DNA of 64,000 nucleotides from Deltaproteobacteria bacterium CG11_big_fil_rev_8_21_14_0_20_42_23. Its GTDB lineage: Bacteria; UBA10199; 2-02-FULL-44-16. The stretch lies in NCBI GenBank assembly GCA_002796345.1, contig PCXC01000039.1, positions 4-64,003 on the forward strand, in the 5' to 3' direction. A program made the translations under genes and the position numbers. Numbering within the stretch: position 1 is the stretch's first letter; each line of letters opens with the position of its first letter. Shown here in pieces: positions 1-64,000 of this stretch. Below the pieces are notes generated by a model that did not search any database, had not been told where the DNA came from, and worked only from the letters and a program-made list of their open reading frames with translations.

Positions 1-41
1 CTCTGTACTGAACTTCTGTTGTCTTCCCATATTGCCCTCCA

Positions 42-767
42 GTGAGAGCCTTACCTCTTTCAAACTGTCCGTCAAATCGGGGTCGGATCATTGTGTACTT
101 GGCTGGAAGCAGTACTTCGGCAACGCTTCCACAGATGCTTCCATCGGTAAAGCCAGAGCGAAGTGCTCAGTATATTCCAGATGCCATGGTGATGAAAGTA
201 AACTTGAAGGGAGAAGTAATAGCTTCCTTGTTTTTGGGTGGCAATTCGATAGATCAGGTAAATGATCTTGCGCTTACGAAAGGTAAAAAACTTGTTTTGG
301 TGGGAGCGACGCGTTCTGATAATTTTCCCTTAAGTTCAGATGCTTATGTGAAAACAGTGAAGGGAGAGGAAGACAGTTACTTTGCTTTTCTTGCTCAAGT
401 TTCATCTTCACTTCAAGAAATTCCTTTTTCAAGCTACCTCTACGAAGATCCATCTTATTCGTATTCAGTTTCGTCAGATGTCTGGGAGAGAACCTACATT
501 TCAGGCTCGGTGCAAAACAAAGAAGAAAAACCGGGTGAAGTGCAGGATGAAGAAATCACTCCCGCCGATTATGATGCTGTAGTTCGTCAAGTTCACTTTG
601 GCCTTGCTTCGAAGTCCACCGGTTTCCTCGCGGAAAATCCATTGGGAGTAGTTACTGCAGGTGATGAAGAGGAACAAGCTGTACAGTTAAACCAACAAGA
701 CGTGGGGAAAGGTGCTAGCAATCAAAGTGCCGCTGGTGGATGCAGCTTAATTCAAAAGAGATTCTAG
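42..767 (+). CDS. Beta-propeller (SBBP-like) repeat protein. The repeat register looks interrupted at the window edge by an in-frame TGA at 9-11, so the gene may be 5'-truncated or frameshifted.
   Basis: Translation shows repeated units of the SBBP beta-propeller type, e.g. GRIIVYLAGSSTSATLP, DAMVMKVNLKGEVIASLFLGGNSIDQ and VLVGATRSDNFPLSSDAYVKT..DSYFAFLAQV. The first start is GTG at 42. There is no signal peptide. Frame 2 is open from the window start to 265. Confidence 0.35.
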   Translation: MRALPLSNCPSNRGRIIVYLAGSSTSATLPQMLPSVKPERSAQYIPDAMVMKVNLKGEVIASLFLGGNSIDQVNDLALTKGKKLVLVGATRSDNFPLSSDAYVKTVKGEEDSYFAFLAQVSSSLQEIPFSSYLYEDPSYSYSVSSDVWERTYISGSVQNKEEKPGEVQDEEITPADYDAVVRQVHFGLASKSTGFLAENPLGVVTAGDEEEQAVQLNQQDVGKGASNQSAAGGCSLIQKRF

Positions 768-1742
768 CTTTTTGGCTCGTTTGAGCAGGAGTTTCACTTC
801 GGGATCATGAGGATTTTTATGGTGCTCTTCACCTAGAACACAAATCAGTTCCTCAAGTTTTTTGATGGATTTTTTGTGTTCCTTTGCTTCCGAAATATAA
901 GCGGCATATTCCTCAGGATTTGCTTCCAACAAAAGATATCGCCAATTAATCATATCTGAAACCGTAAAGGCATCTTCGATTGCTGCAATGTTCAATTCGG
1001 CCTGATGTTCTTTGGGATTCAGATAAGTTCCAAACAGTTTATCCATGAGCGGATTTACAATGGTGAAGTTGCAACGTTGATCCCAATGGTGGAGCAGGTG
1101 AATATCCTCGAGCCATTTGAAGTATTTGCTTCCAGCCCATTTGTGGCCTTTTACATGAAACAGCTTGTGGCATTTGCTGATGACACACTTTGCATACCAC
1201 GCAACAGCAGCGATGAACGTGACGGTGGCAATGCTGATGCCATGTTGAAAGAGGAACAGCCCTGCCAGCAAAAGCCCAGGCAGAGACCATGTCCAGGCGA
1301 TGCCTTTTTCTGCAGCGGCATACTCTTGAGCACGTTTGTAAATGGTGCCGATGGGGTAAATAATCATGTGGTGAATCCAATGATATCTCTGGCTTTTACG
1401 AATAAGGTAAGCACGTCGAGTCATCCAACTAACATGCTGAAACCAACGGTGATAAAGATAGCCAAAAAATTCTACCAGCAAGATGCCACGAATAAACATG
1501 ACAAGAGGAAGTAAAACGTAATCTGCAATCCAAGCTGACATGCCACGCGCTACAAAAGCATCAAGCGCCATTTGGCTGAAGGGTTCCATCCACGAAAAGA
1601 GGAAAAGAGCGCCCAAGCCAAACCAACACCAGGCCCTGTACAACACTTCCTGAGCAAGAGTACGTCTAGGTTTTAGGGCTTGTTCGTAAATCATAGGCAA
1701 AGTGTAACTTTTTTTGCCCAAGACCGTCAATGTGAAAAACAT
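747..1742 (-). CDS. Fatty acid hydroxylase / sterol desaturase superfamily membrane protein
   Basis: Histidine-box motifs HRWFQH, HWIHH and HLLHH sit within a polytopic hydrophobic protein. The gene lies 15 bp downstream of the ATP-grasp gene on the same strand. Confidence 0.6.
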   Translation of the reverse strand: MFFTLTVLGKKSYTLPMIYEQALKPRRTLAQEVLYRAWCWFGLGALFLFSWMEPFSQMALDAFVARGMSAWIADYVLLPLVMFIRGILLVEFFGYLYHRWFQHVSWMTRRAYLIRKSQRYHWIHHMIIYPIGTIYKRAQEYAAAEKGIAWTWSLPGLLLAGLFLFQHGISIATVTFIAAVAWYAKCVISKCHKLFHVKGHKWAGSKYFKWLEDIHLLHHWDQRCNFTIVNPLMDKLFGTYLNPKEHQAELNIAAIEDAFTVSDMINWRYLLLEANPEEYAAYISEAKEHKKSIKKLEELICVLGEEHHKNPHDPEVKLLLKRAKKLESLLN

Positions 1743-1757
1743 TCACCTTAAAGTTGT

Positions 1758-3008
1758 TTATTGAGCTTGTATTTCTACTCCTTTCGTCAAAGCATCTCTA
1801 ATCTCACCTCTTCTTCTTTCAAGTGCAAATGGAGGAAGATTGTTTGCATAAATATAATGTCCTATACGGCTTCCGGTTGAGCCTTCTGGAGCATGGGTGG
1901 TATCACCAGGCACAACCCAAAGTTCATGAGATAACAGACCCTCAAGTCCGCTGAGTTCACTGGGTGGTGTGGCAGTAACTGTTCCTGCATGAGGTGCTGC
2001 AAGCAGTTCAGTTCCAATATCATTGTCACGGTAAATGGGATTTGGTTTATAGTCTCCATCAAAAAGCGCCAAGACCCAAGCTTCGGCGAGATCAATACCG
2101 GTGAAGGCTTTGTACAACGGAACAATTGATCCGCCAGGAAGACGTAGTGCAGCTTCACCAAAAAGAATGCGTTGATCGGGAGTGAGGAAAAATTCAATGT
2201 GAGCAACTCCCGTTTTGTTTTGAACCTGAAGAGCGCGCAACATTTTTATTCCATATGCTATCATTGTTTCTTCTTGCGGAGTTCTTGCGTAGTGGCACGT
2301 CATATTCCCCGGAAAGGCAGCATTAAGAAGGGGTTCCGGGTATCGGCATAATTCGACGAACAAGTTTTCACCACCTCTAAAAAGTAAATCAACATGATAT
2401 TCTGCAGCTGCGTTCACAAAAGCTTCTGCAATATAATGCTGTGATTTGCCTTGTATTTCATACCAGGCTTTTAAAAGTTCACTTCTCTTGTTGATCACTT
2501 TTGTTCCAATGCAACCAAAGCCAGTGCGAGGTTTGAGCACGATGTGAAAATCGTATTCTCGAGCAAAGTTGTAGAGGTCGGTGTAATTTCGAGTGAGATC
2601 AGTAAAGTCTGCCGTAGCCAGACCTTGCTTTCGAGCAGCTTGTTTCATCAAAAATTTATCACGTGCTAGTTTGGCGGAGTCTGGAGAAATTCCTACAAGG
2701 TTCAGTGCACCACTTAAGCTTGCGGCAGTTTCTACGCAAGCTTCGCGAAGAGGAAGAACATGGCGGACATTACTTCCTTCAAGTGCTTGTTGTACATGAC
2801 GATGGTTGAAAACATTAGGCACTTGGAGAACTCTGATGCTGCCTGGTAATTGTGGGCGCTCACCTTTCGGAAGAACAAGCGTTGTACCAGCTCCTTTCAA
2901 AGCAGCGGCATTTGCCATGCTGGTGAGTTTGCTGTGGTAAGGGCCTACTGAACTTGCTCCAAGTGAAGGGCTGAGAACGACAAGCTGCGGTGTAAGTGGT
3001 TGAAGCAT
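1758..3008 (-). CDS. ATP-grasp domain protein, a carboxylate-amine ligase-like enzyme
   Basis: The central region (HIVLKPRTGFGCIGTKVI ... HIEFFLT) fits the ATP-grasp fold. It is co-oriented and tightly linked with the hydroxylase. Confidence 0.55.
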   Translation of the reverse strand: MLQPLTPQLVVLSPSLGASSVGPYHSKLTSMANAAALKGAGTTLVLPKGERPQLPGSIRVLQVPNVFNHRHVQQALEGSNVRHVLPLREACVETAASLSGALNLVGISPDSAKLARDKFLMKQAARKQGLATADFTDLTRNYTDLYNFAREYDFHIVLKPRTGFGCIGTKVINKRSELLKAWYEIQGKSQHYIAEAFVNAAAEYHVDLLFRGGENLFVELCRYPEPLLNAAFPGNMTCHYARTPQEETMIAYGIKMLRALQVQNKTGVAHIEFFLTPDQRILFGEAALRLPGGSIVPLYKAFTGIDLAEAWVLALFDGDYKPNPIYRDNDIGTELLAAPHAGTVTATPPSELSGLEGLLSHELWVVPGDTTHAPEGSTGSRIGHYIYANNLPPFALERRRGEIRDALTKGVEIQAQ

Positions 3009-3235
3009 AAAATCTCCTTAAAAAGGATTCCGCGTGAGCAGAAATGAAAACAATAAATTGTGGGTAAAAAAGGATGTTTGGGCTAGAGGCCCATCATCAT
3101 AGACATCATGACGAAAAGAGGTCCGTCCATGTTGTGGGCGGAGATTGCGGGTAATGCTGAGGAGAATGAAAGATTCATAAGACTTGGGAGAACTAGCCTT
3201 TTTCAGAGTTTACTGTCAAGTCCTAAAAAAGAGAG

Positions 3236-3649
3236 CTAAGGATTTGCGTGGGCTTGATGACAGGCAAAACATGTCTGAGATAAAAAGTCTAAGTCTTGAT
3301 GCAAAAGTTCGGGGGATTTATTTTTGAGGTGCTTTTGCATGGTTTCCATCTGAGAAATAAGGGAGATGATGGGAGATTCAAGCTTGGTGTTTTTATTCAT
3401 CTTGGAAATTATTTGTGCAGTGTTTTTCATTTTTTTCAATGTTTTGGCCACTTCTTTATAATTTATTTCAGCAGACGAAGAAAGTATTTCTAAGTTCACC
3501 CACTCGGAAGCCATGTGGGACATGTGTTTGCGAAGCATCTCATTATTTTGAGGCTCAGTTTTTGTTGCGGTATTTCCGTAAGCAAAAGCGGAAGCTGAAA
3601 AAATGCAGATGAAAAAAAAGAGAAGAAAAGAAAGGTGTTTTGGTTTCAT
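3236..3649 (-). CDS. Class II c-type cytochrome (cytochrome c'-like), secreted
   Basis: There is an N-terminal signal peptide (MKPKHLSFLLFFFICIFSASAFA). The mature protein is a helical domain of about 110 aa with a single C-terminal CxxCH heme motif (CFACHQAH), the class II cytochrome c layout. Confidence 0.5.
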   Translation of the reverse strand: MKPKHLSFLLFFFICIFSASAFAYGNTATKTEPQNNEMLRKHMSHMASEWVNLEILSSSAEINYKEVAKTLKKMKNTAQIISKMNKNTKLESPIISLISQMETMQKHLKNKSPELLHQDLDFLSQTCFACHQAHANP

Positions 3650-3692
3650 AGGCTGGAGTTTCTATCAGATTACAAAATGAAGACAAGAGGAA

Positions 3693-5306
3693 TCAAAGCG
3701 CATCACGTTCATAGGCGATGAGGCTTGAATAAAAGCTAAGGTCAGGGTTTTTATCTTGCAAGTAATGGAGGCGCCATTCATTTTCCAACAAAACAAGAGG
3801 ATAATCTCGTCTGTCGTAAACCACTTGTGCATGATGATATTGGATAAACTCATCCAACTTTTTCTTATCTTTGGAATGAAACCAGCGAGAAAGGTTTGCG
3901 TTGATGGGCAGGAAATCTGCATCAGCACTGTATTCGTTAAGAAGTCTAAATTTCACTACTTCAAGTTGAAGTGTTCCCACAAGTCCAATGATGGTTTCGG
4001 AAGTATGCTTTCGGTGGAAAATTTGAGAAGCACCTTCTTCTGAAAGTTGTTCCAAGCCTTTGTGAAGCTGTTTCACTTTGATGGGGTTTTTGAGTTCAAC
4101 GCGGCAAAAAATTTCGGGAGAGAAAAAGGGAATGCCTGTAAACTGAAGTTTTTCACCTTGCGTGATGGTGTCACCAATCATCAAGTTCCCGCGATCATTA
4201 ATACCAATAATATCTCCAGCATAAGCAGTGTCTACATTTTTTCTATCTTGAGACATAAACTGAATGGCATTGTTGAGCTTGAAAGTGCGCTCTTTTCGAA
4301 CGTGATAAATGTTCATGCCTTGTACAAACTCACCCGAGCAAATGCGCATAAAAGCTACACGGTCCCGATGTTTAGGATCCATGTTGGCTTGAATTTTAAA
4401 AATGAGACCGGTGAAGTTTTTTTCGGAAGGATCAACAACTCTGCTTTCGGCTTTTCGAGGTAAAGGTTGTGGCGCAAGATTGATGAAGCTTTCAAGCATT
4501 TCTTGAACTCCAAAATTATTAAGCGCTGATCCAAAAAAAACGGGGCTTACATTGCCTGCCAAAAAATGTTCTTTTTTAAATTCAGCTCCAGCTCCTTCAA
4601 TGAGTTCGAGATCATCTTTCAATTTTTGAAGAAGGTGATCGTCAATTTTTTTGTTCAGATTTTTATCTTGGATATCGGTGAAGACTTCAGTTTCAAACTG
4701 AGTTGTTTTTGCGCCAGCTTCAAAAAGTCGCACTTGCTTTTTGTCGATATCGTAAACACCTTTGAAGTCCATGCCTTGGCCAATAGGCCATGAGAAAGGA
4801 AAACAGGGGAGGTTCAATTCTTTTTCAATTTGATCAATGAGGTCGAACGGGTCTCTTCCTTCACGATCAAGTTTGTTAATGAAGGTAATAATGGGCAGAT
4901 TTCTATCTCGGCAAACTTCGAACAGTTTTTTGGTTTGCGTTTCAATTCCTTTTGCGGAATCGATGACCATGAGAGCGCAGTCAACTGCGGTGAGTACGCG
5001 GTAAGTGTCTTCGCTGAAATCTTCGTGGCCTGGAGTATCAAGCAAATTGATTTCATAATTTTTGTAGGTGAACTGCATCACTGAAGAAGCAACTGAAATG
5101 CCGCGTTGCTTTTCAATTTCCATCCAGTCCGATTTTGCAAAATGCTTTGCGCGTTTTGCTTTTACCACGCCAGCCATGTGAATGGCATTTCCAAAAAGAA
5201 GTAATTTTTCGGTGATGGTGGTTTTTCCGGCATCAGGATGCGAGATAATGGCAAACGTACGTCTGCGGCTTATTTCGTGTTGAATTTCTGAGCTAGCCAT
5301 TTGCAT
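3693..5306 (-). CDS. prfC: Peptide chain release factor 3
   Basis: The N-terminal RRRTFAIISHPDAGKTT G1 motif, DTPGHEDF and NKLD motifs match RF3 along the full length. Confidence 0.9.
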   Translation of the reverse strand: MQMASSEIQHEISRRRTFAIISHPDAGKTTITEKLLLFGNAIHMAGVVKAKRAKHFAKSDWMEIEKQRGISVASSVMQFTYKNYEINLLDTPGHEDFSEDTYRVLTAVDCALMVIDSAKGIETQTKKLFEVCRDRNLPIITFINKLDREGRDPFDLIDQIEKELNLPCFPFSWPIGQGMDFKGVYDIDKKQVRLFEAGAKTTQFETEVFTDIQDKNLNKKIDDHLLQKLKDDLELIEGAGAEFKKEHFLAGNVSPVFFGSALNNFGVQEMLESFINLAPQPLPRKAESRVVDPSEKNFTGLIFKIQANMDPKHRDRVAFMRICSGEFVQGMNIYHVRKERTFKLNNAIQFMSQDRKNVDTAYAGDIIGINDRGNLMIGDTITQGEKLQFTGIPFFSPEIFCRVELKNPIKVKQLHKGLEQLSEEGASQIFHRKHTSETIIGLVGTLQLEVVKFRLLNEYSADADFLPINANLSRWFHSKDKKKLDEFIQYHHAQVVYDRRDYPLVLLENEWRLHYLQDKNPDLSFYSSLIAYERDAL

Positions 5307-5413
5307 GTGGCGATCTCCTAGTGAGATTTTGAGGGGGATGCAACTAAAAAGCTTGCGCGAAAAAGTGGCTAAAGTTATTACCTTTCTCTCATTTCATTTG
5401 AAGAGGAAACTTT

Positions 5414-6265
5414 ATGGCAGTGGCACTCGAAATTCATCAGCTCAAAAAACATTACGGCTCATTAGTTGCGCTCAATAATCTTGAACTCAGTATTTCAGAA
5501 GGTGAATTTTTCGGCTTACTTGGTCCAAACGGAGCTGGAAAAACAACCTTGATCAAAACGATTATTGGTTTAGCACGAAGAACATCAGGTTCTATAAAGG
5601 TGTTTGGAAAAGATGTGGAAAAAGATTATCTCTATACACGAAAAATGATTGGCGTTGCGGCGCAAGAACCAAATATAGACCACTACTCGCCAATTCAACG
5701 TGTGCTTGAGTTTCAGGGCGGCTATCATGGCATGAATAAAAATGATCGAAGGGAAAAAGCTTTGGCTTTGCTGAAACAATTTGGCCTCATCGAAAAAAGA
5801 AAAGCGATGTTCAAATTTCTTTCTGGCGGAATGCAGCGAAGAGTGATGATTGCACGTTCCATGATGGGATCACCAAAAATCCTCATTCTCGACGAACCCA
5901 GCGCTGGAGTTGATGTAGAGCAGCGTCACGAATTATGGAATGCACTTCGCGATGTGAACAAACAGGGTGTGACCATCATTCTTACCACACACTATATTGA
6001 TGAAGCTGAAGAATTGTGTGAACGCATTGGCATTATTAATAAAGGCGAAATTGAACTTATGGGAAATCCACAACAACTGATCAACAAGTATTGCGATCAG
6101 TATTTTATGGTGAATGGTGAAAAACGCAAAACCTTAGAAGGTCACGATGTGCGTGATGTAGAAGTAAAACAAGGTTCGCTTGAAGAAGTATTTTTAAAAG
6201 TGATTGGAAAATCTATGCATGAATGTGAGCAAGACAGTGAAGCCTCGAAGGATGTTAGTTTATGA
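5414..6265 (+). CDS. ABC transporter ATP-binding protein (ABC-2 type exporter)
   Basis: Walker A GPNGAGKTT, signature LSGGMQRR and Walker B ILILDEP are present. Confidence 0.85.
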   Translation: MAVALEIHQLKKHYGSLVALNNLELSISEGEFFGLLGPNGAGKTTLIKTIIGLARRTSGSIKVFGKDVEKDYLYTRKMIGVAAQEPNIDHYSPIQRVLEFQGGYHGMNKNDRREKALALLKQFGLIEKRKAMFKFLSGGMQRRVMIARSMMGSPKILILDEPSAGVDVEQRHELWNALRDVNKQGVTIILTTHYIDEAEELCERIGIINKGEIELMGNPQQLINKYCDQYFMVNGEKRKTLEGHDVRDVEVKQGSLEEVFLKVIGKSMHECEQDSEASKDVSL

Positions 6266-7029
6266 AAAGATCACTTGTTCCTTTTTTGACTCTTGTAGAA
6301 AGAGAGTCGTATCGCATTTTCAGATTATTTAAGCAGACAGTTGTTCCTCCTGTGATTACCACGGTATTGTTTATCCTCATTTTTGGTTTTTCACTTGGAT
6401 CTAGAATTCATGAAATTGATGGCTTCTCTTATATTCTCTATATCCTGCCTGGATTAGCGGGTATGGGAGTTCTGACGAATGCGTTTTCAAATACAACCAC
6501 CTCAATTTTTTTGGCAAAACTCGACAAGTCCATTCAAGGTATTCTCACAGCTCCACTTTCGTATGTTGAAATTGTTTTAGCTTTTGTCTTGGGAGGAGTT
6601 GTTCGTGGTGTCGTGGTGGGATGTATTACATTACTTGTCGCCTATGGTATTACAGATCTTGCCATTGCATCTCCTTTTCTTACCTTGCTCATTTTTATTC
6701 TTTCTTCTTTTTGCTTCAGTGCTTTTGGAGTGTCGGCTGCGCTGTGGGCTGAAGAGTGGGATCAAATGGCAACGCTGATGAATTTTGTTTTAACGCCACT
6801 TACGTATCTTGGTGGTGTGTTTTATTCTGTGCAAATGCTTCCACCAGTTTGGAAATACATCTCACTGTGCAATCCTCTTTTCTACATGATTGATGCCACA
6901 CGATATGCAGTCTTGGGAACTGCAGACCAGCCAATAGTTGTAAGTCTTTCTGTTTTGCTGGGTTTTAGTGTTTTTGCTTTTGCCTTGGCTCTCGTTCTTT
7001 TTAAACGTGGGTACAAAATTGTAGTATAA
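6262..7029 (+). CDS. ABC-2 family transporter permease
   Basis: It has six predicted TM segments and a 4-nt overlap with the upstream ATPase gene. Confidence 0.75.
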   Translation: MKRSLVPFLTLVERESYRIFRLFKQTVVPPVITTVLFILIFGFSLGSRIHEIDGFSYILYILPGLAGMGVLTNAFSNTTTSIFLAKLDKSIQGILTAPLSYVEIVLAFVLGGVVRGVVVGCITLLVAYGITDLAIASPFLTLLIFILSSFCFSAFGVSAALWAEEWDQMATLMNFVLTPLTYLGGVFYSVQMLPPVWKYISLCNPLFYMIDATRYAVLGTADQPIVVSLSVLLGFSVFAFALALVLFKRGYKIVV

Positions 7030-7062
7030 AAAAAAGCGGGCTCAAACTGAGCCCGCCCTTAG
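7028..7062 (+). terminator. Rho-independent terminator (bidirectional position between convergent genes)
   Basis: The hairpin is aaaaaaaaGCGGGCTCAaactGAGCCCGCcctt, directly after the permease stop. Confidence 0.6.
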
Positions 7063-7083
7063 GTAAAGCGTGATGATAACATC

Positions 7084-10000
7084 CTAGTGCACTGGGAAAA
7101 CATAATCCTGTTTTATAAAATTATCTCCTGAGGCAGCATTTGGATCACTGTACGAAAAAGCTCTTACATGCACTTCACTTATTCCCGTAGGTATGGTTAC
7201 TCTGCATTCAGGATTTGTCGTAAATGGACACCACTTAATGTCTGAATAAGCTGCGCTTGTTCCAACTGCCACTTCGAATTTTGCAAATCCGTCACCATCA
7301 AATCTAAAGTGAACAATATCACCCGCATTGATGCTAGGGTTTGTGGCAGCACCGAGCATGAGCACTTTTTCTCCAGATTCTGGTTCAGGAGTAGGTATTG
7401 GCTCTGGTTCTGGAAGAGGCTCAGGTTCTGGTTCTGGAGTTGGTGCCGGAACTTCAGTTTGACTTCCTATTGAGACCTCAACATCTTTTATCTGAACAAA
7501 GTTTCCAGAACTTGCATTTACATCACTGTAGTAGAACACACGAACGAAGATCGAACTCACTCCAGTTGGAATTTCCTCTCTTGAGATGCATTTAGCTTGA
7601 GTGGTGAGTGGGCACCATCCAAGATCCGCATAGGCTAAGCTGGTTCCTACAGCAGCTTCAAATGCTACAAATCCATCATCATCAAATCTAAAGTGAACGA
7701 TATCACCCGCATTAATGCTAGGGTTTGTAGAGCTACCAAGCATGAACACTTTTTTTCCAGGTGCTGGCGCAGGAGTTGGCTCCGGCGTAGGTTCTGGTGT
7801 TGGTTCTGGTTCTGGAACTGGCTCAGGTGTTGGCGCTGGAGCAGGCTCTGGGTCTGGATCTGGTGTTGGTTCTGGTGTTGGTTCTGGAACTGGTTCAGGC
7901 AGTGGCGCATTGTGCATGTGCGCTTCAATGCGTTCTGCAAGAACTCTTCTCATGTTGTAGACAGCTTCAGGTGAAGTGGCCGTAACATTGTCAACATTTG
8001 GGAACAGTGAATACGTCATATCACGAGCAAACTCTTCATCGCCAAGTTCTTTCAAGAGGTGAAGGTATTCGTAATCTTCAAGGCCTTCGCGAATGAGCTT
8101 AAAGCGAATGGATGCTACTGGAATATCATTTTGTCCACCGATGATACTTGGTTTTCCAGGGTAGAAGAGAGTACCGTCTCCTGATCCAGAGAAAGCACAT
8201 TGTCCACCTGCATTCCATGCTGTTTTCAAGTTATATCCTACGTTGAAGTACAATTCTCCAGTGACATTTTTCTGAAAACTAAACCATTCCATCGCACGTG
8301 CTTGCATGGCAGAAGCATCGATTACATAAGATGGCCATCCGTTGTAATAGCTGCTGGTGCTGGTATCACAGCCATTTCCGCAACCGTGCGACATACAAGA
8401 CTGATACCACCACATTTCTTTTTCTGAACCTTTTGCAAGATGCGTATCATACATTTCTCGAGTTCCGTAAGGAAGTCCTGCTCCCACCCAGTTAATAACA
8501 GGCACGAAGATATCGATAGAGTCTTCGATGCCTCTGCTGAGGGCTTCGGGATATCCAGTGGTAACAAGAGTTGGAATACCTGCACTTTGAACTGGTGCGG
8601 CTCGCGTTGGAATTGCACTCCAAGAACATCCAGCTGGTGGTTCATCACATGTGTAGTTGAAATAGGTGGTATCGTTCCAACCTTTTAACGCCATATGATC
8701 TTTCCAGCGTCTTACTTCACTTTCAGGATCACTTTGATTGAGCGTGTACATACTGAGGGCAGTAAGTTTTGCACCTTCAAGCATGGTGTCTGCAGTTCCG
8801 TCGAGAAGTGGTCCATAGAGTTCATCAAAGTGACTCCAGCCAAGAGACTCTTTTGGCCAATAGTAAATACTAGATTCAAGCGACACGCGATGATCCAGTG
8901 CCACACGTGCATAGAGAAGATTGTAGTGTTCAATACCAGCATCTCCTCCGCAACCACTGTAGCTTCCACCGTGTGCTACGCAAGGCGCATCCCATCCAAG
9001 AGCAAAGGCTGTTTTAAGCGAAGCCGTTGAAGGAAGATCGAAGTCAAACACACGCAACTGGAGAGGCACATCAATGGTTTCTGTGTCTGTTTCTACGCTC
9101 ACAGTTCCTTTAAAAATACCGGCCGCAATTCCTTTTGGGACAAGGACTTCCACCCAAAAGTTTGATGAATCTGCAGCATTGATGTTGTGAGGAAGTGCAT
9201 TACGTTTTTCTTGAAAGTAAGGATCTACATCAGGAATCAAAGGATCAGGCCAATTTCCGGCGGCACCTTCAAGGTTTGATGCAGATGATACAAAGTAAAG
9301 TCCTTCGCGATAAATGGTAAAAGCACTTGAAGCAATGCTTTCCTGGTTGGGTCCAGTTAATGAGCTCACGCGGATAGCATTAATTCTTCTTCCTTGCGAT
9401 CCACCAGCAATCACCACCTGAAAAGGCTCAAACTCGTTTCGTGCGGCTTCAATTGCAACTTCTTTACCCGTTGGTAATGTTGCTCCGGGCCTAAATTTCT
9501 GCGTCGCATTTCCAACACCAATCCAATCGGGAACGTTTGAAGGTTCTGGAACTGGTTCAGGATCTGGAACAGGCGCTGGCTCCGGATCTGGGAGCGGTTC
9601 TGGTTCTGGAGTTGGTTCCGGAACTGGCACAGGCTCGGGATCAGGAACTGGAGCTGGTTCAGGTTCTGGTGCAGGCGCTGGTTCAGGTTCCACTACGGCT
9701 TCCTCGATGTTGAACGTGTGCATAAGCATTGCTGCCGTTTGTCCAACTGTAGCCAGTTGCTTGCCAAAGCTAGAATCGCTTAGGCTTCCATTGAGGTCTA
9801 AGTTAAAACCGTCTGTGCTTTCGAAAAGTAATTTTTCGTACACAAACTTGAAATGTGCAGAGTTGACGCCAAATGGATTTTTATTTGTTCCAAGATCTGG
9901 TCCCGAATAATCTTTTACCAGCTGAAGGAAATCTGCATTTCCTCCTGGGAATCTTCGATAAAGTCTATTTTGTGTCACAATCACATTGCTAAGCGGTCGT

Positions 10001-10389
10001 TTAGCCTGAAGTGACGGACATTTTTTTGTGGTGAATACTCCAACAGAAACGAGGTACGAAAACACGGGAGCATCTGGACACTGCCAACCCGTGAAGGCCA
10101 TGGCTTCCTCGTAGCGTCCACTTACGCGAACGTACATATCGATGAGCTGTTCCGTAAGAATGAGCGCATCTGGATTGACCATCGTTTGGCCTTCTGCAAG
10201 AGGCATCATACCATTATCAATCAGAGCTCGTAACTCTGCTTCGAAAGGATGCCCTGAAATGTCGGTGATGTTATCACTGAGCGCCGCTTGCAGGTTTGGT
10301 GCGGCCAAAAGAAAGAGGCCAAGAAGAAAAAAAACTAATGTAATCTTTCTTGGCCACTTTTTACTTCTCCACCATCTTATTTTCTCCAT
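7084..10389 (-). CDS. Large secreted multidomain protein. It has a DUF4091-like putative glycoside-hydrolase core, three Pro-Glu-Pro low-complexity linkers, and two tandem C-terminal copies of a roughly 105-aa domain.
   Basis: Signal peptide FFLLGLFLLAAPNLQAAL. The central domain ends with IRFKLIREGLEDYEYL, which I recall as characteristic of DUF4091. The linkers are PEPEPAPVPDPEPVP. The C-terminal copies are GKKVFMLGSSTNPSINAGDIVHFRFDDDGF... and GEKVLMLGAATNPSINAGDIVHFRFDGDGF... Confidence 0.6.
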   Translation of the reverse strand: MEKIRWWRSKKWPRKITLVFFLLGLFLLAAPNLQAALSDNITDISGHPFEAELRALIDNGMMPLAEGQTMVNPDALILTEQLIDMYVRVSGRYEEAMAFTGWQCPDAPVFSYLVSVGVFTTKKCPSLQAKRPLSNVIVTQNRLYRRFPGGNADFLQLVKDYSGPDLGTNKNPFGVNSAHFKFVYEKLLFESTDGFNLDLNGSLSDSSFGKQLATVGQTAAMLMHTFNIEEAVVEPEPAPAPEPEPAPVPDPEPVPVPEPTPEPEPLPDPEPAPVPDPEPVPEPSNVPDWIGVGNATQKFRPGATLPTGKEVAIEAARNEFEPFQVVIAGGSQGRRINAIRVSSLTGPNQESIASSAFTIYREGLYFVSSASNLEGAAGNWPDPLIPDVDPYFQEKRNALPHNINAADSSNFWVEVLVPKGIAAGIFKGTVSVETDTETIDVPLQLRVFDFDLPSTASLKTAFALGWDAPCVAHGGSYSGCGGDAGIEHYNLLYARVALDHRVSLESSIYYWPKESLGWSHFDELYGPLLDGTADTMLEGAKLTALSMYTLNQSDPESEVRRWKDHMALKGWNDTTYFNYTCDEPPAGCSWSAIPTRAAPVQSAGIPTLVTTGYPEALSRGIEDSIDIFVPVINWVGAGLPYGTREMYDTHLAKGSEKEMWWYQSCMSHGCGNGCDTSTSSYYNGWPSYVIDASAMQARAMEWFSFQKNVTGELYFNVGYNLKTAWNAGGQCAFSGSGDGTLFYPGKPSIIGGQNDIPVASIRFKLIREGLEDYEYLHLLKELGDEEFARDMTYSLFPNVDNVTATSPEAVYNMRRVLAERIEAHMHNAPLPEPVPEPTPEPTPDPDPEPAPAPTPEPVPEPEPTPEPTPEPTPAPAPGKKVFMLGSSTNPSINAGDIVHFRFDDDGFVAFEAAVGTSLAYADLGWCPLTTQAKCISREEIPTGVSSIFVRVFYYSDVNASSGNFVQIKDVEVSIGSQTEVPAPTPEPEPEPLPEPEPIPTPEPESGEKVLMLGAATNPSINAGDIVHFRFDGDGFAKFEVAVGTSAAYSDIKWCPFTTNPECRVTIPTGISEVHVRAFSYSDPNAASGDNFIKQDYVFPVH
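7385..7450. repeat. Low-complexity GGTTCTGG-type repeat encoding a Pro-Glu-Pro linker (1 of 3)
   Basis: Imperfect repeats of ggttctgg / aggctcagg are visible in the DNA; the translation is PEPEPLPEPEPIP. Confidence 0.6.
7775..7905. repeat. Low-complexity repeat encoding a Pro-Glu-Pro/Thr linker (2 of 3)
   Basis: The DNA shows ggctccggcgtaggttctggtgttggttctgg...; the translation is PEPVPEPTPEPTPDPDPEPAPAPTPEP. Confidence 0.6.
9541..9700. repeat. Low-complexity repeat encoding a Pro-Glu-Pro linker (3 of 3)
   Basis: The DNA shows ggttctggaactggttcaggatctggaacagg...; the translation is EPEPAPAPEPEPAPVPDPEPVPVPEPTPEPEP. Confidence 0.6.
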
Positions 10390-10683
10390 ATATCCCCCTT
10401 ATTGTAACCGTCGACTATGCTGCTCTTTCTGTAAGTATGCTGTCGATGCTATCAAAGAGGATGGGTGCCCTAGAAGGCCTTAGAATTCTGATTGTGCGGG
10501 GAGTGTTGATAGAAATCCGGCGCAAAGTGATTTATGATTCATTTTGCGGACTTAGTGTATGTAGGGACTACCAAATTTTCGGCAGATGGCCAAAAAGTGG
10601 GAAAGAAGAAAGTTGGGGAACAGGTGAAAAGGCTAGTCTAAAGAGAGTGTTTTTTGTTCATTTCCTTTGAAGAGAAAAATAAT

Positions 10684-11154
10684 CTACGGCAAAGGGGTGA
10701 TTTTAAAGTGCCCAAAGGCAAAGCCAAGATCCCAACCTTTGCCTTTTCCCGAAAGGGTGAGGCCAACGTTTCCATTCCACAAGGCAGCTGCCGAGGCAGA
10801 TGAACTTGCTCCAGCGTGTGCTTCTGATTGGGCATAGCCCCCAAAGAGTTTTTCGATGTCATGCACCTTCGAAAAAGTGCCTTTCCCATTTACAATTTCG
10901 TTTTTTCCAAAGCTAATGCCGCCGCCTTTTGTCCTGATTTTTACGGAAGCAGTTTGGCCATTGTCGCAGGAAATCGTTCCCGTTCCCTTTCCAGATTTAT
11001 AGAAAACGGACCAGCTTTTTAAATTGAAGCTAAGCTGGCAGGAAACCGTGCCAAGTTCCTTTTCTTCACTTGCGGCGTGAAGTGTTTGCGCGCTGGCAAA
11101 AGAAAAAAGAACAAGAAGGAAAAAGAAAGATGCAATAAGCTTAAGTGGTTTCAT
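10684..11154 (-). CDS. Small secreted Gly/Lys-rich hypothetical protein
   Basis: Start is MKPLKLIASFFFLLVLFSFASA, preceded by an AGGAGG RBS (caaaggaggttttcacATG). The longer ORF upstream of this Met has no RBS. Confidence 0.5.
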   Translation of the reverse strand: MKPLKLIASFFFLLVLFSFASAQTLHAASEEKELGTVSCQLSFNLKSWSVFYKSGKGTGTISCDNGQTASVKIRTKGGGISFGKNEIVNGKGTFSKVHDIEKLFGGYAQSEAHAGASSSASAAALWNGNVGLTLSGKGKGWDLGFAFGHFKITPLP

Positions 11155-11238
11155 GTGAAAACCTCCTTTGTTGAACGTCAGGGAAATTAAAACCTCATTT
11201 CTGTTGCGAATGTCAAGTCTGTTCAGTAAAAGGGCGCG

Positions 11239-12510
11239 ATGAAAAATGAACCAAGCCAAGAATTAAAGGATATTTTTAAAACCTTAGAGAAAAAAACGGA
11301 ACATGTTTTTATAACGGGTGGTGCAGGAACGGGCAAATCAACGCTGCTTCAGTATTTTCGGGAAAAGACAAAAAAGAACTGTGCCGCACTGGCGCCAACT
11401 GGTGTTGCAGCGGTGAACATCAAAGGGCAAACTATTCATTCTTTTTTCGGCTTCAAGCCAAATGTGACCTTGGAAAAAGCAAAAAAAGCTGCAAAGACTT
11501 TGCTGAAAAATGAAAAGGGCGAGCTCTACAAAAAGCTAGATTGCCTTATCATTGACGAAATTTCCATGGTGCGGGCCGACCTGATAGACTGCATAGATCA
11601 GTTTTTGCGCCTTGTTCGCGGAGATGGCTACACTCCTTTTGGGGGAGTGCAGCTTTTGTTTTTTGGTGATCTTTACCAACTTCCTCCCATTGTTCCTCCG
11701 CTTGAGGCTGAAAAATTTTATCAGCTTTATTCAAGCCCATATTTTTTTGATTCACACGTTTTTGGCGAGATCCATTTAACGCGCATTGAATTGACACAAG
11801 CTTATCGTCAACATGAACCAGAATTTATTTCCATCCTTCACAAAATTCGTGAAAAAAAAGTAACGCCACAAGATCTTGATTGGCTCAATCAACAGTGCTG
11901 CGGAAAAAAACCAGATCATTTGGCAGTTTACCTTACACCACTCAACCGCAAAGCCTTTGGTATCAACGAACAGAAGCTGACCACACTTTCTGGAAAAGAA
12001 ATGATGTATCAAGCTGAGCTGACGGGAAAGTTCGATCAAAAAGCTCTTCCCACTGAAATTGAATTGAACCTCAAAGTGGATGCGCAAGTAATGTTGCTGA
12101 ACAATGATCCTCATAACAGATGGGTGAATGGCAGCGTTGGCACTCTTTTGCGTTTGGGAAAAGACAGCGTTTCAGTTGAACTTGAAAACGGAAGTGTGCA
12201 CGAAATTGAACCGCATACGTGGGAATTGTTTGAATATGAACTCGAAGGCAAAAAACTGCAGACGAAAAGTGTGGGTTCGTTCACTCAGCTTCCGCTTAAA
12301 TTGGCGTGGGCACTTACCATTCACAAAAGCCAAGGGAAAACGTTTGAGCAGGTGGTGGTAGACTTGAGCACAGGCACCTTTGCTTCGGGCCAAGCCTATG
12401 TGGCGCTTAGCAGATGTAGAACGCTCGCGGGTTTAAGCTTGGTGAAGCCGCTGCGCGTACATCACATTTTAGTGGATGCAAAAGTAGGGCAATTTATGAG
12501 TTTAGAGTAA
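11239..12510 (+). CDS. PIF1-family ATP-dependent DNA helicase (RecD-like, AAA_30)
   Basis: Walker A GGAGTGKST followed by APTGVAAVNIKGQTIHSFFGF, DEISMV, and C-terminal TIHKSQGKTFE match PIF1 helicase motifs. Confidence 0.8.
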   Translation: MKNEPSQELKDIFKTLEKKTEHVFITGGAGTGKSTLLQYFREKTKKNCAALAPTGVAAVNIKGQTIHSFFGFKPNVTLEKAKKAAKTLLKNEKGELYKKLDCLIIDEISMVRADLIDCIDQFLRLVRGDGYTPFGGVQLLFFGDLYQLPPIVPPLEAEKFYQLYSSPYFFDSHVFGEIHLTRIELTQAYRQHEPEFISILHKIREKKVTPQDLDWLNQQCCGKKPDHLAVYLTPLNRKAFGINEQKLTTLSGKEMMYQAELTGKFDQKALPTEIELNLKVDAQVMLLNNDPHNRWVNGSVGTLLRLGKDSVSVELENGSVHEIEPHTWELFEYELEGKKLQTKSVGSFTQLPLKLAWALTIHKSQGKTFEQVVVDLSTGTFASGQAYVALSRCRTLAGLSLVKPLRVHHILVDAKVGQFMSLE

Positions 12511-12513
12511 ACA

Positions 12514-13401
12514 CTACTTTGCAGACTTCACATCCAATTGATGTTGGCGTTCTCTGCATCGTGCTTTTGTTTTTTCGGGAGCAATGTGAAAACACTTTGG
12601 ACAGGTGACACCTTTTTCATAAAGAGGAGATTTAATATCTTCCGGCGCAATAGGATTTCCGCAGCCAAAACACATGTTGTGTTTTCCCACTTTCAAGCCA
12701 TGAGCAACAGCAACCCGTTCATCAAACACGAAACACTCACCTTGCCATTTGCTTTTTTCTTCAGGAATTTCTTCGAGGTATTTTAAAATGCCACCTTTAA
12801 GGTGATAGACATTTTCAAAGCCTAAACCTAAAAGATAGGAAGTGGATTTTTCGCAGCGAATGCCACCAGTACAAAACATAGCGACTTTTTTATGTTTTTG
12901 TGGATCTAGATTTTTCTTCACGTACTCAGGAAAATCTCTAAAATTGCGAGTTTCCGGGTTTCTTGCATTTTCGAAAGTTCCAATCTGATATTCGTAATCG
13001 TTTCTGGTATCAACCAAAATAACTTCAGGATCTTCAAGAAGGGCATTCCAGTTTTTTGGCTCAACATAAGTGCCAACTTTTTTAAGCGGGCTTACACCTT
13101 CTTGGCGAAGCGTTACAATTTCTTTTTTCACCAAGATTTTAAGACGTTTGAAACTGCAAAAATCGGCATAAGATTTTTTCTGTTCAAGTTTGGCAAAGCG
13201 AGCATCAGCTTGAAGATACGCAAGAAATGCATCTATAGATTCTTCAGATCCAGTAATGGTGCCGTTGATGCCTTCGTTGGCAAGAATGATAGAACCCTTG
13301 ATGTCATTGCGTTTGCAGAACAAGAGAAGATCATTTTTTGTTGTATGTGGATCTTCAAGTTCAACAAAAGTGTAAAAGGCTAAAATGCAATACGTCTTCA
13401 T
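12514..13401 (-). CDS. trhO: Rhodanese-domain tRNA U34 hydroxylase (UPF0176/YceA family)
   Basis: The N-terminal YceA-like region and rhodanese active-site loop CTGGIRCEK are followed by a C-terminal Cys cluster. Confidence 0.75.
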   Translation of the reverse strand: MKTYCILAFYTFVELEDPHTTKNDLLLFCKRNDIKGSIILANEGINGTITGSEESIDAFLAYLQADARFAKLEQKKSYADFCSFKRLKILVKKEIVTLRQEGVSPLKKVGTYVEPKNWNALLEDPEVILVDTRNDYEYQIGTFENARNPETRNFRDFPEYVKKNLDPQKHKKVAMFCTGGIRCEKSTSYLLGLGFENVYHLKGGILKYLEEIPEEKSKWQGECFVFDERVAVAHGLKVGKHNMCFGCGNPIAPEDIKSPLYEKGVTCPKCFHIAPEKTKARCRERQHQLDVKSAK

Positions 13402-13410
13402 TTTCTTCTC

Positions 13411-13881
13411 CTACTCACAGCAACCGTCGCCGTGGGCGTGGCCGTGATCCATCTCTTCTTGGGTTGCTGCGCGTGTTTCAATTAATTCCACATCGAAGCA
13501 AAGATCGACGCCAGCTAGTGGATGGTTGGCATCCAACGTAACAAGGTCATCACTCAACTCGGTAACGCGAAAAACTTGACCTTCCAGCTCGCCTTCGGCA
13601 GCTTGAAGCTCGGCTCCAATTTCAATGTCCTCGAGGGGAACATCTTCTCTTGGAATTTTGAAGACGAATTTTTCGTTGTATTCACCGTAAGCTTCCGACG
13701 CTGGGATAAACACTTCTTTTTTATCGCCATTGTTCATAGTTTTCACCGCTTCTTCCAAGCCGGGAATAATTTGTTTTCTGCCTTCAAGGTAAGAAAACGC
13801 ATCACCGTTTCGTGAAGAGTCTATTACTTCACCTTCTTGATTGGTGAGTTGGTAGTGAATGGTCACAATGCGTTTCGACAT
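13411..13881 (-). CDS. slyD: FKBP-type peptidyl-prolyl cis-trans isomerase SlyD with a His/Cys-rich metal-binding tail
   Basis: FKBP fold with an IF insertion; the C-terminus is HGHAHGDGCCE. Confidence 0.85.
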   Translation of the reverse strand: MSKRIVTIHYQLTNQEGEVIDSSRNGDAFSYLEGRKQIIPGLEEAVKTMNNGDKKEVFIPASEAYGEYNEKFVFKIPREDVPLEDIEIGAELQAAEGELEGQVFRVTELSDDLVTLDANHPLAGVDLCFDVELIETRAATQEEMDHGHAHGDGCCE

Positions 13882-13968
13882 AAAAAACTCCTTTTTGGGG
13901 AAAATAGTGCCGCAGCCATAGCGACTTCATGCTTTTTTGGCAATAGCTTTTTGGCTAAAATCTCGAGT

Positions 13969-14973
13969 TTAAGGCTTAAAATGGTCAAAGCCAGAGCTTT
14001 TGAGGGTGAAGGGCTTTCCCTTTTGTGAGTATTCGAGCTTTTTTCCTTTTTGGCACATTCCAATGCAGAAAGGCTTGTGGCCAAACGCTGATGCATACTT
14101 GGCTTCAAAGGATTTGCTTTTTTTGCCATCCACGCTGAAGAGTAGCGCATAATCCTCTCCGCCGCAAAGAGCCAAAGGATAAGGTGGGAGTTTCTTTCGC
14201 TGAACAAGCGTTTGAAATGCTGCGGAAAGCGGAATATCTTCAAGCTCAACACGCGCTCCCACGGAAGAAGCCGATAGCATTCTTCGGAGGTCCAGATCGA
14301 GCCCATCCGAAATGTCCATCATGGCGTGCACTTCTTTTTGTGTTGCCAGCCATTGTCCTTCGCGCAGAAAAAGGCGCGGTGAAAGATGAGATGAAACAAG
14401 CTTTTTTTCCACGGCTGAAAATGTTTTCTGTTTCAACAGCAGCTGCAATCCAAGTGCTGAATCCCCCAATGTTGAAGTGACATACAGGAAATCATTTGCT
14501 TTTGCGCCATTTCGATATTTTATCTTCGCCGTTTTTATCTTTCCCATAATGGTGATATTGATAAAAACATGCTTGGGAGATGTGCTTGTGTCTCCACCTA
14601 AGACTTTTATTTCAGCTGCATCTGAAATTTTTTTCAGGCCTTTATAAAAATCTTTAATCCACTTTTTTGAAATTGATTTTGGAAGTCCAAGGCTAACGAA
14701 GGCGCAACAAGGGTTTCCGCCCATGGCTGAAATGTCACTGATATTCACCAGCATACTTTTTTTCCCAAGTTCTTGTGCCGAAATGAACTTGAGCTTGAAG
14801 TGAATGTTTTCAATCAGCTGATCGGTGCTAACTAAAAGCGATGAAGTTTTATCAAGAGGCAACACCGCACAGTCATCTCCAATGCCTGCTTCCCGTTGAT
14901 GACGGTGGCTGGAAAAAACTTTTCGAAGGTAAGTGTAAAAACTTTCTTCATGATGAAATGACGACGAAGGCAT
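13969..14973 (-). CDS. thiL: Thiamine-monophosphate kinase
   Basis: AIR-synthase-related fold, with GIGDDCAVL near the N-terminus and ISDISAMGG. Confidence 0.8.
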   Translation of the reverse strand: MPSSSFHHEESFYTYLRKVFSSHRHQREAGIGDDCAVLPLDKTSSLLVSTDQLIENIHFKLKFISAQELGKKSMLVNISDISAMGGNPCCAFVSLGLPKSISKKWIKDFYKGLKKISDAAEIKVLGGDTSTSPKHVFINITIMGKIKTAKIKYRNGAKANDFLYVTSTLGDSALGLQLLLKQKTFSAVEKKLVSSHLSPRLFLREGQWLATQKEVHAMMDISDGLDLDLRRMLSASSVGARVELEDIPLSAAFQTLVQRKKLPPYPLALCGGEDYALLFSVDGKKSKSFEAKYASAFGHKPFCIGMCQKGKKLEYSQKGKPFTLKSSGFDHFKP

Positions 14974-15056
14974 GCCGAGGTCTTATTCCGCAAAAGGAGA
15001 AACCACAAGAACGAAAACGGGGTGGAGTTTCTTCGAGTAGAGATAATCGAAGAAAA

Positions 15057-15905
15057 CTAACGATCAACCCTTGTAATAATGCCGCTAGAGGTACAGTCCC
15101 CATCGGATTGAAGGTTACAAGTAATATCAATGGCAAAACTGCTTGTAAAATCGAGACCTGTTAACGCTGTAATGCCGTAGTTTGTAAAGGTACTAGCTGC
15201 AAAAGGAGAGCTTTCAAGTGCTGATAGTGAGACCTCAGCTGTGCTTGTTCCGGTTCTCACCATATCAAATTCGAAGATCCAAGTTGACGTTGGAGCGCTG
15301 AAGTCTCCATTATAGGAAATAGAGCCAACAGAGGTTGAATCGACTTTTACCGAAAGGATTTGAGAGCTTGTGGCAGAAACAAGCGATGTTCCGTAGGTTT
15401 TCACATGAAGTACCTCGCCCGTGTTATTTAGGGTATTTGCCGGAATGGTAACGGTATTCACAGTCTCTTCAGATCCGGTGATTGTGTTTGAAGCATCGGT
15501 AGTACTGACGGATACAAGACTTGAACAATTTGAACACGTAAGCGCAAAAGGCACAGCTGAAAATTCGTTCCGTGGTAACATTTCGCTATCGGTGCCTACC
15601 GTGATGCCCAGATAGAGAGCGGATTCTAGGCTTGGCAAAGCATTTGAGCTTGTTCCAAGTGTAGTGCTATAAAAGCCATTTGAAACAGCAACTGAAAGCG
15701 TGCCACTCGACCATGCTGCAGTTCCACCTGTTGCAGCTGTGTAAAGTTGGAACACCATGTCTGTTGTGGCATTCACCACATTTCCGCTTGCATCAGTCAG
15801 ATAACCTTGAACCGGAATTTGCGTGTTATCAGCTCTTAGCGAAGAGAGTGGAGCTAGCAGCGCCAGATTGAAAAGGCAGAGGATAATGAAGAATTGTTTA
15901 CGCAT
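15057..15905 (-). CDS. Secreted Ser/Thr-rich hypothetical protein
   Basis: Signal peptide MRKQFFIILCLFNLALLAPLSSLRA. It has beta-rich, low-charge composition. No family assignment is possible from sequence alone. Confidence 0.45.
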   Translation of the reverse strand: MRKQFFIILCLFNLALLAPLSSLRADNTQIPVQGYLTDASGNVVNATTDMVFQLYTAATGGTAAWSSGTLSVAVSNGFYSTTLGTSSNALPSLESALYLGITVGTDSEMLPRNEFSAVPFALTCSNCSSLVSVSTTDASNTITGSEETVNTVTIPANTLNNTGEVLHVKTYGTSLVSATSSQILSVKVDSTSVGSISYNGDFSAPTSTWIFEFDMVRTGTSTAEVSLSALESSPFAASTFTNYGITALTGLDFTSSFAIDITCNLQSDGDCTSSGIITRVDR

Positions 15906-15928
15906 AAAAACCTCGGGGTTTATTTGTG

Positions 15929-16234
15929 TTAGAGACTGTCAAAAAGGGTTTCCCCTATAGCTAAAATGTTATCCGCAGCTTTATTGTTTGTAGATGTGTT
16001 TTGCTGCGTAAAGCCATCCGCAGAAATACACGCTGAATTTGCATAGCTGCTTGATGTAGACTTCACAATTTTACCAATGCAGTTTAACTTTATCCCCGAA
16101 AAATCAGCCGAGCTGCTCGTGGTTGTTGTAGTGGTGGTAGAGCCCACTTCAATGCCTCCGGCTACACAAGCTCCACCTCCAAAAAAGAGGAGGGTGAGAA
16201 GAAGATAGAAAAACTTTTTGCTGCCTTTCAGCAT
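15929..16234 (-). CDS. Small secreted protein, possibly a lipoprotein, with a poly-Thr tract
   Basis: Signal peptide with LFFGGGAC; a T7 run follows. Confidence 0.35.
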   Translation of the reverse strand: MLKGSKKFFYLLLTLLFFGGGACVAGGIEVGSTTTTTTTSSSADFSGIKLNCIGKIVKSTSSSYANSACISADGFTQQNTSTNNKAADNILAIGETLFDSL

Positions 16235-16444
16235 AGGTACAACCTCCGGAAGTCCTTAAAATGACTGCAAAACCTCACACAGCCAGACCGTAAGTTTAAG
16301 CCAAAAAAAGCGTAATTACAAGGAGTTTTGTTTTTTCTGGTCCTTTGAGTCACCACCTTATCTAAGGCTTGTTTTTTTTCGAAAGCTTGCTAGTGGGCAT
16401 GCACGCTTAAAGCCCTAAAAAAGCCCATCCTCTGAGGTATGTGA

Positions 16445-19126
16445 ATGCGACAAAAATTTTTCCATTTTCTTTCGAAGCTCATCGAAAAAAAGTCTCTCTT
16501 TATTATCATCGCCGCCACTTTTTTTTCATGCGCCAGCATTTTTTTTGCTTCCACGCACATCAGAATGAATTCAGATTATGATGATTTGGTTTCAGAAGAT
16601 CTTCCGTATCACAAAAGGTACAAAGATTTTTTGAAGGAGTTTGGCGATCAAGAATATTTGTTTGTCGTCGTGGAAAAGGGTGAAGATTCAAAACGAGCAA
16701 AAGCATTTATCGATGCTTTAGCAAAGCGCTTAAAAAATGAAGCAACTTTAGAAGAAGTGTTATGGAAAATTGATCAGCCAAAATTAAAAACTTCGTTTCC
16801 TCTTTATCTTTCTCCGTCAGCGTTAGATGCAACAAAAGATTTCGTCCAATCGCATCAAGCGTTTACACATTCTCTTCTTTCCATTCATCATTTGGCTTCG
16901 CTTTTTTCTGTCGTGAATCAAAGTTTCAATCAAGTGCAGCCTTCTGCGGAGCACGAGCCTGTTTTTGAAAAAGGTTTTCAGTTTTTAAACGCTTTGCTCA
17001 AAGATCTTTCCAGTGTTTTGCGAGGAGAAGAAAGAAAAGCGATTTCACTTGAAGAAACACTAATGGAACTTGATCCAGAATTTGATTCTGATGCCTATCT
17101 CAGAAGCGGTGAACTCTACTTTCTTTTTCTCATGCCCAAAAAAGATTTTGGCACCATGGAAGTTATTGCCGAACCTCTTCAAAAAATTAGAGAACATTTA
17201 ACAGAAGTAAAAAAAGAATTCCCAGAAGTGAAAGCGGGATTAACCGGAAGACCAGTGCTTGCGGCTGATGAACTTGCAGCAACAAACAAAGACATGACAC
17301 TCGCAACCACCTTAGCTTTGCTGTGTGTTGGGTTTTTATTTGTTTTCTTTTTCCGCTCTGTTTCTCGTCCAGCACTTGCAATGCTTACTTTGGTGATGGG
17401 TATTTCTTGGACGTTTGCTTTTGTGGCTTTGGTATTTGGTGAGCTCACTATTTTGTCTATTGTGTTTGCTCTCATTTTGATTGGAGCTGCAGTTGAATAT
17501 GCCATCCACTTTGTGGCGAGATATCAAGAGGAAATACAAAAGCACAATTCGCTTGCAGATGCAGTTGAGCAAACCTTGCAAACTGCTGGCAGGTCGAACA
17601 TGACCAGCGCGCTTACCACGGCAGCAGCTTTTTTTACATTTACGTGGACAGATTTTACGGGGCTTGCAGAGTTGGGCGTCATTGCAGGAGTGGGAATTGT
17701 CTTGTGTTTGCTGGCGATGACACTTGTTCTTCCTGCGTTGCTTTACACGAAAGATAAAACCCTTTCTCAAGAACAGCGTAGGCACACGTTTCCTTTTCAG
17801 GTCCCAGCTTTGCTAGGTCTCTATCGTTATCCTAACCGTGTTTTGCTTGGCTTTGTTCTTTTTCTTTTTATGTTGAGCCCATTTTTTGCTCGGGTTTCAT
17901 TTGATAACAATTTGCTTCACCTTCAACCTGATGGGCTTGAATCAGTTGAGATGGAGCACCTCATCCAAGAAAAATCGAGCGAGCGCAGTTGGTTTGCAAA
18001 TGTTCGTGTTGATACACTTGAAGAGATGCAATCTCAAATTGCTCAATTGAAGCAATTGCCTGTTGTTGATCATGTTGAGTCGATCACAAAATTAGTTCCA
18101 GATGAGCAAGAAAAGAAACAGCAAATCATTGCTGATATTCGATCTAAGCTTGGAAACATTTCTTTTCCTCAGCTTTCAAGTTCTGTGCAAAAAAACGAAT
18201 TGCTTCATCAATTAGATTTGTTTCAGAAAAAAATATTAAGCCTTCAAGATGCAGCTTTTAGTTCTGGGAAAATTGAAGAGGTTAATGAGTTGGAACATTT
18301 CAGTTCGAATATAACAGAATTTTCTGCTTTGCTTCAGCAAGCTGACGAAGCAACATTAAAAGCACTGCAAGCATATCAATCGGATTTGCTTGGTCCACTT
18401 CGAACTGCGATGCTTTTAGTTGTGCAAGCGCTTTCTCCGGAAAAGCTTGCTGTGTCTGATTTTCCCGAAGCCATAACTCGCCGTTATATAAGCTCAAAAG
18501 GTGCCTATACTTTCTATATTTATCCCAAAGAAAATATTTGGGATCCAGATGCACTTGATGCATTTGTTACTGCTGTAAGTGCAGTCAACCCAAATGCATT
18601 TGGAACACCGTATGAAGTTCATGAATCAGGAAAGCTCATGAGAACAACTTTTCTCTATTCAGCCATTTTTGCTTTTGCTGTTATTCTGTTTTTAGTGTGG
18701 TTTGATTTTAAGGCCATCATTCCTACATGCCTTGCAATTGTGCCTCTCATGGTAGGCATGTTTTTATTGGTGTGTGTGATGGGGCTTCTTTCTCTTTCGT
18801 TCAACATGGCAAATTTCTTTGCTATTCCCATTTTGATTGGAGTTGGAGTTGATAGTGGTGTTCACTTAGTTCACCGTATACTGCACGAACGAAATCTTTC
18901 AGCGCTTGGCACCGCCACCGCTAAAGGCGTGTTGCTTACGGTGTTTGCCAATGCCATCGGTTTTGGAATGATGATGATTGCAAGTCACAAAGGGCTCGCA
19001 AGCCTTGGAAAAGTTATGGCAATTGGCTCGATTACGTGTTTGCTTTCAGCTGTGGTGTTCATGCCACCGTTAGCGGCTTTGCTCTTAAAGCTTCCTGCGC
19101 TTGACAAGAGTGCAAGAGGCTCTTAG
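16445..19126 (+). CDS. RND-superfamily / MMPL-family exporter with 12 TM segments and two large periplasmic loops
   Basis: It has the duplicated 1 TM + large loop + 5 TM topology, with sterol-sensing-domain-like TM bundles. Confidence 0.75.
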   Translation: MRQKFFHFLSKLIEKKSLFIIIAATFFSCASIFFASTHIRMNSDYDDLVSEDLPYHKRYKDFLKEFGDQEYLFVVVEKGEDSKRAKAFIDALAKRLKNEATLEEVLWKIDQPKLKTSFPLYLSPSALDATKDFVQSHQAFTHSLLSIHHLASLFSVVNQSFNQVQPSAEHEPVFEKGFQFLNALLKDLSSVLRGEERKAISLEETLMELDPEFDSDAYLRSGELYFLFLMPKKDFGTMEVIAEPLQKIREHLTEVKKEFPEVKAGLTGRPVLAADELAATNKDMTLATTLALLCVGFLFVFFFRSVSRPALAMLTLVMGISWTFAFVALVFGELTILSIVFALILIGAAVEYAIHFVARYQEEIQKHNSLADAVEQTLQTAGRSNMTSALTTAAAFFTFTWTDFTGLAELGVIAGVGIVLCLLAMTLVLPALLYTKDKTLSQEQRRHTFPFQVPALLGLYRYPNRVLLGFVLFLFMLSPFFARVSFDNNLLHLQPDGLESVEMEHLIQEKSSERSWFANVRVDTLEEMQSQIAQLKQLPVVDHVESITKLVPDEQEKKQQIIADIRSKLGNISFPQLSSSVQKNELLHQLDLFQKKILSLQDAAFSSGKIEEVNELEHFSSNITEFSALLQQADEATLKALQAYQSDLLGPLRTAMLLVVQALSPEKLAVSDFPEAITRRYISSKGAYTFYIYPKENIWDPDALDAFVTAVSAVNPNAFGTPYEVHESGKLMRTTFLYSAIFAFAVILFLVWFDFKAIIPTCLAIVPLMVGMFLLVCVMGLLSLSFNMANFFAIPILIGVGVDSGVHLVHRILHERNLSALGTATAKGVLLTVFANAIGFGMMMIASHKGLASLGKVMAIGSITCLLSAVVFMPPLAALLLKLPALDKSARGS

Positions 19127-19171
19127 AGCAGAGGCCCTTCAAAGAAACTTGCTTGAGAAGATGAGAAAAAA

Positions 19172-27096: not shown

Positions 27097-27786
27097 ATGT
27101 GCGCCAAAATTGTAAAACGAAAAGACTTTGAAGAGGACAAAAAGGCCAAAGGCGAAACCTTAAGCCCTCTTGAAAAATCCAGTGCCCTTTTGGGCAAATC
27201 ATCCGGCGCCATTCTAGGAAGAAAAACCATAGAAGCTCAAAGCGAAGCCGAGCACATTCTTTTGCATGCAGAAGCCGAAGCAAAAAAAATTCGCGAAGAA
27301 GCATTACAGCTTAAAGCTGAAGCCGAAAAAATTTATGAGTCAGAGCGCAAACGAGGTTATCTGGAAGGGGAAAAAAGAGGCTTGGCTTTAAGTTCTGAAA
27401 AGTTAGTCAAACTTGAAGCGTTAAAAGAACAATTTTACAATAGTGTTGAAGATGAAGTGATTCGTCTTTCCATGGCGGTTGCAGAAAAAGTAATTGGCCA
27501 AATTGCAATCGAAAATAAAGAGATGATCAAAAGTGTAGTGAAAAAAGCGATTGAACGCAGCATTGGTGATCGCATCACCATTCGCGTTCATCCCGATGAC
27601 TACAAAAACATAGTAGGGCACGACGGTGAATTTAGAGATGTCGTCGATCGTACCAAACGCATTTTATTTAAAGAAGATGAAGCAACACCGCAGGGGGGAT
27701 GTATTGTGGAGACTGAAGTGGGCACTATTGATGCTCAACTTGAAACACAGCTCGAAGCAATACGTAAAGCATTAGGCCTTTCCTAA
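27097..27786 (+). CDS. sctL: T3SS stator protein SctL / FliH family (ATPase regulator)
   Basis: An N-terminal charged coiled coil EAEAKKIREEALQLKAEAEKIYE, a C-terminal FliH domain and ITIRVHPDD...GGCIVETEVGTIDAQLETQLEAI. RBS gaggtgggagctATG. Confidence 0.6.
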   Translation: MCAKIVKRKDFEEDKKAKGETLSPLEKSSALLGKSSGAILGRKTIEAQSEAEHILLHAEAEAKKIREEALQLKAEAEKIYESERKRGYLEGEKRGLALSSEKLVKLEALKEQFYNSVEDEVIRLSMAVAEKVIGQIAIENKEMIKSVVKKAIERSIGDRITIRVHPDDYKNIVGHDGEFRDVVDRTKRILFKEDEATPQGGCIVETEVGTIDAQLETQLEAIRKALGLS

Positions 27787-27804
27787 TTTGCTTTGGGGAG
27801 CAAG

Positions 27805-29160
27805 ATGAGCGAAGAAGCCAAAAAATCAGCATCGGCATCACTTCCAGTTGTGGATTTCGATAAATACCATCATCTGCTTTCTGCAGTAACCACCTATACC
27901 ATCAAGGGAAAAGTTACCGAGCTTACCGGCATTGTTGTTCGTTCCGTGGTGCCCGGAGTGAAAATTGGAGAGCTCTGCTTTATTCTTCCTTACCACACAA
28001 AAATTCCCATCAAAGCTGAAGTGGTAGGATTTCGAGATCAAGAAGTTTTGTTGATGCCGCTTGGAAACCTAGAGGGCATAGGGCTTGGAAACGATGTCAT
28101 TCCAACAGGGCACTCTCTTACCGTTCGCGTTGGACCACAATTATTGGGACGCATTTTAGATGGGCTTGGTGATCCGCTTGATGAAGAAGAAAAAGGTCCA
28201 CTCAAATATGAAGAGGAATATCCCGTTACAGCCGAACCTCCAAAAGCGCTAAAAAGAAAACGCATTACCAAACCACTTTCGGTTGGAATTAAAGCCATCG
28301 ACGGCATGCTCACGGTTGGCGAAGGTCAGCGGGTTGGCTTCTTTGCAGCAGCAGGTGTTGGAAAGTCTACCATTATTGGAATGATTGCTCGCAACACCGA
28401 AGCCGAAATCAATGTAATTTGTTTGGTTGGTGAGCGGGGAAGAGAAGTTCGTGATTTTATCGAAAAAGATCTTGGTGAAGAAGGTTTGAAGCGTTCGGTG
28501 GTTATTGTTTCTACTTCAGATCAGCCTTCGTTGGTTCGTATGAAGGCAGCTTATGTTGCAACTGCGATTGCCGAATATTATCGGAACCAAGGCAAAAAAG
28601 TTATCTTGATGATGGATTCTGTTACGCGTTTTGCGAGGGCACTTCGCGAAGTGGGTCTTGCAGTTGGTGAACCGCCTGCAAGAGAAGGTTACACGCCTTC
28701 TGTTTTTTCAACGTTGCCGCGTTTGCTGGAACGTTCGGGAAATTCGGACAAAGGTTCCATCACCGCTTTTTATACCATCCTTGTTGCAGGTGATGACATG
28801 AATGAACCTGTTGCAGATGAAGTGCGTTCAATTTTAGATGGCCACATTATTCTCTCCCGCGAACTTGCTTCCCGTGGGCATTACCCGGCGATTGATATTT
28901 CTGAAAGTGTCTCGCGGGTTATGGACAACATCATCGACGATAAGCACCGTGATGCAGCAAAAAGTTTGCGAGAAGTGGTGGCAAATTATGAAAAAGAACG
29001 AGACCTCATTCTTATAGGTGCCTACGAAGAGGGAAGTGATTCAAAAGTAGATTACGCTCTCGAAAAAATTGAGGATGTAAATAATTATCTCAAGCAGGAT
29101 GTAAACGAGAGCATCTCTTTTCAAGAGTCTCAAGAACTTTTAGAAGAACTGTTTGATTAA
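27805..29160 (+). CDS. sctN: T3SS ATPase SctN / FliI family
   Basis: Walker A AAAGVGKST, Walker B VILMMDSVTRFA, and the F1/T3SS ATPase fold throughout. RBS ggggagcaagATG. Confidence 0.9.
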   Translation: MSEEAKKSASASLPVVDFDKYHHLLSAVTTYTIKGKVTELTGIVVRSVVPGVKIGELCFILPYHTKIPIKAEVVGFRDQEVLLMPLGNLEGIGLGNDVIPTGHSLTVRVGPQLLGRILDGLGDPLDEEEKGPLKYEEEYPVTAEPPKALKRKRITKPLSVGIKAIDGMLTVGEGQRVGFFAAAGVGKSTIIGMIARNTEAEINVICLVGERGREVRDFIEKDLGEEGLKRSVVIVSTSDQPSLVRMKAAYVATAIAEYYRNQGKKVILMMDSVTRFARALREVGLAVGEPPAREGYTPSVFSTLPRLLERSGNSDKGSITAFYTILVAGDDMNEPVADEVRSILDGHIILSRELASRGHYPAIDISESVSRVMDNIIDDKHRDAAKSLREVVANYEKERDLILIGAYEEGSDSKVDYALEKIEDVNNYLKQDVNESISFQESQELLEELFD

Positions 29161-29165
29161 ATATT

Positions 29166-29684
29166 ATGGCAAAAAAAAATAACTATCGACTTCAAGCTCT
29201 GCTTACATTGAAGGAGCGTTTAAAAAGAAAAGCTGAAATTGTGCTAGCGCAAAAAATTATTGCGCTTAAAAAAGAGGAAGAAAAACTTGAAGAACTAAAA
29301 GAAGAATTAAAAGAAATTGTTGAAGCATGGAAAATGGCAAGAAAAAACATGAGTGATGAACTTCGAAAAGGAGCAAGCTCGCACCGGAGTGACATCCACA
29401 GCAATTATCTGAAGCGTTTAAAAGAAGATGAAGAACAAAAAGAAGAAGAAATGGAAGAGCAAAAAGAATGTATCGAAGAAGCAAAAGAAGCGTTGAAAAA
29501 AGCCAGAAGAAATTACATTGATGCAGCAAAAGAACTTCAAGTGATGCAAAAGCATAAAGAACTTTGGGCCAAAAAACTTAAAGGGGAAATTTCAAAGAAA
29601 GAAGCAAAAGAGTTGAATGACCTGGGAAACACTATTCATCAGCTCAAGGCGTGGAAGGGTGAAAAAAGCGTTTTTCAAGCCTAA
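29166..29684 (+). CDS. sctO: T3SS stalk protein SctO / FliJ family (coiled coil)
   Basis: A 172-aa protein that is all helical and charged (KEEEKLEELKEELKE...). It sits directly after the ATPase, as fliJ or yscO does. Confidence 0.5.
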   Translation: MAKKNNYRLQALLTLKERLKRKAEIVLAQKIIALKKEEEKLEELKEELKEIVEAWKMARKNMSDELRKGASSHRSDIHSNYLKRLKEDEEQKEEEMEEQKECIEEAKEALKKARRNYIDAAKELQVMQKHKELWAKKLKGEISKKEAKELNDLGNTIHQLKAWKGEKSVFQA

Positions 29685-29696
29685 GAGGAAAAAACA

Positions 29697-30494
29697 ATGA
29701 GTGAGAAAATTATTATAAAGCCAAAAGATACTCCTGCTTACCGCGAGAAGGAAAAAGAGCGCGTGAAAGAGAAGGAAAAAAATGAGCCAAGTCAATTCGA
29801 TCGCTTGCTTGCTCAAAATAAACTTGGCTTGAAACCAGACATCAAGTTGAATTTAGACCAAATTACGCAGCAAGCGAATTATCAGACTAAAAATAAAGAT
29901 GAAAAAGTCTTTGATCGTGAAAAGAAAAAAGAAGAAGCCAAAGAGCGAGATGCTGAATCTGATACACGCTCTTCTGAAAAAAAAGAAGGCAGCTCAGGAT
30001 CAAGTCAGAAGGTGCTTGCAAAAGGTGGCTTGAAAGATGGCTCTGGTGGTTCTTCGCAAGGTGGTGCAGGTGGAAATGCTTTTGGTGGAACCGGAGCTCA
30101 GCGGAAAAAAGCCGCCAATACTTCCGAATCAAAACTGGCATCGCTGCGTACTTCACTTCAACATCAAGCTGGAAGCTTTACGAATCGAGTTGCCAAGGCT
30201 ATGAATGCGGCTGCATCACAAAAACCAGAGCTGTCGCAGAAACTTCTCGATAAACTGGTTCAGTATGTCAAAGTGGGAATGAACAAAGAGGGTGAAAAAG
30301 AAATTCAACTCGAACTCGATGGAAAACGTTTTAGAGGTTTGCGTTTGAAGGTAACCAGTAAAGATGGAAAAGTTGCGGTCTTGCTTAATGCACAAGATCC
30401 AAAAATGAAAAAAATGTTCGAAGATCAGCAAGACCAGATTTTGTCAGCTTTAGAAAAAGGCGGCGTTGATGTTGCTTCGCTTCATATCGTTTAG
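29697..30494 (+). CDS. sctP: Needle/hook length-control protein SctP / FliK family (T3S4 C-terminal domain)
   Basis: The C-terminal KEIQLELDGKRFRGLRLKVTSKDGKVAVLLNAQDPKMKKMFEDQQDQILSALEKGGVDVASLHI matches the FliK/YscP C-terminal substrate-specificity-switch domain pattern. The N-terminal part is Lys/Glu- and Gly/Ser-rich low complexity. Confidence 0.45.
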   Translation: MSEKIIIKPKDTPAYREKEKERVKEKEKNEPSQFDRLLAQNKLGLKPDIKLNLDQITQQANYQTKNKDEKVFDREKKKEEAKERDAESDTRSSEKKEGSSGSSQKVLAKGGLKDGSGGSSQGGAGGNAFGGTGAQRKKAANTSESKLASLRTSLQHQAGSFTNRVAKAMNAAASQKPELSQKLLDKLVQYVKVGMNKEGEKEIQLELDGKRFRGLRLKVTSKDGKVAVLLNAQDPKMKKMFEDQQDQILSALEKGGVDVASLHIV

Positions 30495-30506
30495 GAGTAG
30501 AACAAG

Positions 30507-31421
30507 ATGAAACAAACTGTGAAGCCTTTCCATTTTCACTTGCAACAACTAAGTCGAAAAAACTTGGAGCTTCAAAATCATTTCTTTTCTTTATTTCCTT
30601 CCGTGTTTGCGGATTCATCCTTTCATAATATTTTGCAGCAAAGTTTAAAAAAGCATTTGTCAGCTCAAGTAGAAATGAAATCAGAATCGTTCAAAGTTAT
30701 TCCAGCTGACGAAATGCTGAAGACCGCCTCGGAAAGTTCGATTTTACTTGTTTTACAGCTCGATCCTTCTCCAGCAAGAATCATTTTGGAACTTGATCAG
30801 CTTTTGGTAGAAAATATCGTGAACAAAATGTTGGGTGGCACAAAAGCTTTAACGCAACAGAGAAAAGTTTCCAATATTGAACTTGGTGTTTTAGAATATT
30901 TACTTTTGCAGGTGATTAAAGATGTGCACAAATATTCTGCCCCCAACATTCCTATGCATTTTCGTTTTGAAACCTTTGTGAATTCAAGACAGGAATTAAA
31001 AAATTACGAAGAAAAAAACAGCTCCTATTTTCTTTTTACAGAACGTATTCACTTAGATGGACTTACCGCTTTTGTAAGATTTTATTTTCCTCAAACGGGG
31101 CTACAAGAATATTCGCAACGCTTTTCGTCTCCCCATTTGGAATCTTTGGCAGAGTACAAAAATTTTCCCTTCGTACGTGTTCCTCTCTGGGCAGAAATTG
31201 GAAAAATTACCCTTTCGCCAGAAGAAATTTCTCAAATAGAAGTGGGTGACGTGATTATGTTCGAGCAAAATGAATTAAGCCTCAACGACAAAGATATTTC
31301 AGGTAATCTCATCCTCCGCGTTGGAAATGGGAAAAATGCTGGAATTCTTTCTGAAGTGAGCGTAAAAAAGAAAACAATTACGTGTACCTTACTAGAGTCT
31401 CAAGAAGGAGATGGTTTATGA
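30507..31421 (+). CDS. sctQ: C-ring / sorting-platform protein SctQ (FliM-like middle with a C-terminal SpoA domain)
   Basis: The C-terminus VPLWAEIGKITLSPEEISQIEVGDVIMFE matches the SpoA (FliN/FliM C-terminal) motif. The gene sits at the fliM position. Confidence 0.5.
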   Translation: MKQTVKPFHFHLQQLSRKNLELQNHFFSLFPSVFADSSFHNILQQSLKKHLSAQVEMKSESFKVIPADEMLKTASESSILLVLQLDPSPARIILELDQLLVENIVNKMLGGTKALTQQRKVSNIELGVLEYLLLQVIKDVHKYSAPNIPMHFRFETFVNSRQELKNYEEKNSSYFLFTERIHLDGLTAFVRFYFPQTGLQEYSQRFSSPHLESLAEYKNFPFVRVPLWAEIGKITLSPEEISQIEVGDVIMFEQNELSLNDKDISGNLILRVGNGKNAGILSEVSVKKKTITCTLLESQEGDGL

Positions 31422-31894
31422 GTAAAAAAGAAAACGACATCGATGATTCATTTTTAGATGACGATCTTGAAGGCTTCGATGACTTCGACTTAGATGCCGA
31501 AGAAGATCAAGAATCTTCAAAAGCTTCAGCTTCAGACGAAAACTTTCTTGAAGATACCGCCGTCGACCTCAAAGTAGATGAAGACGAGATGGATGAAATG
31601 GAAACTTCTTCAAGTGATACGCAGGAAATGCCTGTAAACAGTACGCTTCCCGCTGATGATTTTGGCCTCCTCAATTTAGCTTCCGATGTTCCTGTTCAGC
31701 TCATTGCGATTATGGCAAAGAAAACCATTTCCATGCAAGACTTGGCAGCCTTCCATAAAGGCAGCGTCATCGAGCTCAACCGTCCTCCATCTGAGCAAGT
31801 TGATTTGGTGGCAAATGGAAAGCTTGTAGCGCGAGGTGAGCTGGTTGAAATTGACGGAAAACTTGGCGTGCGCATTATCAAGCTTATTCGCTAA
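31418..31894 (+). CDS. fliN: FliN / SctQ-C-like SpoA-domain protein, encoded by a separate gene with an ATGA overlap
   Basis: C-terminal ISMQDLAAFHKGSVIELNRPPSEQVDLVANGKLVARGELVEIDGKLGVRIIKLI matches the FliN SpoA domain. An acidic N-terminal DDLEGFDDFDLD region precedes it. The start ATG overlaps the sctQ stop (ttATGAgt), with RBS AGGAGA. Confidence 0.7.
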   Translation: MSKKENDIDDSFLDDDLEGFDDFDLDAEEDQESSKASASDENFLEDTAVDLKVDEDEMDEMETSSSDTQEMPVNSTLPADDFGLLNLASDVPVQLIAIMAKKTISMQDLAAFHKGSVIELNRPPSEQVDLVANGKLVARGELVEIDGKLGVRIIKLIR

Positions 31895-31915
31895 CTTTTA
31901 AGAAATGAGAAAAAC

Positions 31916-32260
31916 GTGATAGCTTTACTCGCTCTTGCAACAGCTTCAGTAACAGAACAAAGTACTTTAGATTTTGGAGTACTTTTTTTCAAAATGCTTG
32001 GAGCTTTAGGTGCTGTAACCGTTTTTGCTATTTTGGTTTTAAAGTTTCTAGTTCCCAGACTTAGTTTTGCAAAACGATATCACGAGGAAAAAATGTTTAA
32101 TGTGATTTCTCGATATCAACTTGAACCGAAAAAAAGCTTGTATCTTGTGAAAGTAAGTGAGAAATATTTAGTGCTTGGAGTTTCAGATTCTGCTATACAG
32201 ACACTCACCACGTTAACAAAAGAAGAAGCCTTGGGGGAGGCAAAAAAAGCAGATGCCTAA
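31916..32260 (+). CDS. fliO: FliO-like single-pass membrane protein
   Basis: One TM (LGALGAVTVFAILVLKFLV) followed by a LYLVKVSEKYLVLGVSDSAIQTL FliO-like segment. It lies immediately upstream of fliP with an 8-nt overlap. The start codon is GTG. Confidence 0.4.
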   Translation: MIALLALATASVTEQSTLDFGVLFFKMLGALGAVTVFAILVLKFLVPRLSFAKRYHEEKMFNVISRYQLEPKKSLYLVKVSEKYLVLGVSDSAIQTLTTLTKEEALGEAKKADA

Positions 32261-33062
32261 ACAAACAACGCTTCTACGTACATCCGCAATTGAGAGGAAA
32301 GGGAAGAGGAAAAAACTTTTCCTTTCTTTATTCGTTGCCCTCTTTGGTGTTGGTATAAGCAGTGTTGCTTATGCTCAAACTGCAAACGCCGGCGTTTCAA
32401 AGCCGCTGATTCTTCTCCTTACCCTTGCAGCCCTTTCAGTTGTTCCTTTTTTGGTGATGCTGGTTACATCTTTTGTGAAAATTGCAGTGGTTTTGTCGCT
32501 GATTCGCTCTGCAATTGGAACGCAGCAAGTTCCGCCAAACATTATCATTACGGGCTTGTCCCTTATCTTGACTATTTACATTATGGTTCCAGTTGGCCTC
32601 GAAATTTACAAAGCTGCAGGTGATGTGATTAACCGTGGAACTAATCAGCCGCTTTTATCGCAAGCATCCGTGAAGCTGTTGCAAGAGGGCGCAAGCAAAG
32701 CCAAAGAACCTTTACGAGCTTTTTTAATTAAGCATGTGCATGAAGGTGAAAAAAGTTTGTTTTACAACTTGGCCCTCAAACTTCGCACGACTGATGAAGA
32801 ACGAAAAGAAATTAGCAGCGATGATTTTATCAATCTTGTTCCAGCTTTTGTCATCAGCGAACTTTCTGAAGCCTTTCAAATTGGCTTCATTATTTTCTTG
32901 CCGTTTTTGGTGATTGATTTGGTGATTGCAAATATTTTGCTTTCTTTGGGTATGTTTCAAATTTCGCCTGTTACTATTTCGCTTCCGTTTAAGTTGCTGT
33001 TGTTTGTGTTGGTAGATGGTTGGTTGCTCATTACAAAAGGCCTCGTGTTGGGGTATGTGTAA
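32253..33062 (+). CDS. fliP: Export-apparatus protein SctR / FliP, with an N-terminal signal peptide as in flagellar FliP
   Basis: Signal peptide LFLSLFVALFGVGISSVAYAQ. The conserved FliP core includes PFLVMLVTSFVKIAVVLSLIRSAIG. Confidence 0.85.
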   Translation: MPKQTTLLRTSAIERKGKRKKLFLSLFVALFGVGISSVAYAQTANAGVSKPLILLLTLAALSVVPFLVMLVTSFVKIAVVLSLIRSAIGTQQVPPNIIITGLSLILTIYIMVPVGLEIYKAAGDVINRGTNQPLLSQASVKLLQEGASKAKEPLRAFLIKHVHEGEKSLFYNLALKLRTTDEERKEISSDDFINLVPAFVISELSEAFQIGFIIFLPFLVIDLVIANILLSLGMFQISPVTISLPFKLLLFVLVDGWLLITKGLVLGYV

Positions 33063-33097
33063 AGATATTTTCTGAACCAAGAAAAAGAGACTTTCTT

Positions 33098-33364
33098 ATG
33101 CCAGATTATTTTATCGGAGTTGCAAAACAGACTTTGTTTTTAGCGCTCGTTCTCACGGGTCCTCCAGTTTTGTGCGCCATGCTCATTGGGCTTATCATCA
33201 GTATTTTGCAGGCCACCACTCAAATTCAAGAGCAAACACTTACCTTTGTGCCAAAGCTTTTTGCCATTGTCATTGTTTTGGCTTTTGCTGGTCCTTGGAT
33301 GCTCTCTCAGCTTATCGCGTTTACAACGGCGCTCTACGATGCCTTTCCCAATTATGTGCATTAG
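33098..33364 (+). CDS. fliQ: Export-apparatus protein SctS / FliQ
   Basis: An 88-aa two-TM hairpin; FIGVAKQTLFLALVLTGPPVLCAMLIGLIISILQATTQIQEQTLTFVPKL follows the FliQ consensus. Confidence 0.8.
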   Translation: MPDYFIGVAKQTLFLALVLTGPPVLCAMLIGLIISILQATTQIQEQTLTFVPKLFAIVIVLAFAGPWMLSQLIAFTTALYDAFPNYVH

Positions 33365-33392
33365 CGTTCCGTTTTCAGAGGAAATGTAAAAC

Positions 33393-34307
33393 ATGGATGC
33401 CTATCTCGCTCAACTTGGGGTAAATATCAATGTGAGCTTCAGTCTTTTGTTTTTGGGGCTCATTTGGATACGCATCGTGGCCATGGCTTCTGTAGTTCCT
33501 TTTCTTTTTGGAAATCCTGTTCCCAAAAACATCATGGTGGGCATCTCATTTTTGATTGCTGTTTTTCTTTTTCCGGCTCTTGTTCCTGAAACTCCGCCCG
33601 ATCTCTTTGAAAATCTGCTCGCTATTTTTCTCCTTTTTTTGAAGGAAGCTTTTTACGGTCTCTTGTTTGGATTTGCTATGGGTGCCATTTTCTATGGCTT
33701 TGAAGCTGCGGGATCCATGATTGACAACCAGCGCGGCGTTTCCATCGCCAGACTTCTTATTCCGCAATTGAACCAGCAAGGTTCGCTTTCTGGAAACTTT
33801 TTATTTCAGATGTCCATTGTTTTGTTTTTGGTGTTGAACGGACATCTTTTGTTTTTGGAAGCCTTTCTGCAAAGTTTTGTCAGTCTTCCTGTTTTGCAAT
33901 TCCCCGATGCAGGTGCCAATTTTTTTTCTATGCTTGGGCTCTTTGTGGATATCACCAGCGAAGTGCTTTATGTTTCGGTGCAACTTGCAGCTCCGGTGAT
34001 GATCGCCATTTTCATGGCGGATATCATTCTGGGCATTGCCAATAGAGTAGCGCCGCAAATCAACGTGTGGGAATTGGGCTTCAACATCAAAGGTTACGTT
34101 GGTGTTTTGCTGCTCTTTGTCTCCATCACCATGATTGGCCAACAATTTGAGGCCTATGCCATTCATTCGGTTTCGTATGTGCCGCGGATTACAGAATACC
34201 TCAAAGAAAAGCCGCCATCTGCACCTTCAGACGAAGAACCCGTAGAAGAGGGCCTTCCTGCAGAAGACGCCCTGCCTCAGGTGCTTTCTCCACAGCCACA
34301 ACACTAG
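33393..34307 (+). CDS. fliR: Export-apparatus protein SctT / FliR, with an acidic Pro-rich C-terminal extension of about 45 aa
   Basis: Six-TM FliR topology, ending PSAPSDEEPVEEGLPAEDALPQVLSPQPQH. Confidence 0.8.
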   Translation: MDAYLAQLGVNINVSFSLLFLGLIWIRIVAMASVVPFLFGNPVPKNIMVGISFLIAVFLFPALVPETPPDLFENLLAIFLLFLKEAFYGLLFGFAMGAIFYGFEAAGSMIDNQRGVSIARLLIPQLNQQGSLSGNFLFQMSIVLFLVLNGHLLFLEAFLQSFVSLPVLQFPDAGANFFSMLGLFVDITSEVLYVSVQLAAPVMIAIFMADIILGIANRVAPQINVWELGFNIKGYVGVLLLFVSITMIGQQFEAYAIHSVSYVPRITEYLKEKPPSAPSDEEPVEEGLPAEDALPQVLSPQPQH

Positions 34308-34435
34308 CCTTTTTCCTGGGGTCTTTTTTCCCCATTTTGGCAGTATTTCCCTCTATTTTTCACGACTTCCTCGAAAAAGACTTTTCTAAGTAATTGATAT
34401 TAATACATTATTTTAGATGGTTTGGCCAAAAGCTT

Positions 34436-34452
34436 TGGCATTGGCATTGCAT
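34436..34452 (+). promoter_or_regulatory. Sigma-54 -24/-12 promoter, a near-perfect consensus, upstream of the substrate/chaperone operon
   Basis: TGGCATtggcaTTGCAT with GG-N10-GC spacing. It lies 50 bp upstream of ATG 34503, which has a GAGGAG RBS. Confidence 0.55.
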
Positions 34453-34502
34453 TCATAAGAGGGAGACGGGGACATTTCCTCGGACAACCATGAGGAGTAG
34501 TT

Positions 34503-35663
34503 ATGAGTGTGACTATAAATAGGGTGCAGAAAAAAATTCAAGAAGCTCTCAGCAATGATTACAGAATTGATGAGCAGGAGATGAATGAAATAGAGGATTA
34601 TTTCAAAGAGGGTATTCAAGTTGAAGATAATTCCGCTGACACTATTACTTGGAATGAATTGAAAGTATCCTTATCTAATTCAATTACTGCAACTACTGCT
34701 CAACCACTTAATCCTTCAGAAGCAAGTGTTGAGCAGCTAAAAGTTTTAATGGAAAGAATTGAAACTCTCACAAAAGAAGCTGAGACGCTTAAAAGCGCTC
34801 TTGAAGCCGTTAAAGATGGCACAACTGCTGAAGATACAAAAAATAGACAACTGCTTCAAGCAAAGTTAAGCACAACACAAGCTGCTCTCAAAACTTTTCT
34901 TAATCAAGCTACAACGTTGGCAAAAAAATTTGATCAAACCGCATTGCTTAAAGATGAAATGTTTGAAGCTGCAGGTATGGACATCCCGGAAGAATTGCAT
35001 GCTCAGCAAAAGTCACTTCGTCCGCAAACACGTGCCATGGCAAATGGGCGTGGCGGAGCAAACACAGCCCAAAATGCAAGAGGGCAGAATGCTTCCAGAG
35101 CACTCAGTCTTCCACAATTGCAAAGCCCTGGCGTGAGAGCGCAAGGAACTGGTGATGGCGAAAACTTTCCAAGTGATGCTTTTCTTCGAGCTGGCGCACT
35201 TGATGATATCGCTCTCAATAACTTCGATCAAATTTCTCAGAATCAACGACGTGGTCAGGAACTGTTACGCCTTTTCCATAAGCTGGCAAAGCAAGCGATG
35301 ACAGGTGAACTCGAATACATGTTCGAGTTTTTCAAAGTGGTGAATTACATCGTTTCCAAAAGCCGAGGTAAATCATTGGTGGATATGGGAACGCGTTTGA
35401 TTCAGATTGAAAATCAAAACAAAGAAAACTTAGCTATTTTGCAAAATACAAAAATTGACCCCAACGATCCAAATGCAGCTTTTGAAATGACGAAGGCGCA
35501 GAGTAAATACACACAAGACAGTAAATCGTTGGAACTTTCGCAAAAAATGATCGCGCAAAATATGGAAGACATGGCTATCGTGGTGGAAACGATGAACAAC
35601 ACCTTAAAGGGTATTTTGGAAGCCAAAGGCAGAGTGCTTCGAAACATGTCTCGTTTTGGATAA
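34503..35663 (+). CDS. Hydrophilic coiled-coil protein; a candidate T3SS-secreted substrate (tip/translocator-like or effector)
   Basis: It has no TM segment or signal peptide, long heptad regions and a Gly/Asn/Gln-rich central linker. It is transcribed from a sigma-54 promoter and is immediately followed by an LcrH-class chaperone gene. Confidence 0.35.
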   Translation: MSVTINRVQKKIQEALSNDYRIDEQEMNEIEDYFKEGIQVEDNSADTITWNELKVSLSNSITATTAQPLNPSEASVEQLKVLMERIETLTKEAETLKSALEAVKDGTTAEDTKNRQLLQAKLSTTQAALKTFLNQATTLAKKFDQTALLKDEMFEAAGMDIPEELHAQQKSLRPQTRAMANGRGGANTAQNARGQNASRALSLPQLQSPGVRAQGTGDGENFPSDAFLRAGALDDIALNNFDQISQNQRRGQELLRLFHKLAKQAMTGELEYMFEFFKVVNYIVSKSRGKSLVDMGTRLIQIENQNKENLAILQNTKIDPNDPNAAFEMTKAQSKYTQDSKSLELSQKMIAQNMEDMAIVVETMNNTLKGILEAKGRVLRNMSRFG

Positions 35664-35687
35664 AGGATACCGTATGGCGCTGGCAAG

Positions 35688-36467
35688 ATGGGGGATGTGC
35701 TTCAAAAGTACAATCCCCCTCTTTTTACGGCGTATAATGACAAAAAGCGAAGAAAGAACGAAAGGTTGTCTAAAAGAATGGAAAAAACGGAATATATTTG
35801 GCATAATCAAGAAGTCTGCGATTTTACAGGCTTTTTGGAGATAAGTCCTATGGGAAAAGACAAAAAAGAAAAGCCGGCGAAAGCATCCGCATTCCGTATT
35901 GGCTTTGATGAGGCCATGCCAGAAGAAGAGGCCAAGCGCCAAGTGGCTGAATACATGCGCAAGCTCGAAGAGGAGTATAAAGATGTGCCTCCCGAAGAGC
36001 TTGAAGCTAGTGCCGAGAAAATGCGCGCCTACCTTCGCGGCGATATTGCGTGGGGAGACTTGTTCAACTTTAGCATCGAAGCGCTGATGGAAATGACCGA
36101 CTTCGGCTATCATCAGTTTAAAATGGGAAGATACGAAGATGCCGAGCGCATTTTCAAAGTGCTTACCGTTTTAGATTGGAACAATGCTTATTATCATTCC
36201 ATGTTGGGTTCCATTCTTCACCGGCAAAAACGTTATGCCGAAGCGCTTACCGAATACTCGCAAGCTATTGAACTTTCTCCAAACGATATTCCAAGCCATA
36301 CGCATCGTGGAGAAATTTATCTTATGCATGGTCTTTTGGACAAAGCCAAAGCTGATTTAGAAAAAGCTCTTTCACTTGATGAAAGCGATGAAAACAAGTG
36401 GGTGAATCGCGCACGTATTTTGATGCAGCAACTTGAAAAAAAACAAGCTGCACAAAAAAAGGATTAA
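35688..36467 (+). CDS. T3SS class II (translocator-type) TPR chaperone of the LcrH/SycD/CesD family, with an N-terminal extension of about 100 aa
   Basis: FGYHQFKMGRYEDAERIFKVLTVLDWNNAYYHSMLGSILHRQKRYAEALTEYSQAIELSPNDIPSHTHRGEIYLMHG forms three TPRs with LcrH-family spacing. The start is ambiguous; candidate ATGs are at 35688, 35778 and 35850. Confidence 0.6.
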   Translation: MGDVLQKYNPPLFTAYNDKKRRKNERLSKRMEKTEYIWHNQEVCDFTGFLEISPMGKDKKEKPAKASAFRIGFDEAMPEEEAKRQVAEYMRKLEEEYKDVPPEELEASAEKMRAYLRGDIAWGDLFNFSIEALMEMTDFGYHQFKMGRYEDAERIFKVLTVLDWNNAYYHSMLGSILHRQKRYAEALTEYSQAIELSPNDIPSHTHRGEIYLMHGLLDKAKADLEKALSLDESDENKWVNRARILMQQLEKKQAAQKKD

Positions 36468-36470
36468 CAT

Positions 36471-45353: not shown

Positions 45354-46175
45354 TTGCAACATCTTAAAAATGAAGAAAGTTCATCTTTTTCTTCTCCTCT
45401 CCGTCGCTTCTTAATTTCACTTGGACTTCAAGTCCTTTCTTTTCTTCGCTTTGTAGGTGAGTTGAGTTTTTTTTCTTGGAAAGGATTTACGCAAAGTTTT
45501 CGCAGACCTTTTCCCTTTCGCGAAACACTTGCGCAATGTTTTGTTATCGGAAACAAATCACTTTCTATTGTAAGCTTGATCGCCATTTTTACCGGAATGG
45601 TGATTGCGCTTCAATTGGCAGTTGGGCTTGGACGATTTGGCCTGAAGATGTACATCGGCCAAATAGTTGGCTTGGCTATTTTTAGAGAATTGAGCCCGGT
45701 GCTTACCTGCCTCATGCTTGCAGCAAGAGTGGGAAGTGGTATCGCCGCAGAGCTTGGTTCCATGGTAGTTACAGAGCAGGTGCTGGCTTTAGAAGCAATG
45801 GGAGCAAGCCCTGTGCAAAAGCTTGTGGTGCCACGTGTTATTTCGTGTCTTGTGGCAGCTCCTTTTTTAACCGTTATTTCCAATTTGATTGGTATTTTTG
45901 GCGCGGGGCTTATCACTTGTTCTGAAGCAGGTGTGACCGCACACTTTTTTATCGATCAAATTAAGCACACGGTTTTACTTCAGGATTTTTTCAGTGGAAT
46001 TTTTAAAGCACTTTTTTTTGGATACGTCATCGCCATCACAGCTTGTTATCATGGTCTTAAAACCCAGGGAGGAACAGAAGGAGTTGGGCTTTCCACCACA
46101 AAAGCAGTAGTGCATGCATCGATTATTATTTTTATATCAGATTTTTTTCTGACGAAACTTTTTCTCTTTTTCTAA
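45354..46175 (+). CDS. mlaE: Mla-type ABC transporter permease (MlaE/YrbE family)
   Basis: TTG start 4 nt after an AAGGAGAGA RBS. The MlaE topology and conserved loop FRELSPVLTCLMLAARVGSGIAAELGSM are present. Confidence 0.75.
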   Translation: MQHLKNEESSSFSSPLRRFLISLGLQVLSFLRFVGELSFFSWKGFTQSFRRPFPFRETLAQCFVIGNKSLSIVSLIAIFTGMVIALQLAVGLGRFGLKMYIGQIVGLAIFRELSPVLTCLMLAARVGSGIAAELGSMVVTEQVLALEAMGASPVQKLVVPRVISCLVAAPFLTVISNLIGIFGAGLITCSEAGVTAHFFIDQIKHTVLLQDFFSGIFKALFFGYVIAITACYHGLKTQGGTEGVGLSTTKAVVHASIIIFISDFFLTKLFLFF

Positions 46176-46176
46176 T

Positions 46177-46914
46177 ATGGATATTATCGAATTCAAACAG
46201 GTGTTTAAATCTTTTGGCCAAAAAGACGTGCTAAAGGACACAAGCCTTTCTGTAAAAGAAGGAGAAACCATTACTATTCTGGGAGGAAGCGGAACAGGAA
46301 AGTCGGTGTTTCTCAAATTGTTACTTGGAGTGATGAAGCCTGATGAGGGTGAAATCTTTTATCGAGGTGAAAATATTGTTGAGATGAATGAACAACGACT
46401 CACTGAAATGCGAAAGAAAATTGGAATGCTTTTTCAAGGAGCAGCTTTATTGGATTCATTAAGTGTAAGAGAAAATGTTGCTTATCCGCTTCGTCAACAT
46501 TTTAAACTTAAAGATGATGAGTTGGAACAGCGCGTTCAGGAAAAGCTTTCCCTGGTTGGACTTCCCGACAGCTTGGATTTGTATCCTTCGGAATTATCGG
46601 GAGGAATGAAAAAACGAGTTGGCCTAGCGCGTGCCATAGCAACTGACCCTGAAATAATTTTGTATGATGAACCTACAACAGGTCTTGATCCAGCGAATAC
46701 AAAAAGAATCAATCATCTTATTAAAGAATTGCAGAAAAAACTTTCGGTTACTTCCATAGCCGTAACGCATGATATAGAAAGCGCGTTTTTTATTAGCGAT
46801 CGATTTGCTTTATTGAAAAATCATTCATTTCGTTTTGTAGGAACCAAAGAAGAGGCGAAGCATTCAACAGATGAAGTAGTTCAAGGTTTTTTAAATGGTG
46901 AACTCGAAGAGTAA
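46177..46914 (+). CDS. mlaF: Mla-type ABC transporter ATP-binding protein
   Basis: Walker A GGSGTGKSV, signature LSGGMKKRVGLARA and Walker B IILYDEP. Confidence 0.8.
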   Translation: MDIIEFKQVFKSFGQKDVLKDTSLSVKEGETITILGGSGTGKSVFLKLLLGVMKPDEGEIFYRGENIVEMNEQRLTEMRKKIGMLFQGAALLDSLSVRENVAYPLRQHFKLKDDELEQRVQEKLSLVGLPDSLDLYPSELSGGMKKRVGLARAIATDPEIILYDEPTTGLDPANTKRINHLIKELQKKLSVTSIAVTHDIESAFFISDRFALLKNHSFRFVGTKEEAKHSTDEVVQGFLNGELEE

Positions 46915-46929
46915 AGCTAAGGATATTTT

Positions 46930-47763
46930 ATGAAAAAAGAAAAAATGACAGAAGTACGAGTAGGAATTTTTGTTGTTCTGGGTCTTTCTCTCTTGATGCT
47001 GAGCATTTTTATGCTGGGGGAAGATGCCGGACTTTTTCAAAAAGAATATGCTTTGAACGCACAATTTATATCAGCAAGTGGATTGAGACCAGGTGCTGCC
47101 GTTCAACTTGCAGGAGTGCGAATTGGAACTGTTGACGAGATTATGCTGCCAAAAACACTTGAAGATAAAAAGGTAAACATCAAACTTCGAGTAGAAGAAA
47201 AATATCAAGACTATCTTCGCGTGGATAGCAAGGCTTCTATTCGTACACAGGGTTTGCTTGGTGATAAGTATATTTTTATTTCAGTGGGAAGTACTGATGC
47301 TGCAAAGCTTTCCGCTGATGATTACATGAACACCGAAACAATTGGCGACATGGCATCCGTCTTTGAAAAGTCGAATGTGCTTATCAATAATTTGAATGAA
47401 CTTTCAGCATCTGTTCGAGATCTTCTAAGAAAAGATGGAGATAAAGAAGGTGATTTAAGGATGATTGTTTCATCGTTGAGAAAAACGTTGGAAGAAATTG
47501 AAAAAGGTGATGGAGCAATTCACAGCCTTATTTTTGATAAAGAAGGCGGAGCCGTTGCTGGTGATTTGGGAAAAACATTAGAATCGCTTAAGCATGTGGC
47601 CAGTGATTTAGAATCTGGAGAAGGAACATTGGGCAGGTTGATCTCAGACCCCGCACTGTACAACGATTTTCGTACGCTCATGGGAAGAGCAAATAGAAAT
47701 AAACTTCTTCGATCTGTCATTCGAAAAACACTCGAAGAAAACGAGAGGCAAGTGTTGAAATAG
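46930..47763 (+). CDS. mlaD: MCE-domain substrate-binding protein (MlaD family)
   Basis: An N-terminal TM anchor followed by an MCE domain ([20 protein letters not shown]). Confidence 0.7.
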
Positions 47764-47837
47764 CAAAAAAATCATGCTATTATCAAAACATAGCGGCAGT
47801 TTTGAAAGCTGTTTCTACCCTCACCAAAGGAGGAATT

Positions 47838-49940
47838 ATGTCATACGATGTCGGAACTCGGCACGCCCTTGTGGATTACATAGCTGGACTCCATGACGAA
47901 CTTAGCAACTACAAAGACTTACACTGGGAAGGAAATTTTTCAGATTATCTGGAAATTGTGGAGAAGAATCCGAAGGTTGCAAGAACGGCGTTCCAACGAC
48001 TCTATGACATGATTATTCGAGAAGGCAGTGAAGAATACAGCGAATATAAAAAACGCATCGTTCATTATAACTTCTTTGAAGATCCAGTCGAAAACGGAAA
48101 AGATGCCATTTATGGTTTAGACCTTCCGCTGATGAAATTGGTGAATGTCTTCCAAGCGGCGGCAAGAAGATATGGCCCAGAAAAACGTATCATCCTTTTG
48201 CATGGCCCTGTAGGTGGCGCAAAATCTACCATTGCGCGCCTTTTGAAAAAAGGTCTCGAGCGTTACAGTAAACTCGAAGAAGGTGCACTCTACAGCTTCA
48301 CCTGGATTCGTGGTGGTGTTGAAGGCATCGAACACATTTTTGGAACAGCAGAATCTATTCCGTGCCCTATGAATGGTGAGCCGCTTTTGCTTATCCCCGA
48401 AGACATTCGAAAAAAAGTTCTGCTTAAAATAAACGACAAACTTCCTCGCGAAGAGCATGTGATCGTAGAGGGCGATTTGTGTCCAGCTTCACGTTTTATT
48501 TACAACGAGTTATTAAAGCACCACAAAGGAAAATGGGATGATGTGGTGAACAACCATGTTAAGGTAAGAAGATTAGTGCTTTCAGAAAAAGATCGAATTG
48601 GAATTGGAACGTTTCAGCCAAAAGATGAAAAAAACCAAGATGCCACTGAGTTAACAGGCGACATCAACTATAGAAAAATTGCTGAGTACGGTTCAGATTC
48701 AGATCCACGTGCCTTTAATTTTGATGGTGAGTTCAACATTTCCAATAGAGGAATGATTGAATTTATCGAGGTGCTCAAATTAGATGTGGCATTCTTGTAC
48801 GATTTGCTAGGCGCGTCGCAAGAGCACAAAGTGAAACCAAAGAAATTTGCGCAAACTGATATTGATGAAGTAATTATCGGTCATACGAACGAAGCTGAGT
48901 ATCGCAGATTGCTCAACAATGAATACATGGAAGCGCTTCGAGATCGTACCATCAAAATTGATATTCCCTACATCACAAAACTTCATGCCGAAATAAAAAT
49001 TTATGAAAAAGACTACAGCGCCGAACGTCTTCCAGGAAAACACATTGCACCTCATACGATTGAGATGGCAGCAATGTGGGCAATTCTCACACGTTTGGAA
49101 GAGCCAAAAAAAGCCAATTTAACCTTGTTGCAAAAACTGCAACTCTATAACGGGCGCTCTATTCCGGGCTATACCGAAGACAATGTAAAAGAGTTGAGAA
49201 AAGAAGCAATGCGAGAAGCCCTTGAAGGAATTTCTCCGCGTTATATTCAAGATAAAATTTCAAATGCGTTGGTTCAAGATGTTTCTGGTCATGGCATCAA
49301 TCCCTTTATGGTGCTGAATGAACTTGAAAGTGGATTGAAAAATCATTCCTTGCTCAAAGATGAACAAAAGAAACGATACCGTGAATTGCTTTCGGCGGTG
49401 AAAGAAGAATACGAAGACATCGTAAAAAATGAAGTGCAAAGAGCGATATCGGCTGATGAAGAGGGTATTTCTCGTTTGTGCGCCAACTACATCGACAATG
49501 TGAAAGCCTATACGCAAAAAGAAAAATTGAAAAATGCGTTTACCGGTCAAGATGAAGACCCTGATGAAAGGCTGATGAGATCTATCGAAGAGAAGATCGA
49601 TATTCCAGACAGCAGAAAAGACGACTTCAGACGAGAAATCATGAACTACATTGGTGCACTTTCTCTCGATGGAAAAGTGTTTGATTATCGCACCAACGAT
49701 AGGCTGCGAAAAGCGCTAGAGCTTAAATTGTTTGAAGATCAAAAAGACAGTATCAAGCTTACAAGTCTTGTTTCAAATGTTGCCGATAAAGAAACGCAAA
49801 AAAAAATTGATGTCGTGAAAAGTCGATTAATTAAATACTATGGCTATAATGAAACGAGTGCTACCGATGTCCTCAATTATGTGGCATCCATCTTTGCGCG
49901 CGGTGATATTAAAGAGAAGAAAAATCCAGCTCGTGTGTAA
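47838..49940 (+). CDS. prkA: PrkA-family serine protein kinase (AAA+ and kinase-like domains)
   Basis: Walker [11 protein letters not shown] and the PrkA C-terminal domain. RBS aaggaggaattATG at 47838; the longer ORF from 47802 has no RBS. Confidence 0.85.
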
Positions 49941-49965
49941 AGCGTTGTGATTTGGATTTCAAACT

Positions 49966-51063
49966 ATGGCTCAAAAAATTGATCAAGACTTGCAGCGATT
50001 TCGCCAAATTGTTCGGGGCAAAATAAAGAAACAGCTCCGAAGATTTATTTCTACAGGTGAACTCATCGGGAAAAAGGGGAATGAGCTTGTCAGCATTCCT
50101 ATCCCTCGCATTACCATTCCTCACTTTGAATTTTCAGACAAACAGCAAAATGGCGTGGGACAAGGAGATGGTGGCGATGGTGAACCTGTTGGCCCTGGTG
50201 ATGGTGGCGGAAAAGCGGGCAATACCGAAGGCAAACACTCGGTTGAAGTGGAAGTGGATTTCGAGCAACTTGCCGAGCTCTTAGGCGAAGAGCTTGAGTT
50301 GCCACGCATTGAACCGAAAGGTGAAGATCAACTTGAATCAGGCGGACTTCGCTATTCAAGTTTGGCATCCGCTGGTCCCGAAAGTCTTCGGCATAGCAAA
50401 CGAACTTTCCGCAAAGCCCTCAAGCGACAAATTGCAAGCTCCACCTATGATCCCCTGCGTCCCATCATTATTCCTGTGCGTGAAGACAGGGTGTATCGTT
50501 CGGCCAAAGTAAAACCAAAACAAAAAAGCAAAGCCCTTATTGTCTATATATTGGATGTGTCTGGTTCAATGGGAAATGAACAAAAAGAAATTGTTCGCCT
50601 CACTTCATTTTGGATCGATACTTGGCTTCGCTCGCAATATCCAGGAGTTGATGTTCGCTATATTATTCACGATGCAGTTGCAAAAGATGTAGATCGTGAA
50701 ACTTTTTTTCATACTCGGGAAAGTGGTGGTACCATTATCTCCTCTGCCTACAAGCTTTTGCTAAGGCTTATTGATGAAGAATATGATCCGAATGAATGGA
50801 ATATTTATCCCTTTCAGTTTTCGGACGGAGATAATTGGTCGGGCAATGATACTGAAGAGTGCCTTAAAATTTTAAACGAACGCATTCTTCCTATTTCAAA
50901 TATGTTTTGCTACGGCCAAGTTGAAAGTGAATACGGAAGCGGCCAATTTCTTCAAGATCTTTTAGGACGTTTTAAAGAGGATGAGCGTGTGGTGACAGCA
51001 AAAATTCCAGGAAGAGAATCTATTTCATCTGCCATTAAAACTTTTTTGGGCAAAGGAAAATAA
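49966..51063 (+). CDS. yeaH: YeaH/YhbH family protein (DUF444, vWA-like), a PrkA partner
   Basis: A Gly/Asp-rich [21 protein letters not shown] loop and the vWA-like DVSGSMG motif. The prkA-yeaH-spoVR order is conserved. Confidence 0.75.
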
Positions 51064-51065
51064 GC

Positions 51066-52568
51066 ATGACTCATGCTGTTTATAAAAAATATGACACAAG
51101 CCTTTCGCCAGAACTGCTTGCCATAAAAAAGAAAGTGAAGCTTTGTGCAGAAGAGTTTGGGCTCGATTTTTTTGAAGTTATTTTCGAAGTTCTTGACTGG
51201 CGGCAAATCAATGAAGTAGCTGCATTTGGTGGTTTTCCAAATCGTTATCCACACTGGAGATTTGGAATGGAGTATGAGCAACTCAGCAAAAGTTATGCTT
51301 ACGGACTTTCAAAAATTTATGAAATGGTCATTAACAATAATCCTTGTTATGCTTACTTGCTTCATTCAAATCAACTTGTGGATCAAAAATTAGTGATGGC
51401 GCATGTATATGGCCACTGTGATTTTTTCAAAAATAATATTTATTTTGCGCACACCAATCGAAAAATGATGGATGAAATGGCCAATCACCGTACAAAAGTG
51501 ATTCGCCATATCGAACGTTATGGCAGAGAGACGGTTGAGGATTTTATTGATGCATGTCTTTCTATCGACACTCTTATAGATTACAATGCGCCAGCTATTC
51601 GCAGAAAATCAATTGAGCATCATCAAGATGCTTCTGGAATTATTCATCGTCTGCATACCGATAAGCCTTATTTAGACAAATTTATCAATCCCCCGGAATT
51701 CCTGGAATATCAACGTCAGCAGCTTGAAGACCAGTTGGAACGTGAACAAAAACTTCCGCTCGAACCTGAAAAAGACATCATGCTCTTTTTGCTTGAGCAT
51801 GCTCCTTTAGAAAGATGGCAACACGATGTCTTGTCCATCATTCGTGAAGAAGCTTATTATTTTGCTCCACAAATGCAGACAAAAATTATTAATGAGGGCT
51901 GGGCGTGTTATGTGCACACGAGATTAATGACTGAAAAACTTTTAACTGATGATGAAGTAATAGATTATGCCGATCACCATTCTGGAACAGTGGCAATGCA
52001 AAAGGGTGGACCCATCAATCCTTACAAAATTGGCTTAGAGCTTTTTCGAGACATTGAGGATCGCTGGAACAAAGGAAAATTTGGAAAAGAGTACGAAGAC
52101 TGTACCAATATGGTAGAACGAGAAAAATGGGATAAAAAACTTGGACTTGGAAGAGAGAAAATTTTCGAGGTAAGAAAAATTTACAATGACATTAACTTTT
52201 TAGAAACATTTCTTACTCCTGAATTTTGTGCGCAGCATAAACTTTTTGTGTACGCACTTAATCCCACTGCAGACCAATACGAAATTGTGACGCGCGAGTT
52301 TAAAAAGGTGAAGCAACAGATTCTCTTTCAGATGACCAATTTTGGAAGGCCCATTATTCATGTGGTGGATGCAAGATACCAAGGCAGAGACGAGCTTTTG
52401 CTCAAGCATTCTCACGAGGGAATGGATTTGCGCGATGATTATCGCAAAGAAGTCATGCAAAATCTTTTCCGTTTCTGGCGGCGACCAGTTCACCTTGAAA
52501 CTATCGCAGAGGGCACAGCAAAAATTTTAAGCTTCGATGGACACAACCACAGCGAAAAAAGACTTTAG
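51066..52568 (+). CDS. spoVR: SpoVR family protein
   Basis: Full-length match to the SpoVR architecture. It lies 3 nt after the yeaH stop. Confidence 0.8.
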   Translation: MTHAVYKKYDTSLSPELLAIKKKVKLCAEEFGLDFFEVIFEVLDWRQINEVAAFGGFPNRYPHWRFGMEYEQLSKSYAYGLSKIYEMVINNNPCYAYLLHSNQLVDQKLVMAHVYGHCDFFKNNIYFAHTNRKMMDEMANHRTKVIRHIERYGRETVEDFIDACLSIDTLIDYNAPAIRRKSIEHHQDASGIIHRLHTDKPYLDKFINPPEFLEYQRQQLEDQLEREQKLPLEPEKDIMLFLLEHAPLERWQHDVLSIIREEAYYFAPQMQTKIINEGWACYVHTRLMTEKLLTDDEVIDYADHHSGTVAMQKGGPINPYKIGLELFRDIEDRWNKGKFGKEYEDCTNMVEREKWDKKLGLGREKIFEVRKIYNDINFLETFLTPEFCAQHKLFVYALNPTADQYEIVTREFKKVKQQILFQMTNFGRPIIHVVDARYQGRDELLLKHSHEGMDLRDDYRKEVMQNLFRFWRRPVHLETIAEGTAKILSFDGHNHSEKRL

Positions 52569-52569
52569 A

Positions 52570-53310
52570 TCAGTTGTCTTTACTCTTATATCCCACCAAA
52601 AAAACGCTTCCCATAATAAGTGAACTGCAGATGCCCAAGCCATAGGCGCCAATCCAAAAAGTGATGATAATGTTGAAGAGAGCGATTGAAAAATAAAAGA
52701 GTGTGCAGAGTTTTGATGTTTGAAACGATAAACGCTCTTTCAACAGCTTCCAAAGCAATTCATTCACTGCAATCACAATGGCAGCAACTAAAAACCAACC
52801 AGCAAAATTGCTGAGAGGCACATCAAAATACCAGCCAGGGTTTGGATAATAGTAAATTTCTCCCAAAAACCATTTGCTTCCCAAGTGAGCTATTGGATCA
52901 ATTACTACATCAAGCAGTGTCGTGAAAAGCGCTCCAGTTGTGATTCTGAGAAGAGTTGCTTGTCTTGGCGAGGCGGTGAAAGTATGTGCTAAAACATTTG
53001 AATGCTGAAGACGAAGCGACATGCAGTATCCAGCAAAAATTAAAAAAGGATAAGAAAGGGAATCAAAAAACGGCACGCCAGCAACAAGCAGTTCGCCTGG
53101 CATGTTTTGGTAATGATAGAAATACCAACCGTACGGGAAACCATAGTTGATAGAGAGATATTCAGAAAACCAGGCAATGACATAGCCGCTGAAAAGCCAC
53201 AGCAAGCTGCGTTTCAAGTTCCACAAACGAATGGAAAGAAAAAGATATCCCGCCAAAAATGCAAAGACATAAGGTCGATTCATTATTGTTGTTATGAGAG
53301 CATCGATCAT
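52570..53310 (-). CDS. Polytopic membrane protein, possibly DUF422/carotenoid-biosynthesis-associated; uncertain
   Basis: Seven hydrophobic segments rich in aromatic residues. The family assignment is from memory only. Confidence 0.35.
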   Translation of the reverse strand: MIDALITTIMNRPYVFAFLAGYLFLSIRLWNLKRSLLWLFSGYVIAWFSEYLSINYGFPYGWYFYHYQNMPGELLVAGVPFFDSLSYPFLIFAGYCMSLRLQHSNVLAHTFTASPRQATLLRITTGALFTTLLDVVIDPIAHLGSKWFLGEIYYYPNPGWYFDVPLSNFAGWFLVAAIVIAVNELLWKLLKERLSFQTSKLCTLFYFSIALFNIIITFWIGAYGLGICSSLIMGSVFLVGYKSKDN

Positions 53311-53315
53311 AAAAC

Positions 53316-54296
53316 TTATTTCATCCTTTGCTGATATGAGTGAAGAGCGTCTTTAAGCGTTGTTTCAACATCATGAGTTGGAATCCCAAAATGAGTTTGG
53401 AGTTTACTGCTATCAAAGCGCCATGGTTTTGCAACCGCTTTCAAAAAAGATAATCGTGCAAGCGGAGTTCGTTGCAAAATGTTTGCAATGTGCTCACCAC
53501 AAAAAACAAGTACAAAAAGAAGTGTGTAAGGCAAATGGATGAAGAATTTTTTTTCACCCGAAACAATATTCATTTTTTCTAGAAGATGACGAAGTGAAAT
53601 GTTTTCACCTCCTGCGATATAAAGCGCTTCAGAACTGGATTTGAAGAGAGCTGCTACGGAATAGGCTGCAAGGTCTCGTACATCGATGAGGTTTATGATG
53701 GTGTTGTAATAAAAAACACATTTGTGCTTTAGAAAAGCACGAAGAATACTTTGGGTTGCAGAGTGTATGTTGTCGCCGGGGCCAAAAACTGCGCTCGGCC
53801 GAAAAATGGTAGTGGGAATATAAGGCGAAAGTTCTTCAAGAATCAGTTGTTCTGCCAGGTATTTGCTCCGCTCGTAACTCCCTTCGGCTGACGCTAGTGA
53901 ACAGAAGCTGCTTTCATCACGTTTTTCTCCATTTTTACTCGCGCCCATCACCATGGCACTTGAGAAATATAAAAAGCGTTCAATTTTTTCTTCGCGAGCA
54001 ATGCGAATGAGATTTCGGGTGCCTTCCACATTCACATCAAAATATATTTCAGCAGAAGGTGACCAAAGAGCGGTGTGAGCTGCAGCATGAATGATAAAGC
54101 TGGCTTTTTTGCAAGCACGTTTTAAGTCGAGAGGATTTCTAATGTCTCCGTAAATGCAGGTGAGAAGCGGATGAGAAGGGAATGTTTCGTTTTGGTGCAG
54201 CAGAGCGATGACAGGAATTTTTTTTTCAAGGAGAAGCTTGCAAATATGAGAGCCAATGAAACCGCCAGCGCCTGTTACAAAAACAGTCTTAGGCAT
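53316..54296 (-). CDS. NAD-dependent epimerase/dehydratase (extended SDR) family protein
   Basis: N-terminal VFVTGAGGFIGSHICKLL Rossmann motif and a YxxxK catalytic dyad (YERSK). Confidence 0.75.
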   Translation of the reverse strand: MPKTVFVTGAGGFIGSHICKLLLEKKIPVIALLHQNETFPSHPLLTCIYGDIRNPLDLKRACKKASFIIHAAAHTALWSPSAEIYFDVNVEGTRNLIRIAREEKIERFLYFSSAMVMGASKNGEKRDESSFCSLASAEGSYERSKYLAEQLILEELSPYIPTTIFRPSAVFGPGDNIHSATQSILRAFLKHKCVFYYNTIINLIDVRDLAAYSVAALFKSSSEALYIAGGENISLRHLLEKMNIVSGEKKFFIHLPYTLLFVLVFCGEHIANILQRTPLARLSFLKAVAKPWRFDSSKLQTHFGIPTHDVETTLKDALHSYQQRMK

Positions 54297-55254
54297 AGCC
54301 TTTAATCTCGAGAAGAGCTTTTACAATGCGAGGTTCCCACTGACCAGATTCAATTTCTTTCGCGAAGATGGAAAGGGCTTTTTCTTCACTCATGCCAGAT
54401 CGGTAAGGGCGGTCTTCGGTCATGGCATCGAACGTATCGGCAACAGCTGTAATGCGAGCTGCAAGTGGAATATCTTCCCCGCAGAGATTGTCGGGGTAGC
54501 CTTTGCCGTCAATGCGTTCGTGGTGAGAACGGATAATTGGCAAACAAGGCTCCAAGCTTTTAAGAGGGGCACAAATATCGTGGCCTCTAATAGGGTGTGT
54601 TTTGATGTTGTCCATTTCGTCATCACTGAGTCTGCCAGGTTTGAGCAGCACGGCTTCCTTTACACCAATTTTTCCAATATCGTGAAGCAGTCCGCCCTTA
54701 CGAATGTATTCAATTTCCTTGTCGGGAAGACGGAGAAAATAGGCAAGCTGTACCGAAAGCTCTGATACCCGTTTCGAGTGGCCGCTGGTATAGACATCTT
54801 TTGCCTCCAAGGCTTCGGCAAGAGAAAAAAGTATGCTTTCGCTTGAATCTACATTGTCATGCAGCATTTTCATGTGCAGCAACGATTTGATGCGCGTCAC
54901 AAATTCTAATGGACTGACGGGATGCGAAGAAAAATCATTGGCCCCAAGTTCAATGGCCTTAATTTTATCTTCGATATCTTGAATGTGGTTGGTGATGAGA
55001 ACGGGAATAAAGTGAGTGTTTGGATTTTGCTTCACTTCGCGCAAAACAGAAAAACCAGATAAATAAGGAAGAACGAGATTGAGCAAAATGAGATCTGGCG
55101 TGGTTTTTCGGATGGTGTTTAAAGCGCTGTCGCCGTCACGCACAAGATCTAAATGGAATGAAAAAGGTTTTAACTGTTCAAGAAAAAAAGAAATACGCTC
55201 TTCTTGTGTATCAATAATCAAGATGCGTGGAGTTCGTCTTGTTTTGATGATCAT
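54289..55254 (-). CDS. Two-component response regulator with an HD-GYP phosphodiesterase output domain
   Basis: A receiver domain (ILIIDTQEE ... DLILLNLVLP) followed by HD-GYP motifs HDIGKIGV and HHERIDGKGYP. The probable start is ATG at 55254; the longer ORF from 55428 has an unlikely N-terminal extension. Confidence 0.75.
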   Translation of the reverse strand: MIIKTRRTPRILIIDTQEERISFFLEQLKPFSFHLDLVRDGDSALNTIRKTTPDLILLNLVLPYLSGFSVLREVKQNPNTHFIPVLITNHIQDIEDKIKAIELGANDFSSHPVSPLEFVTRIKSLLHMKMLHDNVDSSESILFSLAEALEAKDVYTSGHSKRVSELSVQLAYFLRLPDKEIEYIRKGGLLHDIGKIGVKEAVLLKPGRLSDDEMDNIKTHPIRGHDICAPLKSLEPCLPIIRSHHERIDGKGYPDNLCGEDIPLAARITAVADTFDAMTEDRPYRSGMSEEKALSIFAKEIESGQWEPRIVKALLEIKGYA

Positions 55255-55432
55255 GGGGCACATGCCTAGCAAATGCGTTTGTGGAGTGCAAGGGATAGCT
55301 GTGTGATTTCCCATTTTTCTCTCAACTCTGCTTGCTTGAATTGGAAAAGTGCGATAGTTCCATTCCACTCGGTGTTCGAAAATACTTTTTTCCTTCTTCA
55401 CCATGAGAAAACTCACATAAAGGAGCAAAATA

Positions 55433-55716
55433 TGTTTCGTCTTTTGCGATTAATTCTTCTTATTGTTGTTATTGCGGTTGCTGTGTTTGCAGTGACTGGT
55501 TACAAAATTAATGGAAAAACCATTCAGGATTATTATCATAGCTTGAGTGAAAATAAAGAAGTGAAAGAAGGCATGAAAGACCTGCGAGTGTTGGTTGGTG
55601 AGGCGATGAAGGCAGTTGGCGAAGAAATGTCAGACACCATTAGCGATGAAGATAGAGAAAAAATGGAAGACTTAGTGAAAAAAGAATTAGAAGAAGGAAA
55701 GAAAGTGAAAAAGTAA
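55433..55716 (+). CDS. Small membrane-anchored acidic protein, hypothetical
   Basis: RBS aaaggagcaaaatATG. N-terminal TM LLRLILLIVVIAVAVFAV followed by a Glu/Lys-rich tail. Confidence 0.35.
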
Positions 55717-55720
55717 TTGT

Positions 55721-56413
55721 ATGTCTTCATCCCGTCAGTTTTTGAAAGAAATCTACTCACATCTTTTTGAAGTTTTTGGTGCACAAAAATGGTGGCCAGC
55801 GGAAACTCCCTTCGAAGTGATGGTTGGCGCCATCCTTACCCAAAATACAAATTGGAAAAATGTAGAAAAGGCTTTGCAGAACTTGAAGCAAAGTGCTGCT
55901 TTGCAACCTAACGCTATGTATCAACTTTCCACGTCTGAACTTGAGCTGCTCATCCAGCCATCTGGCTTCTTTCGTCAAAAAGCAAAACGCTTGAAAACTT
56001 TTCTGAAGTATTTTTTGGAAGAATACGAAGGTGATGTTGCGCTTATGAAAGAAAAATCAACATCAGCACTCAGAGAAGAGTTGTTAGCTCTAAAAGGCAT
56101 TGGCCCTGAAACTGCCGATTCCATTTTGTTGTATGCTTTGGAAAAACCAATTTTCGTGATTGATGCCTACACAAAAAGAATTTTATTTCGTCATTATTTA
56201 GCACTCGAAGAAGATGATTATGAAAGTTTGCAAGACCGCTTCCACTCGTCGTTTGCTGACGATCATGTTTACTTCAACGAATACCATGCTCTGCTTGTGC
56301 AAGTAGGAAAAAACTACTGTCGTCCAAAAAATCCAAAGTGCAGCGAATGCCCGTTAAATGCATTCAATTGGAACGGTGGAACGTATCAACGTCTCTCATC
56401 CTCTATGGAGTAA
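55721..56413 (+). CDS. Endonuclease III-like HhH-GPD DNA glycosylase family protein
   Basis: An HhH-GPD core (ILTQNTNW ... LKGIGPETADSILLYAL ... VIDAYTKRI) and a C-terminal Cys cluster CRPKNPKCSEC. Confidence 0.65.
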   Translation: MSSSRQFLKEIYSHLFEVFGAQKWWPAETPFEVMVGAILTQNTNWKNVEKALQNLKQSAALQPNAMYQLSTSELELLIQPSGFFRQKAKRLKTFLKYFLEEYEGDVALMKEKSTSALREELLALKGIGPETADSILLYALEKPIFVIDAYTKRILFRHYLALEEDDYESLQDRFHSSFADDHVYFNEYHALLVQVGKNYCRPKNPKCSECPLNAFNWNGGTYQRLSSSME

Positions 56414-58949
56414 CCAGCGAGAGCACATATGCATCTAAATGAATTAATTTTTTTGCTACCCGCAACACATCTTCAGTTGTTACTTTCAAAACGCGTTCGG
56501 GATATTTTTTCATTTCTTCAATGCCTAAACCGTACAACTCGTTGAAGGCCATGTTGGAAGCAATGGAGCCGAAGCGTTGAAGATCGAGTTCGTAAACTCC
56601 AGCGATATATTGTTTCGCGCGATCAAGTTCATCGGCTTTCACTTTTTTAGTGGAGATGAGTTCGAGTTCATTTTTCATGCTGCTGATAGCGGTGTCTGTT
56701 TTCGCCGGATCAGTTCCAATATAAACAGCGAAATAACCAGGATCGATTCCAGCTTGTAAAACTGAGGTAACGGTGTAGGCCAAACTTTGTTTGTCGCGGA
56801 GTTGTAAGAACAATCTTCCGCCCTGGCCAGAAAGAATATTGTTCAGCACTTGAGCTGCATAGTAATCTTTGTCATAAAAGCTAATGCCCTTAAATCCAAG
56901 TACAATATGGGCTTGCTGTTTGTCAGCTTTGTGTACTTTTTTCTCAATAATGTGTTTTGGTGCAGCGTCTGATTTTAAAGAAAGTTTTTTTGAAGCCTTC
57001 TTTTTGAAGCCAGAAAAGCGTTCTTCGCACATGTGAATGGTGGTATCTACGTTCACGTCACCCACAATCGAAATCAGCATTTCTGGAGTATGAAAAGAAT
57101 CCGTCCATGCTTTTTTTAAGTCTTTGGCCTGAAGTTTTTTTACCGAAGCAGCTTTTCCTGTAACAGGAAGACCGTATGGATGCTTGGGATAGAGGGCTTC
57201 AAGAAAATACTGAAAGGCCATTTTGCTTAAGTTGTCTTCTTGGTGTCGTATTTGCTCAAGCTGCAAATACTTTTCTTTTTTCACTTCATTTGTATCAAAG
57301 TTTGCATCCAAAATAATTTCAGAAAAAAGATCGAAGCCAACTTGCAAGTGTTCGCTCATGCATTCGGCTCGCATACCTACACTGTTTTTTCCGCTGAAAG
57401 CCCCAACAGATCCAGCGATGCGGTCGATGTCGTGTGCAATTTTATTGCTGTCTCTTTGTGTTGTTCCTTTTGCAGCCACTCGTGAAAGCAAAAGACTAAT
57501 GCCATTGTTGCGCACATTTTCTGCACGAAGCCCACCAAGGTTTGCCGCCACCATCGAGACAAGCGGAAGATGATGTGTTGGTTGAATGATGAGCTTAAGA
57601 CCATTGGAAAGTTTCGTCACTACAGGTCCAGATTTTTTCTTTTGTATACTTTGTTTCTTTTGCTTCAACAAAATGCCTTCAAGTGATTTGTGTTTTTTCT
57701 TCCAAGCTGATGTTTCGGGAAGGACAAGTACCACCGAGCTTTGCTTGAGGTGGAGATATTTTTTGGCAACATCCTGAAGCATTTGTGCGTCAACTTTGTA
57801 CAGAGCTTGTTGGTATTTTTCTTCGAAGTCCAAATTGCCAGCGGTTGAAAGAAGATATGCATGCTTGCCCGCAAGTCCGCCAACGGTTTCACGTTCGTAG
57901 AGTTCGGAAGAAATAATGTTGAGCCGGGCTCTGGCAATTTCATCTGTGGAAACAAGATCTGTTTGCAGAAAATGGAGTTCATCTCTAATGGCTGCAAAAA
58001 GTTTTTCCATTTTCTTTTCTTCGGCAAGTCCGCTGATAGCAAATATGCCCGGGCTTCTTGGAGTGTAGGCATAACTTGAAATGCGAAGTGCAAGTTGTTG
58101 TTCTTCCTTCACCTTCAACTCTAAACGAGAAGCTTCGCCGCCGCCAAGAATGTGGCTGAGAATATCAATGGCAGGAATATCTTCATGCGCAATGGAAGGA
58201 ATGTGCCAGCCCAAAGAAAAATAATTTCCCTGAATGTTCATGGTGTTTGCAATTGAACGAATTGAGCTTTGACTTGGTTCTTCAATGTCGTCGGAAAGTG
58301 GCTTCTGCGCTGGTGTTCCCGAGAATGATGAAAAAGCTTTCGTGATATCAACTAACATTTTTTTGCTGTCAAAATCTCCCACCACCACAAAAATCATATT
58401 GTGTGGTGTGTACCAACGTTTGTAAAAACGAAACAGATCGTCTTGGCTAAAGTTTTTTACGGTTTCAGGAAATCCTATAATAGGGCGACCGTAAGTATGT
58501 TTTTTAAAAACTGTTTTAAACAAAAGATTGCTTGCCACATGGCCGGGATTGTCGCGCTCACGCTTGATTTCCTCAAGCACCACTTCTTTTTCACGCTCCA
58601 GTTCTTCGGCGTCGAAAAGAGGATGTTGCATGGCATCGGACAAAATTTCTAAACCTTTGTGCGCAAACCGAGAAGCCATGCTCATGTAATAGACGGTTTG
58701 ATCAAACGAAGTGTATGCATTCATGTCGCCGCCAGCGGCTTCAATATCTCTGGCGATGGTGCCTGTTGGGCGGGTTGGCGTGCCTTTGAACATCATGTGC
58801 TCGATCAAATGTGCAATGCCAGCTTCGGCGTCAGTTTCAAAAGCGCTGCCCACTTTGGCAACTGCTTGAAATGAAATAACTGGGCACGCGCGGAGTTCTT
58901 CAAGAATGACAAGCATTCCATTGCTGAGGGTGAAAGACTGTAGTGACAT
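56403..58949 (-). CDS. M16-family zinc peptidase (pitrilysin-like, two tandem M16 units)
   Basis: An inverted zinc motif HLIEHMMFKGT in the first unit and a second inactive-type M16 repeat. Confidence 0.8.
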   Translation of the reverse strand: MSLQSFTLSNGMLVILEELRACPVISFQAVAKVGSAFETDAEAGIAHLIEHMMFKGTPTRPTGTIARDIEAAGGDMNAYTSFDQTVYYMSMASRFAHKGLEILSDAMQHPLFDAEELEREKEVVLEEIKRERDNPGHVASNLLFKTVFKKHTYGRPIIGFPETVKNFSQDDLFRFYKRWYTPHNMIFVVVGDFDSKKMLVDITKAFSSFSGTPAQKPLSDDIEEPSQSSIRSIANTMNIQGNYFSLGWHIPSIAHEDIPAIDILSHILGGGEASRLELKVKEEQQLALRISSYAYTPRSPGIFAISGLAEEKKMEKLFAAIRDELHFLQTDLVSTDEIARARLNIISSELYERETVGGLAGKHAYLLSTAGNLDFEEKYQQALYKVDAQMLQDVAKKYLHLKQSSVVLVLPETSAWKKKHKSLEGILLKQKKQSIQKKKSGPVVTKLSNGLKLIIQPTHHLPLVSMVAANLGGLRAENVRNNGISLLLSRVAAKGTTQRDSNKIAHDIDRIAGSVGAFSGKNSVGMRAECMSEHLQVGFDLFSEIILDANFDTNEVKKEKYLQLEQIRHQEDNLSKMAFQYFLEALYPKHPYGLPVTGKAASVKKLQAKDLKKAWTDSFHTPEMLISIVGDVNVDTTIHMCEERFSGFKKKASKKLSLKSDAAPKHIIEKKVHKADKQQAHIVLGFKGISFYDKDYYAAQVLNNILSGQGGRLFLQLRDKQSLAYTVTSVLQAGIDPGYFAVYIGTDPAKTDTAISSMKNELELISTKKVKADELDRAKQYIAGVYELDLQRFGSIASNMAFNELYGLGIEEMKKYPERVLKVTTEDVLRVAKKLIHLDAYVLSLVTP

Positions 58950-59125
58950 GGTTTTCTCCAGGGCAGACGATTAAGAATTTCCGGGAAGCTAGTGGAGATG
59001 CATCGCAAGTGCAATCATTTTTGAGAGTGGCTTTCCTCGTTTTTACAGGGCGAAAAACAAAGTATTGCTCACTTTACTTTCCACTTTTTTATCGGTATCT
59101 CACCCTGCCTGGGAGAAGAAGAGTA

Positions 59126-61021
59126 ATGAATAAAAAGTATGAAAAATTGTCGCAAGAAAAGCTTGAAGCCTTAATTCATCATCATAATGATCTCTACTTT
59201 CAAGAGCATGCGCCTGAAATTTCTGATTATGAGTTCGATCAGCTGGTAGAAACACTTCGAAAGCGTTTTCCTCAATCCAAAGTTTTTGAAACCTTGCCCA
59301 GTGATGTGAAAGTGGCGTCAAAAAAAGTGGAACACACAAGTCCAATGCTTTCACTTGATAAATGCTATGACGAGGAAACACTCGCCAAATGGGCTTCTAA
59401 GTGTGAGGGAAAAATTATTGCGATGCCAAAAATTGATGGCTGCGCCGTTTCGATTCACTATGATGAAAAGGGAAAATTGCATTTAGCAGCCACTCGTGGA
59501 AACGGTGTTTTTGGTGAAGATATTACTGAAAATGCCTTGCACATCCATGATGTTCCCAAAAAGATTTCACTCCACAACATTGAAGTGCGTGGCGAAATTT
59601 TTATGCCGCTTTCGGTGTTTAAACGCTATCAAGATCAGTTTGCAAATCCTCGTAACTTGGCGGCTGGAGCTATTAAGCTGAAGGATGCAAAGAAAACGGA
59701 AGCTTATAATTTGTCTTTTTTTGCCTATGATCTTTTGGGTGCAAACGTAAAAACTGAACATGAAAAAAGAGAGTTGCTGAAGCAACATAAATTTCCGCAA
59801 GTGGAAACGCGTTTGTGCGATCGCGAACATCTTCGCGAACCTTTCGATTATTTTGTGGAAAAACGAAACAAATCTGATTTCGAAACTGATGGTGTAGTCT
59901 ACCGCGCCGATTTACTTTCAGAGCAAGAGCGTTTGGGTTCCACCGCGCATCATCCACGTTTTGCCATTGCGTATAAGTTTCAGGGTGAAACCGGAATCAC
60001 CGAACTGGAAGGCATCGAGTGGAGTGTTGCGAGAACAGGCACTATTACGCCGGTGGCTTTGGTGAAGCCCGTGTTGCTTTCGGGAGTAACGGTGCGCCGA
60101 GCTTCGTTGCACAATGTTGGCCTCATGGAAAAACTTGGGCTGAAAGAACGGTCAACGCTTGTCATGATGAGACGCGGTGATGTGATTCCGCATGTAGAAT
60201 CGGTGGTGAAGGCTAGTGGAAAGGCAATTGCCGTTCCTGAAAAATGTCCAGCGTGCGATGCACCCACAAAACGCGAAGAGGATTTTTTGTATTGCACCAA
60301 CTCGGAAAACTGCGTGCGGCAAAAGGTTGCGGAGCTTGAGCATTTTGTAAAAGCGGCAGAGATTGACGGCTTTGGTGGAAAACTTTTAGAAAAACTGTAC
60401 GAAGAAGGTTTGGTGACGGAGGCTTCAGATTTTTATCAGCTCACTTTAGACCAATTGCTTGAGCTTGATCGCATGGGCGAAACGCTTGCCACAAAGTTGT
60501 TGCGCAACATCGAAGAGAAAAAAACATTGCCAGAAGCAACGGTGATATTAGCGCTTGGCCTTAAAGAAGTGGGAAAACGCATGGCAAAAACTTTGGCAAG
60601 TTTGGGAAGCCTTGAAGACTTGCGGCAAATGAATGAAGAAGAGCTTGCCCAAGTGGAAGGCATTGGTCCGGTGATTGCGCATAACGTTGTTTCAGGATTG
60701 AAGGAAAAAAAACATTCGCTTGCTCGTTTGCTGAAGTACGTGAGCGTAGAAAAAACCAAGAAAAAGCAAAGCGGAAAAGTGGCCGGAAAAAGTTTTTTGT
60801 TCACCGGAAAAATGTTGGAAATGAGCAGAAAAGAAGCTGAAGACTTGGTGCAAGCCGAAGGCGGCGAGGTACTTTCGGGCGTAAGTTCAGCGCTTCAGTT
60901 TTTGGTGGTGGGCGACGGCGGTGGAGCTGGCTCAAAACTAGACAAAGCCAAAGCCTTGCAAGCCAAGGGAGCAGAGCTAAACATCCTGGATGAAAAGCAG
61001 TTTTTGAAGCTGGTAAAATAG
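59126..61021 (+). CDS. ligA: NAD-dependent DNA ligase
   Basis: An adenylation domain KxDG (MPKIDGCAV), an OB fold, a Zn finger CPACDAPTKREEDFLYCTNSENC, HhH repeats and a BRCT domain. Start at 59126 with RBS ggagaagaagagtaATG. The ORF upstream of this Met carries no ligase sequence. Confidence 0.9.
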   Translation: MNKKYEKLSQEKLEALIHHHNDLYFQEHAPEISDYEFDQLVETLRKRFPQSKVFETLPSDVKVASKKVEHTSPMLSLDKCYDEETLAKWASKCEGKIIAMPKIDGCAVSIHYDEKGKLHLAATRGNGVFGEDITENALHIHDVPKKISLHNIEVRGEIFMPLSVFKRYQDQFANPRNLAAGAIKLKDAKKTEAYNLSFFAYDLLGANVKTEHEKRELLKQHKFPQVETRLCDREHLREPFDYFVEKRNKSDFETDGVVYRADLLSEQERLGSTAHHPRFAIAYKFQGETGITELEGIEWSVARTGTITPVALVKPVLLSGVTVRRASLHNVGLMEKLGLKERSTLVMMRRGDVIPHVESVVKASGKAIAVPEKCPACDAPTKREEDFLYCTNSENCVRQKVAELEHFVKAAEIDGFGGKLLEKLYEEGLVTEASDFYQLTLDQLLELDRMGETLATKLLRNIEEKKTLPEATVILALGLKEVGKRMAKTLASLGSLEDLRQMNEEELAQVEGIGPVIAHNVVSGLKEKKHSLARLLKYVSVEKTKKKQSGKVAGKSFLFTGKMLEMSRKEAEDLVQAEGGEVLSGVSSALQFLVVGDGGGAGSKLDKAKALQAKGAELNILDEKQFLKLVK

Positions 61022-61176
61022 CCATATAAGCTGGTTTTTCCCACTTTTAGCCCCATTCAGCAAAAGCCTTGAAAAATAGTTTCTAAACCATTGAAATTCC
61101 TAAGCTTTTTTCTTCATTTTCAAGCAACTTTGGCTAAGGTACGGCCGATAAGTTATGTGTAAGGAGAAGTGTATCT

Positions 61177-62118
61177 ATGTTGAGTGCTGGAAGAACAAGA
61201 GCTGCTGAAGTTGCAAGCCGAGCTGCCGCCCTCGAAGCGAGGAAAAAGCAGCTTAATGCCGAAGCCGAGCAGAATAAGTTTAGCCTTGCTGGTGAAGCCG
61301 ATAAGGTAAGGGATGTCATTGCCCAAACCGAGCAGCAGGTTGCCGCGCAAGAAGCCCAGGCTCAACAACTTGAGCAACAGAAAGCCCTTAATGATGGCCA
61401 GTTTGAAGCCGTTGATAAGCAAAAAGCCGAAAATGAAAGCCGTCTTGCTTCTGGCCAGGAAAGTGTAAACTCGGAACGCGCACAACTAGAAGGGCAAATC
61501 AAAGAAAACGAAGTGATGCGCGAGAGACGGCAAAGTCTCGCCGAACGCATTGCTCATGATAAACCTCTCGTTGAAAATCGTGTGAGCGCTTATTGGAAGC
61601 TTGTTTTACTCGATGCGCAAAATACTGCAGATAGTCATTGGGAAACAGTGTGGGCAAAAGCACTTGCAGCTTTTACACGTTTTGCAGTTGCCTATATCGA
61701 CGCCAACCATCAGGTAACTCAAATCCAACCAAGTAACCCAACACAGTTTGCAAATGGTTTAAATCCACAACAAGACAGTGATCAACTTCGAGCGCTCAAA
61801 CGTCAGCATGAAGATCTTGGACATGATGAAGAGGCAAGAATAGCGCGAAATGAAGCTGCAGAAAAATCACTTGAAAGCCGAGAAGTACAACTTGATCAGC
61901 AAGCAAAAGAATTTGCGATTATGATTGATAAGCAAACGCATTCTATCCTTCAACGCGCAGAAGAACTTGGCTTGCAAATGCAACAAGCCCTTGCAGCCGC
62001 TGACAGAGCGCGCGATTCTATTAAACTCCATGAAGACCGTATTGCGCAACTTGAAAGCCGAAGTGGCGAATTGGATGCGTTGAAACAACAGCAAATTGAT
62101 GCACTTCCAAAAGCTTAA
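61177..62118 (+). CDS. Gln/Ala/Glu-rich coiled-coil protein, hypothetical
   Basis: RBS aaggagaagtgtatctATG. Continuous heptad-like composition with no enzymatic motif. Confidence 0.4.
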   Translation: MLSAGRTRAAEVASRAAALEARKKQLNAEAEQNKFSLAGEADKVRDVIAQTEQQVAAQEAQAQQLEQQKALNDGQFEAVDKQKAENESRLASGQESVNSERAQLEGQIKENEVMRERRQSLAERIAHDKPLVENRVSAYWKLVLLDAQNTADSHWETVWAKALAAFTRFAVAYIDANHQVTQIQPSNPTQFANGLNPQQDSDQLRALKRQHEDLGHDEEARIARNEAAEKSLESREVQLDQQAKEFAIMIDKQTHSILQRAEELGLQMQQALAAADRARDSIKLHEDRIAQLESRSGELDALKQQQIDALPKA

Positions 62119-62213
62119 ACGTAAAGTAAACGAGAATCCCTGGATCCCCTAAATTCACAAAAGAAGAAACAAAAACTTCAAAATAACCACAAACCACAAA
62201 CTAAAAACTGAAT

Positions 62214-63827
62214 CTAATTCACCTTAAACTCACTGCTTTCTATTTGGTAGGATTTCAACTTTGAAATAAGGGTTGTTCTGGCCATCCCCAGTTCTTCGGC
62301 GATACGGGATTGATTGCCGTGGTATTTTCTGCACAGTTCGAGAATGCGTTCTTTTTCCTGTTCACGAAGGGGGCGAAGTTTTCCTTCTGCAGCAGGTGCG
62401 AGGAGAATATCACTTGCGTCCAAAACATTGTGTTCACAAAAAAGGGCAGAGCGCTCCAGGGTGTGTTTGAGTTCGCGCACATTTCCTGGCCAGCTGTGTT
62501 TTGTGAGCACTGCAAGAGCAGCGCTGGAAAGTGTTTTTGGCTGTTCTGGAGAAAGCACACGCAGAAAGTGTTCGGCAAGAAGAGCAACATCTTCTTTGCG
62601 TGCGCGAAGTGGTGGCAAGTGCAAAGGCAGAATGTACAAGCGATAGTATAAGTCAGTGCGAAATTTTCCGCGTTCTACCAAGTGCTTCAAGTCTTGATGT
62701 GTTGCCGTGATGATGCGCACATCAACGGGAATATCTTCTTTGCCGCCAATTCTTCTGGTGACGCGTTCTTCCAGCACGCGCAGCAAGCGTGTTTGCAGTT
62801 CAAGTGGCATTTCGGCAATTTCGTCTAAAAATAAAGTACCACCATTGGCTTGCTCAAAAACACCAGCGCGGCGTTCACTTGCGCCGGTGAAAGCTCCGCG
62901 TTCGTGGCCAAATAAAATAGATTCGATCAAGTTTTCGGGAATGGCGCCGCAGTTGAGCGCAAGAAAAACCTTGTCGCTTCGTTTGCTTTCTTCGTGGATG
63001 GTTTTTGCCAACACTTCTTTTCCGGTTCCGGTTTCACCTTCAATGCAAACGCTGGCCTCACTGGGCGCCACTTTTCTGATGAGCTTGTACAGCAGCTTCA
63101 TGCTTTGGCTTTCGCCCAAAAGTCTGCCGAAACTTTTGAGTGCGATGGGATGATGCATTTTTTCGTCTCGGGGTTTTAAGCTGATGCTGCTTTTTCCCAA
63201 TTCGATCTGTGTTTTGCTGGTGATGACTGACTTGCGAATACTGATGCCATTGATTTTGGTGCCATTGGTGCTTTCCAAATCTTTTACTTCGAGTGAGTTT
63301 TGCTTCACCACAATGCTGCAGTGTTTGCGTGAAAGGTAAGGATCATTAAGGCAGACATCACAGTTTTTATCTTGGCCAATGATGTACGTTTTTTCAGAGA
63401 GAAAAAGGTGGCTTGTATTTCCTTCGGCATCTTTTGCTTCCAAAATCCAACGACAGGAAGATGAGCTGGGTTGTGAGTTTGTATCTGCACCCAGCAAAGT
63501 GGGTGTGGCTAAATAGACCGTTTTTTCTTGCTCGCGTTGCACATCATTTTGAACACAAATATTCCATGAAGCAATGGAAGGTGAAGTTTCTGCTTCAAGC
63601 GGCGCGCTGGAAACTTTTTGGCCTTTGTAAAAAATGCCATTTCGAGATTGCAGGTCGATAAGAACGAGCTGTCCCTCGATTTCATCTACTTTGCAGTGCT
63701 TTCGTGAGATTTCCTCATCCAGTAAAACGATGTCGCAGTCGGTGCCGCGGCCCACGGTGAGAGGAAGTTTGCTGATGCCATATTCCAACAAGGGCATTTG
63801 GCTACGTTCGAAACGAAGTGTTTTCAT
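62214..63827 (-). CDS. Sigma-54-dependent transcriptional activator with two tandem N-terminal FHA domains
   Basis: FHA1 LTVGRGTDCDIVLLDEEISRKHCKV...SRNGIF; FHA2 YIIGQDKNCDVCLNDPYLSRKHCSI...STNGTKIN. AAA+ motifs GETGTGKEVLA, GAFTGA and ESILFGHERGAFTGA. A C-terminal HTH. Confidence 0.8.
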   Translation of the reverse strand: MKTLRFERSQMPLLEYGISKLPLTVGRGTDCDIVLLDEEISRKHCKVDEIEGQLVLIDLQSRNGIFYKGQKVSSAPLEAETSPSIASWNICVQNDVQREQEKTVYLATPTLLGADTNSQPSSSSCRWILEAKDAEGNTSHLFLSEKTYIIGQDKNCDVCLNDPYLSRKHCSIVVKQNSLEVKDLESTNGTKINGISIRKSVITSKTQIELGKSSISLKPRDEKMHHPIALKSFGRLLGESQSMKLLYKLIRKVAPSEASVCIEGETGTGKEVLAKTIHEESKRSDKVFLALNCGAIPENLIESILFGHERGAFTGASERRAGVFEQANGGTLFLDEIAEMPLELQTRLLRVLEERVTRRIGGKEDIPVDVRIITATHQDLKHLVERGKFRTDLYYRLYILPLHLPPLRARKEDVALLAEHFLRVLSPEQPKTLSSAALAVLTKHSWPGNVRELKHTLERSALFCEHNVLDASDILLAPAAEGKLRPLREQEKERILELCRKYHGNQSRIAEELGMARTTLISKLKSYQIESSEFKVN

Positions 63828-64000
63828 GCCTTTCTTGTAGAAGAATCTGCTTGAACTTCAAATGCTAAGTGTTCTTTTTTTCAGGAAGTTCTCGTTTTGA
63901 AACACCATTTTTGAACAGGTGTTTTGTTTTCTGGATGGCACTCTGTTCCAAAAAGGAAAAAGTGTAAAAAAAACGTGCAAGATCATATTGAATTGGGTAG

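Follow-up and report, generated by a model that had tools for sequence, protein, structure and literature searches.

A conserved, probable sigma-54 promoter ahead of a candidate substrate gene in a type III secretion cluster

The window analysed here is a single stretch of DNA of 64 kb (64,000 nucleotides), and the best overall explanation for the short sequence at positions 34436-34452 is that it is a functional sigma-54 (RpoN) promoter, a reading that we hold with considerable confidence together with the following course of events. Transcription would begin at about position 34461 and run through a short, structured leader into sub1 (34503-35663). A type III secretion (T3SS) cluster ends here with two genes for candidate secreted proteins, each followed by an LcrH/SycD-like TPR gene, and sub1 would be the first of the pair. 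The promoter would stay silent until an AAA+ enhancer-binding protein (EBP) remodels the closed complex, as is the case at all sigma-54 promoters, and the most likely activator is EBP1 (38151-39587), encoded convergently just downstream. The activity of EBP1 is probably set by the adjacent PEGA Ser/Thr kinase, its FHA domain recognising phospho-threonine, and the protein probably binds a palindrome at 34318-34333; an IHF-like bend site (34387-34399) separates this palindrome from the promoter. Most transcripts would probably stop at 35690-35726, which would make sub1 a single-gene unit of the flagellin type, with at most partial read-through past this point into chap1-sub2-chap2.

The promoter element and its genetic context

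According to Pfam and NCBIfam scans, a type III secretion cluster occupies approximately 21.5-38 kb on the + strand of the window. The cluster starts with a possible needle-like gene and an adjacent CdsG-like TPR protein, SctJ and a FliA/WhiG-like sigma factor. The middle part encodes FliG-like, FliH/SctL, ATPase, YscO/FliJ and FliK-like proteins as well as FliM-, FliN- and FliO-like ones, and SctR, SctS and SctT are found at the end, followed by a gap and then by sub1, chap1, sub2 and chap2. Flagellar-type and injectisome-type components are mixed in this cluster, the latter including SctJ- and LcrH/SycD-type features; the SctN protein passes the thresholds of two models, FliI_clade2 and SctN, and for SctR the EscR/YscR family is a better fit than FliP. 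The cluster gave no match to families of flagellar rod, hook or filament proteins, and none of the SctC, SctV and SctU families was found among the scanned ORFs of the 64-kb window.

The sigma-54 -24/-12 element TGGCATtggcaTTGCAT (34436-34452, + strand) was assessed by its geometry, by a window-wide pattern search, by conservation and with a position weight matrix (PWM). It reads TGGCATTGGCATTGCAT, i.e. TGGCAT-tggca-TTGCA, with the GG of the -24 block at 34437-38 and the GC of the -12 block at 34449-50, 10 nt apart, which is the separation that sigma-54 needs. The only departure from TGGCAC-N5-TTGCW is the sixth base, which is T in place of C, and the description of the motif as near-consensus in the first-pass annotation is thus confirmed with respect to strand, GG/GC separation and a single deviation. 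The upstream ORF belongs to the sctT/FliR family (PF01311, E 1e-50) and ends at 34307, while the downstream ORF starts with the ATG at 34503, preceded by a Shine-Dalgarno sequence GAGGAG at 34492-97. These coordinates agree with the gap of 195 bp between sctT and sub1 and with the distance of 50 bp between the end of the element and the next start codon, both of which had been given before. The GC lies 53 nt upstream of the ATG, on the same strand as the gene.

The window contains no exact match to TGGCAYN5TTGCW other than the one at 34436. Shuffled windows gave on average 0.28 exact matches per 128 kb (both strands) and 23% of them had at least one, so the presence of an exact match somewhere in the window is unremarkable and taken alone is weak evidence. 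The expectation of finding a match on the right strand within the 195-nt gap between sctT and sub1 is approximately 4e-4, as calculated from the shuffle rate. Less stringent patterns occur at about the expected frequency, with 9 matches vs 8.8 expected for TGG-N9-TTGCW and 10 vs 8.0 for the sigma-54 pattern with one mismatch. Besides 34436 and a site at 24604 that is discussed below, none of the matches to the looser patterns is intergenic and located upstream of a gene with GG and GC both intact. On the + strand of the gap, a search for sigma-70-like promoters found none, and an Rfam scan of 34200-35900 gave no match. An RpoN domain was not found among the scanned ORFs of the 64-kb window (Pfam/NCBIfam), and as rpoN is not in the window, the presence of sigma-54 is deduced only from the two EBPs encoded there.

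Conservation in related loci

Related loci were collected by an SctT scan of species-representative genomes, by a chaperone scan of metagenomes and from 8 contigs with chaperone homologues. Eleven loci reach the promoter region, i.e. the window, L001, L003 and L014-L021. Some of these loci (L014, L019 and L020) may be close relatives, and the lineages that are truly independent therefore number closer to 8 than to 11. The relatives include metagenome-assembled genomes (MAGs) of the CG and RIFCS sets, CG presumably standing for Crystal Geyser, plus many metagenomes. Contigs of these relatives include MGSB01000033.1, JAJZQH010000004.1, JAZDOG010000100.1, DYJF01000011.1 and ERZ27248074 k141_127668.

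TGGCAY-N5-TTGCA is present in all 11 loci, 47-90 nt upstream of the sub1 orthologue (distance figures without L003). The sub1 orthologues are only 26-30% identical and the SctT proteins 50-57%, and the spacers and the flanks of the promoter differ. In an alignment of the 11 orthologous gaps that extends over 97 nt with the motif at its centre, no column is invariant except those of TTGGCA and TTGCAT. A PWM built from the ten other loci, with the window left out, gives the 34436 site 19.1 bits and rank 1 among 128,000 positions, the next best position having 10.4 bits. The gene order is kept throughout: FliM-FliN-FliO-SctRST, the gap, sub1-chap1-sub2-chap2, and the convergent FHA-EBP with the kinase. 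In L001 and L021 sctT and sub1 are separated by other genes or by more than 1 kb and the element stays with sub1, from which we conclude that it belongs to sub1 and is not coincidental; the same element at the same place in ten other loci likewise excludes chance. The 34436 element is therefore very probably a real sigma-54 promoter as judged from the sequences, and the claim that one precedes the candidate substrate and chaperone genes is well supported by the invariant -24/-12 blocks and by the PWM rank.

Among shared upstream 9-mers, none is universal except AT-rich stretches and a G4/C4 element that is described below. The tetranucleotide GTCT is enriched upstream of the promoter (31 observed vs 10 expected); it was rejected as a general site because the enrichment comes mostly from tandem 7-nt repeats in four loci.

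The candidate substrates and the TPR proteins

The gene directly served by the promoter, sub1 (34503-35663, +), encodes a protein of 386 aa that is considered a candidate T3SS substrate by its context and has no family match. It is followed by chap1 (35688-36467, +; the database gene call P0002 of 229 aa starts at 35778), by sub2 (36471-37379, +), a second candidate substrate of 302 aa that also lacks a family match, and by chap2 (37288-37947, +), whose actual start probably follows the sub2 stop directly, as it does in the relatives. Both chap genes match TPR families, including TPR_3 in the case of chap1, and the best NCBIfam match of both is TIGR02552, with 81.0 bits for chap1 and 66.7 bits for chap2. 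These scores are below the cut-off of 104.8, which is why we call the two proteins LcrH/SycD-like and not members of the class. A small TPR protein stands beside each candidate substrate in a T3SS cluster, and this alternating order is kept in all loci.

The sub1 protein is all-helical and has no transmembrane or hydrophobic segment; its N-terminal half is variable and its C-terminal 180 residues are conserved. A word-indexed homologue search with sub1 found only the protein itself and one relative, while a full HMMER scan showed a family of approximately 115 clusters among 1.84 billion representatives, none of them annotated. Neither sub1 nor sub2 matched Pfam, NCBIfam or PDB sequences, and a PDB search with a profile of 50 sub1 sequences yielded nothing beyond coiled-coil noise and a weak N-terminal match that is EF-hand-like. 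A first AlphaFold model of sub1 was unusable (pLDDT 48); with the second one (pLDDT 77.5), Foldseek returned nothing below E 0.1. A resemblance to IpaB-like coiled coils was also considered and was dismissed, the Foldseek E-value of approximately 1 not being significant. Similarity to flagellin or to other axial proteins was not detectable with Pfam, NCBIfam, the PDB profile or Foldseek. That sub1 is a secreted substrate is a reasonable inference from its context. As regards the substrate/chaperone unit proposed in the first-pass annotation, the conserved alternation with TPR genes stands, the TPR proteins remain under the TIGR02552 cut-off, and the word substrate keeps a contextual meaning.

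Leader, terminator and extent of the transcription unit

From the geometry of sigma-54 promoters, transcription is predicted to start at 34461-34462 (+), about 11-12 nt past the GC. In most of the orthologous leaders, GACGG and a 5'-proximal hairpin start just past this point. In the window, folding of the predicted 5'UTR gives a short hairpin CGGGG-acattt-CCTCG at 34467-34482 (+); it is weak (z -0.2), and the hairpins at the same place in the relatives are stronger (z -2 to -2.9).

An intrinsic terminator follows sub1 at 35690-35726 (+), with the stem GGGGGAT...ATCCCCC and then TCTTTTT. Its folding energy is -22.5 kcal/mol (z -4.0), and none of 200 shuffled sequences was as good. Canonical terminators are found at the same place after sub1 in at least six relatives (L014, L016, L018, L019, L020 and L021). 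Eight relatives have a conserved promoter-like box, CTTGCCC-N13-15-ATGrTAATTT, upstream of chap1; the window lacks this box and has TATAAT there instead. The strong terminator after sub1 suggests that the promoter probably serves sub1 in the main and not all four genes as an obligatory operon, so sub1 is probably transcribed from the sigma-54 promoter as a largely monocistronic unit. The earlier view of a promoter in front of a four-gene unit is accordingly narrowed: the element does precede the first gene of the four, and with a terminator after that gene it probably serves mainly sub1. Many flagellin genes are largely monocistronic sigma-54 units as well.

Enhancer-binding proteins and the adjacent kinase

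Two FHA-type EBPs had been reported in the window and both are confirmed, EBP1 at 38151-39587 (-) and EBP2, which has two FHA domains, at 62214-63827 (-; Pfam, PF00158); only the first is syntenic with the sub1 genes. EBP1 consists of an FHA domain (73.6 bits), a sigma-54 AAA+ domain (PF00158, E 5e-69) and an HTH_8 domain that scores just above its cut-off (23.0 bits, cut-off 22). The protein carries ESELFGH, the Walker motifs including Walker B, the REDLYYRL arginine-finger region and a GSFTGA loop that deviates from the canonical GAFTGA by A to S; GSFTGA is found in seven of eight orthologues and GAFTGA in L015. A gene for a Ser/Thr protein kinase with PEGA repeats (39553-42213, -; Pfam) is located directly upstream of EBP1 on the same strand.

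EBP1 is syntenic in 9 related loci (L014-L021, plus part of it in L005) at 68-74% identity and is the best-conserved gene of the neighbourhood, its C-terminal HTH segment being largely invariant across 8 orthologues. The kinase lies next to the EBP in L014-L021. EBP2 is a 37-38% identical paralogue, 24 kb away and unlinked to the cluster, and no EBP2-type orthologue was found in the related loci. Because of its synteny and conservation and of the adjacent kinase, EBP1 is the likeliest activator, EBP2 being a distant paralogue that is not linked to the cluster. We consider EBP1 the probable activator of the 34436 promoter, and the PEGA Ser/Thr kinase the probable signal input to its FHA domain. 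The implied dependence of substrate expression on an EBP gains support from the fact that an FHA-EBP is a conserved neighbour.

A candidate enhancer and an IHF-like site

A search of the region 80-200 bp upstream of the promoter for an EBP-binding palindrome had been recommended, and it yielded a candidate site, the palindrome GGGGTCTTTTTTCCCC (GGGG-N8-CCCC) at 34318-34333, 118 nt upstream of the -24 TGGCA. This candidate upstream activator site for the FHA-EBP stands out by its conservation and its rarity. GGGG-N8-CCCC has 2 exact matches in 64 kb vs 0.12 expected, and it is found 99-153 nt upstream of the sigma-54 element in 9 loci, the other two having copies with one mismatch. Of the 9 related loci with the palindrome, 8 have it as the single match in approximately 12.6 kb, and L019 has one extra. 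Depending on the locus, the palindrome lies 3 to 1249 nt from the sctT stop, which means that it travels with the promoter.

Between the palindrome and the promoter there is an IHF-like site, TAAGTAATTGATA (34387-34399, - strand), an exact match to the IHF consensus WATCAANNNNTTR. Exact matches at -49 to -61 from TGGCA occur in the window, L001, L003 and L014, and the background rate is 0.00-0.03 per 120 nt.

A second palindrome at the FliA-like sigma factor gene

The only other GGGG-N8-CCCC of the window, GGGGAGTGAAATCCCC at 24474-24489, has the same flanks, CCTGGGG...CCCCATTTT, as the copy at 34318-34333. It is located 130 nt upstream of a second sigma-54-like element, TGGCATgttttCTGCAT (24604-24620, +), which has one mismatch and intact GG and GC. 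The GC of this site is 37 nt upstream of the ATG at 24655 of the FliA/WhiG-like sigma factor gene (24655-25545, +; Pfam/NCBIfam). The chance that another of the ten one-mismatch matches lies 90-170 nt from a palindrome is approximately 0.02. The second site is known from the window alone, as the related loci end about 1 kb short of the 24604 region.

This arrangement suggests a cascade from sigma-54 to a sigma-28-like factor within the cluster. One may go further and propose a self-contained T3SS circuit in which the PEGA kinase would act on the FHA-EBP, and the FHA-EBP, through GGGG-N8-CCCC, on two sigma-54 promoters, one for the major secreted protein and the other for the FliA-like sigma factor, which in turn would control the remainder of the hierarchy, so that a flagellum-style sigma-54 to sigma-28 cascade would have been retained in a non-flagellar T3SS. 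We put forward this wider scheme tentatively, as a possibility that is somewhat more likely to fail than to hold.

Alternative explanations

It could be argued that the motif is coincidental and that expression of sub1 comes from transcripts that run on from the sctRST operon, given the frequency of exact matches in shuffled windows and the weakness of the hairpin after sctT, the stem of which has only 4-5 bp. Some read-through is indeed likely with such a weak hairpin, but an element that recurs at the same place in ten other loci with only its -24/-12 blocks invariant, and that stays with sub1 in L001 and L021 despite the distance from sctT, makes this explanation extremely improbable. It may be added that read-through and a dedicated promoter can coexist. 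A different objection accepts the conserved blocks and assigns them to a factor other than sigma-54, either the FliA/WhiG-like sigma factor or a regulator that binds an operator. The cluster does encode a sigma-28-like factor, and late substrates of flagellar systems are often sigma-28-dependent. However, TTGGCA-N6-TTGCAT has the spacing of sigma-54 promoters and is unlike the sigma-28 consensus TAAA-N15-GCCGATAA, and no sigma-28-like promoter of the latter kind is evident in the aligned gaps. The blocks are not palindromic either, unlike a dimeric operator, and the conserved neighbour is a dedicated EBP, a class of proteins that acts only with sigma-54, so we regard this assignment as very unlikely.

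If the promoter does depend on sigma-54, its activator might still be another EBP, i.e. EBP2 or a protein encoded elsewhere, with EBP1 serving other targets. EBPs need not control their neighbours and the window does encode a second FHA-EBP, but synteny between the sub1 genes and EBP1 with its kinase is seen in all loci long enough to show it, EBP2 shares no more than 37-38% identity with the EBP1 orthologues and is without an orthologue of its type in the related loci, and the largely invariant HTH segment of EBP1 would suit an invariant palindrome at the promoter; we therefore consider the involvement of another EBP unlikely, less so than the two explanations above. The role of the palindrome is more debatable. 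GGGG-N8-CCCC might be a terminator or insulator hairpin that shields the promoter from upstream transcription, with the EBP site located elsewhere, e.g. inside sctT or in the 7-nt repeats of some relatives. In the window, each copy comes 10-32 nt after a stop codon and has ATTTT or a T8 run behind it, in L001 and L018 a small ORF upstream has a stop codon that the palindrome touches or overlaps, and the palindrome after sctT in the window folds better than shuffled sequences (z -2.4). On the other hand, the stem has only 4 bp, the loop has a constant length of 8 nt, and the sequence stays the same across the loci instead of covarying. Most relatives have a poor T-run or none, and the palindrome is 354 nt from the sctT stop in L020 and 1249 nt from it in L021, where the upstream gene is on the other strand. 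The true terminators of these genomes look different, with 10-bp GC stems, and the palindrome is absent from the many other operon ends of the window. We judge the hairpin reading rather improbable, even if it deserves to be taken seriously. The invariant, non-covarying 4-bp arms, the constant spacing, the mostly absent T-run and the dissimilarity to terminators favour an EBP-binding site, and GGGG-N8-CCCC is accordingly our favoured candidate for the enhancer to which the EBP would bind; an additional function as a weak hairpin behind sctT is conceivable.

Comparison with known systems

It is instructive to compare the general features of this locus with those of flagellar systems that have sigma-54-dependent flagellin and late flagellar genes, such as the flaB-FlgR pair of Campylobacter and Helicobacter, flaA-FlrC of Vibrio and the flagellins of Caulobacter with FlbD. 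Such a flagellin gene has a -24/-12 promoter and an NtrC-family EBP as activator, and it is a single gene for an abundant, secreted structural protein that is followed by a terminator. Flagellar systems also combine sigma-54 and a FliA-type sigma factor in one hierarchy. The present locus is similar in as much as a -24/-12 promoter and a terminator surround a single gene and both an NtrC-family EBP and a FliA-type sigma factor are encoded. The differences are that flagellar EBPs are two-component response regulators while the EBP found here is an FHA protein, that sub1, unlike flagellins, has no detectable similarity to axial proteins, and that the cluster has SctJ and LcrH/SycD-type features.

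Among secretion systems, a close parallel is found on Desulfovibrio vulgaris pDV1, where sigma-54 promoters were predicted on T3SS operons together with a cluster-encoded EBP, DVUA0100 (Kazakov et al. 2015, PMC4641369). The two cases share the annotation as Deltaproteobacteria, predicted sigma-54 promoters within T3SS gene clusters (in D. vulgaris on T3SS operons and a putative effector), an EBP encoded in the cluster and an upstream motif inferred by comparative genomics (PMC4641369). The D. vulgaris EBP is, however, listed as a single-component regulator with a degenerate GVATGV loop, in contrast to the FHA input, the GSFTGA loop and the adjacent Ser/Thr kinase seen here, and its targets are machinery operons, whereas the clear target in our case is a substrate gene and possibly the gene of a FliA-like sigma factor (PMC4641369). 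The type of T3SS differs as well. In Pseudomonas syringae, the hrpL gene has a sigma-54 promoter with the dedicated activators HrpR/HrpS and stands at the top of the T3SS hierarchy (PMC5263251); a sigma-54 promoter ahead of an alternative sigma factor gene is reminiscent of the 24604 site before the FliA-like sigma gene. There HrpL is an ECF sigma factor, HrpRS have no sensory domains and the substrates are not transcribed by sigma-54 (PMC5263251). The sigma-54/CtcC regulon of Chlamydia trachomatis includes T3SS effectors, so that sigma-54 controls genes of T3SS-secreted proteins and not the machinery, similarly to our proposal (PMC7482065). The chlamydial activator is a two-component NtrC homologue, and the phylum, the lifestyle and the T3SS family are different (PMC7482065).

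FHA-domain EBPs were described in Myxococcus xanthus (Jelsbak et al. 2005, PMC549468, cited in PMC12288465). They share with EBP1 the FHA, AAA+ and HTH architecture, and M. xanthus has many Ser/Thr kinases. In the literature searched, nothing was found that connects an FHA-EBP with a Myxococcus T3SS. A further point of reference is the secretin-less 'Myxo' NF-T3SS, which is basal in the NF-T3SS tree (Abby & Rocha 2012), or needleless T3SS* (PMC3459982, PMC12075869). The present cluster resembles it in that no secretin was detected in the region examined (64 kb, judged by gene content), and differs from it by the CdsG-like chaperone beside a possible needle-like gene.

Biological implications

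The sigma-54 promoter is a well-supported but familiar kind of control element, and since sigma-54 control of T3SS and flagellar genes is established, an element of this kind was already known. The less familiar aspects are an FHA-EBP with a Ser/Thr kinase as its probable input, a candidate enhancer and, for a T3SS of mixed flagellar/injectisome composition, a possible cascade. The locus is one more example of a secretion system associated with sigma-54, an FHA-EBP and a Ser/Thr kinase. It further provides a testable regulatory map, consisting of a promoter, a probable activator, a candidate enhancer and a probable input, for a T3SS that is found only in uncultivated bacteria, and the small number of compact components would allow the circuit to be reconstructed in E. 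coli, a host that has both sigma-54 and IHF. Since sub1 appears to be switched on separately from the machinery, it is the best candidate for the main secreted product of the system.

From the second site it may be suspected that a non-flagellar descendant has kept the flagellar logic of sigma-54 followed by sigma-28. If the self-contained circuit proposed above is true, it would be one not described before for a type III secretion system, and it would mean that a eukaryote-like kinase takes the place of the usual two-component input in an uncultivated lineage annotated as 'Deltaproteobacteria'.

Composition of the T3SS cluster

The T3SS cluster (21484-34307) is a mixture of flagellar-type and injectisome-type parts. 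The former are proteins resembling FliG, FliM and FliO, together with a FliA-like sigma factor, and the latter comprise a lipoprotein-type ring (SctJ), LcrH/SycD- and CdsG-like TPR proteins and a component that scores better as EscR than as FliP and is counted here. The ATPase passes the cut-offs of FliI_clade2 and SctN alike, and the SctV, SctU and secretin families were not found among the scanned ORFs of the window. At the beginning of the cluster (21484-22565) a 179-aa protein, whose C-terminus is helical and rich in Q and S, is encoded directly 5' of a 149-aa TPR protein, the best match of which is CdsG, a chlamydial needle-chaperone family (E 6e-11, below the cut-off). The two may be a needle-like subunit and its chaperone.

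Transcription units and the start of sub1

A strong intrinsic terminator lies immediately 3' of sub1, the candidate substrate gene, both in the window (35690-35726) and in most of its relatives (L014, 5815-5848; L019, 5887-5922; L020, 4079-4113; L021, 5919-5955). Between this terminator and chap1, 8 relatives share a conserved promoter-like box, CTTGCCC-N13-15-ATGrTAATTT. The four genes sub1-chap1-sub2-chap2 are probably two transcription units. The gap between chap2 and the convergent enhancer-binding protein gene EBP1 (37960-38114) is filled by a perfect 21-nt inverted repeat, AGAAAAATTTTCTTTCCTTTG / CAAAGGAAAGAAAATTTTTCT, whose arms are separated by 113 nt and which encloses a second inverted repeat, GACCTTCATC / GATGAAGGTC.

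In the sub1 leader (34467-34482) and its orthologues the motif GACGG is conserved about 13-15 nt past the GC of the -12 element, and in most loci a hairpin begins at it, an arrangement consistent with a 5'-terminal stabilising stem-loop of the sub1 mRNA. Most sub1 orthologues start with an EF-hand-like loop, DxxxDGrIDxxE (alignments A2 and A4), to which the weak PDB profile matches to calcium-binding proteins (E about 1e-3) are due; in the window (34503-34620) the loop is degenerate.

Additional elements and sigma-54-like sites

Tandem 7-nt repeats adjoin the -24 element of the sub1 promoter in four relatives: AATCACT/AGTCACT in L014 (4500-4588), with inverted copies farther upstream, GGTCTAA in L019 (4622-4661), AATCACG and GTGTCTC in L020 (2715-2841) and GGTCTAT in L021 (4625-4652). 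The window has none. In two others an additional sigma-54-like site followed by a small ORF is found between sctT and sub1, namely TGGCGCggggaTTGCA in L001 (6268-6444; about 40 aa, our own reading) and TGGCTCgaataTTGCT in L018 (4333-4486; a called gene of 34 aa), and in both the palindrome is the end point of the ORF.

The three-gene set PrkA, DUF444 and SpoVR-like (47802-52568, plus strand) is an ordinary conserved operon and appears to have no link to the sigma-54 promoter.

An exact sigma-54 element, TGGCATattgaTTGCA, occurs on the minus strand of L003 (12164-12179) and L012 (6129-6144). About 58 nt downstream of it, close to the T3SS genes, begins a 220-aa ORF that may be an additional regulon member or an effector. 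Within the window, a second sigma-54-like element, TGGCATgttttCTGCAT (24604-24620), precedes a FliA/WhiG-like sigma gene that starts 37 nt past its GC, and 130 nt upstream of the element is a GGGG-N8-CCCC palindrome (the site spans 24474-24620), the sole other copy in the window besides the candidate enhancer of sub1. The presence of both elements before this gene suggests a regulatory cascade from sigma-54 to a sigma-28-like factor.
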